A model generated the notes under the pieces. The model was given only the letters and a program-made list of their open reading frames with translations, had not been told where the DNA came from and searched no databases. From positions 64,001-128,000 of the forward strand of contig JAYKHS010000026.1 of assembly GCA_035285865.1 (NCBI GenBank): a stretch of DNA of 64,000 nt. Direction: 5' to 3'. The DNA comes from Candidatus Sericytochromatia bacterium. GTDB lineage: Bacteria; Cyanobacteriota; Sericytochromatia; S15B-MN24; VGJW01. The position numbers and the translations under genes were made by a program. Every line of letters starts with the position of its first letter. The stretch's first letter is position 1. This document shows positions 1 through 64,000 of this stretch, in pieces.

Positions 1-80
1 CTGCTCCGCGCCCGCCTGTCCGTCGCGCACCCATAGTCGAGATCTACAACGGTGCCTCGCGCCAGGGTTCGGGCAACTGA
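1..80 (+). CDS. 3' end of probable Flp pilus assembly protein CpaB/RcpC (partial)
   Basis: Frame from nt 3 reads APRPPVRRAPIVEIYNGASRQGSGN*; Pro-rich tail ending in VEIxxG directly upstream of cpaC. Confidence 0.45.
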   Translation, partial: APRPPVRRAPIVEIYNGASRQGSGN

Positions 81-117
81 GGGGCCGTCTGCAGGGGTAT
101 AGAGGGGTGACGCAGCC

Positions 118-1143
118 ATGACCCGACGCCTCCTTCCCATCATTGCCGCTATCCTGGCACCCCTGGCCCCGTGGCCGGGTGGTGGCGACAGTCTTCATCC
201 AGCCGCGCACGCGGCCGTAGCCGACCTGACGGTCCGTCAGGGCAATACGACGGTTTTTCGCGTCCCGCGGGGCGCGACCCGTGTGGCCATCGGTGATTCC
301 TCCGTCGCGGCCGTCACGCTCATCCAGGACGGTACGGGCGAGAACCTCCTCATCGAGGGCCGCAAGCCTGGCCTCACGAACTTCCTGGTCTGGACGGCCG
401 TAGGCAAGGTGCCTGCCAACTATCGCCTGGAGGTCCTGTCAGGCCGCCGTACCGAGACCGTCGTGATTCGGGTCCAGGTCTGGGAACTGCTCAAGGGCGA
501 AGACAGCCAGTCGGGCATCCGCTGGTCGGAGGGGCTTTCTTTCCAGGAGGCTCCGCCTTCGACGCCCTTCTCGCTCGGCTTCCCGGTCCGGGCAGGGGTG
601 CTCGAAGCGCGCCTGCAGGCTCTGGCTCAGGCCAAGCGCGCCCAGCTCGAGGCGTCGCCAACCCTGCTGGCGCTTTCGGGGCAGGAGAGTCGGTTCCTCT
701 CCGGGGGCGAGCTGCCCGTGGTCGTTCAGACACCGAACACGGTCGCAGTGGATTGGAAGCCCTTCGGTGTCGGCCTGAAAGTCACGCCTGTGGTCGAGGG
801 TGAGGAGATCCTGTTGCGCATCAAGCCCGAGGTCTCCAGCATCGATCGCCTGAACGGGGTCCAGACGGGCAACTTCAACATCCCGGCCATCGCGACGCGC
901 ATGGCCGAGACCCAGGTCGCGGTCCGTCCCGGGCAGGAGATCGTTCTTGCCGGGTTGAAGCGCAGGACCATGCGTGCCGTGACCAGCCGCGTGCCGTTGC
1001 TGGGCTGGCTACCGGGCGTGGGTGCGCTCTTCACGTCGACCCAGCAGGAGGAAGAGGAGGGCGAACTGGTTTTCCTTGTCACGCCCACCCTGTTCAAGGA
1101 CGGCGAGGCCATGCCCGAGAAGGGCTACGGCAAGCCGAGATGA
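118..1143 (+). CDS. cpaC: Tad pilus secretin CpaC/RcpA (compact, no obvious BON domain)
   Basis: Signal peptide; RVAIGDSSVA...GLTNFLVW N-domain; FLSGGELPV, KPFGVGLKVTP, VPLLGWLPGVGALF, ELVFLVTP secretin motifs. Confidence 0.9.
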   Translation: MTRRLLPIIAAILAPLAPWPGGGDSLHPAAHAAVADLTVRQGNTTVFRVPRGATRVAIGDSSVAAVTLIQDGTGENLLIEGRKPGLTNFLVWTAVGKVPANYRLEVLSGRRTETVVIRVQVWELLKGEDSQSGIRWSEGLSFQEAPPSTPFSLGFPVRAGVLEARLQALAQAKRAQLEASPTLLALSGQESRFLSGGELPVVVQTPNTVAVDWKPFGVGLKVTPVVEGEEILLRIKPEVSSIDRLNGVQTGNFNIPAIATRMAETQVAVRPGQEIVLAGLKRRTMRAVTSRVPLLGWLPGVGALFTSTQQEEEEGELVFLVTPTLFKDGEAMPEKGYGKPR

Positions 1144-3239
1144 CGGCTCCGCGGCTGACGGTGATGCTGTCCGCCAGAGGCGGGACCGGTCGCAGCATCC
1201 TCGCGGCCAATCTGGCTTTGGCCCTGATGCGACGCAACCGGCAGCCCGTCTGGCTGTGGGACGGGGACGAGTTGACGGGCGGCTTCCAGGCCGATGCCTT
1301 CGATCTGCAGGGAGCGCATCCGCACTGGGGGGAGGTGCTGCGCCATGGGCAGCCTCTGGCCGGAGCCGTCGTGCGACATGCCTCCGGCCTCGATCTTCTG
1401 CCGGCACCTCCCATCGGCTGGGGCGCGCCGCTTGAGGCAGTGTCCCTTGCCACACGGGTCCGGGAGGTTGCGGCCGCTCACGTGGTCGTGGATCTTTCGG
1501 GCGTGGGGCTGGCCGAGCACCAGTTGGCCTGGCTGGACCTGGCGTCGGCCGTGGTCTTGGTCGTGACTCCGGACATTCCTTCCCTCACGGCCACGCGGCA
1601 CCTACTGGAGCATCTGAGGACGCAGCATGCGGTGCTCGACCGCCTGATGCTCGTCGTCAACCGTTCGGGTCTGGTCCAGGACATCTCGCCTGGTGATGTG
1701 GCCCAGGAGCTGGGTCTCGAGCTGGTACAGGCCGTGCCCTTCGAGTCTGCTGTCGTGTCGGCGCTGAACCGGGGCGTTCCCTTGTTGGCTGCTGCGACGC
1801 CACCGGCGACGGCCTTCGGCAAGGCGATGCTTGCTCTGGCGCAGGCCGTGCAGGTTCCGCCGGCGAGGGACTGGGCGACCATGGGGTGCAAGCCGGCAAT
1901 GCGCAGCGTGGCTCGAGCTGATCAAGACCACCCGGCCGAGGCTTCCGTCGCGCTCGTGCCGGTCGAGACGGCCTGGCGCGAGGGCCACGCCGAGGTTCGG
2001 CAGCGCCTCCATCGGATGCTGGTCGAAGAGCTGAAGCGGATGGATGTCGGTCTCGATCGCCTGTCCGATCCGCAGCACCGGCAGGAAATCCGGCGGCAGG
2101 TCCAGCGGACGGTCGCCGATCTCATCGAGAGTCTGCCCGAAGCTGCGGCCATGGGTCGAGAAGAGCGTGGTGCACTCGCTCGGGATCTCACGGACGAATC
2201 GGTGGGTTATGGCCCCCTCGAGCGCTTCCTGGCCGACCCGGCCATCAGCGAGATCATGGTCAACGGTCCGGGGCGGATATTCGTCGAGCGCGAGGGCCGT
2301 CTGCAGCAGGTACACGACCGCTTCACGGACGAGATCCAGTTGCGCGTCGTCATCGATCGCATCGTTGCGCCCCTCGGTCGACGGGTCGACGAGAGCAGTC
2401 CCATGTGCGATGCCCGCCTGCCGGATGGCAGCCGCGTCAACGTCATCATTCCGCCCCTCGCGCTGCGCGGCGCCACCATCACCATCCGGAAGTTCCCGCT
2501 GCGGCGCCTGACCATGGACCATCTCGTCCAGTACGGCTCCCTCACGCCCGAAATGGCCGGTTTTCTCAGGCAGTGCGTCCGGGCCCGCCTCAATGTCTTC
2601 ATCAGCGGTGGCACGGGCTCCGGCAAGACCACGCTGCTGAATGTCCTTTCCTCGTTCATCCCCGACGAGGAGCGCATCGTGACCATCGAGGACGCAGCGG
2701 AACTGCAATTGGCCCAGAGCCATGTCGTGCCCTTGGAGGCTCGTCCCGCCAATCTGGAGGGCGTGGGTGCCGTGCCGATCCGGGATCTCGTGCGGAATTC
2801 GCTGCGCATGCGGCCCGATCGCATCGTCGTGGGTGAGGTCCGTGGCGGCGAAGCCCTCGACATGCTGCAGGCCATGAATACCGGCCATGACGGCTCGCTG
2901 GCCACGGGCCACGCCAACTCGCCGAGGGATGCCATGGCCCGTATCGAGACGATGGTCCTCATGGCCGGCATGGATCTGCCTGTCCGGGCCATCCGTGAGC
3001 AGATCGCCAGCGCGCTCCACGTCGTGGTCCAGGTTTCCCGCCTCGCGGACGGCTCGCGCAAGATCACCCGGATTACCGAGGTCACGGGGCTTGAAGGCGA
3101 GACCCTGACGCTTCAGGATCTCTACAGCTTCGAGCAGACGGGCGTTGATGCCGGCGGCAGGGTACAGGGAGCCTTTCGGGCCTCGGGCCTTCGACCTCAG
3201 TTTGCCGAGGTCTTCGAGCGGTCAGGCGTCGGGCACTGA
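1140..3239 (+). CDS. cpaF: CpaE(MinD-like)-CpaF/TadA ATPase fusion
   Basis: N-terminal SARGGTGRSILAANLA, VVVDL, LVVNR; C-terminal EIMVNG, GGTGSGKTT, TIEDAAEL, LRMRPDRIVVGEVRG, AMNTGHDG. Confidence 0.9.
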   Translation: MTAPRLTVMLSARGGTGRSILAANLALALMRRNRQPVWLWDGDELTGGFQADAFDLQGAHPHWGEVLRHGQPLAGAVVRHASGLDLLPAPPIGWGAPLEAVSLATRVREVAAAHVVVDLSGVGLAEHQLAWLDLASAVVLVVTPDIPSLTATRHLLEHLRTQHAVLDRLMLVVNRSGLVQDISPGDVAQELGLELVQAVPFESAVVSALNRGVPLLAAATPPATAFGKAMLALAQAVQVPPARDWATMGCKPAMRSVARADQDHPAEASVALVPVETAWREGHAEVRQRLHRMLVEELKRMDVGLDRLSDPQHRQEIRRQVQRTVADLIESLPEAAAMGREERGALARDLTDESVGYGPLERFLADPAISEIMVNGPGRIFVEREGRLQQVHDRFTDEIQLRVVIDRIVAPLGRRVDESSPMCDARLPDGSRVNVIIPPLALRGATITIRKFPLRRLTMDHLVQYGSLTPEMAGFLRQCVRARLNVFISGGTGSGKTTLLNVLSSFIPDEERIVTIEDAAELQLAQSHVVPLEARPANLEGVGAVPIRDLVRNSLRMRPDRIVVGEVRGGEALDMLQAMNTGHDGSLATGHANSPRDAMARIETMVLMAGMDLPVRAIREQIASALHVVVQVSRLADGSRKITRITEVTGLEGETLTLQDLYSFEQTGVDAGGRVQGAFRASGLRPQFAEVFERSGVGH

Positions 3240-4105
3240 TGGACCCGCGTCTGCTCGTCGTTTTCCTGCTGGCCTTCGTCTCGGCGGGCTTGCTGGCCGT
3301 CGTCGTGGCGCGTCGCTACGAGCAGAACCTGACCACTTTCCTTGAGGGCTATCTGGCGCGAACGCGCAAGGCCCTCGCCCGAACACGCAACCCGCTCTCC
3401 ACGGAGCGTTTCGCGCGCCAGCAGGCAGGCCTGACAGGCGCAGCCGGACTGCTGGGCTTCGTGCTGGGTGAGGGGCTTGCGAGTCGGGTCTTTCTTGCGG
3501 CATTGGCAGCGAGTGTGGTCTGGACCCTGACCAATCGTTGGCTGGACATGCTCTGGCAGCGGTACGTCAAGGAGTTCGAGGAGCAATTGCCCGATGCCGT
3601 GGGCGTGTTGGCCAATGCCGTCCGCTCCAGCTTCTCGGTGCAGCAGGCGCTCGACCTCGTGACTCAGGAATTCGCCGATCCCATGGGGGCCGAGGTCCGT
3701 GAGGTCATGCAAGAGCTCACGATGGGTGTCTCCTTCGACCAGGCCCTGCAGAATTGGTCTGACCGGATGAACCATGACGATCTGGACATCCTCTGCACGG
3801 CGCTCGTGATCCAGCGCCAGACCGGTGGCAATCTGGGTGAGATTCTCGACAATCTCGCCACGACCATGCGCGAGCGACGGCGCATTCAGGGGCAGATCCG
3901 CACGCTGACCACCCAGGGACGGTTCTCGGGAGCCATCCTCTCGTTCCTGCCCGTCGGACTCTATTTCGTGCTCCTGCTGATTGCCCCGGACCGCATGGGC
4001 GTGCTTTTCACCGAACCTCTGGGGTGGGTTCTCGTAACGATTTGCGTGGCGATGGTGACGGCGGGCAGTCTCGTCGTCCGCAAGATCGTGGCCTTGGACG
4101 TCTGA
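3239..4105 (+). CDS. tadB: Tad inner-membrane platform TadB
   Basis: FEEQLPDA, IQRQTGGNLGEILDNL, IRTLTTQGR; TM segments. Confidence 0.9.
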   Translation: MDPRLLVVFLLAFVSAGLLAVVVARRYEQNLTTFLEGYLARTRKALARTRNPLSTERFARQQAGLTGAAGLLGFVLGEGLASRVFLAALAASVVWTLTNRWLDMLWQRYVKEFEEQLPDAVGVLANAVRSSFSVQQALDLVTQEFADPMGAEVREVMQELTMGVSFDQALQNWSDRMNHDDLDILCTALVIQRQTGGNLGEILDNLATTMRERRRIQGQIRTLTTQGRFSGAILSFLPVGLYFVLLLIAPDRMGVLFTEPLGWVLVTICVAMVTAGSLVVRKIVALDV

Positions 4106-5022
4106 TGCCCGTAGCGTTGATCTTCCTGCTGGTCTTCGGCGCGGTTTTCGGAGCCACGCTGCTTGGCGTCGTGGCTTTCTCCAAGCCGCAGAACCGCTCT
4201 CGGGTCCAGGCCCGCCTGAAGCGCGTGGCGCGGCCCGGATCCGCGCCACCCAGACCTCCTCGGGCCAAGACGGCACCTTTGCGGGTGCTTGAGGAGCGCC
4301 TGAAGCCCTTTGCCGTCGAGCGCCTTTCGGACGACCGTGCCACCGCCTTGCAGGCGCGGCTGCTGATGGCTGGCGACGATCACACCTCGCCGGCACGTTT
4401 CGTCGCGCGGCAGTGGATCTATGCAGCGCTGTTGCCCGTGGTCTTCCTGCTCGTCAACAGCGCTGCGTTTGAACTGCCTCCGATGGGTGCGGCCGTCGGG
4501 TTCGTGCTCGCGGGCGTGGCTGGATACCGGCTTCCGGCATCGCGTCTGGACCAGGCCATCGAGCAACGTCAGCAGGCCATCCTCAGGCAGCTGCCGACGA
4601 CGCTTGACCTTCTGACCACCTGCGTCGAGGCGGGCATGTCCCTGACTGCCGCCATGCAGAAGATCAGTGAGCGCATGCGCCCCCATCCGCTGCGTGACGA
4701 GATGGAGAAGACTCTGCGCCAGATGCAGCTGGGGCGCAGTCGCGGCGAGGCCCTGCGCGAGCTGGGGCGGCGGGTCGGCCTGAAGGAACTCAACAGCGTG
4801 GCCATCGCCATGGTGCAGGCCGAGACCATGGGCTCATCCATCGCCCGAACGCTGCGCATCCAGAGCGGCATCATCCGCGAGGCCAGGTGGCAGCGCGCTC
4901 AGGAGCTCGCGCAGAAGGCCCCCCTGAAGCTGGTCTTCCCGATAACGTTCCTGATCTTCCCCGTCATCTTCATCATCATCTTCGGGCCGCTCGTCCTGGG
5001 CATCCTGACGGGGAAGGCCTGA
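4105..5022 (+). CDS. tadC: Tad inner-membrane platform TadC
   Basis: LPTTLDLLTTCVEAGMS, QAETMGSSIARTLR, AQKAPLKLVFP; ATG overlaps tadB stop. Confidence 0.9.
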   Translation: MPVALIFLLVFGAVFGATLLGVVAFSKPQNRSRVQARLKRVARPGSAPPRPPRAKTAPLRVLEERLKPFAVERLSDDRATALQARLLMAGDDHTSPARFVARQWIYAALLPVVFLLVNSAAFELPPMGAAVGFVLAGVAGYRLPASRLDQAIEQRQQAILRQLPTTLDLLTTCVEAGMSLTAAMQKISERMRPHPLRDEMEKTLRQMQLGRSRGEALRELGRRVGLKELNSVAIAMVQAETMGSSIARTLRIQSGIIREARWQRAQELAQKAPLKLVFPITFLIFPVIFIIIFGPLVLGILTGKA

Positions 5023-5023
5023 G

Positions 5024-5365
5024 TTGCCCGCCCTTTGGCTGGGGGAACGGCCCGTGGTCAAGAGCCTGGAGGTGGCGCGGACGCCTTGGGCCAGGATGCG
5101 TGGTCTCGGCCTCCGGGAGCAGCTTGAGCCCGGGCAGGGGATGTTGCTGGTGCCCTGCAACAGCGTTCATACGTTCTGGCCTCGGTTCAGCCTGGACGTG
5201 TTGTTCCTTTCGCGGGACTTCCGTATCCTTAGGATCCTGCACGCGCTACCGCCCGGTCGCTTGTCACCTGTCGTCCTCAGGGCGAGGCAGGTCCTCGAGA
5301 TACCTGCCGGCCAGGCCCGTGTGCACGGGTTGGAGGAAGGCATGACGCTTAGGTGGGAGGCGTGA
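5024..5365 (+). CDS. DUF192-family protein
   Basis: ARMRGL...GMLLVPCNSVHTF...LDVLFL...VLEIPAG signature; typical position after tadC. Confidence 0.85.
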   Translation: MPALWLGERPVVKSLEVARTPWARMRGLGLREQLEPGQGMLLVPCNSVHTFWPRFSLDVLFLSRDFRILRILHALPPGRLSPVVLRARQVLEIPAGQARVHGLEEGMTLRWEA

Positions 5366-6927
5366 AGCGCCGCAGCGCGATGGCGATGGCGCTCGCGGTC
5401 GGCCTGGCACTGCCCCTTGCTGCTCCGGCGTGGGCCCAGGACCCCGCGGCAACCGGTGCCTTCCTGATCGAGCGTGGCTTTCTGCCCGGTGTGTGGGGGG
5501 GCAGTGCCGTCAGTCGTGCGCGGGTTTCCCGATACGATGCGGCGTGGATCCTGGCTGCATTCCTGGACCCTTCGGACCATGCCTTCATGGTCACGGCGTG
5601 GTCGGATGTTCCGCCGGGCTTCTGGGCCCTCGCGGCGGTCAACCGGGTGACGGCCAGGGAGCTGCTCGAGGCTGATGGCGCGCAGTTCTCCGGCACCCAG
5701 CCCATTTCTCGAGGGGCCTTCCTCGTCGCGCTCGAAAAGACCTTGCGGCTTCGCGCCGCGCCGCTGCCTGCCCCGCCCGACCGGCGCATCGTGTTGACGG
5801 ACATCCGCGGATTTCCGGGCCAGGAAGCCCTGCAACGTGCGGCGAACGATTGGCTGATCGTGACGTCCGGAGGGCCCATTCGACCGACCGAGGATTTGAC
5901 CCGTCAGGATGCGCTGCTCTGGGTCTATCGCGCCTCGGCTCTGGTGGATCCGGGGGTCGCTTCCCGGCTGGCCGACGAGATGCGCCCGCGCCCCACGCCC
6001 GAGCCAAGCGCCGAAGGACCGGACGTCGCGCCGACGCCGTTGGCCTCTCCCGTGCCTGTCCAGACTCTGCGGCCGCTACCGCGCCCCACGCCCCGGCCTG
6101 CCGACCCGCCGAGACCACGCCCGATCCGGTCCTCGCCTCCTGCCATGACGCCGCCCCCTTGGCTGGTGTTGCCCGTCCAGACTCCCACGCCGGAGATCGA
6201 TGTTCCGGAACCCGAGTTGGCGACGCCTGCTCCGATGCAGACCCCCGAACCCGTGGTGACGGCGGTGCCTCAGCAGGTCCGCGCGACGTCAGGCCCCTCG
6301 GGGCAGCGCTGGTCCTTGCCCATGCTCGACTGGTCTCGGCGCCAGGGGCGGGCGTGGGGCGTTGCCGGACTGGTCGTGGGGATGGGAGACGGCAGAACCT
6401 TTCGGGACACCAGTTTCTATGTCCCGGGGGGGCTGGACCTCGGCCTGTCGCTTGCTGTTCCCGGCTGGGCACTGGAGGCCCGTGGCCTAGGCCGTTGGTT
6501 CCCGGGTGCGGAGGGCTCCCTGACCCAGGTCGGCCTTGCGGGTGACGTGTTCTGGCAGCCGGCGGCAACCGGTTCGTTGACCTGGGGCGTCGGTCTGGGC
6601 ACCGATCTCGGACTGCAATTGGCTTCGGGCACGACGGATCCGGAGGCGGGACGAACCTTCATCGGCGCGGGACCTTCCGGAGTGGTCCGGACTGCACTGG
6701 GCCCGGCCCACGGCTGGGCGCTGGCTCGGAGCCAGGTCGGTCTGGGCGTGGCGACATCCACGGGCCCGGCGTTCGGTATCGGGGGCGAACTTGGGGCAGC
6801 CTGGCCGAATCCCGGTGGCCTTCCCGTTGATTTGACACTGACCTGGCGGTTGCAGGCTGTCCTGCGCAGCAGCGGCTCCCGTGACATCGTTCAGGGATTG
6901 GGCTTGGGCGTCGGCAGGAGTTTCTGA
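5362..6927 (+). CDS. Secreted SLH-domain protein with Pro-rich linker and C-terminal outer-membrane beta-barrel-like domain
   Basis: AWA signal cleavage; WSDVPPGFWA...QPISR and PTEDLTR SLH-like motifs; PTP repeats; amphipathic strands ending GLGLGVGRSF. Confidence 0.65.
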   Translation: MKRRSAMAMALAVGLALPLAAPAWAQDPAATGAFLIERGFLPGVWGGSAVSRARVSRYDAAWILAAFLDPSDHAFMVTAWSDVPPGFWALAAVNRVTARELLEADGAQFSGTQPISRGAFLVALEKTLRLRAAPLPAPPDRRIVLTDIRGFPGQEALQRAANDWLIVTSGGPIRPTEDLTRQDALLWVYRASALVDPGVASRLADEMRPRPTPEPSAEGPDVAPTPLASPVPVQTLRPLPRPTPRPADPPRPRPIRSSPPAMTPPPWLVLPVQTPTPEIDVPEPELATPAPMQTPEPVVTAVPQQVRATSGPSGQRWSLPMLDWSRRQGRAWGVAGLVVGMGDGRTFRDTSFYVPGGLDLGLSLAVPGWALEARGLGRWFPGAEGSLTQVGLAGDVFWQPAATGSLTWGVGLGTDLGLQLASGTTDPEAGRTFIGAGPSGVVRTALGPAHGWALARSQVGLGVATSTGPAFGIGGELGAAWPNPGGLPVDLTLTWRLQAVLRSSGSRDIVQGLGLGVGRSF

Positions 6928-7716
6928 GTGATTCATGCAATCCTTCTGGGCGTGCTCGGTGGCCTGAGCCTGGCACTGACGGGCATCGCCGCGGCCGGTC
7001 CCAGTCTCGTCGCCAATCGCATGGCCGTGACCATGACGCGCTCGCTCGAGGGCACCCCGCTGGCCTTCGACTCAGTGTCCTGGACCCCCAGGGCCGCCAC
7101 CCATGCCTCGTGGGGCGAGGTAGGCGACTTGTCAGGCGCGTTGCAGATCCAGGGTGCGCCGTTGCCTGTCGCACCCATCGCGTGGAGACTGGCTGGCATT
7201 CGGGTGGAGCCTCTGTCCCTTTTCGGCACGCCGGTGCTGTCTGTTCCGGCACGCCTCGGCCTCGACATCCAGGTTCGCGATGCCGAACTCGCTCCTGCCG
7301 TCCGTGGGCTGCTGCCGACCCTGCTGAGAGACCAGCTGCCTCTGCCGGCTGGCATCAACCCCGAGATCGGCTTGCGGAGCCTTCAGTTTGCCCAGGGTCG
7401 GATTGAGGCCGTGCTCTCGGTCAGGGTCCCCTTGATGGGTGGCATGGCTCTGCCCATCCAGGCAAGCCTGCGGCCCGTTCTGCTGCCGGATGGGGTTCTG
7501 GCGATAGAGGATGTTTCCGTGCGGATGATGGGTCAGGAGCTGGGTCGTCGTCTGCCCGTACCCGCGCGCATTGACTTCGCGGCTTATCTGCCCCCGGAGA
7601 TCACGGATGCAGGTGTTGCCGAACTGACCGTTGCCGAGGGAGTCTTCACCCTCAGGATCAGGGCCAACGTGCGCCAGATTCCGGCGCGTTCCAGGGCGGT
7701 CGAGCCGGCCTTGTAG
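6928..7716 (+). CDS. DUF2993/LmeA-like membrane-anchored protein
   Basis: N-terminal TM followed by beta-rich domain; family assigned by resemblance only. Confidence 0.4.
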   Translation: MIHAILLGVLGGLSLALTGIAAAGPSLVANRMAVTMTRSLEGTPLAFDSVSWTPRAATHASWGEVGDLSGALQIQGAPLPVAPIAWRLAGIRVEPLSLFGTPVLSVPARLGLDIQVRDAELAPAVRGLLPTLLRDQLPLPAGINPEIGLRSLQFAQGRIEAVLSVRVPLMGGMALPIQASLRPVLLPDGVLAIEDVSVRMMGQELGRRLPVPARIDFAAYLPPEITDAGVAELTVAEGVFTLRIRANVRQIPARSRAVEPAL

Positions 7717-7746
7717 GCGCGTAGTTCCTGAGGCACTTTCCGATTC

Positions 7747-8334
7747 GTGAAGGACGGATGGTTTCTGATGTTCACGGGCGTGGAGTGTTTGCCGGCACGG
7801 GGCCCCGGGCTGTTGGTCGCAAACCACCGCAGTCCGCTCGATCTCCTCTGGCTGCGGCATGCCTGTCCGCGGCCGCTGCACGTCGTCACGGCGTCGTGGC
7901 TGCGGATTTTCGGCATCGCGTGCTGGGGACCGGCGATCGGCCTTCATCCGCTGCCGTGGGGAGCCAGCCGACGGGACCTCGTGGAATTGGTGCTGCCCCT
8001 CTGGGCGCAGGGCGCCCTGGTGTTGGTCTTCCCTGAAGGCATGCAGGGCGTGCTGCAGCCTGCGCCGCCCGGGAGCATCGGTCGCTGTCGCGGGGGTGCA
8101 GGGGCTCTGGTGCGCGAAGCGCGGCGTCTCGGTCTTGCCGTGCCGGTGGTGGTGGCTTACGTGCAGGCAGGTCGACTGTGGTGCGGACTTGCCTTGCCAC
8201 CCGTGCAGGTCGCCTTCCGGCGATCCGACGCAACCACCGAGGTCCGTGGCCAGACGGGCGACGACCGGATGACCGAACACCTGCGCAAGGGGATCCTCGG
8301 CTGTGCCGCAGCGGCCATGGCGGACGCGGCGTAG
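7747..8334 (+). CDS. Lysophospholipid acyltransferase (PlsC-like)
   Basis: VANHRSPLD (HxxxxD) and LVFPEG motifs. Confidence 0.8.
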   Translation: MKDGWFLMFTGVECLPARGPGLLVANHRSPLDLLWLRHACPRPLHVVTASWLRIFGIACWGPAIGLHPLPWGASRRDLVELVLPLWAQGALVLVFPEGMQGVLQPAPPGSIGRCRGGAGALVREARRLGLAVPVVVAYVQAGRLWCGLALPPVQVAFRRSDATTEVRGQTGDDRMTEHLRKGILGCAAAAMADAA

Positions 8335-8341
8335 GGCCGAC

Positions 8342-9643
8342 CTACAGTTTCCAGGGCACCTTCTTGCCGTCCAGCCGCGTCAAGACGGGGTTGCCGTCGC
8401 TGTCGCTGGAGATGTCCGCGAGCTTGCCGCCAGGGACGAGACTTCCCTTGTCGTCGACCAGAACGACCTCGCCCGTGAGTTCCGACGTGCCCGGCAGGTT
8501 GCGTGCCAGCTGTGCGGCGTAGTCGTAGCGCATGGTCACCTTGAAGCCGTAGCGCCCCGTCTGGGGGACCTTCAGGAAGGTCAGGCGGGACTGGGCGCCT
8601 TGCAGGTCGAATTCGAGGGTCTCGCGAATCTCTCCTGCCTGGCCCGTGGTGGTGGCCGCAGCGGTGGGCGTGCAACCGTCTGCGGTGTCGCAGTCCCGAA
8701 GCCAGCCCTCGATCATCAGGGTCATTCGGTCGAGATCCGCTTTCGCCGCAAGGTCGAAAGCCAGCGTCCGACCACCGGTGGTCGGCTGGCTGAGCCTCCC
8801 GGCCACCGAGACGGCGCCGGGCAGTTGTACGGCGGGTGCGTCCTTGAGGAAGGGCACCTGATAGGGTGCAAAGGCGCTCTGGTCGACCGTGACTTCGGCC
8901 ACGGCGGAACCGTCTTTGCGGAGGACCACTTCCTCGATCTTGCGCGTCGTGGCAGCCGGCCGCGCGTGAACGCCCAGGATCAGCGCGGGACGCTTGGTCG
9001 TGTCCGCCGTCCAACCGGTGCCGGACAGCGTCAACTTGTGCTCGCCCGTGACCACGACCGAGGATGATCCGAGGTCGACGGACGCGGTGGCGTAGTCGAG
9101 CAGATCTTCATAGGTCTCGACGGCAGCCGCGACGCGACGCAGGCGCTTCGTCGCGACGAATCCCGTGCCGGCGAGTTCGGCCTCGTGGGTCGTGCCCTCG
9201 GCTGGCAGGGCTGAGGAGGAGCTGTCAGCGGACATCGCGATGTCCGCGGGGAAGGGCAGGAAGCCGAACCGTTCGTGGACGCCGTTCAGGGCAACGGCCT
9301 GCACGCGACGGTTGTTGCCCATGGGCATCGTGAAGTTGTTGCCCATGGGCATCGTGAAGTTGTTGCCCATGGGCATCGTGAAGTTGTTGCCCATGGGCAT
9401 CGTGAAGTTGTTGCCCATGGGCATCGTGAAGTTCGACGCCGAGTTAACGTCCTGGAAGGCAGATAGCGCTCGATCGGCTTCCTGCGCCTTGTCCATGCTC
9501 TCGGTACTGAGCTGCGGCAAGGTGTAGCTGACCGAGCGCAACGATGTGGTCAGGGCAGTCGAGGACTCTGCCCCGGTGTTCGCAGCGCAGGCCGCAAGCA
9601 GCAGGGAGCCGATGCCGACGATGACGCGACGGGTCGGTGTCAC
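8342..9643 (-). CDS. Lipoprotein with NNFTMPMG tandem repeat
   Basis: Lipobox LLAAC; RBS AAGGAG; GTG start overlapping upstream stop. Confidence 0.75.
   Translation of the reverse strand: MTPTRRVIVGIGSLLLAACAANTGAESSTALTTSLRSVSYTLPQLSTESMDKAQEADRALSAFQDVNSASNFTMPMGNNFTMPMGNNFTMPMGNNFTMPMGNNFTMPMGNNRRVQAVALNGVHERFGFLPFPADIAMSADSSSSALPAEGTTHEAELAGTGFVATKRLRRVAAAVETYEDLLDYATASVDLGSSSVVVTGEHKLTLSGTGWTADTTKRPALILGVHARPAATTRKIEEVVLRKDGSAVAEVTVDQSAFAPYQVPFLKDAPAVQLPGAVSVAGRLSQPTTGGRTLAFDLAAKADLDRMTLMIEGWLRDCDTADGCTPTAAATTTGQAGEIRETLEFDLQGAQSRLTFLKVPQTGRYGFKVTMRYDYAAQLARNLPGTSELTGEVVLVDDKGSLVPGGKLADISSDSDGNPVLTRLDGKKVPWKL
9311..9430. repeat. 5 x 24-bp perfect tandem repeat gttgttgcccatgggcatcgtgaa (in-frame 8-aa repeat)
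   Basis: Directly read; five identical copies plus a 3-nt partial; each contains the palindrome GCCCATGGGC. Confidence 0.98.
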
Positions 9644-10608
9644 GGAAGGCTCCTTTCGTGGGACAGGGCCACAGTTGCATGATACCCAACGGACAGGGCC
9701 CGCGGTGGGCTTTCAGGTGCTGCATGCGATGCTTCCTCGTTGACGAGGGCGAGGACGCTGCGGCCGACGGCGCCGAGCGTCCCAGCGTCCAGCCGGCTGA
9801 CGGCATCGTCGTGGGTATGCCATGCCGGGTCTGCGACATCTACGAGGTCGACGGCCGCGTGGCCAGCTTCGATGAAGGGCGTGTGATCATCGATGAGTTC
9901 GGGCCCGGGCATGCGGCTGAACCAAGGCGCGGCTCCCACCGTTCCAGCCAGATGCCAAAGCCGGTCGACGAGCCAGGGTGCCGCCCGCATCGAGGCCGCC
10001 TCGGGCCTGAAGCGCACGTCTGCACGGCCGACCATGTCCACCACGAGAACCCATCGCGGACCGGGCGCGGCCAGCGTCCGAACCCAGGCACGACTGCCCT
10101 GGGCGTAGCCCTCGGGCGCGCGCCCAAGGTCCTCTGCATCCACGAAGACCGTTGCCACCGACAGGTCGCGGGGCAGCAGGGGAAGCAACTCAAGCAGCAC
10201 CGCCACACCCGATGCGCCGTCGTTGGCTCCGGGTCCGGGCAGTCCTCTTCTTTCCATGAGGGGATCGCGATCGCACCATGGCCGGGTATCCCAGTGGGCC
10301 ACGAGGACGACGGCAGGCGGCCCATCCGGGCCCGTGTGGCCTGCAAGATTGACGCAGGGCACGTCACGCCCTTCCAGCGATGCCGTGAACGGCTGTTCGG
10401 CGAGCCGTGCGCCCCGGGCTCGGATCTGGGCACGTAGCCAAGTCGCAGCGCGAGCGTGGGCGGTTGTTCCCGGGACCCGCGGGCCATGGCTCACCAGCGC
10501 TTCGGCCAGGGCCAACGCCTTGCGTCCGGAGAACTCCCGGGGTGCGTGCCGGATGCGTTCGGCGTTTGCTCCGCCCGTCGCGAGCAGGAGGGCGAGGAGG
10601 ATCCTCAG
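9640..10608 (-). CDS. M28 family peptidase / glutaminyl cyclase-like
   Basis: GPRVPGT, AHWDTRP, GANDGASG, DAEDLG, DMVG, DDH, WHT motifs; frame open upstream through a signal peptide to CTG at 10608 (start uncertain). Confidence 0.85.
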   Translation of the reverse strand: MRILLALLLATGGANAERIRHAPREFSGRKALALAEALVSHGPRVPGTTAHARAATWLRAQIRARGARLAEQPFTASLEGRDVPCVNLAGHTGPDGPPAVVLVAHWDTRPWCDRDPLMERRGLPGPGANDGASGVAVLLELLPLLPRDLSVATVFVDAEDLGRAPEGYAQGSRAWVRTLAAPGPRWVLVVDMVGRADVRFRPEAASMRAAPWLVDRLWHLAGTVGAAPWFSRMPGPELIDDHTPFIEAGHAAVDLVDVADPAWHTHDDAVSRLDAGTLGAVGRSVLALVNEEASHAAPESPPRALSVGYHATVALSHERSLP

Positions 10609-11630
10609 ACGCCCTCCAGCAACGCCATCACGGTGTCCTTGTCGCCCTCGGCGACGGCCTCTGCCAGTGCCTCTCGGACCACCCCGAGGCTGGCGGCGCG
10701 TTCGACGAGCGGTAGGGACAGGACGCCGCAGGCTACCATCAGCTTGCGGGCGCAGGCTGCCGCGTCTGGCCAGTCCTGGCCACGGATGCCCGCCAGCAAC
10801 GGTGCCACGAGGCGACTGGGCTCCGTCGCGACCATCGACAGGGCGGCCACGAGGTCTTCGTGTCCTACGAACAGCGCGGCAAGGCCTGCGTCGAGGCTGG
10901 TCTCCCCGGACGCCATGGTGCTGCGCGCCTGCCGCACGCGGCCGATCCAGCGCACGGCCTGCCCGGTCGTGCCGTGTGCCAAGGCCCCTGAGAGCACGAA
11001 GGCCGATCGCGCCAGAGCGAGTGCGCCTTCGGGGTCCTCATCCTCGAACAGGATGCGTCCCAGCGCCTCGCAGCTTTCGGGCAGGCCGAGGTCATGGTTC
11101 GGCAGGTCGGTATCCGGGATGCGTCCCATCTTGACGTGCGTCAAGATGGCGACGTCGGCCACGATGGTGCCCATGCGGCCGTGGCAGGCCGCGAAGCGAT
11201 GCGCCCGTGCGAGCTCGAGACACTCTCGGATCTGCACGGCCAGCTCGGTGATGCGGCCGCGAAGTTCGTCGAGGAGCCCTTCGGCGTCCTGCTCGAGCGG
11301 GCCGGCCAGCGAGAGGGCCTTGTCACGTTCGCCGCGATCGAGGGCCTCTGCCAAGGCCCGGGCGCCCTTCACCGCACGCGCGGCACGGTGGACGGACGGG
11401 TCGGACAGGATCAGGCACGCCTCCGTGAGCCCGATGCCGAGCGGCAGGGCCGTTCCGGGTTGTTCGGAGAGCACGCGGGGGCCCAACTGGTCCTGCCAGG
11501 CCTGCAAGGCCTTCAGTCGGCCGGCGACCAAGGGACGAAAGGGATCGGCCTCGGCAGCGATTCGTTCGAGCAGGCGGTGAACCCTGACGGCTCGTTCCGG
11601 GCCTAGCGTTTCGCGCCAACCGGCGTTCAC
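10605..11630 (-). CDS. Hypothetical alpha-helical protein
   Basis: Fills the gap in a translationally coupled operon (GTGA overlap); no recognised motif. Confidence 0.6.
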   Translation of the reverse strand: MNAGWRETLGPERAVRVHRLLERIAAEADPFRPLVAGRLKALQAWQDQLGPRVLSEQPGTALPLGIGLTEACLILSDPSVHRAARAVKGARALAEALDRGERDKALSLAGPLEQDAEGLLDELRGRITELAVQIRECLELARAHRFAACHGRMGTIVADVAILTHVKMGRIPDTDLPNHDLGLPESCEALGRILFEDEDPEGALALARSAFVLSGALAHGTTGQAVRWIGRVRQARSTMASGETSLDAGLAALFVGHEDLVAALSMVATEPSRLVAPLLAGIRGQDWPDAAACARKLMVACGVLSLPLVERAASLGVVREALAEAVAEGDKDTVMALLEGV

Positions 11631-14179
11631 GCGCCCGCCACCTGCCGCAGGGTCAGGACATCGCCCGGTCCCACCGTCCAGGGACCCGCCCCTGCACCCG
11701 AGGGGGTCTCATCCAGCCGACAGGCCACCCAGTCACCTGTGGACGGCCCCTGCCACGTCACGGGTCGTCCCGTCGGATTGTGGACTCGAACCACCGGGCC
11801 GTCGCCTTCTGTCGCCGGTTTGAGTGCCGAGAGACGTAGCCCCGACGGCAAGGGGTCGACGATCAGTGCCGCGGGCAAGGCCAGACCGGAGCAAAGTGGG
11901 GCGCGGACTCCTCCCGTGTGTTCGACGACAAGGCTGCTTCGCGCCCGATCGATGGCGCCCAGCGCCTGCCACCAGGCCGGGGTCTCGTCCGATCGTTTTT
12001 GCCAGCGCACGGCGACGCGGACCGTGGCAGGCCCCTCGCACTGCGCTTCGGGCGTACGGAAGGCCGGACCTGCGCCACCCCCCCGGGTTCTCAGGTCATC
12101 CCGGGAAAGCCAGCCGACGGCCCGAAGCAAGGTCAGCGCGATTGAACGTCCCCCTTCCACGATCTCGGCTTCGGCAAGGCCACGTGCCACAACCTGTGCG
12201 CCGACGCCGGGTGCCTCCACCGCGACCCAGCCCAGGTGGGGGAATGTGGGCGGGATGGCCTCGGCTAGCGGGGCCACGGGCAGCTCCCCCAGACCGCGTC
12301 CCGGCTTGCGCGGTACCGCACCGAACGCCGTTTCGGACCACCAGGCCTCCGCGCGTGGGAGACCCGTATCCACGATCATGCGAAGCCGGTGGTCGTGGCT
12401 GAAGTTCTCCCACCGAGTCTCGAGTTGCAGGGTGTCCTCGCCTGCCGTCAGCCGCAGGATGGTCGTCAAGTCGGTCTGGATGGCGGCCACGGTCCTTCCC
12501 TTGCGGTCCGGGGTCACGCCGACGGGTATGCGGATACGGTGGACGAGGCGCACCACGGCCTCGGCGTCGCAAGTCGCCGTCACTTCGTAGTCCACCATCG
12601 AGGACTGGATCAGACGGTCCTGCTCGGGCGGGGAGTAGGTGTAAGTATCACCCGCATCGCCGCCGTCCAAGAACCGGAAGAGGTCGACGACGGTCAAGGC
12701 GAGGCCGTGGTGGCGAACCTCGCAGCGACCTTCCGTGATCGTGATGCGGATCAGGCCGTTGTCCGCACCTTCCGGCCAGGTCTCGACCGCGGGAGTGGGC
12801 GCGGAAATAGGCGACGGACCGGCCGCGGCTCGGACGTGCAGGGGATGGCCGACGGACCACCCGGGCAGGTAAGCCATGACGGCGAAGCGTGTGACGGGCA
12901 GCGTGTCGGGATGGACATCGATGTCACAGATGAAGTGGCGATCGCCCTCGCGAGAGAGCGGCAGGGTCGCCACCCCCTCGAGGTGGATCTCATCGGGTGC
13001 TGTTTCCGGTGCCGTCGGCCACAGGAATTCCAGACGGTGCCAACCGGCCTTGGGCGAGAGGGACGGGTCGTGGATCATCAGGCCCGGTTCCCGTTCAGCC
13101 GGCGCAAAGGTTCGGAGGATGCGGGAGGTCAGCTCGTTGCCCAGGCTGCGCGCCTGGCTGGTCCTTGCATCCATCTCGCGATGGACCGCATCCACCGAGC
13201 AGCCGCAGATGCTGTCATGTGGATGGTTCTTGAGGATGAGCTCCCAGCCCTCGGCCCAGAATCCCGGTGCCACCGGCTTTCCGCCGCGCGCCGCGAGGGT
13301 AAGGAGCGGTTCCACGGTTCGCTCCCACTGGTCTTCGAGGGCAGCGTTGGCCTGCTTCAGGTAGGTGCGGGTGCTGGCCACGTCCGGCAGCAGGTAGGCC
13401 CTGCCTTGATGGCGAAGTTCCCCGTGCACGACGGGAAGCTGCCCTCGGCCCGGTGCGGGCAAGGCTTCCTCGAGCAGGCCGAGTCGCGCGCCGACGGCGG
13501 CCACGCGCGCCGGCAGCGCGCCCGAAGGTGCCAAGTGGTCGCAGCCGGACAACAGCAGCAAGGGGCGGTCCCGATCAGACTGAGCGTCAAGGAACTTCGC
13601 GTGGGCTTCGTGCATGGCTTCTGCCGGGCTGTCGGACCAGAGATGGACGTTGCAGTAGCCCGTCGGCAGGAACAACGAGGCGAGACCGTCTCCGGACAGA
13701 TCCTCCCACCAGAAGTGGTCGTCCGGAGGGTCGACCCCGCGCCACATCAGGGCTCGGTCCATCCCGAACCCCCGCAGCACGAGCGGCAGTTGCGCCGGAT
13801 GGCCGAACTGGTCCGGCAGGTATCCGACGCCATTGCCCCGGGCGCCGAACCGACGCATCCGCGCCCGACCGAACATCAGGTTGCGAATCAGCGCCTCGCC
13901 GGACACCAGGAATTCATCCGGCAGAATGTACCAGGGCCCGATCGTCAGGCGTCCGGCCAGTACCTGAGCGCGGAGCCGCGTCTCGTCCTCGGGGTGGATC
14001 TCGAGGTGGTCGTCCAGCAGGACGGTCTGGCCATCGAGCAGGAAATGGGGCAGTTGCTCCGATTCCAGCAGATCAAGCACGCGTCGTACGGCATCCGCAA
14101 GCCTAAGGCGGTAACCTTGGAAGGTCCGGTACCACTCACGATCCCAGTGGGTGTGCGGGACGACGACGACGTCTGCCAT
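11627..14179 (-). CDS. Glycoside hydrolase family 38 alpha-mannosidase-like
   Basis: VVPHTHWDREWY, LLDGQ, GPWYILPDEFL, YLPDQFGH, HDSICGCSVD. Confidence 0.92.
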   Translation of the reverse strand: MADVVVVPHTHWDREWYRTFQGYRLRLADAVRRVLDLLESEQLPHFLLDGQTVLLDDHLEIHPEDETRLRAQVLAGRLTIGPWYILPDEFLVSGEALIRNLMFGRARMRRFGARGNGVGYLPDQFGHPAQLPLVLRGFGMDRALMWRGVDPPDDHFWWEDLSGDGLASLFLPTGYCNVHLWSDSPAEAMHEAHAKFLDAQSDRDRPLLLLSGCDHLAPSGALPARVAAVGARLGLLEEALPAPGRGQLPVVHGELRHQGRAYLLPDVASTRTYLKQANAALEDQWERTVEPLLTLAARGGKPVAPGFWAEGWELILKNHPHDSICGCSVDAVHREMDARTSQARSLGNELTSRILRTFAPAEREPGLMIHDPSLSPKAGWHRLEFLWPTAPETAPDEIHLEGVATLPLSREGDRHFICDIDVHPDTLPVTRFAVMAYLPGWSVGHPLHVRAAAGPSPISAPTPAVETWPEGADNGLIRITITEGRCEVRHHGLALTVVDLFRFLDGGDAGDTYTYSPPEQDRLIQSSMVDYEVTATCDAEAVVRLVHRIRIPVGVTPDRKGRTVAAIQTDLTTILRLTAGEDTLQLETRWENFSHDHRLRMIVDTGLPRAEAWWSETAFGAVPRKPGRGLGELPVAPLAEAIPPTFPHLGWVAVEAPGVGAQVVARGLAEAEIVEGGRSIALTLLRAVGWLSRDDLRTRGGGAGPAFRTPEAQCEGPATVRVAVRWQKRSDETPAWWQALGAIDRARSSLVVEHTGGVRAPLCSGLALPAALIVDPLPSGLRLSALKPATEGDGPVVRVHNPTGRPVTWQGPSTGDWVACRLDETPSGAGAGPWTVGPGDVLTLRQVAGA

Positions 14180-14205
14180 GTCCGCATCATAACCCGTCCG
14201 AGGGC

Positions 14206-15402
14206 CTACCGGCCGCGCGGGTGCTCGATGGCCAGCATGTCGGTACGGAAGGCCTGTTCGCTCATCTGCTCGCGCTGTCCCCACGGGTTCAGATAGGTCA
14301 CCTTGCCGTCGCGGATCGATTCGATCTGGATCTGGTGGCCACCGCCGCTCTCCCAGACGACGCTTGCCGGCACGGGGCCATGACCTTGCTGGATCAGGCG
14401 CTTGACCTCGGAGACGAGTTCCTCGCGGTTCCATCGCGTGGCCATCCGCGAACGCCACGGTTCACCTTGCAGTTGGGCGTTGAGGCTGGCGCTGGCCCAC
14501 GAAGTCAGGCCGCCGGGCAGCGGCAAGGGGCCGAGGCGGGCCTTGTCGTCGGTGTTGTCATAGCCGAGAGGCGAGGCAACCTCCATGAAGGCGGGCTGGA
14601 CGAGGCGCGCCACCGTCGTGCGCATGCCGTCATTCGTTGACAGCCAGTCCGGTTCGCGGACGGCCGTGCGTCCGCCCGCCAGCACGACCTTGCCGCTTGG
14701 CGACGCAAGGCCCGATGCGACTCGGACGAACTCCGCGGGATGCTGGCGCATCAGCAGGATCTGCGCCGTAGTGGCGACGCACGTGCCCTTTTCACGCTGC
14801 TCGACCCGGATGGGCTGTTCCAACTCGACGACGAGCTCGTTCATGAAGCGCTTTCGGTCCAGACCGGGGACGAGCGGTTGGTTCACGAGGCCGTGCAGCA
14901 GGGTCAGGGTCGGCTGCCCGCCGCGCAGGGCCGGGGCACCCGGCAGATCGCCGCGCAGCAGCAGGAGTTGCAGGGAGCGACCGGCCCAAGGGTCGAGCGC
15001 CTCCAGGATGACCCGGTAGCGGTTGCGGTCGGCCTCGGACAGGCGCGCCAAGGCGGCCTCGGCCTTGGGAGCATCGCCGATGAGCGCCGCGGCGGCCGCA
15101 TCCATCTCGCGCTTGGTCCATTCGTTGGCCGCAGATGGATCTTCGAGGACGCGACGCTCGGCCGTGCCCTTCATCGGGGCGCCCGTGTGCCAGCGCAACA
15201 GATGCAGCGCCTTGTCGCCCAGCTCGCGCAGCTGCCTGCCGACGTCGCCGGCATCGGGCAGGGAGGCCTGTGCGGCACGGGATGCGGCGGCACGCGCCGT
15301 GGAGACCACGGCAGGATTACCCATTCGGGTCGCGGGCGTACGTGACGACGCGCTGCGTGCCTGGACAGGCGTGGGCCGGATGGATGGAATCACGGGGGGC
15401 AT
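14206..15402 (-). CDS. Putative papain-fold cysteine protease with disordered N-terminus
   Basis: Q-x3-GTC (EQREKGTCVA), GGGHQI and YLNPWG: Cys-His-Asn triad order as in calpain/C1-like proteases. Confidence 0.6.
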   Translation of the reverse strand: MPPVIPSIRPTPVQARSASSRTPATRMGNPAVVSTARAAASRAAQASLPDAGDVGRQLRELGDKALHLLRWHTGAPMKGTAERRVLEDPSAANEWTKREMDAAAAALIGDAPKAEAALARLSEADRNRYRVILEALDPWAGRSLQLLLLRGDLPGAPALRGGQPTLTLLHGLVNQPLVPGLDRKRFMNELVVELEQPIRVEQREKGTCVATTAQILLMRQHPAEFVRVASGLASPSGKVVLAGGRTAVREPDWLSTNDGMRTTVARLVQPAFMEVASPLGYDNTDDKARLGPLPLPGGLTSWASASLNAQLQGEPWRSRMATRWNREELVSEVKRLIQQGHGPVPASVVWESGGGHQIQIESIRDGKVTYLNPWGQREQMSEQAFRTDMLAIEHPRGR

Positions 15403-15468
15403 GCCGGATTGTCCGCAACTTGCAGCCTGCGCTTGACCGCAGGGGGGGAAGATGTCTTGAATCTTCGG

Positions 15469-17448
15469 TTAAATCTGGGAATCAGGCTTTTCCCAGACCC
15501 TTGCAGTGACGAAGATGTCGAGCAACGTACGGTCCAGGTGCCCGCGACCAGCTTCGTCGTGCAGGATGTCCAGCGCCTTCTCGAGCGGCACGGCCTTCTT
15601 GTATGGGCGGTCGGATGCCGTCAGGGCATCGTGGATGTCGGCGATGGCCATCATCCGCGACTGGAGCGGGATGGCGTCACCTGCAAGGCCGAGCGGATAT
15701 CCCGAGCCGTTCATGCGCTCATGGTGGGCCCCGGCGATGGAAGGAATGCCCGAGAGCTCGGGGGTCCACGGAATCTGGGCCAAGAACCGCTGGGTGTGGA
15801 CCACGTGGCGCTCGATCTCCTGACGTTCGTCGGCATCGAGACTGCCGCGGCGGATCGACAGGAGCCTCACTTCGCCGGCTTCAAGCACGGCGCGTTCCCG
15901 GCCTTCGCCGTCGGTCCACCTCTGGTTGGCCAGTTTCTGAAGGAGGTCGAAGTTGCCGTCCTCCAGCACCGTCGGTTCGTTCGCGGAGAGAATCAGGGCC
16001 AGCCAGCGATCGATGCGAGCCTCGGCCTCGGCAGCGTCCCGGTCCATCTGCGGGCAGCAGGCGGCGTAGGTCTCGGCTCCCTTGTCGAGGACCAGCGCCA
16101 GGCGATGACGGGCATCGGCCAGCCGGGTTGCCTGGCGCATGGCCGCGAGGCGTTCGCGGACCTGCTCCAAGTGCCAGGGATAGAGCTTCTTGGCCTTGAC
16201 CAGCACCTCCTCCCGAACGCCCACCTTGCCGAAATCGTGCAGGAGGGAGGCATAGCGGAGTTCACGCAGATGCATGAGCGAGAACCGGACCGGCGCCAGC
16301 GCACCGTTCGGCGTCTCGTCAACCATCCGGGCCAGGTTGACCGTCAGGGTCGCAACCCGGGAGCTGTGCCCTGAGGTCGTGGGGTCCCGACTCTCGATGG
16401 CCGTGACTGACGCCTGCACGAAGCCTTCGAACAGCTCCTCGATATTCTTGACCAACCGCGCGTTCTCGAGCGCGACGCCTGCCTGCGAGGCCAGGGACGA
16501 GGCAAAGGTCACGCTGCCCTCGTCGAACGCCAACACGAAGCGCCTGACGTGCTCGGGACTGGCAAGCACGGCTTCGGCGTGCCGCTTGCGGTTGATCAGT
16601 TGGACCACGCCGACGACGTGGCCGCCGCGATCGCGCATCGGCACGACCAGCATCGAGTGCGTGGTGTAGCCGGTCTTCAGGTCCCATGCGCCGTCAAAGG
16701 AGAAGTCCGAGCCTGGGGGAAGGTGGGCCACGTCCTCGATGACGAGGGGGATCCCCGTGAGTGCTACCGCACCGGCGATGGAGGCCTTGTCGATGGGGAC
16801 CGTGAACTCTTCGTAGGCGACGTTCATCGAGTCGTTCTGGGACAGCTTGAAGCGCAGCCTGCGTCCACCCTGGCCATCGGGTTCGACGAGGTACAGCGAT
16901 CCGGCATCCGCCGTCGTCACTTCGCGACACTTGCGGAGAATCAGCGCCAGGAGGGTCTCCGGATCGCGTTCCGTGGTCAGGGCAATGCCGATGCGGTGGA
17001 CTTCCTCCAGTTGCTTGCCGAAGCGCTCCCGGGCATCAAGGGCCGCCATGCGCTCCTGTTGCAGTTGGTCCTGTGCCAAGGCGGAACGGAGCACGATGCG
17101 CCACTGCGTCGCGCTGGCTTCCTGGGGCAGCCAGCCCCAGAAGGCGTCCTCCGGCAGGAGGTCGGTCGCAGGTGTCGTTGTCGGACCGCTGCCGATCAGC
17201 AGGCCTCCGTCCGCCACGTGTCGCCGAAGGCGTTCACGGATGGCTACGTCCGTCAGCAAGGTGACCGGGACAACGAGGATGCCCGACGTGGCCAGAGCGC
17301 CGACAAGGCCTTGCAGGCCGGAATAGCGGCGAATGGGCAGGTCGGCGGCCCACTCGGCATCGCCGGGTCCGGTCGCGGCATCGAGCCAGATAGTTCGTGC
17401 CATGGGCCGCGTGCCCCGGAGATCGAGGTTGGCCGAGGGCGAGGACAT
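15469..17448 (-). CDS. GAF + HD-GYP cyclic di-nucleotide phosphodiesterase
   Basis: GAF (ADAGSLYL, SMLVVPM, GVVQLIN); TSGHSSRV, LHDFGK, HHERMNGSGYP, IADIHDAL, RPYKK; alternative start 17403. Confidence 0.9.
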   Translation of the reverse strand: MSSPSANLDLRGTRPMARTIWLDAATGPGDAEWAADLPIRRYSGLQGLVGALATSGILVVPVTLLTDVAIRERLRRHVADGGLLIGSGPTTTPATDLLPEDAFWGWLPQEASATQWRIVLRSALAQDQLQQERMAALDARERFGKQLEEVHRIGIALTTERDPETLLALILRKCREVTTADAGSLYLVEPDGQGGRRLRFKLSQNDSMNVAYEEFTVPIDKASIAGAVALTGIPLVIEDVAHLPPGSDFSFDGAWDLKTGYTTHSMLVVPMRDRGGHVVGVVQLINRKRHAEAVLASPEHVRRFVLAFDEGSVTFASSLASQAGVALENARLVKNIEELFEGFVQASVTAIESRDPTTSGHSSRVATLTVNLARMVDETPNGALAPVRFSLMHLRELRYASLLHDFGKVGVREEVLVKAKKLYPWHLEQVRERLAAMRQATRLADARHRLALVLDKGAETYAACCPQMDRDAAEAEARIDRWLALILSANEPTVLEDGNFDLLQKLANQRWTDGEGRERAVLEAGEVRLLSIRRGSLDADERQEIERHVVHTQRFLAQIPWTPELSGIPSIAGAHHERMNGSGYPLGLAGDAIPLQSRMMAIADIHDALTASDRPYKKAVPLEKALDILHDEAGRGHLDRTLLDIFVTARVWEKPDSQI

Positions 17449-17454
17449 GCGAAG

Positions 17455-19068
17455 ATGATAGACGAAAGCCTCTTCGCCTGCATGAGCGACCATCTGCCCT
17501 ATCTCTGCCGCCCGGGACGCAGCAGGCGGGTCCTGCTGACGACCGAGGACGATGCCGTCCGGGCCTGGTCGTGGCCCGAGACCGTCGATGCAGCCCGCAA
17601 GGCAGCTGCGCGCTTGTTGGAGCGAGGCTTCCAGCCAGGGGACGTGGCGGTCTTTTCCGGGGTCGTCCATCCGGGGGCATGGTTTGCCGCGTGGGGCGTC
17701 TGGCTGGTCGGCGGGCGCGTGGCCTGGGTCGAGGAGCCCGAGGACGCCGAACCCGCAGCAAGGCATCTGGAAGCCTGCCTGCATGTCGGTCCCCGGGGCG
17801 AGGATCCTTGGACGCTGGTTTCCGGAGACCTGCCCGACGACGGGCAGGTCGTGGAACTGGATCGACGCGAGGCCGGCACCACGCCGGACGAGACGGCCTT
17901 GATCCTTTGTCCGCGGGGGCATCGGGGGCTGCGTGGCGACGTCTTCAGCCACGGCGGACTCGTCCGGGCGGCTCGTGCCTTTGCCCGTCACGCCTTCCTG
18001 ACGCCTTCCGACCGCTTGCTCGTCGGAACCACGGCCGATCATCCCGTCACATGGGGGACCATGCTGGCATTCGCCGTCTCAGAGGTCTCGCTCGTGCTGC
18101 CTTCCCGAGCCCCCGGAGGGCGAACGCCTGCCGAGGATCTTGCTACCGTCTGGCTTGCGCCCGCCTGCCTGCTGGATCGTCGAGTCGCTCGCCTGCACGA
18201 GCGATTGCGGGGTCGGGGGCGCCTCTCCCACGCGCTTTCGCGCTGGGCGCTCGCCGAAGGCGTGGCGTCAACCGAGCGCCGGGAGCGGGCCAGGTCGACC
18301 ACGCGGGGCGAGGCGCGCCGACACGCGCTGGCGGAGCGCTGGTTGCTGGATGATCTTCGGGGCCACCTCGGGCCCTCCTTGCGCCTGGTGTTCGCCGTCG
18401 GCGATCGCCCGCGCGTGCTGACCCGCCGCTATAACCGAGCCGTCGGCATCGCGTTGCTCGAGGGCCTTGCTTGTCGGCGGGTGGCTGGCCTCGTGGCATG
18501 TGCCCGTCCCTACGAGGAGATTGACCTAGGGCTGGGGGAGGTCCTCGAAGGGGTTCGGATCGAGGCGACGGACTCGGGGGAGCTTCTGCTGGCAGGACAG
18601 GCCGTCATTCGTGGAAGGTTTCGCGATTCGGCCGGCAGCGATGCCCTCCGATTCGCAGGCTGGGTCCGTGGGGGGATGCGCGTCGAGCGCGAAGGTCAGC
18701 ATGTCTTGCGCGTGATGCCCGAGGGCCCTGCCGAGGATCCGATCTGGCCGGGACGGGACTGGGAAACCCTGCTGGCCGACGTGCTCGGCCTCACGGCTGC
18801 GGTGCGCATCCCGGACGTGGGCATGGTGCTCGAGGCACCCGGTTGGGTTCCGGCGGCCCCGTGGTGGGCCGAGGGGGCCGAGGCGCTGCGCACTGGCCGT
18901 CCCCACCCCGGCGTCGGGCGGGTGCTGTTCGACCTTTTGGGAGCGCCCGAGGCCGAGCATGAAGGCGTGGCATGGCATCTGGTCGAGGGGCTGCCGCGGA
19001 CGTCGCTGGGAGCGCTGGACAGGGATGCGTTGCGACGGGCGTGGGGACGAAAGGAGTGGCTTTCGTGA
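17455..19068 (+). CDS. AMP-binding (long-chain acyl-CoA synthetase-like) protein with degenerate motifs
   Basis: Overall ANL layout (GFQPGDVAV, GELLLAG, LPRTSLGALDR) but the P-loop reads LCPRGHRGLRG. Confidence 0.6.
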   Translation: MIDESLFACMSDHLPYLCRPGRSRRVLLTTEDDAVRAWSWPETVDAARKAAARLLERGFQPGDVAVFSGVVHPGAWFAAWGVWLVGGRVAWVEEPEDAEPAARHLEACLHVGPRGEDPWTLVSGDLPDDGQVVELDRREAGTTPDETALILCPRGHRGLRGDVFSHGGLVRAARAFARHAFLTPSDRLLVGTTADHPVTWGTMLAFAVSEVSLVLPSRAPGGRTPAEDLATVWLAPACLLDRRVARLHERLRGRGRLSHALSRWALAEGVASTERRERARSTTRGEARRHALAERWLLDDLRGHLGPSLRLVFAVGDRPRVLTRRYNRAVGIALLEGLACRRVAGLVACARPYEEIDLGLGEVLEGVRIEATDSGELLLAGQAVIRGRFRDSAGSDALRFAGWVRGGMRVEREGQHVLRVMPEGPAEDPIWPGRDWETLLADVLGLTAAVRIPDVGMVLEAPGWVPAAPWWAEGAEALRTGRPHPGVGRVLFDLLGAPEAEHEGVAWHLVEGLPRTSLGALDRDALRRAWGRKEWLS

Positions 19069-20021
19069 CGGAAGGCTTCATGGAGACGCGTCTCACGCGT
19101 TTGCTGGGCATTCGCCATCCCGTCATCCAGGCCGGGATGATCTGGGTTTCCGGCGCACGGCTTGCGGCAGCCGTCAGCGAAGCGGGCGGGCTCGGGACGT
19201 TGGGTGCCGGCAGCATGCGGCCAGAAGTGTTCCTCGACCAGGTACGCAAGCTGCGCGCGGCCACCACGCGCCCGTGGGCCGTGAACCTGCCGGTCTTCTA
19301 CCGTCATGTCGAGGAGATCGTGCCCCTTGCGCTACGGGAAGGGTGTCGCATCTTCATCACCTCGGCGGGTAATCCGGCCAAGTGGACGCCCGTCCTCAAG
19401 GATGCCGGCGCCATGGTGCTGCACGTGGTCGCGACGGCGCGGCAGGCCGAGAAGTGCGCGGCGCTCGGCCTCGACGGGGTCGTGGCCGAGGGCTTCGAGG
19501 CCGGCGGGCACAACGGCCCGGACGAGTTGACCACCATGGTGCTGGTGCCCCAGGTCGTGCGTGCCGTGGACATTCCGGTCGTGGCGGCAGGTGGCGTGGT
19601 CGACGGCGCGTCGATGGCGGCGGCTTTGGCGCTGGGGGCTGATGGAGTCCAAGTCGGCACCCGTTTCGCGTGTACCGTCGAGTCTTCGGCTCATCCTGCC
19701 TACAAGCAGGCCATCATGGGTGCAGGCGAGACTGACACCGTGTTGGCGCTGAAGTCCGTCATGCCGGTTCGCCTCCTGAAGAATGCGTTCTGGCAGCAGG
19801 TGCGGGCAGCAGAGGCGCGTGGGGCCACTCCTGAGGAGCTGCGCGAATTGCTGGGCACGGGCCGACCGCGGCGCGCCATTCATCTGGGCGAACTGGAGGA
19901 TGGCGAGATCGAGGTTGGCCAGGTGGCAGGGGCTATCCGCGACATGCCTCATGCCGCGGACGTCGTGACGGCCATGGTCAGGGAGGCTCGTCAGACGATC
20001 GGCCGTCTGGCAAGGCTCTGA
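19065..20021 (+). CDS. Nitronate monooxygenase / FabK-like enoyl-ACP reductase
   Basis: HPVIQAGM, AAAVSEAGGLG, EGFEAGGH, PVVAAGG, LGADGVQVGTRF. Confidence 0.9.
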   Translation: MTEGFMETRLTRLLGIRHPVIQAGMIWVSGARLAAAVSEAGGLGTLGAGSMRPEVFLDQVRKLRAATTRPWAVNLPVFYRHVEEIVPLALREGCRIFITSAGNPAKWTPVLKDAGAMVLHVVATARQAEKCAALGLDGVVAEGFEAGGHNGPDELTTMVLVPQVVRAVDIPVVAAGGVVDGASMAAALALGADGVQVGTRFACTVESSAHPAYKQAIMGAGETDTVLALKSVMPVRLLKNAFWQQVRAAEARGATPEELRELLGTGRPRRAIHLGELEDGEIEVGQVAGAIRDMPHAADVVTAMVREARQTIGRLARL

Positions 20022-20028
20022 CAGTCTG

Positions 20029-21246
20029 TCAGAATCCGAGGCTGGCCTTGATCTGGTCGTAGGCTGACCGGGCCTTCTCCCTGGATGTGGCGTTGCCGAT
20101 CCGGCCGATGGCCGTGAGCGCTTCGCCAAGGTCCTTGGCCGTATTGACGTTGTCCTCAAGGGCTTCGGCAAGCTGGGTTCGTGTCGCAGAGTCCGTCACC
20201 GCGGCGGCGACTCCGACCAGCTCGCGCCAACGTGCCGTCGCGGCATCCTGGCCCTGGATGCCGTTGGCCCACTGGATCAGGGTAGCCGTCGACTTGTCTG
20301 CTGGCCGGCTGATGCCGGCAGGCCTGAAGCCACCCACCACAAGCGATGACAGGCCACTTGCCTGTGCAAGGTTCGAGACGGCAGGACCGACCTTGCTCGA
20401 GGTCTGGGGGGTACTGTTGCCGCGCGCGGTGGCTGCCGCCTTGATGTTGCGGCTGCCCAGACTGGCGGCGGTAGCCTGGCCACCGGCGACGCGCGCTTGA
20501 ACCACGCTGTTGCCCTGATCACCCCTGAATCCGTACGTATCTCGCGCAAGTTGTCCGGCACCGGCCGACGAGACGGAGGCCAGACTGCGCCGGCTGGCCT
20601 CGGCGATGTCCACACGCGTGCCTGCGAGGGTTGGCCCGATCTTGCCGGTCTTCAGGATGCCCCGCCCGACCTCGACGGGCTTGTCCACCGCTGCGACAGG
20701 GGGCCACGTCCGGTCGTCGTCGGTCTGGTCATAGGTGGTTTCCGGTCCCTCGAAACGCAACTCGCGACCGGAGACCTCGTCCCGCCAACGGGCTACCCGC
20801 TTGCTCGCGTAGCTGTTCCGGCGCTGGAAGGCGTCCCACTGTTCCCATTTGTGGACGGTGTAGTCCACGTAGGGGGTTTCGGTCCAATCCAGGCGATTGA
20901 TGGCGACCTTGGTATGGCTCAGCGTGATCTGGATGCGGCCTTGGACCTTCGTGGAGTAGGTGGGGGCATCCTTGACCTCGAAGGTCTCGAACTTTTTCTG
21001 CGTCGGCTCGGAGACCCGCATCGGCACATCGCGCTCGTTTCGGCGCAGGGTCTGTCGCGAACCGGGAATCTCGGCACCGGTCGCCGTGCGGCGGATTTCC
21101 ACGACACCGGGTTTGAAGGCACTGACCCGCTCCGTGCCCGTGTGGCGGTAGTCGGGCCAGAGGTCCGGAGGACCGGCCATCGCCGGCTGGCTCGTGACCA
21201 GAACGGCAGCGGCGCCAAGCAGGGTCGCGTATGCCTTGCTGTTCAT
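20029..21246 (-). CDS. Secreted hypothetical protein, paralog of 21374-22480
   Basis: Signal peptide (AMA), PDLWPD start of mature protein, RBS AAGGAG. Confidence 0.8.
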   Translation of the reverse strand: MNSKAYATLLGAAAVLVTSQPAMAGPPDLWPDYRHTGTERVSAFKPGVVEIRRTATGAEIPGSRQTLRRNERDVPMRVSEPTQKKFETFEVKDAPTYSTKVQGRIQITLSHTKVAINRLDWTETPYVDYTVHKWEQWDAFQRRNSYASKRVARWRDEVSGRELRFEGPETTYDQTDDDRTWPPVAAVDKPVEVGRGILKTGKIGPTLAGTRVDIAEASRRSLASVSSAGAGQLARDTYGFRGDQGNSVVQARVAGGQATAASLGSRNIKAAATARGNSTPQTSSKVGPAVSNLAQASGLSSLVVGGFRPAGISRPADKSTATLIQWANGIQGQDAATARWRELVGVAAAVTDSATRTQLAEALEDNVNTAKDLGEALTAIGRIGNATSREKARSAYDQIKASLGF

Positions 21247-21323
21247 GGTCTCCACTCCTTGGTTATCGGGACCGATGGTTCCATGCCCACGATCGGCCAG
21301 GGCTCAAACGCCACACGGACGAG

Positions 21324-21353
21324 CGGGGCGGGTTCCGGAAGGAACCCGCCCCG
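21324..21353. terminator. 13-bp perfect hairpin between the paralogs
   Basis: cggggcgggttcc-ggaa-ggaacccgccccg; no U-tract after the stem on the coding (-) strand. Confidence 0.5.
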
Positions 21354-21373
21354 AAAAACGCACAAGCGCGGTG

Positions 21374-22480
21374 TTACCCGCCTTGTCTGCGAAGCGCCGC
21401 CCGCGCCTTCAGGATCTGCTTGGTCGCGTTGAGGATTGCGTCGCGGTTGCTCTTCAGGAGAGCGTTCTTGCGCGCATTTTCCAGCGCAGCCTTGATCTGG
21501 GCATCGGTAGCGTCCGGGTTCTTCAGAAGGGTGAGTGCCGACTGGAGACGAACCGAAACTTGTGACCGAGTGTTCAGGTTGACCAAGCGTGCGGCTGCCT
21601 TCTCGATGGCAGCATTGGCGCGGACCACCACGGGGCTGGCCGCCTGCGCAGACTTGACGCTCCTTGAACCCAGATTCGCAGCAACCTGCCCTGCCGTGGC
21701 CTTCGGAGCTTGCGTGACGCCCTTGGCCGAATCCCCTTGGAACACGCGGGAGGGGCCTTCGCCGCCGCCGCTACCCGCTGCCGTCGAAGCTGCCTGGACC
21801 GTGGCCAGCGACTTACGGGCCACTTCCTTGACCTCGGTACGGGAGGACACGAACCCGGGACCCTTGCGCTCCGACTTGTCGACGCCAGCGCCGACGAAGA
21901 CCTTGGGATCCTCGGCAGCCACCCAGCCGGTGACGGCAGATTCGACGGCCGAATAGCGTGACTCGTGACCGGAGAAGACTTGAGCGGCTCCCGAGACCGG
22001 ATTGGTCCACGTCACCCGGACCGTGCGCCGATAGGGCACGTCCTTCAGGAACTCGTCGCGCTGATCCCACTTCTTGACGGTGTAGTCCTTGAAGGGAGTC
22101 TCGGTCCACGTGTAGCGGAACTTGTCGAACTTGGTCGCCGACATCGTGGAGTGGATGCGGCCCTGAATCTTGGTGCTGAAGACCGGGGCGCCGGGAACCT
22201 CCTCGAAGGACTCATGATTCTGGATCGGGTCCTTCTCACGGAGCGATTCCACGCGCTCGTTGCGCCGGACGGTCTTGCGGGTTCCGGCAACCTCGGTGCC
22301 CGAACCGAGGGGGTCGATGACCTCCTGACCGGCCTTGAACTCATTGACACGCTCGGAGCCGACGAACTTGAAGTCGGGCCAGAGGTCGGGTGCGGCCGAA
22401 GCCTGCGGAACGATGAAGCCCTGAGCGAGAAGGGCCGACAAGGTCGACCAAGCCGCCACCTTGAGACGTCGAGGAGCCAT
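21374..22480 (-). CDS. Secreted hypothetical protein, paralog of 20029-21246
   Basis: Signal peptide (ASA), PDLWPD motif, RBS GGAGG. Confidence 0.8.
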   Translation of the reverse strand: MAPRRLKVAAWSTLSALLAQGFIVPQASAAPDLWPDFKFVGSERVNEFKAGQEVIDPLGSGTEVAGTRKTVRRNERVESLREKDPIQNHESFEEVPGAPVFSTKIQGRIHSTMSATKFDKFRYTWTETPFKDYTVKKWDQRDEFLKDVPYRRTVRVTWTNPVSGAAQVFSGHESRYSAVESAVTGWVAAEDPKVFVGAGVDKSERKGPGFVSSRTEVKEVARKSLATVQAASTAAGSGGGEGPSRVFQGDSAKGVTQAPKATAGQVAANLGSRSVKSAQAASPVVVRANAAIEKAAARLVNLNTRSQVSVRLQSALTLLKNPDATDAQIKAALENARKNALLKSNRDAILNATKQILKARAALRRQGG

Positions 22481-22557
22481 TGGGAGCGCCTCCCTTCATG
22501 ATTGTGATGTTTGCCAGCGATACCTGAGGAGACGCATTCCCCAAGTCGTCGCGTAAT

Positions 22558-23376
22558 TCACAAACCGGGATCGATTCTCCAAGGATTCTTCGTCGCGGCC
22601 TGGATGACCGCGGCGGCGTTGGCCAGCACCTGATCGGCCGTGTGCATCCCGACGAGCACGGCATCGACGAAGGGTCGCGTGGCATTCCACTGGATGCTTT
22701 CCCGCGCCACATCCGCCAGTCGACCCTCTCCGACGGCCTTCATGACCAGCACGCCGCGGCCGGCATCGTGGTGCGCGGCGAGTGCCCGGACGTAGTCTTC
22801 GAGGCTGGCGTCCATATGGTCGCCGAAGCGGTTGAAGTTGGTCATGACGGCATCGAGGTCCCGGTACTCCGGGTGCGTCAGCAGGTGCTCCAGCGTGTCG
22901 ATGTTGTGGGTCGAAAGGGCGATGGCACGAATGTCGCCCTGTGCTCTCCGCGCCCGCACGGCTGCCATGGCAGGTGCGCGCCTGTCGAGTTCCTCCGGTT
23001 CATCGACATCGTGCAGGAAATAGAGGTCAATCCACGACAGACCCATCTCGCGCAGGGCGGCGTCGATGCCCTCGTGTGTCGCGCTGCCCGTCGTCGCGTG
23101 CGTCTTGCTGGAGATCTGGACCTGATCCCGATCGGTCCCGACAAGGCCCTCACGCACGTGGCGGTGGGTCTGGTAGTCGTCCGAAGTGTCCCACCACGTG
23201 ATGCCCACATCCAATCCGAGGCGCATCAGGCCTCCGAGCTCGGCAGGATTCAGGGCACTCTGTGAGCTGGGGTGCCCGTTGCTGGCGGTCGTCCCGGTAC
23301 CGAAGCCCAGCAGGGACAGTTCGACTGCAGAGCGGCCGACGCGTCGGCGCGGCATCGCCTCTTCGTCGAGGATCAT
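22558..23376 (-). CDS. Aldo/keto reductase
   Basis: LSLLGFGT, WWDTSDDY, ISSKT, IDLYFLHD, IALSTH, LVMK. Confidence 0.88.
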   Translation of the reverse strand: MILDEEAMPRRRVGRSAVELSLLGFGTGTTASNGHPSSQSALNPAELGGLMRLGLDVGITWWDTSDDYQTHRHVREGLVGTDRDQVQISSKTHATTGSATHEGIDAALREMGLSWIDLYFLHDVDEPEELDRRAPAMAAVRARRAQGDIRAIALSTHNIDTLEHLLTHPEYRDLDAVMTNFNRFGDHMDASLEDYVRALAAHHDAGRGVLVMKAVGEGRLADVARESIQWNATRPFVDAVLVGMHTADQVLANAAAVIQAATKNPWRIDPGL

Positions 23377-23924
23377 TCCGTGACGAGGGCCGGATCCGCC
23401 AGCCAGTACCGTTCCCACTCGGCGATCTGGGCGAGGCTGCTCATATCCTCCATGCGATCCAGGAAGACCTTGCCCACGAGGTGATCGGTCTCATGCTGGG
23501 CCACGACGGCCGGGAAGTCCTCGAGCTCCAGGTGTTGTTCCTCGCCGTGGCGATCGAGGAAGCGCAGCGCAATGCGCCGCACGCGCCTGACCTTGCCCCT
23601 CAGGCCGTCCACGGAAAGGCAGCCCTCCCAGACCTCGATGCGTTCGTCCGTGAGGAACGTGATTTCCGGGTTCACGAGCACGGTCAAGGGCCAGGTCGGA
23701 GCTGCAGGGTAGCGCGGATTCGCGGCCATCTCGATGATCTGGATCTGTTTGGAGACCGAGACCTGAGGGGCTGCGAGGCCGATGCCGGCGGCCGCCCGCA
23801 TGGTCTCGATCATGTCGTCGATCAGGCGCTGGGTCTCTGGGGACGCCAGCTCTTCCGGCGTCACGGGTTCCGCCATGCGGCGAAGGACGGGATTGCCAAG
23901 CTTGGCGATCTCCAGCAAGGCCAC
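23373..23924 (-). CDS. def: Peptide deformylase
   Basis: GIGLAAPQV, EGCLS, QHETDHL. Confidence 0.97.
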   Translation of the reverse strand: MALLEIAKLGNPVLRRMAEPVTPEELASPETQRLIDDMIETMRAAAGIGLAAPQVSVSKQIQIIEMAANPRYPAAPTWPLTVLVNPEITFLTDERIEVWEGCLSVDGLRGKVRRVRRIALRFLDRHGEEQHLELEDFPAVVAQHETDHLVGKVFLDRMEDMSSLAQIAEWERYWLADPALVTE

Positions 23925-23963
23925 GGGCATTCCTCCTGTCGCGAATATTTTACCCCCAAAGCA

Positions 23964-23993
23964 GAAGCCCCCTGCCCTGGGGCGGGGGGCTTC
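23964..23993 (-). terminator. Intrinsic terminator after the flp operon
   Basis: GC-rich stem gaagccccccgccc/gggcagggggcttc followed by tgcttt on the - strand. Confidence 0.6.
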
Positions 23994-24003
23994 CAAGTGC
24001 TGG

Positions 24004-24255
24004 CTACTTGCCGAAAAGGCCCATCAGGAAGGCGGCTGCCTTGTTCACGATAGGGCCGAGGAACTGGTCCCAGATGTTGGTGAAGAAGCTCATGATGCCG
24101 ACCTTGGTCGGGGTCGATGCCGGTGTAGCCGATGGCACGAAGGCATCTCCGGCCATCGGACGCGGCTGGACGGGGGCTGCGGGCTGGGCCGAGGGAGCGC
24201 CCCAAGGCGAGACGCTCGGGATCATGGGGTTGGCGGCGACTGCGGGTGCTTGCAT
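24004..24255 (-). CDS. Small Pro/Ala-rich protein with C-terminal amphipathic helix
   Basis: RBS AGGAG; 83 aa; follows Flp pilin by 11 nt. Confidence 0.7.
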   Translation of the reverse strand: MQAPAVAANPMIPSVSPWGAPSAQPAAPVQPRPMAGDAFVPSATPASTPTKVGIMSFFTNIWDQFLGPIVNKAAAFLMGLFGK

Positions 24256-24266
24256 GGTCGTCTCTC

Positions 24267-24428
24267 CTACTTCATGTTCTTGAGCAAGGTATCGAGCGCC
24301 TTGTTGGACTGGTCGCCGATGGCACGGAAGCCACCCACGCACACCGCCGCGATGACGGCCACGATGATGCCGTACTCGACCATGCTCTGGCCGGATTCGT
24401 CGTGCACGAGGGTCTTCAGAAAGGTCAT
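24267..24428 (-). CDS. flp: Flp family (type IVc) major pilin
   Basis: DESGQSMVEYGII leader/Flp motif; 53 aa; RBS GAGGAGG. Confidence 0.92.
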   Translation of the reverse strand: MTFLKTLVHDESGQSMVEYGIIVAVIAAVCVGGFRAIGDQSNKALDTLLKNMK

Positions 24429-24528
24429 CGGCGCGCCTCCTCGATGGTGCCGGTGGGGTCCACGTTGTTGTCGGACCAACCGTTTCCTTATCGGTAAAGG
24501 CGCGGAAAAGCTGTGCTGAAGGTTCGGC

Positions 24529-24708
24529 TCAGGGAGCCTGGGACAGCGCTTTGTGGTGCTGGAGAAGCTGCCGGGAGAGTGCTGCCTGCACGAGTCGGGT
24601 GGCAAGGGCCACACCGATCGTGATGGCGGCGGCGATGAGGCCGTATTCCACCATGGCCTGGGCGTCCTCGCCGCGTACGAGACGCCCAAGGAAGGTCTCG
24701 TCGGCCAC
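24529..24708 (-). CDS. Second Flp family pilin
   Basis: EDAQAMVEYGLI motif; 59 aa. Confidence 0.8.
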   Translation of the reverse strand: MADETFLGRLVRGEDAQAMVEYGLIAAAITIGVALATRLVQAALSRQLLQHHKALSQAP

Positions 24709-24710
24709 GG

Positions 24711-25283
24711 TCAGTTGCCGCCCGCGAAAGCCACCGGAACGAGTACCTCCAGCGCCACCGGCCACTGGGCGTCATCCGTCCCCTTGAGCACGGCGGCGAT
24801 GGTTACGGGCGCGTTGGTGCGCGTCTTCCCGTACTCCAGGACGCCGTTGGAGACGATGGGCAACTCGGCTTTGCCCTGTCCCAGGACGAGCTTCTGCTGG
24901 TCCTGGCCGACCGGGCTGACGGTGCCGGCCCTCGGGTCTTCGCGCAGCGTGGAGGGGGCAACCCGCAGGCTGATGGGGAGCTGGGCACGCTGGCCACCGC
25001 CGAACAGGCCCAGCAGGTTGCCCGGGTTGGCCGGGTCAAGCGCCGTAACTTCCATAGCGTTGAAGGTGGCACCCGGACTGCCCGGAGCTCCCTCGATAGT
25101 AACGACCGGATTCTTGAAGGAGGCCGTCACCTCGTTGGTGGCTCCCTTGGCGTAGGTGACCGTGACGCTGGCCGGTTCCACCGACCGGATGGCCAGTTTG
25201 GCCGAGAAGTTGACGAAAGGAAGCGGGACGCCGCAACCAACGAGGAGGATGCTTGCGAGACCCGGAACGAGCTGCGTCCGCAT
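24711..25283 (-). CDS. Lipoprotein, beta-rich
   Basis: Lipobox LLVGC; ATG overlaps the pilT-like stop. Confidence 0.75.
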   Translation of the reverse strand: MRTQLVPGLASILLVGCGVPLPFVNFSAKLAIRSVEPASVTVTYAKGATNEVTASFKNPVVTIEGAPGSPGATFNAMEVTALDPANPGNLLGLFGGGQRAQLPISLRVAPSTLREDPRAGTVSPVGQDQQKLVLGQGKAELPIVSNGVLEYGKTRTNAPVTIAAVLKGTDDAQWPVALEVLVPVAFAGGN

Positions 25284-26383
25284 CACCCCGTGAGGCCCGC
25301 CTGGAAGGAGCTGCCGGAACCGTGGTAGGCGCCGCGCATCATGCGCTGGAGTTCGTTGGGCGACTCGGAATAGGAAAGCGCATCATCCAGCGAGATCAGG
25401 TCATCCTGATAGAGGTTGAAGAGCGCCTGGTTCATCGACTGCATGCCTTCCATGGAGCCTTGGTTCAGGACCGTGTAGAGTCCGTCGATCTCGTTCTTGG
25501 AGATCAGGTCCACGACCGTCGGTGTCGAGACCAGCACCTCGATGGCGGCCACGCGCCCCTGGCCGCTCGCCCGGGGAATCAGGCGCTGCGAGATGGAGCC
25601 CCGCAGGATCTGCGAGAGCTGCAGGCGGATGCCGTCCTGCTCGTGCGGGTCGAAGGTGCTGATGACCCGGATGATGGTCTGGACGGCATCTGTCGTGTGG
25701 AGCGTCGAGAGCACGAGGTGGCCGGTTTCTGCGGCCTTGACGGCGGCCATGATGGTCTCCTGGTCGCGCATCTCACCGATCAGGATGACGTCCGGGTCCT
25801 GCCGCAGGGCGTACTTGATGGCATTGGGGAAGGACATGGTGTCCTGACCGACCTCACGCTGCGTGACGACGGACTTCTTGCTCGTATAGACGAACTCGAC
25901 GGGGTCTTCGACGGTGATGATGTGAACGTCCTTGGTCGTGTTCACGAACTCAAGCATGGCCGTCAGCGTCGTGGATTTTCCGGAGCCCGTGGGGCCGGTG
26001 CACAGGATCAGGCCCTGACGTTCGAGCGCCAATTTCTTGATGACGGGCGGCAGATCGAGCGCATCGACGGTCGGGGTCTTGATCGGGATGACCCGCATGG
26101 CGGCACCGATGTTTCCCTGTTCGAAGTAGACGTTCACCCGGAAGCGTGACAGGCCCTCGATGGTCAGCGAGATGTCCAGCTCGCGCGATTGTTCGAACTG
26201 CTGGCGCTGGTCTGCGCTCATCAGGGAGTAGAGGGCCTGCCGCGTGTCCGCGGGCGTCAGCGCCTTGTATTCCGTGGGGACGATGCGGCCGTCGATTCGC
26301 AGGATGGGCGGGCTGCCCACCTTGATGTGGATGTCCGAAGCCCGCTTCTGGACGGCGTTGCGCAAGAAGTCGAGAATATTCAT
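25283..26383 (-). CDS. pilT: PilT/PilU family type IV pilus retraction ATPase
   Basis: ASDIHI, RFRVNVY, GPTGSGKSTT, TVEDPVE, LRQDPDVILIGEMRD, AAETGHLVLSTLHT; lacks the AIRNLIRE motif (PilU/PilT2-like). Confidence 0.9.
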   Translation of the reverse strand: MNILDFLRNAVQKRASDIHIKVGSPPILRIDGRIVPTEYKALTPADTRQALYSLMSADQRQQFEQSRELDISLTIEGLSRFRVNVYFEQGNIGAAMRVIPIKTPTVDALDLPPVIKKLALERQGLILCTGPTGSGKSTTLTAMLEFVNTTKDVHIITVEDPVEFVYTSKKSVVTQREVGQDTMSFPNAIKYALRQDPDVILIGEMRDQETIMAAVKAAETGHLVLSTLHTTDAVQTIIRVISTFDPHEQDGIRLQLSQILRGSISQRLIPRASGQGRVAAIEVLVSTPTVVDLISKNEIDGLYTVLNQGSMEGMQSMNQALFNLYQDDLISLDDALSYSESPNELQRMMRGAYHGSGSSFQAGLTG

Positions 26384-26396
26384 GCGTGGGCCCGCC

Positions 26397-27002
26397 TCAG
26401 ACCGATCCGCCGCCCCGGGCCACGTTGGCCAAGGGGTAGCCGACGCACTTCTGGGCGAAGCGCGAAATGTCGAAGAGGTTCCGCACTTGGTCCGGTGCCG
26501 TCGATTCCATGGCCCATGTTTCCACTGTCTGGCCCCGTTCGTCCGCGAAGACAAGCAGGATGGAGATGTTCGACGGGATGAACTTGCCGGGTTGGACTGT
26601 GCGCAGCTCGTCGGGAGCCGGGGGGTCATACTTCACCTGCACGTCGGTGATCGTGTGGATCTTGCGCTTGCGCAGGTGATGCGTCTTGGGGAACAGTGCG
26701 ATGTTGATGAAGTAGGCGCTGGTCACCAGCACCACGTCGATCGAGTAGAAGTTGTTGGCGTCAGCCCCGGTTCCACCCGCACCCATGTCGAATGAGTAGT
26801 AGCACGCCACGATCATGTCCTGTGGGTGGATCAGGTCGTAAAGGCTCTGGACCAGCACCATGCCGGCCCCACCGGCCTGCTGTGCGCGTCGGAGCAGGTC
26901 GGCGAGCCGCGGATGCTGGAAGGCGTTGGGTGGCTGGGCCGGAGGTTGTTGGCCCGTGGCAGCGGGGGCCTGCGCGGTGATGGCCGTTGATTCGGCGGTC
27001 AT
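26397..27002 (-). CDS. Hypothetical protein
   Basis: Coding-like ORF between serS and pilT; alternative start 27041. Confidence 0.7.
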   Translation of the reverse strand: MTAESTAITAQAPAATGQQPPAQPPNAFQHPRLADLLRRAQQAGGAGMVLVQSLYDLIHPQDMIVACYYSFDMGAGGTGADANNFYSIDVVLVTSAYFINIALFPKTHHLRKRKIHTITDVQVKYDPPAPDELRTVQPGKFIPSNISILLVFADERGQTVETWAMESTAPDQVRNLFDISRFAQKCVGYPLANVARGGGSV

Positions 27003-27059
27003 GGCGGATCCTGGGCAAGTGAGGGCAATCGATCCGACCATGCCCCCCTTCGCACGGGG

Positions 27060-28358
27060 CTAAACCGCGCGCGCTTGCCCCAGGACGGAGAGCCCGCCCA
27101 TGTAGGGCACCAGGGCATCGGGCACGCGGACGGTGCCGTCCCCTTGCAGGCCGTTTTCGAGGATAGCGGCCAGGCATCGGCCGACGGCCACGCCGGATCC
27201 GTTCAGACTGTACGGGTGGCGAAGCGTCTCGCCGTCCCGGAAGCGGGTCTGGCCCCGACGGGTCTGGAAATCGGTACAGAGCGAGCAGGAGCTGATCTCG
27301 CGGTACCTGCCCTGGCTGGGGAACCAGACCTCGAGGTCGTACGTGATGGCGCTGTTGAAGCCCAGGTCGGCCGTGCACAGCCTGACCACGCGGTAGGGCA
27401 GGCCCAGGGTCTGCAGGACGCGTTCGGCGTCGGCCACCATGCCTTCCAGAGCCGTGATGCCTTCCTCGGGGGCCACGAGCTTGACGAGCTCCACCTTGCG
27501 GAACTCGTGGACCCGGATCATGCCCTTGGTATCCCGGCCAGCCGCCCCCGCCTCCGAGCGGAAACACGACGTGCCGGCCGTCAGGTGCATCGGGAGTTGG
27601 TCGGCATCCATGATCTGGCCCCGGGCCATGTTGGTCAGCGGCACCTCGGCCGTCGGGATCAGGTACAGGGGCCAGCCCGTTACCTGGAAGAGCTGGTCAT
27701 GGAACTTCGGCAGGTTGCCGTTGGCCGTGAGCGTGTCGGCATTGGCCAGGGTCGGCGGCAGGATCTCGGTGTAGCCGTGGGCCAGGTGCAGGTCCAGCAT
27801 GAAGTTGAGCAGGGCGCGTTCGAGCCGGGCTCCTTGGCCCTTGAGCAGAACGAATCGCGAGCCCGCGAGCCGGGTTGCCTCTTCGGTGGCCAGCAGCCCG
27901 AGTCGTTCGCCGATTTCCTCGTGGGGTTCGGCTGCGTGGGTGAAGGTGGGTGGAGTGCCCCAGCGTCGCACTTCCACGTTGTCGTCTTCGGAGTTTCCGA
28001 CGGGCACCGAGGCGTCCGGGATGTTCGGGATCTGGTACAGCAGGCCTTCTGCCGGATCGAGGCGGGCATGCTGGTTCTGCGCCAACTCGCCCTCGAGGCT
28101 CGTCAGGGTCTCGCCGAGCGTGCGGACCTCGGCCTGCAAGGCATCGGCATCGCCCGCGGCCTTGCCTGTGCGGATGGCCCCGATGGCCTTGCTTTTCGTA
28201 TTGCGCTCCTGGCGCAGCGTGTCGATACGGGCCTGAAGATTCCGGAAGGCCGCGTCCATCTCGAGCAGGCGATCGACCTTGCCGGGGTCGTCGCCGCGAT
28301 GGCGCAGGGCCGTGCGAACGGTCTCGGGTTCCTGGCGGATCAGCTTGATGTCGAGCAA
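27060..28358 (-). CDS. serS: Serine--tRNA ligase
   Basis: MLDIKLIR, LIPTAEVPL, CFRSEAG, REISSCS, LNGSGVAVGR. Confidence 0.98.
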   Translation of the reverse strand: MLDIKLIRQEPETVRTALRHRGDDPGKVDRLLEMDAAFRNLQARIDTLRQERNTKSKAIGAIRTGKAAGDADALQAEVRTLGETLTSLEGELAQNQHARLDPAEGLLYQIPNIPDASVPVGNSEDDNVEVRRWGTPPTFTHAAEPHEEIGERLGLLATEEATRLAGSRFVLLKGQGARLERALLNFMLDLHLAHGYTEILPPTLANADTLTANGNLPKFHDQLFQVTGWPLYLIPTAEVPLTNMARGQIMDADQLPMHLTAGTSCFRSEAGAAGRDTKGMIRVHEFRKVELVKLVAPEEGITALEGMVADAERVLQTLGLPYRVVRLCTADLGFNSAITYDLEVWFPSQGRYREISSCSLCTDFQTRRGQTRFRDGETLRHPYSLNGSGVAVGRCLAAILENGLQGDGTVRVPDALVPYMGGLSVLGQARAV

Positions 28359-28377
28359 TTGCGGGGCCTCGGCTGGG

Positions 28378-29010
28378 TCACGACGTGAAGGGGTTCCATG
28401 GTGGCATGGACCGGGCCGGCCATGGGAGGGGGGGGGCCTCCGGACCCGGTAGCAGCAGCATGTCGAGGATGTGGGCCGTCAGGCCCCAGATGACGTGCGG
28501 ACCGACCACATAGGCAGGCAGGCTGCGGTTGGCCATGCCACGGCTACGGGTCTCGGGCTTGAGAGCGTGCAGCGGGCGGAGTTGTCGCACGCCCGGAGCC
28601 GTCAGCACGGCCCACGACCACGTGAGGACCAGATCGACCTCGCGGCCGTCCGGCATCGGTGTCGTCTGCAGGTCCAGTTCGGCCACCACAGGCTGGACCC
28701 GAACGCCGTAGAGTGTCTCCACGGCCGGGAGCAGGCCAACGGGACGGACATGGCGGGCGGCAAGGCCGATTTCCTCTCCCAGCTCGCGGACCGCCGTGTC
28801 CACAAGGTCGCGATCGCCGGGAGCCCAGCCGCCACCGGGGAAGCAGTATTCCCCCTTGTGGGTCGGCACCTCCATCGTTCGGCGCAGCAGCAAGGTTCCG
28901 CTGCCTTCGGGGCCACGGGTGACCGGCACGCATACGGCGGCCTCCCGTTCCGCGCGCCCAACGGGGGCGTCGAGCGGCAGCAGGCGGTCCAGATCCGGTC
29001 CGTGGGCCAT
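28378..29010 (-). CDS. Nudix CoA pyrophosphatase
   Basis: HKGEYCFPGG...TAVRELGEEIG Nudix box; IWGLTA. Confidence 0.88.
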   Translation of the reverse strand: MAHGPDLDRLLPLDAPVGRAEREAAVCVPVTRGPEGSGTLLLRRTMEVPTHKGEYCFPGGGWAPGDRDLVDTAVRELGEEIGLAARHVRPVGLLPAVETLYGVRVQPVVAELDLQTTPMPDGREVDLVLTWSWAVLTAPGVRQLRPLHALKPETRSRGMANRSLPAYVVGPHVIWGLTAHILDMLLLPGPEAPPLPWPARSMPPWNPFTS

Positions 29011-29063
29011 CGAGAGGATCATCATACCTGCGGGTGCTATCCTTGGACCGGATCCGGACCGGG

Positions 29064-29726
29064 ATGAGGTGTAGATTGAAGCTCTTGAGGACCAGCGTGC
29101 GCCGGGGCATCCTTGCGGCTTTGGCGACTCTCCCGGTGATGGTTCATGCAGATGATGCGCAGGCGGCGCGCAAGCCTGCGCCCGCCAGGTCGGCGGCGGC
29201 AGCCATGGAGCCCCGCGTGCGTTTCGGGTTCGTCGATTCGGTTCGCCTGCAGGCGGAGTCGCCGGGTTTGATGGCTGCACGGCAGCGCATCGAAGCCGAG
29301 CAGTTCCGTTACGACCAGGAACTGCGCGAAGGACAGCGGCGGATTGCCGCCATCGATGCCGACATCGCGTCTGTCGACGTGCGGGTGGCATCCTTGTCGG
29401 CGGAGGCCTCAGGGGATCCCGTCGTTCGCCAGAAGGCTTTCGAGGAGCGCGAGGCGCTGGACGATCGCAGGTACGCGCTCGCCGACGAGGTGGGGGGACG
29501 CATGTCCGCTCGGCGCGAGGCGCTGGATGAAGCCCGGCGGGCCCTCGAGCAGGAGATTCTGAGGATTCGCGGGGTGCTGGCCGATCTGGCGCGCCAGCGT
29601 CGTCTCGAGGGAGTCCTTGATGGACGCCACGCCTTCTTCGGTGCGGTCGATCTCACGGCCGACATGTTGCGCTTGCTTGGGGCGACGGGCTCGACGGTGC
29701 CCGTGACGCCGCCTGCCACGCCCTGA
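29064..29726 (+). CDS. OmpH/Skp-like periplasmic chaperone
   Basis: Signal peptide, RFGFVD, long coiled coil, VLD...AVDLT. Confidence 0.7.
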   Translation: MRCRLKLLRTSVRRGILAALATLPVMVHADDAQAARKPAPARSAAAAMEPRVRFGFVDSVRLQAESPGLMAARQRIEAEQFRYDQELREGQRRIAAIDADIASVDVRVASLSAEASGDPVVRQKAFEEREALDDRRYALADEVGGRMSARREALDEARRALEQEILRIRGVLADLARQRRLEGVLDGRHAFFGAVDLTADMLRLLGATGSTVPVTPPATP

Positions 29727-29734
29727 GATGGCGA

Positions 29735-29763
29735 GGTCGGCCCCGCAGCCTGCGGGGCCGACC
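29735..29763. terminator. Hairpin between convergent ompH-like and crp genes
   Basis: 13-bp perfect stem ggtcggccccgca-gcc-tgcggggccgacc. Confidence 0.6.
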
Positions 29764-29780
29764 ACATGCCGGGTCGGGAT

Positions 29781-30503
29781 TCAGGCCCAGGCTGCCAATA
29801 CCTCGGGCTTGTGGATCGTGATCTGCTGGTGGGCGATCGAGATGATGTCCTGATCCTGCAGACGGTTCAGGGCGCGCGTCACGGTCTCGCGGCTGGAGCC
29901 GACCATGTTCGCGAGGTCCTGATGCGTCATCTTGAGGTTGATCAGGATGCGGTTGCCACCCAGCAGGCGTCCCTCGACCCGCGACAGGCTGCAGAGCGTC
30001 GAGGCGACGCGCTCGTGGACGTCCTTGAATGCCAGATCCTCGACTTGCTGGTTCACCTGACGGATGCGCCGCGTAAGATCACGCAACAGTTGCAGGGCGA
30101 TGCGCGGAGTCTCGAGCACGACCCGCTCGAAGTCGCGCTTGCTGATTGTCAGGGCGACGACGGGCTCGTCGAGAACTTCGGCCGTGGCGGATCGGGGCAT
30201 TTCGTCGAAGATGGCCATCTCGCCGAAGAACGCGCCGGGCTGCATGATGGCGAGGGTCTTCTCGCGTCCGTCCTCGGTGATCTTGGAGATTTTCACGCGT
30301 CCGCTGCGAATGATGTAGAGCGTGTCGCCCTCGTCTCCCTCGTGGAAGATGATGCTCCGCTTGGGGTGGACCCGCTCGGAGACGATGGATGCGATGCGCT
30401 CGAGCGCGTCAGGAGCCACGTGGGAGAAGATGCTGACTTTCTGCAGGAAAGCGAGGCTCTGGGCGGGGGTCGAGGGGATGAACCGGGGCTCCTTGGGCGG
30501 CAC
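29781..30503 (-). CDS. Crp/Fnr family transcriptional regulator
   Basis: FFGEMA...PRSATA cNMP pocket; THQDLANMVGSSRETVTR HTH; GTG start with RBS. Confidence 0.93.
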   Translation of the reverse strand: MPPKEPRFIPSTPAQSLAFLQKVSIFSHVAPDALERIASIVSERVHPKRSIIFHEGDEGDTLYIIRSGRVKISKITEDGREKTLAIMQPGAFFGEMAIFDEMPRSATAEVLDEPVVALTISKRDFERVVLETPRIALQLLRDLTRRIRQVNQQVEDLAFKDVHERVASTLCSLSRVEGRLLGGNRILINLKMTHQDLANMVGSSRETVTRALNRLQDQDIISIAHQQITIHKPEVLAAWA

Positions 30504-30845
30504 GGCGAGCTTCCTTTGGTGGGGAGGGGTGGGACAGAAACTTTGCTGGAATGTCAACAAGTCGTCTATGTGAGCGAGTGTAGCAAACGACAATGTTGCG
30601 CTGTCAAGGATGGATATTGGCAGCAGAATCAGCGTGATGCTTCCGTGTGTCGTTGCGAAGGTTGCCGCGTGAACGGTTTGTTGCCGCGGAGGGCGTGCCC
30701 TCGCCCTCCGCGGTGAGACTTGATGACGCCAATTGCCGCTTCAGGTCATATATGAAGTTTTATGAACAACCGAAAATGCGCGCGGGGCGCGCCTCTTGGC
30801 CTTGCGGTCGTCGATATTATGTTCGAATGAATCGCGGGGAAGGCG

Positions 30846-31589
30846 TCAGTCGACGAGGCGCAGGTCGCGGGTTGCTTCGGCGGCCCTGAGGGCGCGCGCC
30901 GTGGCCAGGGGTTCCCCATGGGCGGGGGCGAGGGCCGTCAGGCTCCACGTCAACGGGGTGCCGGAAGGCAGGGTGCCGCGTTCCCCCCGAGGCCTGAAGA
31001 CAGGCCAGTGGTCCGGCGGTTGCACCGAACTGCTGGCTGGCCAGTTGGTCTCGGATACCAGATCCTCGAGGAGCACGCTGCCCGTGGTGTCGCGCACGGC
31101 GATCCGGTAGGCGACGGCCTCGGGGACGGCCTGCCACGAGATGATTCCCATCCGCTCAAGGATCAGGCTGTCCGTTGCGAGCCCGGCGACATTGATGCCG
31201 ACGGGCGTTGCCAAGGACTCGGTGGCTGGCCGGATGCCCGGCGAGGTGCTGCGCCAGCGTTCCGCGTTGGCGCCATCGAGTGCGCGCACGACATAGATGA
31301 ATGTGGTCCCCGGGGTGAGGCCGTCCCGGTCGACCCACGTGCGGGCCGGACTCGCGCCCAGCACCCGAATCCTGCTGCCTTCGACGCGTACGACCTCGTA
31401 GCGCGGGATGGCAGGCACCTCTCCCCAAGCCAGTTCGACCCGAGATCCCGTCCCGTCGGTGACGGCCAGCGCAGCAAGGGGCATCAGGCCTTGGCCTGTG
31501 CCGGGGACCTGCGGGCAACCTGCGAGCGTGGCGACTGCCGAGGCCGCGAGGGTGCCGGCCCGGACGGACCGCCTAGACCACCAGTGCAC
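30846..31589 (-). CDS. Lipoprotein with fibronectin type III-like domains
   Basis: Lipobox TLAGC; VELAW...YEVVR...GLTPGTTFIYVVRA. Confidence 0.65.
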   Translation of the reverse strand: MHWWSRRSVRAGTLAASAVATLAGCPQVPGTGQGLMPLAALAVTDGTGSRVELAWGEVPAIPRYEVVRVEGSRIRVLGASPARTWVDRDGLTPGTTFIYVVRALDGANAERWRSTSPGIRPATESLATPVGINVAGLATDSLILERMGIISWQAVPEAVAYRIAVRDTTGSVLLEDLVSETNWPASSSVQPPDHWPVFRPRGERGTLPSGTPLTWSLTALAPAHGEPLATARALRAAEATRDLRLVD

Positions 31590-32271
31590 GAAGCCGTTCC
31601 TCGTCGCGGACGACGAACCGCTGCCGGTCGATTCGGATCAGGCCCCGATCCTGATAGTCCATCAGGACGCGTGTCAGGGTCTCGCGCGACGTGCCGGTAC
31701 GGTTGGCCATCTCCTGACGCGTCATGCGCGTCTCGAATCCGCCGTCTTCATCGCGGCTGAGGACGGACTCCCGGGCCATTTCGAGCAGCAACCGCGCGAC
31801 CCGGCCCGGAGCCGACAGGAAGGCCAGGCTTTCGACGTGGCGATCCGTCTGGCGCAGCCGGCGGCAGAGGACGAGCAGCAGCTTCGGAGCGATGCCGGGC
31901 TGGCGGTTCAGCAGCGAAAGGAACTCCTCGCGCGGCAGGATCAGGATTTCCGAGGCCTCGACGGCGACGGCGGTCGCACTGCGTGGCTCGCCGTCGATCA
32001 GGGACATCTCACCGAAAACGTCCCTGGGTCCCAGGAAGCCGAGGATGTGCTCCCGGCCGTCGTGCGTCGAGTTCACGACGATCTTGACCTTGCCCGACAA
32101 CAGCACGCTGCAACTGGTGCCCGGATCGGATTCGTAGAAAACGATGGCATTCTTGGCCAGTTCGCGCTTGCGGGCGATGCCGACGATGGCCTGCAGCTCC
32201 TCGGCGTCCAGATCGGTGAAGAGGGGACTTTCCTTGAGAAAGCCCGCGAGGTCGCGCACCCGATCCGGCAT
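31573..32271 (-). CDS. Crp/Fnr family transcriptional regulator
   Basis: VFGEMS...PRSATA; TRQEMANRTGTSRETLTR. Confidence 0.93.
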   Translation of the reverse strand: MPDRVRDLAGFLKESPLFTDLDAEELQAIVGIARKRELAKNAIVFYESDPGTSCSVLLSGKVKIVVNSTHDGREHILGFLGPRDVFGEMSLIDGEPRSATAVAVEASEILILPREEFLSLLNRQPGIAPKLLLVLCRRLRQTDRHVESLAFLSAPGRVARLLLEMARESVLSRDEDGGFETRMTRQEMANRTGTSRETLTRVLMDYQDRGLIRIDRQRFVVRDEERLRALVV

Positions 32272-32500
32272 CGGCTTGATTCTAACATCCCGTCTTGTGG
32301 CTCATACGGTCATGCCTTACGATGGTGGTCCTCGTGGTCCGGGGCCGGACGGCCCCGCGCGGCGTTCCGCCGCCAACCCCGCCAGGCCCGGAAGGGAGCA
32401 ACGGTACGCGGATGCGAGCGGGTGCCGCGGGTTTCCCGTCCGGCCTCCGGGTCCCGGGGGTGACCGATGTTCTTCGGTCCCCCTGGGCAAGCCCTTTGCT

Positions 32501-33607
32501 ATGCCGGCGGATCAACATGGGTCCATGCTCAAGACCGGATTCCCCGGGCGATTCTCCCGCGTGTTGCTCTGGGCCGCGCTGTCCGGGCCATTTCTTCCCG
32601 GCCCCCCGGTGGCGGCCCACGCGTCCCAGACGCTCGATTGGCTGCCAGTTGCCAGGCGTGCTGTCGTTGCCATCGAGACCCTCGACAGGCCGGCGGGCCC
32701 CTTGGAGGGCATACTTCCCGTCATGCCCGGCGAGCCCGGCGGCGGCACGGGCCGAGGAGCCGGATTCCGATGGCTGCGGGAAGGTCTGGTGGTCACGAGT
32801 GCGCACGTCGTCCAGGACGCCCTTCGTGTGCGTGTGGGAACGGGTGACGGTGCCTGGTGGCCTGGACGCCTGGTCGGCGTGGATCGCCCCTCGGACCTTG
32901 CCTTGGTCGCCGTGGATGCCTGGGGATCGGCCGAGGGCCTTGCTCTGGCGGACGAGGATCGTCTGGGCGTCGGTGACCCTGTCCTCGCAATCGGTCATCC
33001 GCTTGGGCTCGAAGGCACCGTGACGCGTGGCATCGTGAGCGCGCTGGACCGCGGCTTGCCGATCGCCGATCGGATCGACTTCATCCAGACCGACGCGTGT
33101 CTGCAGCCGGGTTCATCGGGTGGGCCGCTGCTCGATGCGGATGGCCGCGTCGTCGGCGTCAATGCCGCGGTGGCTCGTCACTTGCCGGGCATCGGTTTCG
33201 CCGTACCGGCACGGATCGTTCGATGGGTGCTGCCGAGACTGCGCGCCGGCAAGGGGATCGTGCGCGGACAGTTGTCGGCGACGTGGACCGAGCAGACGGA
33301 AGAGCGCCCCTGGCATCAGCCCAGCCACGATGGGGTGCTGCTGGTAGCGGCTGCTCCCGGGGGAGCGGTCGCAAGGGCGGGTCTGCGCCCGGGCGATCGC
33401 CTCCTTTCGCTGGGAGGGCGGGCAATCCTGAATCCGGCGGACGTGGGGCGCTTCTTGTTGTGCACTGTACCGGGACAGACCGTGGACGCCGAGTTCACGC
33501 GGGGCGCGAGCCGGGAACGTGTCATACTGACGCTGGATGCGGTGCCAGGTGACGATGAGCTTCGAGGACAGTTTCCGGCGTATCGTCGGCCAACTGCCCG
33601 GCCATGA
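32501..33607 (+). CDS. HtrA/DegS-like trypsin protease with PDZ domain
   Basis: TSAHVV, SDLAL, IQTDA, PGSSGGPL, AGLRPGD; start uncertain. Confidence 0.88.
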   Translation: MPADQHGSMLKTGFPGRFSRVLLWAALSGPFLPGPPVAAHASQTLDWLPVARRAVVAIETLDRPAGPLEGILPVMPGEPGGGTGRGAGFRWLREGLVVTSAHVVQDALRVRVGTGDGAWWPGRLVGVDRPSDLALVAVDAWGSAEGLALADEDRLGVGDPVLAIGHPLGLEGTVTRGIVSALDRGLPIADRIDFIQTDACLQPGSSGGPLLDADGRVVGVNAAVARHLPGIGFAVPARIVRWVLPRLRAGKGIVRGQLSATWTEQTEERPWHQPSHDGVLLVAAAPGGAVARAGLRPGDRLLSLGGRAILNPADVGRFLLCTVPGQTVDAEFTRGASRERVILTLDAVPGDDELRGQFPAYRRPTARP

Positions 33608-35501
33608 GCCCAGGGCGGCTCAGGAACTCATGGCGGCCACCGTGGATGACGCCCTGCAGCGTGGCCGCCATGCCCTCGTCGAGGCCGGCACGGGCTGCGG
33701 CAAGTCCTTCGCCTACCTGATTCCCTTGCTGCTCGGCGAAGGGCCCGTCGTGGTCTCCACGGCCTCCATCGCGCTGCAGGAGCAGCTTCTGCTCAAGGAC
33801 TTGCCCTTTCTGGAACAGGCGATGGGGCGTTCCATCCCGGTGGTGCTTGCCAAGGGGCGAAATCACTACCTTTGCCAGCAGAAGTTCTGGGAGCTCGATC
33901 GCATCCTGCCCGTGACGGATGCCCGGCGTCCTGCATTCGAGGATCTGCGTGGCCGCCTGGCGTCATGGGACATGGACGTGGCGAGCCTCGACAGCCGCAT
34001 TCCCGACGATCTCTGGTCCGAGCTGGGCCAGACCTCGGAGGATTGCCTGGGACCCCGATGCGAGTTCCATGACCGCAACCCCATGCGCATCCAACGCCAG
34101 CGCATGGCCGATGCCCATCTCATCGTCACCAACCACGCCTTCTACATGGCCGACGTGGCGCTCGGGGGGCAGCTGCTCCCGCCGCACCGGGCGGTGGTCT
34201 TCGACGAGGCCCACCATCTCCCTGCCGTGGCGACTCAGGCCTATCTCGCGACCATCGGCCGCTACAGCCAGCTCGCCCTGCTGCAGAAGATTCGCCGCAG
34301 GGTCGCGCCTGTCCCCGAAGGCCTCGCCCGCAACCTGATCGGGCTGGAGGCGACGCTCTTCGAATGCCTGCTCTCGGCCGCGGAAGGCGGGCCTATGCCT
34401 CCATCTCCTCTGGCTGCCCAGCAGCAGGGACGCACGTCCTTTCGGCTCTTTCCCGACGGCCGCTTCCTGGACGTCGCGGAAGGCATTCTGGAACAACTTG
34501 GCGAGCTGCGGCACTGGCTGAAGTCCGAGCCAACGCCCGACGGTCTGCTGCCCGAGTTGGCGAGCAAGGCTCCGCTCCACCGCGAGCGCTGCCGGATGCA
34601 GCTCGACGGCCTGATGCGGCGCTGGGAGCACTTCGCGCGCGAGGCGGATCCGGGCGGAGACCGGGTGGCGTGGGTCGAGCTGGATCGGCATCGGGGTACC
34701 TTCGAACTCAAGAGCGCGCCGCTCGAAACCGGAAGTACCCTTGCCCGGGACCTCTGGAGCAAGCGGCCGGCCATCCTGACTTCGGCAACGCTCGCCGTCG
34801 ATGGCGATTTTTCCTACTTCAGGCGGCAACTGGCCATTCCGGACCCCGTGGAGCTGGCCGTGGCGAGTCCCTTCGACTACCGTCGCCAGGCGACGCTCTA
34901 TGTCCCGAGGTTGTTGCCACAGCCCAATGAGCCGGGCTTCGCGGAAGAAGCCCGCCGTGCCATCCGGGACATCCTCGAATTTTCGCAGGGCAGAGCTTTC
35001 GTGCTGTTCACGGCACATCGCGCGATGAGGGCGGCCTTCCGGACGCTCGAGCCCGATCTGCCGTTCCCCGCGCGACAGCAGGGGGACGCGCCCAGGACGG
35101 TCCTGCTGGACTGGTTCCGCCAGACGCCTCATGCCGTTCTGTTCGCGACGTCCAGCTTCTGGGAAGGGGTCGATGTTCCCGGGGATGCCCTGTCCTGCGT
35201 CATCATCGATCGTCTGCCGTTCTCCGTGCCCGACGACCCTGTGGTTCAGGCACGGGTCGACCAACTCAAGGCCAGAGGACGGGACTGGTTCGGCGAGTAC
35301 ACCCTGCCCGAGGCCATCATTCGCCTGAAGCAGGGCTTCGGGCGCCTGATCCGGACAGGTTCGGACCGCGGTCTCGTGGCGATTCTCGACAATCGTCTGC
35401 TGACGAAGGCCTACGGCGCGAGCATCCTCAAGGCCTTGCCGGATTGCCCGACGGTCCGGGATCTCGACGAGGTCCGCTCGCTCGGGATCGGTCCGGCCTA
35501 G
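33555..35501 (+). CDS. DinG/YoaA family ATP-dependent DNA helicase
   Basis: EAGTGCGKS, KGRNHYLC, DEAH, TSATL, FWEGVD, QGFGRLIR. Confidence 0.93.
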   Translation: MSFEDSFRRIVGQLPGHEPRAAQELMAATVDDALQRGRHALVEAGTGCGKSFAYLIPLLLGEGPVVVSTASIALQEQLLLKDLPFLEQAMGRSIPVVLAKGRNHYLCQQKFWELDRILPVTDARRPAFEDLRGRLASWDMDVASLDSRIPDDLWSELGQTSEDCLGPRCEFHDRNPMRIQRQRMADAHLIVTNHAFYMADVALGGQLLPPHRAVVFDEAHHLPAVATQAYLATIGRYSQLALLQKIRRRVAPVPEGLARNLIGLEATLFECLLSAAEGGPMPPSPLAAQQQGRTSFRLFPDGRFLDVAEGILEQLGELRHWLKSEPTPDGLLPELASKAPLHRERCRMQLDGLMRRWEHFAREADPGGDRVAWVELDRHRGTFELKSAPLETGSTLARDLWSKRPAILTSATLAVDGDFSYFRRQLAIPDPVELAVASPFDYRRQATLYVPRLLPQPNEPGFAEEARRAIRDILEFSQGRAFVLFTAHRAMRAAFRTLEPDLPFPARQQGDAPRTVLLDWFRQTPHAVLFATSSFWEGVDVPGDALSCVIIDRLPFSVPDDPVVQARVDQLKARGRDWFGEYTLPEAIIRLKQGFGRLIRTGSDRGLVAILDNRLLTKAYGASILKALPDCPTVRDLDEVRSLGIGPA

Positions 35502-36478
35502 AAGCGTCGATAGTAGATCGTCCCGAGGGTACGGTCCGTCATGGCATTGCGTGACAGGCCCATATCCGGGTCGAGACCCAGCGCAAGACGGATTCCCTCG
35601 CCCTCGGCGAGGCGCCACTCCACGGACGGCGTGACCTTGAGCTTGGCTTGCAGCTGGGCGCTCTCGGCGAGGCCGGGCAGGTCCGACTGTGCGCGGAAGG
35701 CCGTGATGCCCAGACCGAACCAGCCGTCCGGAATGATCTCGAGCTCGCCTTGCCATGTCCCCAGCAGCGCCCTGCCCAGATAGAAGACCGGCACGGGCCC
35801 CGCCGAAAGAGCAGCCAGAGGCTGCTGCCATGCCAGATTCAGACTCTGGGACCACATCTGATCGCTCCAGAGCATCGCGACTCCGATCTGGCCCGTAGGC
35901 AGACCGAGTCCGGTCATGTCCGCTGCGGCTCCCGCGAAGCGCCCTGTCGGCAACGTCAGGCCACCCCACAGCGCCACCGAGGGCCACATGCCTTCCCCAT
36001 CGCGGACGGTCCATGCCCCTTGCAACGCGATGTCTGCCAGACCGCCACCCTGGCTCTCGCGCGGGATGGCCTCACCCGTTTCCTCGTCGCTGGTGTCGAG
36101 CGGCGCGACCTTGCCGAGGGCTGCCCATCGCGCACCATCGAGGCGATTCAGGGCACCGGGCAGCGTCATGGACAGCGCGAGGCCGTCGCTTGGGTACCAC
36201 GTCAGGGCCGTCTGTACCTGAAGGCTGCGCAAGCTGCTGCCAATCGGCTTGTCCACCCACGCCCCCGCCTCGTTGAAGCTCCCCGTGATGTCGCGGACGG
36301 AGACTCCCGTCTGGACAAGCCAGTTCCCCATGCCGCCGAACATGCTTCCGGCACCGGCCAAGGAACCGATGTCGGCACCGCTACCGGGAAGTCCACAGCC
36401 GCAGGTGGTACAGGCCTCTGCGCGGCCGGCCGCAAGACTTGCCACGATGGCGAGAGACAGCGCGCGGCGCAGCATCAT
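35498..36478 (-). CDS. Putative outer-membrane beta-barrel with N-terminal CxxCxC
   Basis: AEA-CTTCGC after the signal peptide; GLADI, LTLPTG; ends YYRRF. Confidence 0.6.
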   Translation of the reverse strand: MMLRRALSLAIVASLAAGRAEACTTCGCGLPGSGADIGSLAGAGSMFGGMGNWLVQTGVSVRDITGSFNEAGAWVDKPIGSSLRSLQVQTALTWYPSDGLALSMTLPGALNRLDGARWAALGKVAPLDTSDEETGEAIPRESQGGGLADIALQGAWTVRDGEGMWPSVALWGGLTLPTGRFAGAAADMTGLGLPTGQIGVAMLWSDQMWSQSLNLAWQQPLAALSAGPVPVFYLGRALLGTWQGELEIIPDGWFGLGITAFRAQSDLPGLAESAQLQAKLKVTPSVEWRLAEGEGIRLALGLDPDMGLSRNAMTDRTLGTIYYRRF

Positions 36479-37020
36479 GGCTGTGGACCCTCCCGAGCGG
36501 TAAGAGGCAGGAGCTTCCGGATGGCCGACACCAACTCTCCTGATGGGGGAGGGCCTGCCCACTGCTTGCGGATGTTGCCTGCCTGATCCGCCAGCACCAG
36601 TGTCGGGTAGCCGCGGACGCCGCGGAACCTGCGGCGCAGGGCGTCATCGCCGACGATGACGGGAAAAGGCAGGTGCAGTTGCTCGGCCAGTGCGGTGCGT
36701 GCCTGCTGGTCGGCAGGTGCATCCATCGTCAGCGCGACGAGGCGCAGGCCCGAGGGACCCAGTTCGTCCTGGAGGGCGGCGAGTTCGGGCCACTCACCCA
36801 TGCAGATCGTGCACCAAGGGGCCCACAGCACGATCAGGGCAACGTGCCCCCGTAGCGCGGCGCTGTCCCACACCATGCCATCTCCGAGGCCGGGCTGCCG
36901 GAATGTCGGCAACGGTCGTTCCCCGAGCAGGGCGGCCTCCGCAACCATCAGGCGAGACGACAGCACCAGCGCCATGAGTGCCAGCGACAGCCCGGCTGCG
37001 TTGTGGATGCCTCCTGCCAT
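36475..37020 (-). CDS. TlpA family thiol:disulfide oxidoreductase
   Basis: WAPWCTICMGE, GYPT. Confidence 0.88.
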   Translation of the reverse strand: MAGGIHNAAGLSLALMALVLSSRLMVAEAALLGERPLPTFRQPGLGDGMVWDSAALRGHVALIVLWAPWCTICMGEWPELAALQDELGPSGLRLVALTMDAPADQQARTALAEQLHLPFPVIVGDDALRRRFRGVRGYPTLVLADQAGNIRKQWAGPPPSGELVSAIRKLLPLTAREGPQP

Positions 37021-37054
37021 GAGTCCATCCTACCCCCGGGATGCCCCGGGGGGC

Positions 37055-38452
37055 TCAATTGCCGCCGATTCCCGGAAGGGTTTCCTGACTGCCGGCGAGT
37101 CGTGTCGTGATCTTCGGTGTCACGACAATGATGATCTCGGATTCGGCCTTGGAGTCGACGGTCGTCTGGAAGAAGGCGCCCAGCAGGGGGATGTCTCCAA
37201 GTAGCGGGATTTTCACGACGCTTTTTGTCACGTCCGTGCGCTTGAGGCCGCCGATGACGATACTCTCGCCATCCTTGACCCGCATCGTGGTCTCGACCTT
37301 GCGGGAGTCGATGATGGGCACGGCATTGCCGTTGACGATGACATCCCCGGTCTTGGCCGAAATCTCGGGGGCCAGCTCGAGGGTCACGAAGCCCTTGGTA
37401 TCGATGCGTGGCGTGATGTTCAGGATTTGTCCGGCTTCCTGGAAACTGATCTGCGTGGTCGCGAAGCCATTTGGCGTGATGGTGACGTTCGTGACCGGGA
37501 ACTTGTTGACGATCGTGATGGTTGCCTTCTTGTTGTCCTGGGCGGCCACCTTTGGATTGGCGAGCACGGTTGCGTTGTTGTTCTGGATGGCGGCGTCAAG
37601 CCGGGCATTGAAGTTGGCCGTGAGGTTGTCCAGCGCGTGGAACGTGATCGCGGTGCCGCCATTGGTCGTCGCGGGGTTGCCGGCCTGATTCCCGGCGCCG
37701 CCCGCAGTGGTATTGGGGTTGCTGTTGTTGAAGGAAGCCCCGAACTTGGATCCGCCGAATCCATAGTTGATGCCGAGTTGCTCGCTGACGCGCGAGGAGA
37801 CTTCGATCATCTTGACCTCGATGAGAACCTGGGGGGTCGGGATGTCCAAGGCCTGGATGAGCGCCTTGGCGCGATCCAGCGTGTCTTCCGAAGCCGTGAT
37901 GATGAGGCTGTTGGTGCGATCATCGCTGAGGATTCGGATTGTCTCGTTGCCGGCCTTCTCGTCGCCTTGCGCCAAAGCCTGCTTGATGCGGGGTTCGAGG
38001 TCCGTGACCTTGCTGTTGTCGATGCGGAAGAGCACCGTTTGCATGCCCGTGAACTTCTTCTTGGCGAAGACCTCGCGCGTGGCGATCAGGAGCGTCGAGC
38101 CGACCCGGCGGGCCTCCAGATCCTGCATCTTCATGACGAGGCTCAGGGCTTCCTCGAGTGGTACGGCCTTGAGCGAGATCGTGACCTTGCCTTGGACCGA
38201 ATCATCAATCAGTAGGTTCATGCCGCCCTTGCGTCCCATGGTTTCCAGAATCTGCCGAACGTCAACGTTCGCAAGGTTGAGGGTGACGAGGGTGGGGTTC
38301 TGGATGAGGCGCGTGCGCTCCACGCCGAGGGAGCGATCGCCCACGGCCCGGACATCGCTGCCGGAGGCCTGTGCCCGGGCGGGCTGCATCTGTCCCGAAA
38401 GGGTCACTGCAGCCGCCATCAGGCCCAGGATGCGTCGGGTCCGGCTTCTCAT
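37055..38452 (-). CDS. pilQ: Type IVa pilus secretin PilQ
   Basis: STN domain, DDRTNSLII, LDIPTPQVLIE, VKDGESIVIGG, KIPLLGDIPLLGAFF. Confidence 0.9.
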   Translation of the reverse strand: MRSRTRRILGLMAAAVTLSGQMQPARAQASGSDVRAVGDRSLGVERTRLIQNPTLVTLNLANVDVRQILETMGRKGGMNLLIDDSVQGKVTISLKAVPLEEALSLVMKMQDLEARRVGSTLLIATREVFAKKKFTGMQTVLFRIDNSKVTDLEPRIKQALAQGDEKAGNETIRILSDDRTNSLIITASEDTLDRAKALIQALDIPTPQVLIEVKMIEVSSRVSEQLGINYGFGGSKFGASFNNSNPNTTAGGAGNQAGNPATTNGGTAITFHALDNLTANFNARLDAAIQNNNATVLANPKVAAQDNKKATITIVNKFPVTNVTITPNGFATTQISFQEAGQILNITPRIDTKGFVTLELAPEISAKTGDVIVNGNAVPIIDSRKVETTMRVKDGESIVIGGLKRTDVTKSVVKIPLLGDIPLLGAFFQTTVDSKAESEIIIVVTPKITTRLAGSQETLPGIGGN

Positions 38453-39111
38453 GGCGTGGTCTGTCCTCCGATGTTCTTGACGAAGCGGCGACCGCGGCTG
38501 AGCAGGACCACCTGGGCGCTGTTGATGCTGACGACCTTGGAGCCGTCCTCGAGAATCTCGCCGATGCGTGCCTCGCGAGTCAGGCCATCGAGTTCAAGCA
38601 CGGCGAGTGCCTCGCGGCCCGTGTTCAGGATGCCCTGAAGCTCCCAGAGCGGTTCGTCGGGATCGAGATAGACGATCTCCTCGATGTACTGGCCGCCTGG
38701 GCCCGGCCTGCGCAGGGTGCGGGCAACCTTGCCCGGAGGGGGCACGATGACCGGGGGTGGAGTCAGCTTGGGCTTGAGGATGATGGGGGCGGGAATGGGG
38801 GCGATCGGTATCGTCTTGTCCCGAAGCAGGGAACGGAAGGGGTCTTCGCGTCCCGACTTCGACCGGGCCTCGCGGATCAGCTGGTGGATCTTGGACTCCC
38901 GCTTGGTGGTGGCTGGTCCGGGATTGGGGGCTGAACCCGTCGCGGGCGGCAGCGATGCACCGAACTCCGGGTTGCCCGATCCACTGGCGGTGCCCACGAC
39001 GGGTGGCAGGCCACCGACGTCACCGGTGGCGACCTGCTGGGCCCGAACGGGGTCGGGCGCCAGCCAGAGGCCAGCAGCGAAGAGGGCGAGACCGCTATTG
39101 GTCCAGCGCAT
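38449..39111 (-). CDS. PilP-like pilus assembly protein
   Basis: GREDPF, LQGIL, VVSIN; position between pilO and pilQ. Confidence 0.6.
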   Translation of the reverse strand: MRWTNSGLALFAAGLWLAPDPVRAQQVATGDVGGLPPVVGTASGSGNPEFGASLPPATGSAPNPGPATTKRESKIHQLIREARSKSGREDPFRSLLRDKTIPIAPIPAPIILKPKLTPPPVIVPPPGKVARTLRRPGPGGQYIEEIVYLDPDEPLWELQGILNTGREALAVLELDGLTREARIGEILEDGSKVVSINSAQVVLLSRGRRFVKNIGGQTTP

Positions 39112-39742
39112 ACGTCGTCACTCGGAAATTGAACGTCAGGGACCTGTCCGCGGCATTGGTCTGGGCCTGTCGAGACCCACCTTCGCCGCCAGCCCCTCCT
39201 GCATTGGAAGGACTGATGGTCGGGGGGCCGACCTGCAACACGCCCTCATAACTGGAAAGTCGCTCAAGGAAAGAGACGAAGTCGGGGAACTTGCCGCTGA
39301 CCTCCAGCTCGATGGTCTGGGTGCCCAGAGCAGCGAACTCCGCTGGCAGGGCCTCGTCGCCCGGCGCCTTCTCCTTGAGCGTGAAGTTGAACGGGGCGAA
39401 GCGTCGGATTTCGATCTTCGACTCGGCGGCAAGGGAAGCGAGATCAACCAGCAGGATGGAGAGGACCTGAGTGTTGGCCGGAATGCCGCGGCGCATGCGC
39501 TCGAAGTCTTCCTCGTTCAAGCGCTCCCGCTCCGCAATCTCCGCCTCCGTGGTCGTCAGGCTCACGGCGGCAAGCAGCGTCTGCTCGTTGGCGGCGATCG
39601 TGGTTCGCTTCTCGAGGTATTCCTCGAAGCGAGGCCAGGGTCCCAGCCATGTCTGCAGCAACAGCAGCAACAGGAAGAAGACCAGCGCGGCGTAGCGCTG
39701 CTGCTCCGGATTGAAGGAGCGTCCGAAAAGCTCGATGTTCAC
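39095..39742 (-). CDS. pilO: PilO
   Basis: TM + coiled coil + VSGKFPDFVSFLERL; synteny. Confidence 0.8.
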   Translation of the reverse strand: MNIELFGRSFNPEQQRYAALVFFLLLLLLQTWLGPWPRFEEYLEKRTTIAANEQTLLAAVSLTTTEAEIAERERLNEEDFERMRRGIPANTQVLSILLVDLASLAAESKIEIRRFAPFNFTLKEKAPGDEALPAEFAALGTQTIELEVSGKFPDFVSFLERLSSYEGVLQVGPPTISPSNAGGAGGEGGSRQAQTNAADRSLTFNFRVTTYALDQ

Positions 39743-39745
39743 GGA

Positions 39746-40414
39746 TCAGGACGCTTCCTTGTCCTGCTCGGCCGGCGCCGGTGCTTCTGCCTTGGCCTTG
39801 GCCGCAGGTGCAGCAGCCGCCGGGGCATTGCCCGCCGCATCCTCGTGCGTGACGCGGACCGTGATCTCGAAGTTCAGCGCGCCATCCTCGCCCGGCTCCA
39901 TCTCGATGGGCTTCAAGGCAGGGTCCGCGAAGTTCCGGGCCGTCTGCAGATTGGTGTAAAGATACGCGATCGAGCGCGAATCGAGCGCCGAGCCTCGCAG
40001 GACGAACGTGTTGCCCGAGGCGCTCAGATCCGTCAACCAGAGGTCCGTGGGTGTCAGCATCCGCAACTCTTCGAGGACCTCGGCCCACGGGTTTGACCTG
40101 TCGATCATGGAGCGGAGTGCACCGTAAGCTTGCTCGCGTAGCTCGAGCTGGTTCTTGCGCTTGCTGAGCTTGGTCTTGCCGGCACTGGTGACCTTGAGCT
40201 GCTCGTTTTGCTTGGCGAGCGTCTCGTCGGCAGGTGCGATCAGTTGGGTATCCACCAGACCTGTCGTGAGAACTGGAAGGCCCAGAGCGACGACACACCC
40301 GACCACGACGATGAAGACGAAGCCCGGGTCCAGGTTGGCCAGATAGGGCGGCAGCTTGATCCCGGCAATCTCCTTGGATTCCGGGGGCAGCAGGTTGACC
40401 TTCAGGACCTTCAT
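39746..40414 (-). CDS. pilN: PilN
   Basis: VNLLP motif, TM, WAEVLEEL...PTDLWL. Confidence 0.88.
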   Translation of the reverse strand: MKVLKVNLLPPESKEIAGIKLPPYLANLDPGFVFIVVVGCVVALGLPVLTTGLVDTQLIAPADETLAKQNEQLKVTSAGKTKLSKRKNQLELREQAYGALRSMIDRSNPWAEVLEELRMLTPTDLWLTDLSASGNTFVLRGSALDSRSIAYLYTNLQTARNFADPALKPIEMEPGEDGALNFEITVRVTHEDAAGNAPAAAAPAAKAKAEAPAPAEQDKEAS

Positions 40415-41535
40415 TCGCCCAACGCCCCCCTCATCGCGAGGCCGATGGCCGTGGCCAGGGTGGGGCCTTGGGGCAGCAGGATGTCAGGCGGGAACTCGGA
40501 TTCGTCGAACTCGATATGGTGGAACGGATTGATGGGTTCGACCGGCATGGCCACGCGGCTCGCAAGATAACGTTCGATGCCGCGGATGTTCCCGCCGCGA
40601 CCGGACAGCACCACGCGATCGATGGGGTCGGAGCCTTGGGCGAGATAGAAGTCGAGGGAGCGACTGATCTCGCCCGTCAACTCGCCAAGGGCGGGCCGGA
40701 TGCTCTCGGCCGCCTGCTCGGCTTCAGGTGACATGTCGAAACCACCCTGTGGGTCGACATCGACTTCGTCGAGCAACTTTCGCGCCGTTTCTTCGTCCAC
40801 GCCCATGCTGTTGATGAGCAGATCGAGCAGGTAGGCGAAGCCGATGGGAATCGAACGCGTGAACCGGGGCACCCCCGACACCAGGATGTTGATGTCCGTC
40901 GTCCAGCCCTGAATGTGCACGAGCGCGGTCGTCATCTCGTCTCGGCACTGGTCGGTGTCGGCAATGGTCCGGATGATGGCGAACGACGCGACATCTAGCG
41001 CATCCAGCTGGACCTCCGCACCTTTGAGGGCTTCCACCAGGGAGTTGACCAGTGTCTTCTGGGCTGCAACGAGAATGATCTCGTGCTTGAGGGCTCCGTC
41101 CTCCTCAATTTCGCCGACTCGGTCATAGGCCAGGTTGACGTCTTCGATGGCGAAGGGGATGTAGCGTTCGGCCTCGTAGCTGATGACTTCCTTGAGTTCG
41201 CTGTCCGGCATGGCGGGGAAGCGCACCGGACGGACGATGGTCGACTGTCCGGCCACGGCCGAAACGGCACGCCTGCTCTCGATCTCGTTGTCAACGAGCA
41301 GGGCCTGGATCGTATCCGCAAGGGCGACCGGATCCGTGATCTCGCCCTCTTGGACCGAGTTCCATGGCGTGTTGCCGAGTATGACCTGACGAAGGACCAT
41401 GGCCCCCTTCACCCGGCGGAGTTCGACGATGACGATCGTGTCGGACGTGATGTCGATGCCGATGCGGATGATCGGCTTGAAGATGGCCCGGAGCCGCTCG
41501 AAGCCCTGTGTGATGGTCTGCTGGAAGTTCGCCAT
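40411..41535 (-). CDS. pilM: PilM
   Basis: IGIDI, EAERYIPF, EISRSLDFY, LSGRGG, AIGLAMR. Confidence 0.92.
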   Translation of the reverse strand: MANFQQTITQGFERLRAIFKPIIRIGIDITSDTIVIVELRRVKGAMVLRQVILGNTPWNSVQEGEITDPVALADTIQALLVDNEIESRRAVSAVAGQSTIVRPVRFPAMPDSELKEVISYEAERYIPFAIEDVNLAYDRVGEIEEDGALKHEIILVAAQKTLVNSLVEALKGAEVQLDALDVASFAIIRTIADTDQCRDEMTTALVHIQGWTTDINILVSGVPRFTRSIPIGFAYLLDLLINSMGVDEETARKLLDEVDVDPQGGFDMSPEAEQAAESIRPALGELTGEISRSLDFYLAQGSDPIDRVVLSGRGGNIRGIERYLASRVAMPVEPINPFHHIEFDESEFPPDILLPQGPTLATAIGLAMRGALGE

Positions 41536-41536
41536 C

Positions 41537-42478
41537 TCAGGCCAGGCCTTCCAGATACCAACGCAGCAGCCTGTCGCCGGTCAGCATGGCCACCCATCCC
41601 CCGAGGACCAGGGCCGGTCCGAACGGAAAGGGCCGGGTCTGCCGGTCGCGGATGGAGCGCCAAGTCGCGCTGATGCGATACCCCTGACGCACGAACTCGA
41701 CGGCGATGCCCAGCAGGCTGCCGAAGACGAATGAACCAGCGATGGCCACCGCCAGAGGCTTGGGCCCAAGCCAAGCTCCCAGAGCAGCCGCGAGATGGGC
41801 GTCACCTCGTCCCAGGGCGTCGCGTCGGAAGACGGCGAAGGCTACGGATTCGAGGGCGCGGAAGCCCAGGTAGGCCGCGACTGTCGCAAGAATCGCCCCT
41901 GCGGGATTGCCCGCAAGCGCGTGCCAGACGAGTCCGGCCCAGACCAGCGGGAAGGTGATGCCCGTGGGCAGCATCATCGTGTCGACATCGATCCAGAAAA
42001 GGGCCATCGTGGCCGCGAAGAACCCGGACCAGGCAAGCGCGGCAGGCGTGGGCCCGAACTGCGTGAAGATCGCGAGACAGCCCGCTGCCGTGGCTGCCTC
42101 GACAAGTGGATAGCGGGGGGAAATGGCGACGGAGCAGTGGCGGCAACGCCCCCCAAGCAGCAGCCAGCCGATCACCGGGAGGTTGTCGTGCCAGGGGATG
42201 GGGTGACTGCAGCCAGGACACGCCGAACCGGGCTGGGCCAGATCGTAGTTGGCTCGGACCGGCAGGGGCTGCGCCACGGTGTGTTCGCCGATCTCGTAGG
42301 TGTGGTTGCCCCACGTGGGCAAGGGGACGCGGGGTTCGGCCATCGGGGCATAGCCGCCCATGATGGGGAGCCTGTGGATGACGACATTGAGGAAACTGCC
42401 CAGGATGGCTCCGAAAAGCACGGCCGCCACCGGAAGGAAGCCCGGCGGCCACCATGACGCATCGAAGGGGCTGGCCAT
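41537..42478 (-). CDS. pilD: Prepilin peptidase
   Basis: GSFLNVVIHRLP, CPGC...GRCRHC, ISPRYPLVE, GRGDA, FPFGPAL. Confidence 0.95.
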   Translation of the reverse strand: MASPFDASWWPPGFLPVAAVLFGAILGSFLNVVIHRLPIMGGYAPMAEPRVPLPTWGNHTYEIGEHTVAQPLPVRANYDLAQPGSACPGCSHPIPWHDNLPVIGWLLLGGRCRHCSVAISPRYPLVEAATAAGCLAIFTQFGPTPAALAWSGFFAATMALFWIDVDTMMLPTGITFPLVWAGLVWHALAGNPAGAILATVAAYLGFRALESVAFAVFRRDALGRGDAHLAAALGAWLGPKPLAVAIAGSFVFGSLLGIAVEFVRQGYRISATWRSIRDRQTRPFPFGPALVLGGWVAMLTGDRLLRWYLEGLA

Positions 42479-42514
42479 CGTCAACACCCGTTTGTACCAC
42501 CCATCATGGCCATG

Positions 42515-43246
42515 TTAACGGCCTGCAAGGTCCGGTGCCGTGACGGATGCCCGTTCCCGACGCAGTCTGTCCAAGGCGCGCCTCGCCATCCCGGCGAGGC
42601 GTTCGTCTCCGCGTTGGCGCGCATCTGACTCGATGGCAAGCCAGAGTTGCCTCGCGAGGTCGGGGTCATGCCGACGCTCGGCCAGGCCGGCCGCCATCCT
42701 GAGCGCATTTCGGGCAAGGCTCTGGAGCCGGGGTTCGGCATCGGGTCTCCCCGCAGCCTCGAATGCATGAATGGCTCCGTCAATGTCCTTGAGCAGCAGG
42801 TACCGGACGAATCCGAGTTGGAAGAGCAGCACGCGATCGCCGGGACGATGCCGCAGGCCGCGTTCGAGCAGCGCTGCGGCGGGTTTCGGCAGTCCTGCGT
42901 CACCCAGGGCCCAGCAGCCGAAGCTGTAGGCCACCATGTAATCCGGGTCAAGGGTCGTGATGGTGTCGAGGCCTGCTTCGAGGTCGCCGAAGCGGCGTTC
43001 GCCTTCCGGGACGGCCACTACGGCACCGTCATGCTGCAGTAGGGCCAGCCAGGCCATGTCGGCCCACAAGGCGTCGAAGTCCGTGGCCATTCTCTTGGCG
43101 TAGGCTGCCGGAAGTGGCCGGTAGTCCAGCGCTGTCTCGCCCGCCAATCCGGTCGCGGCCACGATGTGGACGGAAATGGCCGTCACGAGGGAGGCCGAGA
43201 GCAGGAGGGCCGGCAGTCGTTCAGGCTTCACGGCGTTGGAAGGCAA
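42515..43246 (-). CDS. TPR-like pilus/ABC accessory protein (PilG/XapA-like)
   Basis: ADMAWL, TTLDPDY, LLERGL helical pattern; synteny with ABC genes and pilA. Confidence 0.6.
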   Translation of the reverse strand: MPSNAVKPERLPALLLSASLVTAISVHIVAATGLAGETALDYRPLPAAYAKRMATDFDALWADMAWLALLQHDGAVVAVPEGERRFGDLEAGLDTITTLDPDYMVAYSFGCWALGDAGLPKPAAALLERGLRHRPGDRVLLFQLGFVRYLLLKDIDGAIHAFEAAGRPDAEPRLQSLARNALRMAAGLAERRHDPDLARQLWLAIESDARQRGDERLAGMARRALDRLRRERASVTAPDLAGR

Positions 43247-43985
43247 GGATACCGACGCACAGGGCTGCGACGGACCAGGATATTCCGTGGATCGCCGCCT
43301 GCGCGGCCAGTCCCGGAGTCAGGCGCTGCCCATGGATGACGCGGTTCTTGAGATCCAGCAGCGAGAAATCGGGAATCGCGTGTCCGATGGCTGTCATGAT
43401 GGCCTTCGACAAGGGAGGTAGCTGGGTGGCCATGCCCGTGACGCTGTCCAGATTATGGCCCGTGACATATAGGGCCAGCGTGGCCAGCAGGGTGACGGGC
43501 AGGGAAGCAAAGGCCGAGAATCCGACGGCAAGCGAACCGACGAGGATCGTCTGCAGCATGACCAGCGGGACCTGCCCGGCCAGGATCAGCGGGTCCATCC
43601 CGCGCGCGCCAAGCAGCCCGAGCAGGACCGCCGACTGGCCGAGGACCAGCAACGTGCCCATGGCCAGCAGGCCCAAGGCCTTGCCCAGCAGAAAGCTCGT
43701 CCGCGACACGGGTTTCGAGAGCACGAGGAAGCTTGTTCTCCGTTCCCATTCCCGGGGCAGCATCTGCGCACCGGCCACGGCCACGAGCAGGACCGACGTC
43801 ACCTCCATGCAAGCGAAACCCAGGTCGGCAAGGATTCGTGCATCCTGGCCGAGCGACAGGCCGCCCAGGGGCAAGGCGCAGAGCAGGAGCAGCGCGGACG
43901 CCAGCATCGCCCCCGAGACCAGGCGCTCGCGCAGCAGTTCGCGCCACGTCTGGTGGGCCAGTGTCAGGACGTGTCCGAAGGACAT
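43221..43985 (-). CDS. ABC transporter permease (PilI-like)
   Basis: REWERRT...LSKPVSR...LLGK; multiple TM segments. Confidence 0.85.
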   Translation of the reverse strand: MSFGHVLTLAHQTWRELLRERLVSGAMLASALLLLCALPLGGLSLGQDARILADLGFACMEVTSVLLVAVAGAQMLPREWERRTSFLVLSKPVSRTSFLLGKALGLLAMGTLLVLGQSAVLLGLLGARGMDPLILAGQVPLVMLQTILVGSLAVGFSAFASLPVTLLATLALYVTGHNLDSVTGMATQLPPLSKAIMTAIGHAIPDFSLLDLKNRVIHGQRLTPGLAAQAAIHGISWSVAALCVGILAFQRREA

Positions 43986-43989
43986 CGTG

Positions 43990-44751
43990 TCAGACCGCGA
44001 CGGCTGCGGTCTTCGGGTTGCGAACCGTTTCCATGAAGAGTGTTTCCAGGTCGCGGCCGTCCCGCGAGAGATCCGCGATGGCCGCTTCCGCTGCCAGTTG
44101 GCCCTCCACGAGAATACCGACCCGGTCGCAGATTTCGGAGACATCCGACAGGATGTGCGAGTTGAAGAAAATGGTCTTGCCCTGGCGTTTCAGGTCCAGG
44201 ATCAACTCGCGGAATTCGTGACGGCCGACGGGGTCGAGGCCGCTCATGGGCTCGTCGAGCAGGACGAGCTCTGGGTCGTTGATGAGGGCCTGTGCGATGC
44301 CGACACGCTGCAACATTCCCTTGGAATACTTCTTGAGCTGGACCTTGCGTGCATCCTGCATGCGGACCTGAGTCAGAAGGCGGTCCGCACGCTCGTCGAC
44401 GACCTGCCGAGGCAGTTTGAAGAGCCCGCCGCAGAAGCGCAGGAACTCTTCCCCCGTCAGGTGTTGATAGAAATAGGGATTCTCAGGAAGGTACCCGATA
44501 CGGTTGCGCACATCGGGGTTTTCGGGGCTCTCCCCGAAGAGTCGGATCTCGCCACGGGTCGGACGGACAAGTCCGAGGAAAAGCTTCTGGGATGTGGTCT
44601 TGCCTGCACCGTTCGGGCCCAGCAAACCGAAGGTCTCCCCCGGTTCGATGCGAAGATCGAGGTCCGACAGGGCGTGGCGCGCCGGTTGCCCGATCTGCGC
44701 CGCATAGGTCTTGGAGAGGCCTTTGGCCTCGAGGACAGGCACGCTCATCAT
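43990..44751 (-). CDS. ABC transporter ATP-binding protein (PilH-like)
   Basis: GPNGAGKTT, YSKGMLQR, LLDEP, NSH. Confidence 0.93.
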   Translation of the reverse strand: MMSVPVLEAKGLSKTYAAQIGQPARHALSDLDLRIEPGETFGLLGPNGAGKTTSQKLFLGLVRPTRGEIRLFGESPENPDVRNRIGYLPENPYFYQHLTGEEFLRFCGGLFKLPRQVVDERADRLLTQVRMQDARKVQLKKYSKGMLQRVGIAQALINDPELVLLDEPMSGLDPVGRHEFRELILDLKRQGKTIFFNSHILSDVSEICDRVGILVEGQLAAEAAIADLSRDGRDLETLFMETVRNPKTAAVAV

Positions 44752-44821
44752 GGCTGAACCTAGTCTATACCAGAGCCGATGGCCAGCCGCCAGAGGCGAC
44801 AGGCCCACGGAAAAACTCGGA

Positions 44822-45304
44822 TCAGGTGTTGTTGAGGACCGAGACCACGACGGCGTTGCCGGCCTTCTTGCCGACGCCAGTGATGGTGTACTGGTCGTTG
44901 GCGGTACCCGCTTCGGTGTAGCAAACGGCACCGTAGTGGTTCTCGGCGAAGGTACCCGTGTTGATGCCTGCACCTAGTGAATCATTCAGCACGACCTTGG
45001 TGGGCGCAATGTTCGCGGTCTGGGCCTGGCCCCACGGGGTCTTGGGATAGGCACCGCCAGCCATGTACTCGGTCTTCTGGATCACGTTCCCATAGAAGTC
45101 TGCCTTCACAGGGTAAACGCCGGCATTGTCCACACCGTACTGTTCAAGTGCCATCTGCACACTGTGAGCGTTGGCTTGGACGCCGGCATTCTTGGCCTTG
45201 TCCTGGGCTCCCATGAAGTTGGGCACGGCCACGGACGCGAGGATGCCGATGATGACGACGACCACGAGCAACTCGATCAGGGTGAAACCACGAGACTTGC
45301 GCAC
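44822..45304 (-). CDS. pilA: Type IVa major pilin
   Basis: RGFTLIELLVVVVIIGILA class III signal. Confidence 0.85.
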   Translation of the reverse strand: MRKSRGFTLIELLVVVVIIGILASVAVPNFMGAQDKAKNAGVQANAHSVQMALEQYGVDNAGVYPVKADFYGNVIQKTEYMAGGAYPKTPWGQAQTANIAPTKVVLNDSLGAGINTGTFAENHYGAVCYTEAGTANDQYTITGVGKKAGNAVVVSVLNNT

Positions 45305-45348
45305 CTGTTGGGCTCCATGTTCCGGGAAATGGGGGTAGTGGGTGAGGC

Positions 45349-45374
45349 GTTCCCCTCAAGGCGTCAGGTTAAAC
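45349..45374 (-). promoter_or_regulatory. SigB/SigF-type promoter for pilA
   Basis: GTTTAA-N14-GGGAAC. Confidence 0.55.
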
Positions 45375-45472
45375 CATGGGCGGGGCATCCGGCTATCCCT
45401 CCACGGTTGAGCGTGACTGTGCCCCGTCTCAGAGCTGCCGACCCGGGTTTGTTGCATCCCTGTTAAGGGTGG

Positions 45473-45498
45473 GTTTGAGCCCCGGAGGCAAGGGGTAG
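45473..45498 (+). promoter_or_regulatory. SigB/SigF-type promoter for the flagellar cluster
   Basis: GTTTGA-N14-GGGTAG. Confidence 0.55.
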
Positions 45499-45546
45499 AC
45501 AGGCATTGGGGGTGGTGTTCGGTCGCCCCCGATGAAGGAGAGTGTC

Positions 45547-46710
45547 TTGGCCTTCAACCCCCTGAGTCGGCTGGGAGGCGGTGGCATCGACCCCGCGCTG
45601 TCCCGGACCGCTGGTGGGCGTGGTCTGGGTCCGATCGACGCCGAGATCGACGCCAAGGCCAAGACCATGGCGTCACTGGCGTGGCAGACGGCCGTGGGCC
45701 GCTCCGGAACCGCCGATCCCTCGCTCGAGGCCGCAGCGCGCCAGAAGCCCTCGGGGCCGACCTGGTTCGGCTTCCACAACGACGCCTCCATCCTCGCGCG
45801 TCTGGCCCAGCAGGGCGTAGCCCCAACGCCCGTGCACCTGCGCATCGCCCAGCAGATGCTTCGGTACGGAGTCCCGCTTCAGCCTGCCAACATCGAGCAG
45901 ATCCGGGCACTCTGGCAGGCTCTGGGTGGTTCGTCGCTCGTCGATCTCGAGGCATTGACAGCCCTTTTCGCTGCGGGTCTGCCAACCGACCCGGAAAACT
46001 TCAAGGCGATGTCCCGCCTGCTTGCCGGTGGGCCGGCCGCCCATCTGTTCGCACGGACAGCCATGACGCTCAGGTCGGCCGGCCCGGCCGGCCCGCAGGC
46101 CGAGGCTCTGAAGCAATCGCTGCAGGCGTGGTGGAAGCTGGGCAACGGGCCCGAGATGCTGGCGTCCGAGATGCCCCAATTCCAGCAACTGTCGACCCGC
46201 ATCCGCCAGCAGGTGACCGCGCTCTCGGGCGCTCGCCTGCCCGAACAGCTGGCCCAGGACGTGCAGGCCCTCGCCGAGCATTTCCGTGCCCACGAGATGC
46301 TTCAGCGCACGCCTCAGAACTCCCTCTACATCCCCTTCTTCCAGTGGCGCGACCAGCAGCCGTTGCCCGGGGAAATTCTGATCCACGCGGACCGCGACGG
46401 GCACGCCGAGCGAACTGGCCAATACGCACAGGTCACGCTGGCCATCGACACGCGCAATCTTGGCCGCATCACGATCGATCTGACGGCCAGCCGAGGCCAC
46501 CTCGGCATCGCCTTTGAGGTGCAGGACGCCAGGATCAAGGCCTACATGGACGCCCGGACCCCCGAGCTTGGGAAGCGGATCGCGCCCAGAACCGGGTACG
46601 TGCTGGCCGGGATGCGGGTCGACGCCGTCGGCAACGGCCGCAGCATCTCGATCTTGCTGCCCCGGCGCAGGGATCTGCGCCGTTTGTCGCGCGCCGTGGG
46701 GGTCCTGTGA
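45547..46710 (+). CDS. FliK-like hook-length/ruler protein (C-terminal T3S4-like domain)
   Basis: TRNLGRITIDL...LGIAFEV...TPELGKRI; first gene of the flagellar cluster; TTG start with RBS AAGGAG. Confidence 0.55.
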   Translation: MAFNPLSRLGGGGIDPALSRTAGGRGLGPIDAEIDAKAKTMASLAWQTAVGRSGTADPSLEAAARQKPSGPTWFGFHNDASILARLAQQGVAPTPVHLRIAQQMLRYGVPLQPANIEQIRALWQALGGSSLVDLEALTALFAAGLPTDPENFKAMSRLLAGGPAAHLFARTAMTLRSAGPAGPQAEALKQSLQAWWKLGNGPEMLASEMPQFQQLSTRIRQQVTALSGARLPEQLAQDVQALAEHFRAHEMLQRTPQNSLYIPFFQWRDQQPLPGEILIHADRDGHAERTGQYAQVTLAIDTRNLGRITIDLTASRGHLGIAFEVQDARIKAYMDARTPELGKRIAPRTGYVLAGMRVDAVGNGRSISILLPRRRDLRRLSRAVGVL

Positions 46711-46937
46711 GAGGCAATCGTCCTGACGACGACGCGCTTTGGAACAGCCTGGCGCAAGTGGCCGAAGCCTACGGGGCTCCGCCCGCCGAGGCCGCGGCCC
46801 TGACGCGGGTGCTCGGGCAATTGGACCCGCGTTCGGTGCCTCCCGAACTCGCGGCGGCTGTTGCCGAGACGCTTGGGTTCGTCTTCGCACTGGATCAGCA
46901 GGCTGAAGGAGCGGGCACGATGGAGGGACGTCGATGA
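46707..46937 (+). CDS. Small hypothetical protein
   Basis: Overlaps both neighbours (GTGA/ATGA coupling). Confidence 0.6.
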   Translation: MRGNRPDDDALWNSLAQVAEAYGAPPAEAAALTRVLGQLDPRSVPPELAAAVAETLGFVFALDQQAEGAGTMEGRR

Positions 46938-47665
46938 TCCGGGGCATCTACACCGCAGCATCCGCGATGCAGCTCAACACGCACATGGTCGACGTGATGG
47001 CCGACAACCTCGCCAACTCGGCGACCACCGGCTACAAGCGCAAGGAAGCCATCGTGCGTTCCTTCGGCGATGTGCTGGTGGACCTGACGGGGGATGCCGA
47101 GCCGGGGCGGGTCCAGCTTGGCGCCAAGATTGACGAGGTGGCCCGGGACGGCAAGGCGGGCAGCCTCCGGAGGACGGACGGGCTGCTTGACGTGGCCGTC
47201 GAGACCGACGATCACCAGATGCTGGCGCAGCGCGCCGACGGAACCCGGCTCTTCACGCGCAACGGCCAGCTCAGGCTGGATGCCGAGCGTTACCTCGTGA
47301 CCAGTACGGGCGACCGCATCCTTGACGCCGGACTTGCTCCCATCGAGATGCCCCAGGACTTGAATGGCCTGCGCATTGAGGCCGACGGCACGGTGCGCAG
47401 CACTGCCGGTGTCGTGGGACGCATCGGCCTGTTCACGCCCTCGGTGGCCCAGATGACGGGTTTCCCGGTGGCGATCGGTGCCTTGCTGCCGGCCGAAGGC
47501 GGCCGCCTGCAGCAGGGCTATCTCGAGTCGTCGAACGTCAATATCGTCACCGAGATGATGGGCCTCGTCGAGGCCAATCGCCACTTCGGCTTGGGCCAGA
47601 AACTCGTCACCGTGCATGACCAGTTGCTGCAGAAGGCCAGCAACGACCTCGGCCGTACCCAGTAG
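46934..47665 (+). CDS. flgF: Flagellar proximal rod protein FlgF
   Basis: MIRGIYTAASAM, NLANSATTGYK, FTRNG, QGYLESSNVN. Confidence 0.88.
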   Translation: MIRGIYTAASAMQLNTHMVDVMADNLANSATTGYKRKEAIVRSFGDVLVDLTGDAEPGRVQLGAKIDEVARDGKAGSLRRTDGLLDVAVETDDHQMLAQRADGTRLFTRNGQLRLDAERYLVTSTGDRILDAGLAPIEMPQDLNGLRIEADGTVRSTAGVVGRIGLFTPSVAQMTGFPVAIGALLPAEGGRLQQGYLESSNVNIVTEMMGLVEANRHFGLGQKLVTVHDQLLQKASNDLGRTQ

Positions 47666-47692
47666 TCCCCAGTTCCACGGAGGAATGTCGCC

Positions 47693-48472
47693 ATGATGCA
47701 TTCGATCTGGACCGCTGCCACCGGCATGCAGGCGCAGCAGATGCGCATCGATGCCATCGCCAACAATCTGGCGAACGTCAACACGACGTCCTACAAGAAG
47801 AGCCAGGTGGACTTCCAGGACCTGCTCTACCAGGCGGTGCAGGCCCCCGGGCAGGAGACCGCCGGCATGCAAGTGGGGCTTGGCGTGCGGCCGGCTGCAA
47901 TCACGAAGTATCACGCGCAGGGCAATCTGCAGGTCACGAACAATCCCCTCGACGTCGCCATCGACGGGCCGGGCTTCTTCCAGGTGACCACCACGGATTC
48001 CCGGGTCGTTGGCGGTCGGGCCTTCACGCGGGACGGATCCTTCAAGATCAATAATCTGGGGCAGCTCGTGACGTCCACCGGCCTGGTGGTCCAGCCCGAG
48101 ATCCAGCTGGGCAACGTCACGGACATCCGTATCCGCGAAGACGGCATGGTGTTCGGTCGTCTCGGGGGCGCCGGGCCTGTCACCCAGATCGAGGGCATCC
48201 AGCTGGTGACGTTTCCCAACCCTGCTGGGCTGATGTCCATCGGCAACAACCTCTATATGGAGACGGCTGCCAGCGGTCCGGCCAACGCCCCTGCGGCGGG
48301 TGGCGCAAACGGCAATGGTCGCTTCGTCCAGGGGGCTCTCGAAGCCTCGAACGTCGAACTCGTGACCGAGATGGTCATGATGATCGCGACGCAGAAGGCT
48401 TACGACACCTCTTCAAAAGCCATCAATGTTTCCGACAAGATGATGGAGTCGACCAACGGCCTCATCCGCTAA
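47693..48472 (+). CDS. flgG: Flagellar distal rod protein FlgG
   Basis: AATGMQAQQ, ANNLANVNT, FQDLLYQ, LEASNV. Confidence 0.95.
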   Translation: MMHSIWTAATGMQAQQMRIDAIANNLANVNTTSYKKSQVDFQDLLYQAVQAPGQETAGMQVGLGVRPAAITKYHAQGNLQVTNNPLDVAIDGPGFFQVTTTDSRVVGGRAFTRDGSFKINNLGQLVTSTGLVVQPEIQLGNVTDIRIREDGMVFGRLGGAGPVTQIEGIQLVTFPNPAGLMSIGNNLYMETAASGPANAPAAGGANGNGRFVQGALEASNVELVTEMVMMIATQKAYDTSSKAINVSDKMMESTNGLIR

Positions 48473-48483
48473 CGGTCGGGAAC

Positions 48484-49224
48484 GTGAGCAACATGCGCGC
48501 AGGGGGATTCGCGGGGGTGGCCGTCGCCGCCCTCATGTTGCTGCTCGCTGTCACGCCCGGGGCCGAGGCTCGGCCGGCGCTCGGTCGCGTGGCTCTGGAC
48601 ACGGTGCGGGCTTCGCTGCAGGCGCAGTACCCGGGGGGCGAGGTCGAGGTCAAACCCCTGCTTCCCGAGATCTCCACCATGATCCCAAAGGGGGCGGTCG
48701 ACCCCACGCTGCGCCTCTCGGGTCCCGTTCGCCAACTGGGACCGTCCGTGCCCGTTTCTCTGGATGTCCTGGACCGGAACGGCCGCAAGATCGCCTCCGT
48801 GGTGCCTCGATTCTCCGTCGAGGTTTGGCGCAACCTGCCCGTGCTCGCTCGGGCGATGCCACGCGGCACGGCCCTCGCCCCCGCCGACATCGAGGTCCGG
48901 CGGCTCGCCCAGAGTCGCGTGACCGGCTCGGTTTTGCTTGACGTGGGGTCTTTGATCGGGGCCAGACTGGTCCGCAGCCTCGCCAGCGGCAGCGTGCTCG
49001 TGACCCACATGCTTGATCTGCCTCCCGTGGTCCGCCAAGGGGCAACCGTGCGCGTGCACGTGCGCAGCGGGGGCCTCGAGGTGCTCGGACAGGGGACTGC
49101 ACTACAGGACGGGCGCGTCGGCCAGGTCATCCGGATGGTCAATCCGACCTCGCGCAAGGACTTCCTTGCCAGGGTCCGTGACGCCGAAGTTGTCGAATTG
49201 GATCTCGGGGAGGAACTCGAATGA
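48484..49224 (+). CDS. flgA: P-ring chaperone FlgA
   Basis: SAF-like region, VVRQG, GTALQDGRVGQVIRMVNP. Confidence 0.88.
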   Translation: MSNMRAGGFAGVAVAALMLLLAVTPGAEARPALGRVALDTVRASLQAQYPGGEVEVKPLLPEISTMIPKGAVDPTLRLSGPVRQLGPSVPVSLDVLDRNGRKIASVVPRFSVEVWRNLPVLARAMPRGTALAPADIEVRRLAQSRVTGSVLLDVGSLIGARLVRSLASGSVLVTHMLDLPPVVRQGATVRVHVRSGGLEVLGQGTALQDGRVGQVIRMVNPTSRKDFLARVRDAEVVELDLGEELE

Positions 49225-49847
49225 TGCGGAGCCTCGCGTGCCTCGCGGTGACCGCGGTGTTGGTCGTCGCACCCACCGATGCGGCGCGTGCCGACTCACT
49301 CTTCCCCGACAGCAACTATGGCGGGCTGATAAGCGATCAGGTCGGGGATCGGCGCATGGCCATCGGCCCGGGCTCCCTCGTCACGGTGGTCGTGACGGAG
49401 AACATCCAGGCCGAGCAGGCGGCGACGACCCGTACCATCAAGGATTCCAAGGTCTCTTCGTCGTGGGACTTCGGGTCGATCTTCGGCATCGGCGCCAATA
49501 ACCAGGGCTCTTTCAACAATCAGGTCGAGATGTCCGGAAAGGCCGACTTCAACGGCGACGGCGTGACGCGTCGGGGTGGGACGATCTCGATGCTTGTGGC
49601 GGCTCAGATCACGGAAATCCTTCCTGATGGCTCGATGCGCATCAAGGGTTCCAAGGATCTGGTGGTCAACGACGAGAAGTCGACGGTGGTGATCTCGGGC
49701 GTGGTCCGCCCGTGGGACATCGGCATCGACAACCGGATTCCCAGCGAGCGGATTGCCGGCTTCCAGCTCGAGTACCAGGGCTCGGGGCCCAACTCGGCGA
49801 AGACCACACCAGGCCTGTTCTCGCGTCTGCTGAACTGGCTGTTCTAG
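49221..49847 (+). CDS. flgH: L-ring protein FlgH
   Basis: GSLVTVVVTE, EILPDG, ISGVVRPWDI..DNRIPSERIA. Confidence 0.9.
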   Translation: MMRSLACLAVTAVLVVAPTDAARADSLFPDSNYGGLISDQVGDRRMAIGPGSLVTVVVTENIQAEQAATTRTIKDSKVSSSWDFGSIFGIGANNQGSFNNQVEMSGKADFNGDGVTRRGGTISMLVAAQITEILPDGSMRIKGSKDLVVNDEKSTVVISGVVRPWDIGIDNRIPSERIAGFQLEYQGSGPNSAKTTPGLFSRLLNWLF

Positions 49848-49859
49848 GGGCTTGCCAAC

Positions 49860-50987
49860 TTGAGACCCACACGCGCCATTCCCGGATGCCTGATGCTTGT
49901 CGGCCTCCTGCTGCTGCAGGCTCTGCCTTCACGAGCTCAGGTCCTGCAGGGTAAGCCTGCGCGGCTCAAGGACATCGCGACCGTCTCGGGAGCGCGATCC
50001 AATATCCTCCACGGCATGGGACTGGTGGTAGGCCTCGATGGCACGGGCGACTCCCAGACGACGGGTTTCACCGAGCGGGCCCTGCGCAACTTCATCCAGG
50101 CCGCCGGCATGTTCCCGACCGAGCGGCTGCGGACGCGCAACGTAGCCGTCGTTTCGGTCGATGCCCGCTTGCCGCCCTTCTACAAGCCCGGGCAGACCAT
50201 CGACATCACGGTGTCGTCCATCGGCGACGCCCGCAGCCTAAACAACGGCGTCCTGATCCCGACCGCGCTCAAGGCCGCGGACGACAAGGTCTACGCCGTG
50301 GGCCAAGGGCCGCTGAGCACGGGCGGCTTCGGCATCGAGGTGAACGGTTCCCAGGTCAAGAAAAACCCGACTCTGGTGGCGCGCATCCCGAACGGCGGGC
50401 TCGTCGAGCGAGAGGTGCCGGTCACGGTGCTCGATGCCAACGGTTTCCTCTACATCAATCTCAACAATCCGGACTTCATCACGGCATCCCGCGCGGCCGC
50501 CGCCATCGGACGCTCCTACCTCGGCTCGGCCCAGGCCCTCGACGCCGGGACCATCCGGGTCTACGTGACCAACCAGTATCGCGACAATCTCGTGGATCTG
50601 GTGGCGCGCCTCGAGGGTCTCGAGGTGGCACCCGACGCCGTGGCCAAGGTCGTGGTCGAGGAGCGCACGGGCACGGTCATCCTCGGATCCAACGTGAAGA
50701 TTGATCCCGTGGCCATCAGCCATGGCGGGCTTATCATCAAAGTCGAGACCAAGTTCAACGTCTCCCAGCCCAATCCATTGTCGGCCGGCCAGACGACCGT
50801 CACTCAGGAGTCCCAGGTCTCCGCCGAGGAGCAGAAGGCCAAGGCGGTCATCTTCGACAAGGGCACGACCCTGGGCACGCTTGTTCGGGCCTTGAATGCG
50901 CTGGGCACCACGCCGCGCGACCTCATCACCATCCTGCAGAACATCAAGGCGGCCGGTGCCTTGAACGCCCAGCTGGAGATCATCTGA
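49860..50987 (+). CDS. flgI: P-ring protein FlgI
   Basis: RLKDI, GLVVGLDGTGD, SSIGDARSL, ERTGTV, AGALNAQL. Confidence 0.95.
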   Translation: MRPTRAIPGCLMLVGLLLLQALPSRAQVLQGKPARLKDIATVSGARSNILHGMGLVVGLDGTGDSQTTGFTERALRNFIQAAGMFPTERLRTRNVAVVSVDARLPPFYKPGQTIDITVSSIGDARSLNNGVLIPTALKAADDKVYAVGQGPLSTGGFGIEVNGSQVKKNPTLVARIPNGGLVEREVPVTVLDANGFLYINLNNPDFITASRAAAAIGRSYLGSAQALDAGTIRVYVTNQYRDNLVDLVARLEGLEVAPDAVAKVVVEERTGTVILGSNVKIDPVAISHGGLIIKVETKFNVSQPNPLSAGQTTVTQESQVSAEEQKAKAVIFDKGTTLGTLVRALNALGTTPRDLITILQNIKAAGALNAQLEII

Positions 50988-51415
50988 TGCAGGTGCCCCC
51001 GCCACCCGGCTTGCCCCCGTCACGGGGGGCGCAGGCTCCTGCTCGCTTCGGGCAGGATCTGTCGGCCACGTTGCCCGGGGGCGTGCCTCCGATGTTGCCG
51101 CAGATTGCGGGTGCGGCCGGCGTTCGTCCCGTCGTGGGTACACCCGCCGGCGTGACGGGGAACCAGATGGAACCGGCAAATCCCGAGGAGGCGGCAAAGG
51201 CGTTCGCAAGCATCCTTTTCGGGTACATGTTTGCGGAGATGCGCCCCAAGGAAGAGGACAGTCTGCTCGGGGGCGGGGATACCGAGATGTTCATGGACTT
51301 CTTCGATCAGGCGATGGCCAGGAATTTCGTCGACCAGGGCAACCCCCTCGTCGACCTGATCGTGGATCGTCTGTCGCCCAAGGACACCGGCAAGGGAGAA
51401 GCTGGTCCCTCATGA
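50987..51415 (+). CDS. flgJ: FlgJ-like rod-binding protein (no muramidase domain)
   Basis: EEAAKAFASIL..MFAEMR...EMFMDFFDQAMA. Confidence 0.75.
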   Translation: MQVPPPPGLPPSRGAQAPARFGQDLSATLPGGVPPMLPQIAGAAGVRPVVGTPAGVTGNQMEPANPEEAAKAFASILFGYMFAEMRPKEEDSLLGGGDTEMFMDFFDQAMARNFVDQGNPLVDLIVDRLSPKDTGKGEAGPS

Positions 51416-52134
51416 GTGACAAGCGTGCCACGATGCCGGGCTCCAAGGGGGCTCCGGCGCTTGATGCCGCGCAAATCAAGAAGTACGAGGGTCTGGTACG
51501 CAGCATTGCACGCAAGCAGCTCGGCAAGCTGCCGCAGCACTACGAGCTCGAGGAGCTCATCGCGGACGGCTGGATGGGGCTGATGATGGCGCATGACCGC
51601 TTCGACCCGGATCGTGGCGTGAAGTTCGAGACCTTCGCCACCTACTACATCCGTGGCGCGATGCTGGACAACCTGCCCAAGCTGCCCAAGCCGCCCAAGA
51701 TCAAGGGGGAAAAGGGGCCCGAGGCGCCCGAAGGTGCGCCAGCCGAAGGCGAAGAGGAGGGCGAAGCAGCCCTGATGGTCAATCGGGTGACCGAACTGGC
51801 ATACAGCTATCTGCTCTCGCTGGATGATCCTGCCGGTGGCGATGGGGACGACGGGTATTCGCGTCTGGACCAACTCGGTCGCTGGGACAACAAGCAGAAG
51901 GAGCTGGAGGAACAGGACCTGCACCGGATCCTGAAGCTGACCATCCAACTGCTCGAGGATCGCGAGCGTATCACGCTCGAGAATTACTATTTCAAGAACA
52001 TGAGCTTCGCGGAGATAGGCGAGATGCTCGGTCTCTCCGAATCGTGGGTCAGCCGGATCCATCGGCGGGCGCTCAGTCAGGTGCGTCAGAAACTGGGCAA
52101 GAAGAAGTCGATCGACGACTTCATCAGCTGGTAA
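51412..52134 (+). CDS. FliA/WhiG-family sigma factor with aberrant region 3
   Basis: RFDPDRGVKFETFA..IRGAMLD; EIGEMLGLSESWVSRIH. Confidence 0.85.
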   Translation: MSDKRATMPGSKGAPALDAAQIKKYEGLVRSIARKQLGKLPQHYELEELIADGWMGLMMAHDRFDPDRGVKFETFATYYIRGAMLDNLPKLPKPPKIKGEKGPEAPEGAPAEGEEEGEAALMVNRVTELAYSYLLSLDDPAGGDGDDGYSRLDQLGRWDNKQKELEEQDLHRILKLTIQLLEDRERITLENYYFKNMSFAEIGEMLGLSESWVSRIHRRALSQVRQKLGKKKSIDDFISW

Positions 52135-52149
52135 GGGCAGGAGGGCGAC

Positions 52150-52551
52150 ATGGACCTGTTCGGCAAGGAAATCCGCGGGCTCGAGCGCGCGATGGACGGC
52201 CTGTCCCGGCGCATGGAGGCCACGGCCCTCAACCTGGCGAACGTGCATACCCCCGGTTATGCGCGGCGCGATGTCCGGTTCGAGGACTCGCTCGCCGAGG
52301 TCCTCGATTCCATGGAGGTGCCCATCGATCCCGAACGGACGGAGGCACCCGAGGATCCTTCCTACATGATTGAGCAATGGCAGCCAAGGACCGAGATCGA
52401 TGAGCGCCGTCCCCAGCGGCTCGATGGCAATGGGGTGATCCTCGAGAAGGAGGTTTCGACCGCCAGCCAGGCTGCTCTTCGTTTCAACGTCCTGGCCACG
52501 AGCGTCGCCGGGGACTACCGCGACCTCAAGTTCGTCATCGACGCCAAGTAA
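52150..52551 (+). CDS. flgB: Rod protein FlgB
   Basis: NLANVHTPGYARRDVRFE, RLDGNGV. Confidence 0.9.
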   Translation: MDLFGKEIRGLERAMDGLSRRMEATALNLANVHTPGYARRDVRFEDSLAEVLDSMEVPIDPERTEAPEDPSYMIEQWQPRTEIDERRPQRLDGNGVILEKEVSTASQAALRFNVLATSVAGDYRDLKFVIDAK

Positions 52552-52563
52552 TCCAGGCCGTGG

Positions 52564-52600
52564 GGGCTCCGGGCATCGCGCCCGGGGCCCTTTAATTCTT
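52564..52600 (+). terminator. Intrinsic terminator between flgB and flgC
   Basis: gggctccgggc/gcccggggccc stem followed by tttaattctt. Confidence 0.65.
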
Positions 52601-52685
52601 CATTGGCGAACTTTTCGGTTGCATCATCCGGGGGTACAAGAAAGCCGAACCGTCCTGGCCCGGTATTCGCTGGAGGTGGCGTCCG

Positions 52686-53084
52686 ATGAGCCTGATGAAC
52701 GTATTCAATACCGGCGAGAGCGCGCTTGCCGCCAACCGGATGTGGTTGGAGGTCATCGCGGGCAACCTCGCCAATGCGCAGACCACGCGCACGGACGAGG
52801 GCGGTCCCTACCGCCGCAAGGTGCCGCTGTTCTCCGAGGTGCTGGACGCCGAGATGCAGGGCGTGCGCGTGTCGGCCATCGAACAGGACCAGAGTCCGCT
52901 CCAGAGGGTCTACAAGCCCGGCCATCCGGATGCGGACAAGGATGGCTTCGTCAGCATGCCCAACGTCAACGTCGTCACCGAGATGGTCGACATGATTGGC
53001 GTCCAGCGCAGCTATGACGCCAACGTCACGGTCATGCAGGCCATCAAGTCGATGGCCAACAAGTCCATGGACATCGGGAGGTAG
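52686..53084 (+). CDS. flgC: Rod protein FlgC
   Basis: NLANAQTTR, GGPYRRK, YKPGHPDAD, PNVNVVTEM. Confidence 0.95.
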   Translation: MSLMNVFNTGESALAANRMWLEVIAGNLANAQTTRTDEGGPYRRKVPLFSEVLDAEMQGVRVSAIEQDQSPLQRVYKPGHPDADKDGFVSMPNVNVVTEMVDMIGVQRSYDANVTVMQAIKSMANKSMDIGR

Positions 53085-53087
53085 CGC

Positions 53088-53465
53088 GTGCGCATCGACG
53101 GTTTCCGAACGCCCGGTGTCGGTCAGGCCTTCGGGGGTTTCCCGGCCTTCGGGGACTTCCCGGCCATGCCCGAAGCGTTGTCGTCCGACAGCAAGATGCC
53201 ATCCGTCACCGATTCCTTCGAGGCAAGCGAGGATGATGGTCCCGGTGCGCACTTCGCGGCCATCCTGAACGATGCCATCGATTCGGTGAACGCGCAGCAG
53301 ACTCGGTCGGAGCAGATCACGATGGACTTTGCCTTGGGCAAGGCGGTTGACCCGCATGCCGTCATGATCGAGAACGCCAAGGCGGAGACGCTGGTCCATC
53401 TCACCAGCAGCGTCACCAACAAGATGGCGCAGTCGTTCCAGACCCTGATGAATCTCCAGATCTGA
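53088..53465 (+). CDS. fliE: FliE
   Basis: FAAILNDAIDSVN...HAVMI...NKMAQSFQTLMNLQI. Confidence 0.88.
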   Translation: MRIDGFRTPGVGQAFGGFPAFGDFPAMPEALSSDSKMPSVTDSFEASEDDGPGAHFAAILNDAIDSVNAQQTRSEQITMDFALGKAVDPHAVMIENAKAETLVHLTSSVTNKMAQSFQTLMNLQI

Positions 53466-53472
53466 TCGCCGC

Positions 53473-55395
53473 ATGGGCTTCCTGCAGAATCTGACCCCCC
53501 AGCAGCGGATCGCCCTGCTCGGCGGTGGCGGTGGTCTGATCCTGTTGCTGATCGTCGCCATCACCTTTGCGGTGATGTCGGGCGGCAAGAAGGACGAGCC
53601 GCAGGCCCGCGAGCAGGAGTCCGGCTACGAGGTGGTCTTCAAATACCTGCAGCCCAAGGAGATGGACGAGGCGGCCGCCGCCCTGAAGGCTCAGAAGATT
53701 CGCGAATTCAAGTTCACCGAGGACGGCACGCTGCTGGTCCAGAAGGACAAGGTCGTCGACGCGCGCGTGGCGCTGGGTGAAGCGCAGGTCCCCAAGAACC
53801 CGAACAACCAGGGTCTCGAGATCTTCAACAAGAAGGACTTCATCTCGACGGACTTCGACAAGAAGATCGCCTTCCTGCGGGCGCTCAACGGCGAACTGAC
53901 GCGTCTGGTCCGCAAGGTCCAAGGCGTCGAGGACGCCACCGTGCTCGTGAACATGCCCGAGGACACGCTCTTCCAGCAGGAGAGGAAGGCCATCACGGCC
54001 AGCGTGATGATCAAGATGGAGGCCAGTCGCCAGCTGACGCCCCAGCAGGTCGAGGGCATTCAGCACATGGTGGCTTCCGCCGTTCCGGGCCTGCTCACGG
54101 ACAATGTCACCGTCGTGGACGATCAGGGTAACCTCATCTCGAGCGGCCTCGAAAACAACATCGGCGACCAGAACGAGCGCCTCGTTTCTCGCGCTATTGA
54201 CCAGCAGATGAAGATTACCCGGTCCATGGAAGGCGAGATCCAGACCAGCCTGCAGTTGCTGCTCGACAAGTTGGTCGGCAACGGCAAGTCCGTGGTGCGC
54301 GTGCGCCTTGAGTTGGATTTCAACAAGCGTCAGGTCCGCAATCGCCTCCTGGCCCCCGTGACGGCCAACGGCGAGCCCATGAGCAGTGCGCGCTCCGTGC
54401 AGCGTGAGACGCTGAAGAACGGGGCGCAGGGTGCCGCGCCCGGCACGACGGCCAATCTGCCCAGCTACCCCTTGCTGCCCGGGAACGTCTCGGGCCAGCC
54501 CGGCGTCGCGGGGTCGACGCAGGGTCAGGAGACCTCGCGCGAGAACATTCGCGAGCAGCCTGCCTTCAACCAGGAAGACCAGATCGTCCAGACGGCCTCA
54601 GGCAACATCAAGCGGATGAGCATCGCCGTGCTCCTGCCCGAGACGGTCAAGCCCGAGGCCGTCGACAAGCTGCGCAACGTCATCGCGGCTGCTGCGGGCG
54701 CCGATCCGGCCCGTCGGGATCAGGTCACGGTCGAGCGGGTCAAGTTCGACACCACGCTCATGGACCAGCTCAAGGAGCAGCTCAACAAGAAGGAAGCCGA
54801 GGCCAAGGCGGCCGCGAAGAAGAAGGGCGCCGTTGGCTGGAACCTGGTTATCTGGGGCGGGGTTGCCGCCTTCGTGTTCGCGGCGATCGTGGCGCTCGTC
54901 TCCCGGCGCAAGCGGTCGACCGAGAACCCGTTCGATGTCCTGTCCTCTGGCCTCGATGCCGAGGCCTTGCCGTCCGGCTTCGAGGGACCCGGGGCGTTGG
55001 GTGGATTCCCGACCCCCGAGCAGCTGGGTGCCTTGCCCGGCGGGATGCCTCAGATGGGCGGATTCAACCAGGACCAGACCGACTATGCGGCTCAGGCGGG
55101 TTACGGGGCACCCCAACAGGATTTCGGGGCCCAGCAGGCCGGGGGGCCCTTCGACTTCACCTATCAGGTCGGTCCCGATCAATTGGCCGAGGCCTTGGCG
55201 ACCGAGCGTCCCGCCACGGTCGCCGGCGTGCTGGCCCAGCTTGACCCCTCGTTCGCCGAGACCGTCATCGCCAGCCTGCCGCCGGACATTCAGGGCGACG
55301 TCTTCAACCGGATGGGCTCCGCGGCACCATTGCCGTCGATGACCCAGCGGATGGTGTCGCAGAACCTCAGGCGCAAGCTGGGGGTTCCGGTCTAG
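53473..55395 (+). CDS. fliF: MS-ring protein FliF with C-terminal FliG-like domain
   Basis: GLEIFN, RALNGELTR, TASVMI, VASAVPGL, second TM; tail PFDF...ERPATVAGVL. Confidence 0.9.
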   Translation: MGFLQNLTPQQRIALLGGGGGLILLLIVAITFAVMSGGKKDEPQAREQESGYEVVFKYLQPKEMDEAAAALKAQKIREFKFTEDGTLLVQKDKVVDARVALGEAQVPKNPNNQGLEIFNKKDFISTDFDKKIAFLRALNGELTRLVRKVQGVEDATVLVNMPEDTLFQQERKAITASVMIKMEASRQLTPQQVEGIQHMVASAVPGLLTDNVTVVDDQGNLISSGLENNIGDQNERLVSRAIDQQMKITRSMEGEIQTSLQLLLDKLVGNGKSVVRVRLELDFNKRQVRNRLLAPVTANGEPMSSARSVQRETLKNGAQGAAPGTTANLPSYPLLPGNVSGQPGVAGSTQGQETSRENIREQPAFNQEDQIVQTASGNIKRMSIAVLLPETVKPEAVDKLRNVIAAAAGADPARRDQVTVERVKFDTTLMDQLKEQLNKKEAEAKAAAKKKGAVGWNLVIWGGVAAFVFAAIVALVSRRKRSTENPFDVLSSGLDAEALPSGFEGPGALGGFPTPEQLGALPGGMPQMGGFNQDQTDYAAQAGYGAPQQDFGAQQAGGPFDFTYQVGPDQLAEALATERPATVAGVLAQLDPSFAETVIASLPPDIQGDVFNRMGSAAPLPSMTQRMVSQNLRRKLGVPV

Positions 55396-55409
55396 CGGCC
55401 GGTTGATCC

Positions 55410-57515
55410 ATGCCGCAGCGCAAGGGGCTGATTCCTGATCTGATCCTGGCCGGGATCGTCATCCTGGTCCTTGCGATCCTCGTCATTCCGCTTCCCTTGT
55501 GGATGCTGGACCTGCTGCTGATCATCAACCTGGTCGCGGCTCTGGTCATCGTCTTCGTCTCGCTCTATCTGGTCCGGCCCCTCGAGTTCGCAAGCTTCCC
55601 GTCGTTGCTGCTGATCATGGCGCTGTACCGCCTGGCCTTGTCGGTGGCCACGTCGCGGTCGATCCTCAGCCATGCGGAAGCCGGCAAGGTCATCGAGACC
55701 TTCGCCAACTTCGTGGTCGGCGGCAATTTCATCGTCGGTTTCATCCTGTTCGCGATTCTGATCATCGTGAACTTCATCGTCATCACCGAAGGTGCGAAAC
55801 GGGTCGCCGAGGTTGCTGCCCGGTTCACCTTGGACGCCATGCCTGGCAAGCAGATGTCCATCGATGCCGACCTGGCCGCAGGCCTCATCGATGCGGAGGG
55901 TGCCAAGAAGCGCCGCACGGACCTCGAGCGCGAAGCCAACTTCTTCGGCGCAATGGACGGTGCCAACAAGTTTGTTCGGGGCGATGCGATCGCCGCCATC
56001 ATCTTGATCTTCGTCAACATCATCGGCGGCATCCTGATTGGGATCCTGCAGAAGGACATGGAGGTCGAACAGGCCCTCAAGGTCTATTCGCTGCTGACAA
56101 TCGGCGACGGCTTGGTCGGCCTGATACCCGGCCTGTTGATTTCGATCTCGGCCGGTTTCGTGACCACGCGTGCGGCCTCGGACTTCAATCTCGCGACGGA
56201 CCTCAAGAACCAGCTCTTCACCAGCCCGAAAGTCCTTGGCATCGTCGGCTTCGTCATCATCATGATGGGCTTCATTCCGGGCTTCCCGACGGTTCTGATG
56301 CTGTTGCTCGGGCTTGGTATCCTCTTCGCGGCCTTCGTTGCCTACAGAGGGGGACTGCTCGGGGCTGCACCGCCCTCCCTGGCGGGAGATGCGCCACCGA
56401 TGGGTGACGAATTCGACGACTACCAGCCGGAGTCGGACGAGGACCTCAAGAATCCCGAGAACGTCATGAAGATGCTCGGCGTGCCGCCGCTGACGCTCGA
56501 ACTGGGCCTCGATCTGGTACCTCTGGTGGACCCCGGCCTCGGTGGCGAGCTGATGGATCGCGTCGTGCCCATGCGCGTGGCCATCGCGTTGGACCTCGGT
56601 TTCGTCATGCCGGGTATCCAATTCAAGGACAACCTCAATCTGCGGCCGAATGCCTACCAGATCCTGGTCAAGGGAAACACCGTCGCCACGGGCGAGCTGC
56701 TGGTCGGCTACATGCTGGCCATCCAGCTCAACACGACGGACCTGTCTCAGGAGTTGGTCGGCTTCCCGACGAGCGATCCGGCGGGCAACCGTCCTGCTGT
56801 CTGGGTGGCCGGTGCCGAGGCGCAACGAGCCGCACAGCTGGGCTACCTGATCCAGGATCCGACCAACGTGCTGACGGCACACCTTGAGGAAGTGGTCCGG
56901 GCACATGCTCACGAGATCCTGAGCCGCGAGGAGGTCAAGATGATGCTCAACCGGCTGCAGGAGCGTGCCCCCATCACGGTCAAGGAGCTGGTGCCCGAAG
57001 TGCTTGCGCTGGGCGAGGTACAGCGCGTCCTGCAATCGCTCCTGCGCGAGCGGGTGAGCATCCGTGACCTCGCCACCATCGCCGAGAAGCTGGCCGACTT
57101 CGGCAAGATGACCAAGGATGTCTTCACGCTCACCGAACTGGTGCGGCAACAGCTTTCCCGGAACATCTGCGCTTCTGTGGCCGACGATGAGGGTCGCATC
57201 GACGTGATCACGCTTGATCCAGCGGTCGAGGGCGCCATCCAGCAGGCCATCCAGCCTGGACCTCAGGGACCGACGCTGGCGCTGAACCCCCAGATCGCCC
57301 AGCTGATGCTTGCGCGGCTGGCTGGCGTGGTGAACGAGGCCCTCGCCAAGGGCCAGAACCCGGCAGTGCTCGTCAGCCCGATTGTGCGTCCCCACGTCAA
57401 GAACCTGGTGGATCGCAACTTTCCGAACCTTTCGGTTCTGTCCTACTCCGAGATCAACGCCAAGTTCAAGGTCCAGGCGATCGGGGCCGTCTCGATTGCC
57501 GTCGGGGCTGCTTGA
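55410..57515 (+). CDS. flhA: Export gate protein FlhA
   Basis: RVAEVAARFTLDAMPGKQMSIDADL, FFGAMDGANKFVRGDAI, LTIGDGL, LLRERVSIRDL. Confidence 0.96.
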   Translation: MPQRKGLIPDLILAGIVILVLAILVIPLPLWMLDLLLIINLVAALVIVFVSLYLVRPLEFASFPSLLLIMALYRLALSVATSRSILSHAEAGKVIETFANFVVGGNFIVGFILFAILIIVNFIVITEGAKRVAEVAARFTLDAMPGKQMSIDADLAAGLIDAEGAKKRRTDLEREANFFGAMDGANKFVRGDAIAAIILIFVNIIGGILIGILQKDMEVEQALKVYSLLTIGDGLVGLIPGLLISISAGFVTTRAASDFNLATDLKNQLFTSPKVLGIVGFVIIMMGFIPGFPTVLMLLLGLGILFAAFVAYRGGLLGAAPPSLAGDAPPMGDEFDDYQPESDEDLKNPENVMKMLGVPPLTLELGLDLVPLVDPGLGGELMDRVVPMRVAIALDLGFVMPGIQFKDNLNLRPNAYQILVKGNTVATGELLVGYMLAIQLNTTDLSQELVGFPTSDPAGNRPAVWVAGAEAQRAAQLGYLIQDPTNVLTAHLEEVVRAHAHEILSREEVKMMLNRLQERAPITVKELVPEVLALGEVQRVLQSLLRERVSIRDLATIAEKLADFGKMTKDVFTLTELVRQQLSRNICASVADDEGRIDVITLDPAVEGAIQQAIQPGPQGPTLALNPQIAQLMLARLAGVVNEALAKGQNPAVLVSPIVRPHVKNLVDRNFPNLSVLSYSEINAKFKVQAIGAVSIAVGAA

Positions 57516-57925
57516 TGCGTGGTGCCGGCCGTCCGGTTGCACGGGCGCGGTCGTGGATCCGGCTGCTGGTGCTCTGGATGGTCGTGCTCTGCTTCGGAGC
57601 GGCCTCGACGTTATTGGAGGACGAGCGCGTGGGCGGTCAGGAGGCGCACCACCTTCTCCTGGAGGACGTGTTGGCCTGCGATGCCGTGTCGCTGGGCCGC
57701 GGTCTCGCCGGCATCCCGGAGTTCCGTGCGCGCGTGCCTGCGTTACGGGGCGAGTCCGGCCAGTTCGCTTCACGTCGGATGGTTGACCGTAGTCGGACGA
57801 CCTCCGGAGGCGTACGGGAGGGCTGTGCGATGGCCCCGCCAACATCACGCGGGCCACCGTCTACGGGGCGGGGCGGACCTTTCCTGATTCGCTGGCGCGA
57901 TCGTTGGGGGTGGGTCGGACCGTAA
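57515..57925 (+). CDS. Putative leader/exported peptide with RGPP motif
   Basis: Hydrophobic N-terminal segment; RGPP at 57848-57859; ATG overlaps flhA stop. Confidence 0.35.
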   Translation: MRGAGRPVARARSWIRLLVLWMVVLCFGAASTLLEDERVGGQEAHHLLLEDVLACDAVSLGRGLAGIPEFRARVPALRGESGQFASRRMVDRSRTTSGGVREGCAMAPPTSRGPPSTGRGGPFLIRWRDRWGWVGP

Positions 57926-58054
57926 GGCCCAGGTCGACCCTGCGAGGTCGTCCACGACCCCACGAATGCTGGAGTTCCGACCTAGTCCGTTTCATCACCG
58001 CCAGCAGCAGCTGTTGCCGCCGATGCCGGTCTCGGCCCGCGGCTCGCCTATTGC

Positions 58055-59333
58055 ATGAATCCTGTCGACCGCCGGTATGAGGATCTCCGGACGGGTCATC
58101 TCGGCCTCAATATCCTCCGCGACTTGATGGCCGGTCTGATCGTGGCCATGGTGGCCATTTCGCTGGCCATGGGCTTTGCGATGGCCAGCGGATTGGCCCG
58201 AGCAGGGCATCGTGGGCGGGGCCGTGGCCGGCGCCATAGGCGCTCTGTTCGGGGGCTCCAAGTACCAGGTCTACGGACCGACGGCGGCCTTCATCCCGAT
58301 CATCGCGGGCATCATGGCCAAGCACGGCTATTCGATGCTGGTGCTGGCGTCGATTCTTGCAGGCTTGGTCCTGATGGTCATGGGGGTCGCTCGCCTCGGG
58401 CGCGTGGTGGCGCGCGTGTCCCACTCCATTGTGGTGGGATTCACCGTGGGCATCGCCCTGTCTAAGGTCGGTGAGGTCCTGGGCCTGCACGCCAAGTTTG
58501 GCTATGCCATGGCAGACAAGAACCGCGGCATCGTCGCACACGGTCACGAGACCAACGTCTATGCCGTCATCATCGCGCTGCTGACCTTCGCGATCAGCTA
58601 GACGCTCATCAAGGTTTCCGTCCTCATTCCGGCGCCGCTGATTGCCGTCGGTGCCGGTACGATGCTCGCGCAGGGACTGTAGGCCGACAAGGGGCTCGTG
58701 ACGGTTCGCGAGAAGTACGGTTCCATTCCGACGGACTTCTGGATCTTCACGCCTCCGCAGGGCATCGACCCGACCCCGGCGGTACTGGGCGACCTGGCCT
58801 TCTATACCTTGGCCATCATCTTCGTGGCGGCCATCGAGGGCCTGCTCTGCAGCCGCATGGCCGATCGCCTGGCGGGCAACAAGGGCATGCCCTACAACCC
58901 GGACAAGGAGCTCTGGGGGCAGGGTCTGATGCAGGTCGTGGTGCCGCTGCTGAACGGCTTCCCCCATACGGGTGCGCTCGCCCGGACGGCCACCAACATC
59001 AGGTTGGGTGCCTTGTCTCCGCTTGCAGGCCTTTTCAAGTGCGTGCTGAAGCTGCTGCTTGCGGCCTTCCTCGCCTCGTGGCTGGAGCGGGTGCCCATGG
59101 CCTGCATCGGCGGCAGCCTGCTTTATGTGGCCTCGGGCATGGTCAAGGCCGATGAGGTGCGCGAACTGGTCCGTGACGGCAGGGCGCACATGGCACTGGC
59201 CGCCTGGACTGCCGTGATGGTCGTCGCCACAGACTTCCTGAGGGACGTTCTGTCGGCGCTTCTCATCTTCATCCTGTTCCGGAGATTTTTCGAGACTGGG
59301 TTTCAGGCGGCTCCGCCGGCCAGCGCTTCCTGA
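58055..59333 (+). pseudogene. SulP family anion transporter pseudogene
   Basis: RDLMAGLIVA, GGSKYQVYGPT, GFTVG, DKELWGQG, ARTATN; frameshift near 58200; in-frame TAG at 58599 and 58680; no STAS domain. Confidence 0.85.
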
Positions 59334-59391
59334 CCACCGAACCGCCGTCCCCGGTGCGCAAGCACGCATCGGGGACGGCTCGAGTGTCGCG

Positions 59392-61032
59392 CTATCCGGC
59401 CTGGGCGTCCAGGATCTGCTGCATCTTCAGCCCGATGTGCAGCATGAGCCGGGTCTCGGCCGTATCGAGGTCCACCTGCGTGATGTCCCGGATGCGCTCC
59501 AGTCGATACTTGAGGGTGTTGCGGTGGATGAACAGGCGTTCGCTGGTCTCCGTCAGATTGCCGTTGCAGTCGAGGAAGGCCCCGAGCGTCTTCACCAGCT
59601 CCTTGTCGGCCTGCTGGTCATAGGCCATCAGGCGGCTCAGGGCATCGCACAGGAAGGCACCCGGGCTGCGGTCTGCCGCAAACTGATAGAGCATCCGGTA
59701 GACGCCCATGTCGTCGAAGCAGTGGACTTGTCCCGGTCCGTGCAGGGTCCTTCCGATGCGCAGGGCCTGGACGGCCTCCTGATGCTGGCGACCCAGTGCC
59801 AGCAGGTCTCCGGGGGCCAGGCCGACCCCCACGGAGACCGTGTCACCTTGGGCGCCCAGCCTGTCGCGAATGGTCAGGGCTAATCGGCGCATCTGGTCGA
59901 TGCCAGGGGGGTCGGCGGTTACGGGGACGAGGATGCTCGCGCCGAAGGTCTGAGGCACGATGATGCACTGTCGGAAGGACAGGATGGCGGAGAGTGTCGT
60001 CTGCAGCTTCTGGCGCAGGGCCTCGGCCTGGGGCAGGGGCATGCTGCGGTCGAAGGCTACGGCCATGGGCCAGTACCGCTGCGCGAGGGCCATGCCGAGC
60101 CAGTGTGCCCGACGCTGGACTTCGCTGCGCGAGAAGGCTCCCGGACGCTGCAGCAGGTCCTGGAAGAAGTGGCCCCTGGGGTCCGATTCTTCGGGCAGGC
60201 TTGCCGCCACGATGGCCAGTGCGGCCCGCCCGCCCTCGACTCGGGCCAGGTGGATCTCGTCGCGACGCGGTGGCTGGCCGAGGATCATCAGGGTCGCCAC
60301 CAGGCGCTCCCCCTTCATGATGGGCCAGAGCGTCCGAATACCCTCCGTAGCCTGGACCTCGATGGGGTGCTGACCCTCCCGGAAGGCCGGCCAAGCCGGA
60401 TGACGCTGGATGGCCGTGATCAGGCCATCGTCGCTGCCGTCCTCGTCCTCGGGAAGTCCGAGGGATGTCGTGTCACCGGCCTGGGCCAGCCTGTTGAAGC
60501 GGGCATCCTCGAGCAGCAGGGGACGACCGAGGTCCGCAGCCAGAGCCTCCAGGATGTGCTGGGGCGAAGCTCCGCCGATGGCCTGTCGCACGAGCTCCTG
60601 TTGGCGGGACAGGCATTGCGCGAGCAACCACGGTCGGCTCATGGCCTGCTGGCGCTGGAGGTGCCGGGCCACGGCCGCGGATGCCTCTTCGATGCGCAGC
60701 AGAGGTAGTCCGTGGTCTCGGGCGCGCGCCACGAGGGCATCCGGGACGCATCCCGTGCCGCAGGCCAGCAGCCCGGCTGCACGACCCGAGGCGAGACCGT
60801 CGATCCACGAGGTCGTGGTCCCGTTCAGGAACGGGACTCCGGCGAGGACCAGCTCACCACCCTGGAGCCACGATTCAGGATGCTCCGTTTCAAGGACGAG
60901 GACTTGGGCGATCTCGGACGGAGGGGGTGCCTGCCCGCAGAGAATCTCGGCCTGGGCAAGCGGATCCTGAGGGCCAAGGGGACGTTGGGCACCGGTGACA
61001 GCCGGGTTCGGGGACAGGAAACTGATCTTCAT
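59392..61032 (-). CDS. PucR/CdaR family transcriptional regulator
   Basis: WLQGGELVL N-domain; ELVKTL..FLDCNGN...LFIHRNTLKYRL HTH. Confidence 0.9.
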   Translation of the reverse strand: MKISFLSPNPAVTGAQRPLGPQDPLAQAEILCGQAPPPSEIAQVLVLETEHPESWLQGGELVLAGVPFLNGTTTSWIDGLASGRAAGLLACGTGCVPDALVARARDHGLPLLRIEEASAAVARHLQRQQAMSRPWLLAQCLSRQQELVRQAIGGASPQHILEALAADLGRPLLLEDARFNRLAQAGDTTSLGLPEDEDGSDDGLITAIQRHPAWPAFREGQHPIEVQATEGIRTLWPIMKGERLVATLMILGQPPRRDEIHLARVEGGRAALAIVAASLPEESDPRGHFFQDLLQRPGAFSRSEVQRRAHWLGMALAQRYWPMAVAFDRSMPLPQAEALRQKLQTTLSAILSFRQCIIVPQTFGASILVPVTADPPGIDQMRRLALTIRDRLGAQGDTVSVGVGLAPGDLLALGRQHQEAVQALRIGRTLHGPGQVHCFDDMGVYRMLYQFAADRSPGAFLCDALSRLMAYDQQADKELVKTLGAFLDCNGNLTETSERLFIHRNTLKYRLERIRDITQVDLDTAETRLMLHIGLKMQQILDAQAG

Positions 61033-61051
61033 GGACGACCTCCAAGGGGGT

Positions 61052-61070
61052 TTGTAACATTTATTTACAA
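61052..61070. promoter_or_regulatory. Palindromic operator TTGTAA-N7-TTACAA
   Basis: Perfect AT-rich inverted repeat 20 nt upstream of the PucR-family start. Confidence 0.55.
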
Positions 61071-61182
61071 TGGAGATCAAGCACGGCGGACGTGATCGTC
61101 ATGTGGCCTGAAAACCTTGTGTTTGCTTGTTCTGGTCGTCTGTTGGCCCTCATCTCACGGCCTCATGTGTTGTCTGTACCGG

Positions 61183-61228
61183 CTTGAGTGTTGTGCGGTT
61201 ACTTGACAATGATTGACTAAGGTTGATG
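61183..61228 (+). promoter_or_regulatory. clpB promoter with heat-shock repressor-like operator
   Basis: TTGACA -35; CTTGACA-ATG-ATTGACT (CtsR-like) overlapping CTTGACA-N7-ACTAAGG and an upstream CTTGAGT (HAIR-like). Confidence 0.5.
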
Positions 61229-61256
61229 ATGGTGGCACGAGGGAGGCAGAACCCTG

Positions 61257-63878
61257 ATGAGATTCGATCGCTGGACGCTCAAGGCTCAGGAAGCCCTGCA
61301 GGAGGCGCAGCATCTTGCGGAACAGGGCCAGCACCCGGAATTGCTGGGTCTGCATCTGCTGTCGGCCCTGCTGGATCAGCCCGAGGGTATTGTCCCGGCC
61401 TTGCTCCCCCGCCTCGAGGTCCCGTTGGCTTCATTGAGGGATGAGGTGCGGCAGGCCCTCGATCGCCTCCCGCGGGCTCAAGGCACACAGGGGCCCGGCC
61501 TCGGCCCCGAGGCCAAGGGCCATCTCGATCGATCGTTCCAGGAAGCGAAGGCGATGAAGGACGAGTACGTCTCGACCGAACATGTGCTGCTTGCGATGGT
61601 GGCCCACGAAGCGCGCGGGAGCGCGACCGAACTGTTGCGGGCGCGACGGATCACGCGCGATCGCCTGATGCAGGTGCTGGGGCAGGTGCGCGGCAGCCAT
61701 CGCGTGACGGATCAGAATCCGGAAGCGCGTTTCCAATCGCTCGAGAAGTATGGCCGGGACCTGACAGTCCAGGCGCGACGGGGTCGCCTCGACCCCGTGA
61801 TCGGTCGGGACGAGGAGATCCGCAGGGTCATCCAGGTGCTCTCTCGCCGAACGAAGAACAACCCAGTGCTCATCGGCGAGCCTGGCGTCGGCAAGACGGC
61901 CATCGCCGAGGGGCTGGCGCAGCGCATCGCCGATGGTGATGTGCCCGAAGGGCTCAAGGACAAGCGGGTCGTGGCTCTGGACCTTGGCGCGCTCATCGCC
62001 GGCACGAAGTACCGCGGCGAGTTTGAGGATCGCCTGAAGGCTGTTCTGAAGGAGGTCTCGGATAGCGAGGGCGGAATCATCCTTTTCATCGACGAGATGC
62101 ACACCTTGGTCGGTGCAGGCAAGGCGGAGGGTGCCGTCGACGCAGGCAACCTGCTCAAGCCGGCCTTGGCACGCGGCGAGCTGCGCTGCGTGGGTGCTAC
62201 CACCCTCGATGAGTACCGCAAGCATGTCGAGAAGGACGCCGCGCTGGAGCGCCGCTTCCAGCCCGTGCAGGTCGGTGAGCCGAGCGTCGGAGACACCATC
62301 TCGATCCTGCGCGGTCTCAAGGAGCGCTACGAGACGCATCACCACGTCAAGATCAGCGACGCGGCGCTGGTAGCGGCGGCCCGTCTCGGGGACCGCTACA
62401 TCACGGATCGCTTCCTGCCCGACAAGGCCATCGATCTGGTCGATGAGGCGTCGAGCCGCCTGCGCATCGCTATCGATTCGATGCCCCCTGCGCTCGATGA
62501 ACTCGAGCGTCGCTTGCGACAACTCGAGATCGAGCGCCAAGGACTGGTCAAGGAGATCGAGGCCGAGACGGCGGGGACATTCGCCCGCGACCGCCTGGGT
62601 GCGGTGGACCGAGAGGCGGCCGAGGTGCGGGCGCGTCGCGACGCCCTGCGCGCCCAGTGGCAGCGCGAGAAGGAGCTCATCGGACGGATCGGGGCGATTC
62701 GCGCGAAGCTGGAACAGGGGCGTACGGCCGAGCAGCGCGCCGAGCGCGAAGGGCAACTCGAACGGGCAGCCGAGATCCGCTATGGCGAGCGTCCCGCCCT
62801 GCAGCGTGACCTCGAATCGGCCACTCGGGATCTCGAGGAGGCCCAGAAGGAACACCGCATGCTCAAGGAGATGGTCACGGACGAGGACATCGCCGAGGTG
62901 GTGAGTGCCTGGACCGGCATTCCCGTGAGCCGGATGCTGGAGTCCGAAGTTCGCAAGCTGCTGGACATGGAGGCGCGCATCTCGGCGCGCGTCATCGGTC
63001 AGGAGGAGGCCGTCCGCCAAGTGGCCGAGGCCGTGCGCCGGGCCCGGTCGGGCATCGGCGATCCCGATCGCCCCATCGGCAGCTTCCTGTTCCTCGGGCC
63101 GACCGGTGTCGGCAAGACCGAGCTTGCGCGCGCCCTGGCACAATTCCTGTTCGACGACGAGCAGCACGTGGTGCGGCTGGACATGTCCGAGTACATGGAG
63201 CGCCACTCGGTCGCGAGGCTGATCGGCGCCCCGCCTGGCTATGTCGGACACGAAGAGGGGGGGCAGCTGACCGAGGCCGTGCGACGGGCTCCTTACTCCG
63301 TCGTGCTCTTCGACGAGGTCGAGAAGGCGCATCCCGAGGTTTACGACCTGCTGTTGCAAATTTTGGACGACGGTCGCCTGACGGACAGCCATGGGCGGAC
63401 GGTCGACTTCCGGAACACCGTGGTGCTGATGACCAGCAACCTGGGCAGTGCACACCTGCAGGAGTCCGGCGGGGCCGTCACCGAGGCCGTCCGCGAGCGG
63501 GTGATGGGCGAGGTGCGCCAGCACTTCCGGCCCGAGTTCCTGAACCGACTGGACGATGTCCTGCTCTTCCGGCCTCTGGGCGTGCTGGAAATCGACCGCA
63601 TCATCGATCTGCAGTTCGCGCGCCTGGCGAGTCGGCTGGTCGACAAGGGGATAAGTGTCGTGATGGACGACAAGGCGAGGGGGCGCCTGACCCGTGTGGG
63701 CTACGATCCGGTGTACGGAGCGAGGCCGCTGAAGCGGGCCATCCAGAACGAGGTGCTCAATCCTCTGGCCCGGATGCTGTTGTCCGGCGAGGTCCGTCCG
63801 GGTCAGAAGGTGCGCCTGTCCTTTGCGGATCAGGCCATGACGTTTCGTGTGGAAGAGGGCGTGACGGCTCAGGCCTGA
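61257..63878 (+). CDS. clpB: ATP-dependent chaperone ClpB
   Basis: [18 protein letters not shown], long M-domain coiled coil, [15 protein letters not shown]. Confidence 0.97.
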
Positions 63879-64000
63879 GGCAGGATGCCCGCCAAGGCTT
63901 CTAGGCCAAGACGGTAGCTTGCGAATCCGAGTCCGGAAATCACGCCCCGACAAGCCGAGGCCGTCAGCAGGACCTGGCGGCCCGGCTCCCGGGCGTGGAC

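Follow-up and report, generated by a model that had tools for sequence, protein, structure and literature searches.

Two flagellar systems in one bacterium are a well-established phenomenon, with an example in Shewanella, and, to our knowledge, each of the two gene sets then brings separate FliG, stator, junction, cap and flagellin proteins. Hook-basal bodies without a filament occur in Buchnera, where they are thought to act in export. In Lysobacter enzymogenes, fliI and flhB mutants of a flagellin-less flagellar T3SS are reported to be impaired in toxin secretion (PMC7688988). The non-flagellate Chlamydiaceae possess a FliF protein fused to the FliG middle domain (FliG_M), the tail of which was proposed to bind a FliM/SctQ-type protein (Bergeron 2016, PMC4768692).

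The window analysed here is a stretch of 64,000 nucleotides from a Sericytochromatia/Tanganyikabacteria metagenome-assembled genome (MAG), which is 82.7% complete. It contains a cluster of 14 co-oriented genes on the plus strand (45532-57515, about 12 kb), all with intact reading frames; a Pfam scan identified all of them except the small gene described below. The first-pass annotation had described the cluster as enclosed by unrelated genes, and this was borne out: upstream, on the minus strand, lie a pilin-like gene and genes for prepilin peptidase, PilM/N/O and secretin, and downstream are pieces of a sulfate permease, a PucR regulator and ClpB. Its list of rod, ring, FliK, FliF and FlhA genes was correct but overlooked one small gene.

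The first gene, fliK2 (45532-46710), encodes a FliK-like ruler and substrate-switch protein with a T3S4 domain. Its Flg_hook match (26.6 bits) is under the Pfam cut-off of 29.8, and all seven orthologues match Flg_hook (best E 3.5e-12), two of them also HpaP. The overlooked gene is an ORF of 76 aa (46707-46937) that overlaps each neighbour by 4 bases. It has no Pfam matches of its own; in phmmer it is similar (E 1.9e-09) to the ORF upstream of flgF2 in the related genome G033, which matches positions 261-335 of Bac_export_2 (E 3.4e-20), weak support for its likely identity as an FlhB C-terminal-domain-like protein. The rod is represented by the proximal proteins flgF2 (46934-47665; Flg_bb_rod, LlgE_F_G_D1 and Flg_bbr_C), flgB2 (52150-52551; Flg_bb_rod) and flgC2 (52686-53084; Pfam), the distal protein flgG2 (47693-48472; Pfam) and the rod adaptor fliE2 (53088-53465; FliE E 3.2e-19). 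The rod cap protein encoded by flgJ2 (50987-51415) comprises the Rod-binding domain alone (25.9 bits, barely above the cut-off), without a muramidase, and its orthologues occupy the same cluster position in relatives. A terminator-like hairpin (52562-52592, plus strand; 13 pairs, 10 of them G-C), found by a consensus scan only, sits in the 134-base gap 3' of flgB2 and may represent an internal transcript boundary or attenuator.

Ring formation is represented by the P-ring assembly chaperone gene flgA (48484-49224; ChapFlgA E 5.2e-24), the L-ring gene flgH (49221-49847; FlgH E 1e-37) and the P-ring gene flgI (49860-50987; FlgI E 3e-121). The signal peptide of FlgH ends in A-x-A|DS and no lipobox Cys is present, either here or in the 12 of 12 Sericytochromatia orthologues read, in agreement with its earlier description as a non-lipoprotein. 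The altered sigma factor mentioned by the first-pass annotation was likewise recovered: the FliA-like protein (51412-52134) matches sigma-70 regions 2 and 4, and region 3, for which there is no Pfam match, is replaced by an acidic linker. The MS-ring gene fliF2 (53473-55395; YscJ_FliF, YscJ_FliF_C and FliG_M) is followed directly by the export gate gene flhA2 (55410-57515; FHIPEP E 5.7e-241), as had been noted. Also as noted, Pfam searches detected no flgD/E, flgK/L, fliC/D, motAB, fliM/N, fliH/I, fliPQR or flhB within the cluster; the same genes were not found in the flanks scanned, 29781-44757 and 57512-63878. Searches of the genome revealed no flagellar-family copies on the contig of the window (C26) other than the cluster genes.

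Inspection of the rest of the genome revealed two copies each of FlhA, FlhB, FliP/Q/R, FliI, FliF, FliM and FliN, and of FlgB/C/F/G, an FlgE-type protein, FlgD and the FliA-like sigma factor. One group, termed set 1, consists of conventional fla/che flagellar genes on contigs other than that of the window; it owns FliF, FliG, FlhA, hook, stators, FlgK/L, FliD, FliS and flagellins. Set 2 comprises the window cluster and three paralogous loci elsewhere, namely flgD2-flgE2-fliM2-(membrane SpoA protein)-fliN2-fliPQR2, fliH2-fliI2 and flhB2; it has no FlgK/L, FliD or FliS of its own, single copies of which accompany set 1. Set-1 paralogues of flgF2 and flgG2 (FlgG1) are located on contig C5, and a paralogue of flgB2 on C22. 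The cluster sigma factor is closest to the set-1 FliA-like sigma (83.7 bits), and a FliA-like sigma is present in each set-2 cluster read. The two FlhA proteins share 41% identity, and the FlhA2 clade (at least 58% identity) contains Sericytochromatia-type labels only.

The genes missing from the cluster thus lie elsewhere in the genome, most in two copies, a possibility the first-pass annotation had allowed for, and its picture of a stripped-down machine does not hold, since set-2-type fliPQR, flhB, fliH/I, fliM/N and hook genes are among them. A minimal machine built from cluster parts alone, with neither FliPQR, FlhB, ATPase, C-ring proteins nor hook, would fit the lack of those genes in the cluster and scanned flanks; this reading, to which we gave next to no credence, is refuted by the set-2-type copies elsewhere, which are the only copies in relatives possessing a single set. 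Hook, filament, stator and C-ring genes do form a complete set outside the cluster, which formally counts against the first-pass proposal by the standard that annotation had set, but this set is paralogous and has its own FliF, FliG, FlhA and rod, and therefore represents a different system rather than the missing half of the window cluster.

On balance, we lean towards the interpretation that the cluster is the core of a second, paralogous flagellar-type set, probably forming a non-rotating basal body for export or a surface structure. The reported FliF-FliG fusion is real: FliG_M (ARM_M) occupies residues 568-636 of the 640-aa FliF2, i.e. its cytoplasmic tail, and Pfam detected neither FliG_N nor FliG_C in this protein. 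The architecture is common to 46 of the 49 closest clusters, the remaining three having partial proteins, and aligning 29 sequences showed the tail to be conserved. When the tail by itself was the query, an exhaustive search ranked the fusion clade first, followed by ordinary FliG at residues ~100-200. None of the 47 genomes searched has FliG_C in set 2; the domain was found in 40 of them, always in the set-1 FliG or in a separate FliF-RBM3/FliG chimera. FliM1 carries an LSQxEIDALL-type CheY-binding N-terminus, which is missing from all ten FliM2 orthologues read. A rotor protein without the torque-receiving part suggests a flagellum-derived machine that does not spin, and both the lack of FliG_C in set 2 and the lack of the CheY-binding N-terminus in FliM2 support the non-swimming reading. 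Absences such as that of FliG_C are based on Pfam models applied to six-frame translations of MAGs, which a highly divergent FliG_C or filament protein could escape.

Set 2 occurs in all sampled families of the class Sericytochromatia, surveyed in 47 genomes. FlhA of the second type (59-100% identity) is full-length in 40 genomes and fragmentary in four, FlhA of the first type (41-47%) is present in 37, and FliM2 in 45. The flgD2/E2-fliM2-membrane SpoA protein operon is kept in families f1-f4. The gene order of the cluster recurs at 12 Sericytochromatia loci (FlhA identity 59-99%, GC 35-67%), which is far from chance; eight have contiguous flgF..flhA, two are short contigs, and at the other two just the sigma gene and flgB..flhA fall within the 10 kb covered.

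In family f2, one or two ordinary flagellin genes are located directly 3' of flhA2 on the same strand at six of six loci, so set 2 may be filament-linked there, which speaks against our interpretation. Set 2 could then be a second motile flagellum for which set 1 supplies FliG, FlgK/L, FliD, FliS and flagellin, the two systems sharing some of their parts, with family f6, described below, as a derived exception. The set includes a hook-type protein, FlgD, a FliK-like ruler, an FlhB2 that retains the NPTH motif, and the L/P rings; the genome encodes three MotAB pairs, and two flagellar systems in one organism have precedents elsewhere. We nevertheless regard this as unlikely: FliF2 has FliG_M where a FliG_N-docking tail is expected, FliM2 lacks the CheY-binding peptide, and no second FliG_C tracks set 2, f2 having one and f6 none (0/6 genomes). 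In addition, f6 maintains set 2 under selection without genes for filament, junction, cap or FliS.

Family f6 (six genomes) retains set 2 without set 1 and has no type-1 FlhA (0/6). Completeness is 93% for G033, in 3 contigs, 98% for G029 and 74% for G028. One copy each of FHIPEP, FliP (3/5), FlhB and FliI is present, together with FlgH (6/6) and FlgI (5/6), and FliG_M is confined to FliF2 (4/5). Pfam searches of six-frame translations detected no flagellin, FlgK_D1 or FliS in any of the six genomes and no FliD_C above the cut-off in five. The copies score higher against the set-2 than the set-1 paralogue: FlhA 872 vs 619 bits, FliI 663 vs 481, FlhB 323 vs 225, FliF 237 vs 120 and FliM 106 vs 51. 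Between two f6 genomes, nine set-2 genes have dN/dS values of 0.04-0.19, and those of FlgA and FlgJ are 0.29-0.41; set 2 is under purifying selection in this family. Its maintenance without flagellin, FlgK, FliS and FliD supports a filament-free function. G033 encodes five FlgE-like paralogues, which could form a distal structure. Five of five f6 genomes carry one MotA/MotB pair, closest to the set-1 stator, and in G033 cheY adjoins flhB2 and cheW and cheR adjoin the FlgE2 orthologue; this retention argues against a non-motile machine, although FliG_C was not found. The first-pass proposal of a non-motile, flagellum-derived machine is therefore partly supported, by the missing FliG_C and CheY peptide and the gene content of f6, and is countered by the f2 flagellins and the MotAB and che genes of f6.

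The flgH and flgI genes of G028 are broken, which also weighs against the favoured explanation. Together with the 82.7% completeness of the source MAG, this would suit a decaying, functionless remnant of a duplicated flagellar locus. Such decay is very improbable in view of the 14 of 14 intact frames, a gene order held across GC contents of 27-67%, and the low dN/dS of most genes, even in flagellin-less f6.

The flgA, flgH and flgI genes of the window cluster are the sole copies in the genome, phmmer having found no second flgA. FlgI is single-copy per genome across the class and FlgH in 42 of 47 genomes, sharing a contig with flhA2 in the copies whose coordinates were compared. This, and the single FlgK/L, FliD and FliS accompanying set 1, would be explained by one flagellum in which the products of both sets mix or serve as condition-dependent alternative cores, the cluster being mainly the source of the L/P rings. 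Compared with Melainabacteria, where one locus holds flgF-flgG-(A)-flgH-flgI-..-flgK-flgL, the Sericytochromatia layout resembles duplication followed by reciprocal loss, and in f2 fliM2 and flhA1 share a contig, 2-11 kb apart. A single flagellum is nonetheless doubtful, more so than a second motile one: the closed ring and gate parts (FlhA, FliF, FliPQR and FlhB) are all duplicated and so strongly diverged that mixing is not expected, and f6 operates set 2 alone.

If set 2 forms a non-rotating basal body, the structure would consist of rod, L/P rings and a hook-like tip, with a role in protein export or at the surface rather than in swimming. The fused FliG_M would dock a FliM2/FliN2 platform and the FliH2/FliI2 ATPase straight onto the MS ring, giving, by analogy with injectisomes, a static sorting platform. 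The set-2 gate would export the rod, FlgD2, FlgE2 and FliK2 and, after a FliK2/FlhB2 switch, late substrates expressed under the cluster's own sigma factor. L and P rings are bushings in which a rod turns, and a static machine would seem to have no need of them, which counts against this model; those from the window cluster likely serve the set-1 flagellum too.

Like family f6, L. enzymogenes OH11 has kept functional export and basal-body genes without a working flagellin; in OH11 they are required for secreting toxic proteins that are not flagellar, but they are one degenerate set remaining after loss of the flagellum (PMC7688988). Set 2, in contrast, is a separate paralogue found alongside a full flagellar set in most genomes; its rotor is remodelled (FliF-FliG_M, no FliG_C), and it has its own sigma factor. 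Chlamydial FliF shares with FliF2 a cytoplasmic tail homologous to the FliG middle domain; the chlamydial protein has ~330 aa, is missing part of the periplasmic region and is encoded alongside few flagellar genes (PMC4768692), whereas FliF2 has 640 aa and both Pfam FliF domains, and set 2 includes rod and L/P-ring genes.

As in dual polar and lateral systems, there are two diverged copies of gate, MS ring, rod and hook and separate sigma factors, but set 2 comes without a separate FliG_C, FlgK/L, FliD or FliS, and there is just one copy of the L/P-ring genes. The proposed static MS-ring-type base with a SpoA sorting platform and ATPase, the FliK/HpaP-like ruler and the FlhB/SctU NPTH switch would resemble an injectisome. 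Set 2 retains the flagellar rod and L/P rings and is not a member of that group; among the proteins compared, the nearest outside relatives of FlhA2 (47-49% identity) are labelled flagellar FlhA. Buchnera similarly retains flagellar basal bodies without flagellin, but there an endosymbiont has undergone reductive evolution of the only set it has, whereas here free-living bacteria carry an extra, remodelled set, and a non-photosynthetic relative of the cyanobacteria holds ordinary flagellar genes and a second basal-body and export set side by side in its genome.

The flagellar cluster at 45532-57515 of the window is encoded entirely on the plus strand, with genes that mostly abut or overlap, and Pfam finds the gene list of the first-pass annotation in the order FliK-like, FlgF, FlgG, FlgA, FlgH, FlgI, FlgJ (rod-binding domain only), sigma factor, FlgB, FlgC, FliE, FliF and FlhA. 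All components of the MS ring, rod and L/P rings (FliF, FliE, FlgB/C/F/G and FlgH/I, by Pfam) are encoded in the window. The window (contig C26:64001-128000) belongs to a MAG of 2.82 Mb in 32 contigs with 82.7% completeness and about 67% GC; gene starts are approximate, as they come from a crude GC3-based caller. FliK of this genome falls under the Pfam cut-off, and its orthologues match Flg_hook (7/7) and HpaP (2/7). A 76-aa ORF between fliK and flgF (46707-46937), missing from the earlier list, has no Pfam match itself and resembles a relative's FlhB-C-terminal-domain protein. A 13-pair hairpin is located 3' of flgB. The earlier descriptions of an altered sigma factor and a non-lipoprotein FlgH both hold: the former is FliA-like, with regions 2 and 4 and no Pfam match to region 3, and the signal of the latter ends in A-x-A before DS (signal-peptidase-I type), the lipobox cysteine being absent here and in 12/12 Sericytochromatia orthologues. 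A search for a promoter motif of the sigma factor, by visual inspection of upstream sequences and with a FliA-type regular expression, produced no consistent candidate. The cluster order is repeated in 12 Sericytochromatia loci (35-67% GC) and in six more loci of family f2; in a 27%-GC genome it is kept but lies in two pieces.

The flanks are unrelated to flagella, as had been noted, and comprise type IV pilus genes on the opposite strand upstream and transporter fragments, PucR and ClpB downstream. A pilin-like (N_methyl) gene at 44822-45304 (minus strand) is divergent from fliK2, and in the relative G033 a pilin-like (N_methyl) gene lies 3' of a FlgE/G-like paralogue (locus L042:8252-8770); beyond the latter, no support was found for the upstream pilus genes as partners of the cluster. 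The ORF that follows flhA (57512-57925) was rejected as a cluster member, having no family match and an Arg/Trp-rich translation judged not protein-like. Two neighbouring plus-strand ORFs, 58176-58601 and 58698-59333, resemble the beginning and the end of the sulfate permease family, respectively, and may be a single gene that is split or carries a frameshift; the opposite strand has a 420-aa ORF without a family that overlaps both.

The minimal part list originally proposed for this machine did not survive a search of the whole genome, in which the "missing" genes are present, most of them in two copies. One set of genes (set 1, suffix 1) is conventional. Its fla/che-type operon on contig C22 (~93-122 kb) encodes FlgB, FlgC, FliF (526 aa), FliG (337 aa, with N, M and C domains), FliI, FlgD, FlgE (842 aa), an FlhB-C-like protein, FlbD, MotA, MotB, FliL, FliM, FliN, CheY, FliP, FlhB, FlhA, CheA, a FliA-like sigma factor and CheW; FliQ and FliR of this set were detected by phmmer. 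Contig C5 contributes FlgF, FlgG, FlgJ, FlgM, FlgN, FlgK, FlgL, FlhF and FlhG, and contig C6 FliD and FliS. Two ORFs, of 344 and 382 aa, that match no Pfam family lie 5' of flgF1/flgG1 (C5:57224-59413, L007:1224-3413). Four tandem flagellins are encoded at C22:74-78 kb and a single one on C16. A giant flagellin of 1008 aa, with Flagellin_N and Flagellin_C at opposite ends, is encoded on the minus strand of C14 (186055-189081, L033:14056-17082), where it adjoins a transposase gene at the contig end; ORFs of 800-1800 aa with flagellin-N matches occur elsewhere in the class. Of the three MotAB pairs in the window's genome, none adjoins genes of the second set; the two outside the set-1 operon are at C28:97750-99438 and C28:12398-13960 (L009 and L010).

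The second set (set 2, suffix 2) consists of the window cluster and paralogous operons elsewhere. A minus-strand operon at C22:4145-10745 encodes a short FlgD (140 aa), proteins resembling FlgE (379 aa) and FliM (292 aa), a polytopic membrane protein of 460 aa, FliN (153 aa), FliP, FliQ and FliR, the last three at 4145-6017. FliM2 (C22:8188-9063) and the 460-aa membrane protein, which has a terminal SpoA (FliN) domain, are two genes; the membrane part of the latter gave no usable match in the ESM Atlas. FliH2 (465 aa) and FliI2 (445 aa) are encoded on C5, and FlhB2 (432 aa), which keeps the NPTH site, on C28. The genome has two copies of FliP, and set 2 contains the full complement of FlhA, FlhB, FliP/Q/R and FliH/I for a flagellar type III gate and ATPase. 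A HEAT-repeat protein of ~770 aa is encoded next to the flgD2/flgE2 locus both here (C22:10851-13154, L003; 67% GC) and in G033 (L040:8956-11295; 27% GC). FlgA, FlgH, FlgI, FlgK, FlgL, FliD and FliS were each found in a single copy, and those of FlgK, FlgL, FliD and FliS all belong with set 1. Near-complete genomes of the same genus are concordant, with one copy each of FlgH, FlgK, FlgI and FliS in G024 (98% complete).

The assignment of scattered genes to set 2 draws on 47 genomes of the class, in which every absence is judged by Pfam models applied to six-frame MAG translations. FlhA of the window's kind (59-100% identity to it) was found in 40 genomes at full length and in four as fragments, and FlhA of the set-1 kind (41-47% identity to the window's) in 37/47, with none in the six genomes of family f6, which keeps set 2 alone. 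Five of these six were taken for further family searches. One full-length FHIPEP was present in 4/5 and one FliP in 3/5; FlhB and FliI were single in 5/5, and an extra small FlhB-C-like protein accompanied the former in 3/5. The single copies of G033 (3 contigs, 93% complete) were scored against both paralogues of the window's genome, and the set-2 score exceeded the set-1 score for FlhA (872 vs 619 bits), FliF (237 vs 120), FliI (663 vs 481), FlhB (323 vs 225), FliP (263 vs 214), FliR (168 vs 74), FliM (106 vs 51), the sigma factor (246 vs 92) and the FlgE-like protein (137 vs 61), the exception being a tie for FliN (89 vs 91). FliM2 is encoded by 45/47 genomes, and the order flgD2/flgE2-fliM2-membrane SpoA protein is kept in all 25 loci read in families f1-f4. 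Besides full-length copies, many genomes of both Sericytochromatia (G002-G046) and Melainabacteria (G198 and others) encode stand-alone proteins of ~370-500 aa that correspond to the cytoplasmic C-terminal half of FlhA only (FHIPEP ~300-656).

The FliF-FliG fusion reported for the cluster is genuine: the C-terminus of FliF2 matches FliG_M (E 2e-12, 47.6 bits, Pfam). The architecture PF01514+PF08345+PF14841 occurs in 46 of the 49 closest FliF clusters, the other three being partial proteins, and in none of the 40 more distant FliFs listed; the labels of named members are all Sericytochromatia or unresolved cyanobacterial MAG. Within the cytoplasmic portion of FliF2, conservation is highest in the tail (ERPAT...AGVLAQLDP...FNR). 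When its 89 residues were searched exhaustively against 1.84 billion representatives, the fusion clade ranked first, followed by matches to residues ~100-200 of ~340-aa proteins, that is, the middle domain of FliG. The torque domain FliG_C was found in 40/47 genomes as part of the ~340-aa set-1 FliG and, in some families, also of a separate FliG-like chimera of 360-760 aa. None was found with set 2, where FliF2 bears only FliG_M; FliG_C is single in f2, and in f6 FliG_M is confined to FliF2 (4/5). A 665-aa FliG-like protein (C6:61140-63176, minus strand; L011:7138-9135), which has a membrane/periplasmic part at its N-terminus as well as the N, M and C domains of FliG, was considered as the FliG of set 2. 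Proteins of this type occur in f1 and f3 and, in shorter form, in f5 and f7, and the candidate was rejected because they are absent from f2 and f6, which have set 2. The N-terminus of FliM1, SDILSQNEIDALM, contains the CheY-binding peptide, which is absent from FliM2 in 10/10 orthologues read. SpoA is the sole model matched by FliM2 of the window's genome; in G033, its orthologue additionally clears the threshold of the FliM model (30 bits). Since set 2 has neither FliG_C nor the CheY site, the canonical route of torque and switching is missing from it.

Family f6 offers a natural experiment. It retains FlgH (6/6), FlgI (5/6) and FliM2 (5/6), and Pfam searches of it gave Flagellin_N, FlgK_D1, FliS and FliG_C in 0/6 genomes each and FliD_C over the cut-off in 0/5; flagellin was found in 41, FlgK in 39, FliS in 39 and FliG_C in 40 of the remaining 41 genomes. 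For a pair of congeneric f6 genomes, dN/dS was 0.04-0.19 for FlgH, FlgI, FlgG2, FlgB2, FlgC2, FliE2, FliF2, FlhA2 and the sigma factor and 0.29-0.41 for FlgJ2 and FlgA, these ratios being rough because dS (0.65-1.4) is near saturation. Together, the low ratios and the absences show that selection maintains set 2 in a family where filament, junction, cap, flagellin-chaperone and torque-domain genes all go undetected. They speak against the reading of set 2 as a remnant; to this and any other reading we leave what probability those discussed below do not take up. Pointing the other way, flgH of G028 (74% complete; C23:12367-14056) is broken into three pieces and contains a stop codon, and its flgI consists of two overlapping pieces, which reflects either decay or an assembly error.

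The proposal that the cluster specifies a non-motile, flagellum-derived machine is thus borne out in part. The lack of torque and switch parts and the retention of set 2 without filament genes in f6 speak for it; several observations speak against a non-rotating apparatus. In f2, one or two ordinary flagellin genes lie directly 3' of flhA2 on the same strand (6/6 loci). Family f6 retains one MotA/MotB pair (5/5), by score nearest to the set-1 stator. In G033, cheY adjoins flhB2, and the FlgE2 orthologue is followed by cheW, the HEAT-repeat protein and cheR. The motA-motB genes of G033 (C1:1270371-1279078, L044) are followed by Flp pilin and prepilin peptidase genes; they are preceded by an 1845-aa ORF of no family with a faint FliK-like match. 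This genome also encodes, besides the rod genes, five FlgE/FlgG-like paralogues that could form a distal structure. We slightly favour set 2 as a non-rotating apparatus and consider a second motile flagellum with borrowed parts unlikely.

Some sharing of parts between the sets is suggested by the L/P ring genes. On C5, set 1 has the order flgF1-flgG1-flgJ1-flgM-flgN-flgK-flgL, which leaves no space for flgA/H/I, and the window reads flgF2-flgG2-flgA-flgH-flgI-flgJ2. Flagellated Melainabacteria have a locus of the order flgF-flgG-(gap)-flgH-flgI-(gap)-flgK-flgL, the FlgG of which scores higher to FlgG1. We infer that a duplication may have been followed by reciprocal loss, and that flgA/H/I of the window would also supply the set-1 flagellum. 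A shared or mixed use of the two sets in general, set against the retention of set 2 alone in f6, appears rather improbable.

A second set may also occur in Melainabacteria. FlgI was found in 14/99 sampled genomes of one Melainabacterial family, and six of the 14 were searched further. All six encode two full-length FHIPEP proteins and one FlhA-C-only protein, two FliF and two FliP (the second fliP being elsewhere than the second locus), and a single FliG_M within an ordinary FliG. The second locus (L090 in G198:C25, L092 in G230:C12) comprises flgC, an SLT transglycosylase gene, fliE, fliF, a gene for a 311-aa protein of no family, fliH, flhA and fliI. Its FliF scores 99 bits to FliF2 against 58-64 bits to FliF1, but its tail looks ordinary; a second set may therefore be older than the split of Sericytochromatia and Melainabacteria. 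The 311-aa protein, which contains an EHERP motif, may be a FliG that has diverged strongly. In the available text of Di Rienzi et al., two flhA genes are listed for one Melainabacterium without comment, and another genome, devoid of filament, cap, junction and L/P rings, is interpreted as undergoing genome reduction (PMC3787301). The literature searched yielded no description of set 2.

A mechanism can be proposed on this basis. FliF2 would form the MS ring and, through its fused FliG_M, hold in place a static platform for FliH2/FliI2 that consists of FliM2/FliN2 and the membrane-anchored SpoA protein. The gate of FlhA2, FlhB2 and FliP2Q2R2 would export FliE2, the rod proteins, FlgJ2, FlgD2 and FlgE2, while FlgA/H/I would make the passage through the outer membrane. 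FliK2 and the NPTH site of FlhB2 would then switch the specificity to late substrates, putatively transcribed by the cluster's own sigma factor.

Of the non-photosynthetic bacteria, Sericytochromatia and Melainabacteria stand closest to cyanobacteria, and from their genomes they are simply taken to be "flagellated". They contain two diverged flagellar-type systems, one of which has lost the parts for receiving torque and chemotactic signals but is retained, even alone and in the absence of any filament genes. More tentatively, set 2 could represent an old, independent conversion of a flagellum to a non-rotating secretion or surface organelle, in which the rod and L/P rings, not a secretin, cross the envelope and the FliG_M fusion ties the MS ring to a SpoA sorting platform. 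It would perhaps be common to the two non-photosynthetic cyanobacterial classes, given the second copies of FliF, FlhA and FliP in flagellated Melainabacteria. Such an organelle, if real, would be a living counterpart of the transition from flagellum to injectisome. As an export or adhesion machine, it would show, beside the injectisome, a second way in which nature has turned a flagellum into a secretion system, making the transition testable. It would also change the inference of motility from MAGs, as flagellar gene matches in f6-type genomes would not equate to swimming.

Rotary flagella possess the torque domain FliG_C on the MS ring, a CheY-P-binding peptide on FliM, and a hook, junction, cap and filament, whereas set 2 has no FliG_C, a FliM2 without the peptide, and an FlgE-like protein and short FlgD without FlgK/L or FliD of its own. 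In dual flagellar systems each set is complete; here set 2 is without FliG_C, FlgK/L, FliD and FliS, and set 1 without FlgA/H/I, and since neither is complete the pair is not of the classical dual-flagella kind. Injectisomes have SctC, SctD and a needle in place of the rod and L/P rings. Set 2 is not filed with them because it keeps the flagellar rod and FlgH/I, on which, rather than on SctC, SctD or the needle, the assignment rests; the secretin of the window lies within the PilM/N/O pilus operon on the opposite strand. The chlamydial FliF-FliG_M protein, which is much shorter, is the one published precedent for the fusion (PMC4768692). The FliF tail of Chlamydiaceae is homologous to the FliG middle domain, as in FliF2, but that protein has ~330 aa and is devoid of RBM1 and RBM3, whereas FliF2 has 640 aa with YscJ_FliF and YscJ_FliF_C. 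The system that set 2 would work most like is the flagellin-less flagellar type III secretion system of Lysobacter enzymogenes (PMC7688988). The window's own genome differs from that type in encoding five flagellins, the giant flagellin and FlgL, while the Lysobacter state, flagellar type III secretion genes without flagellin, is matched by f6.
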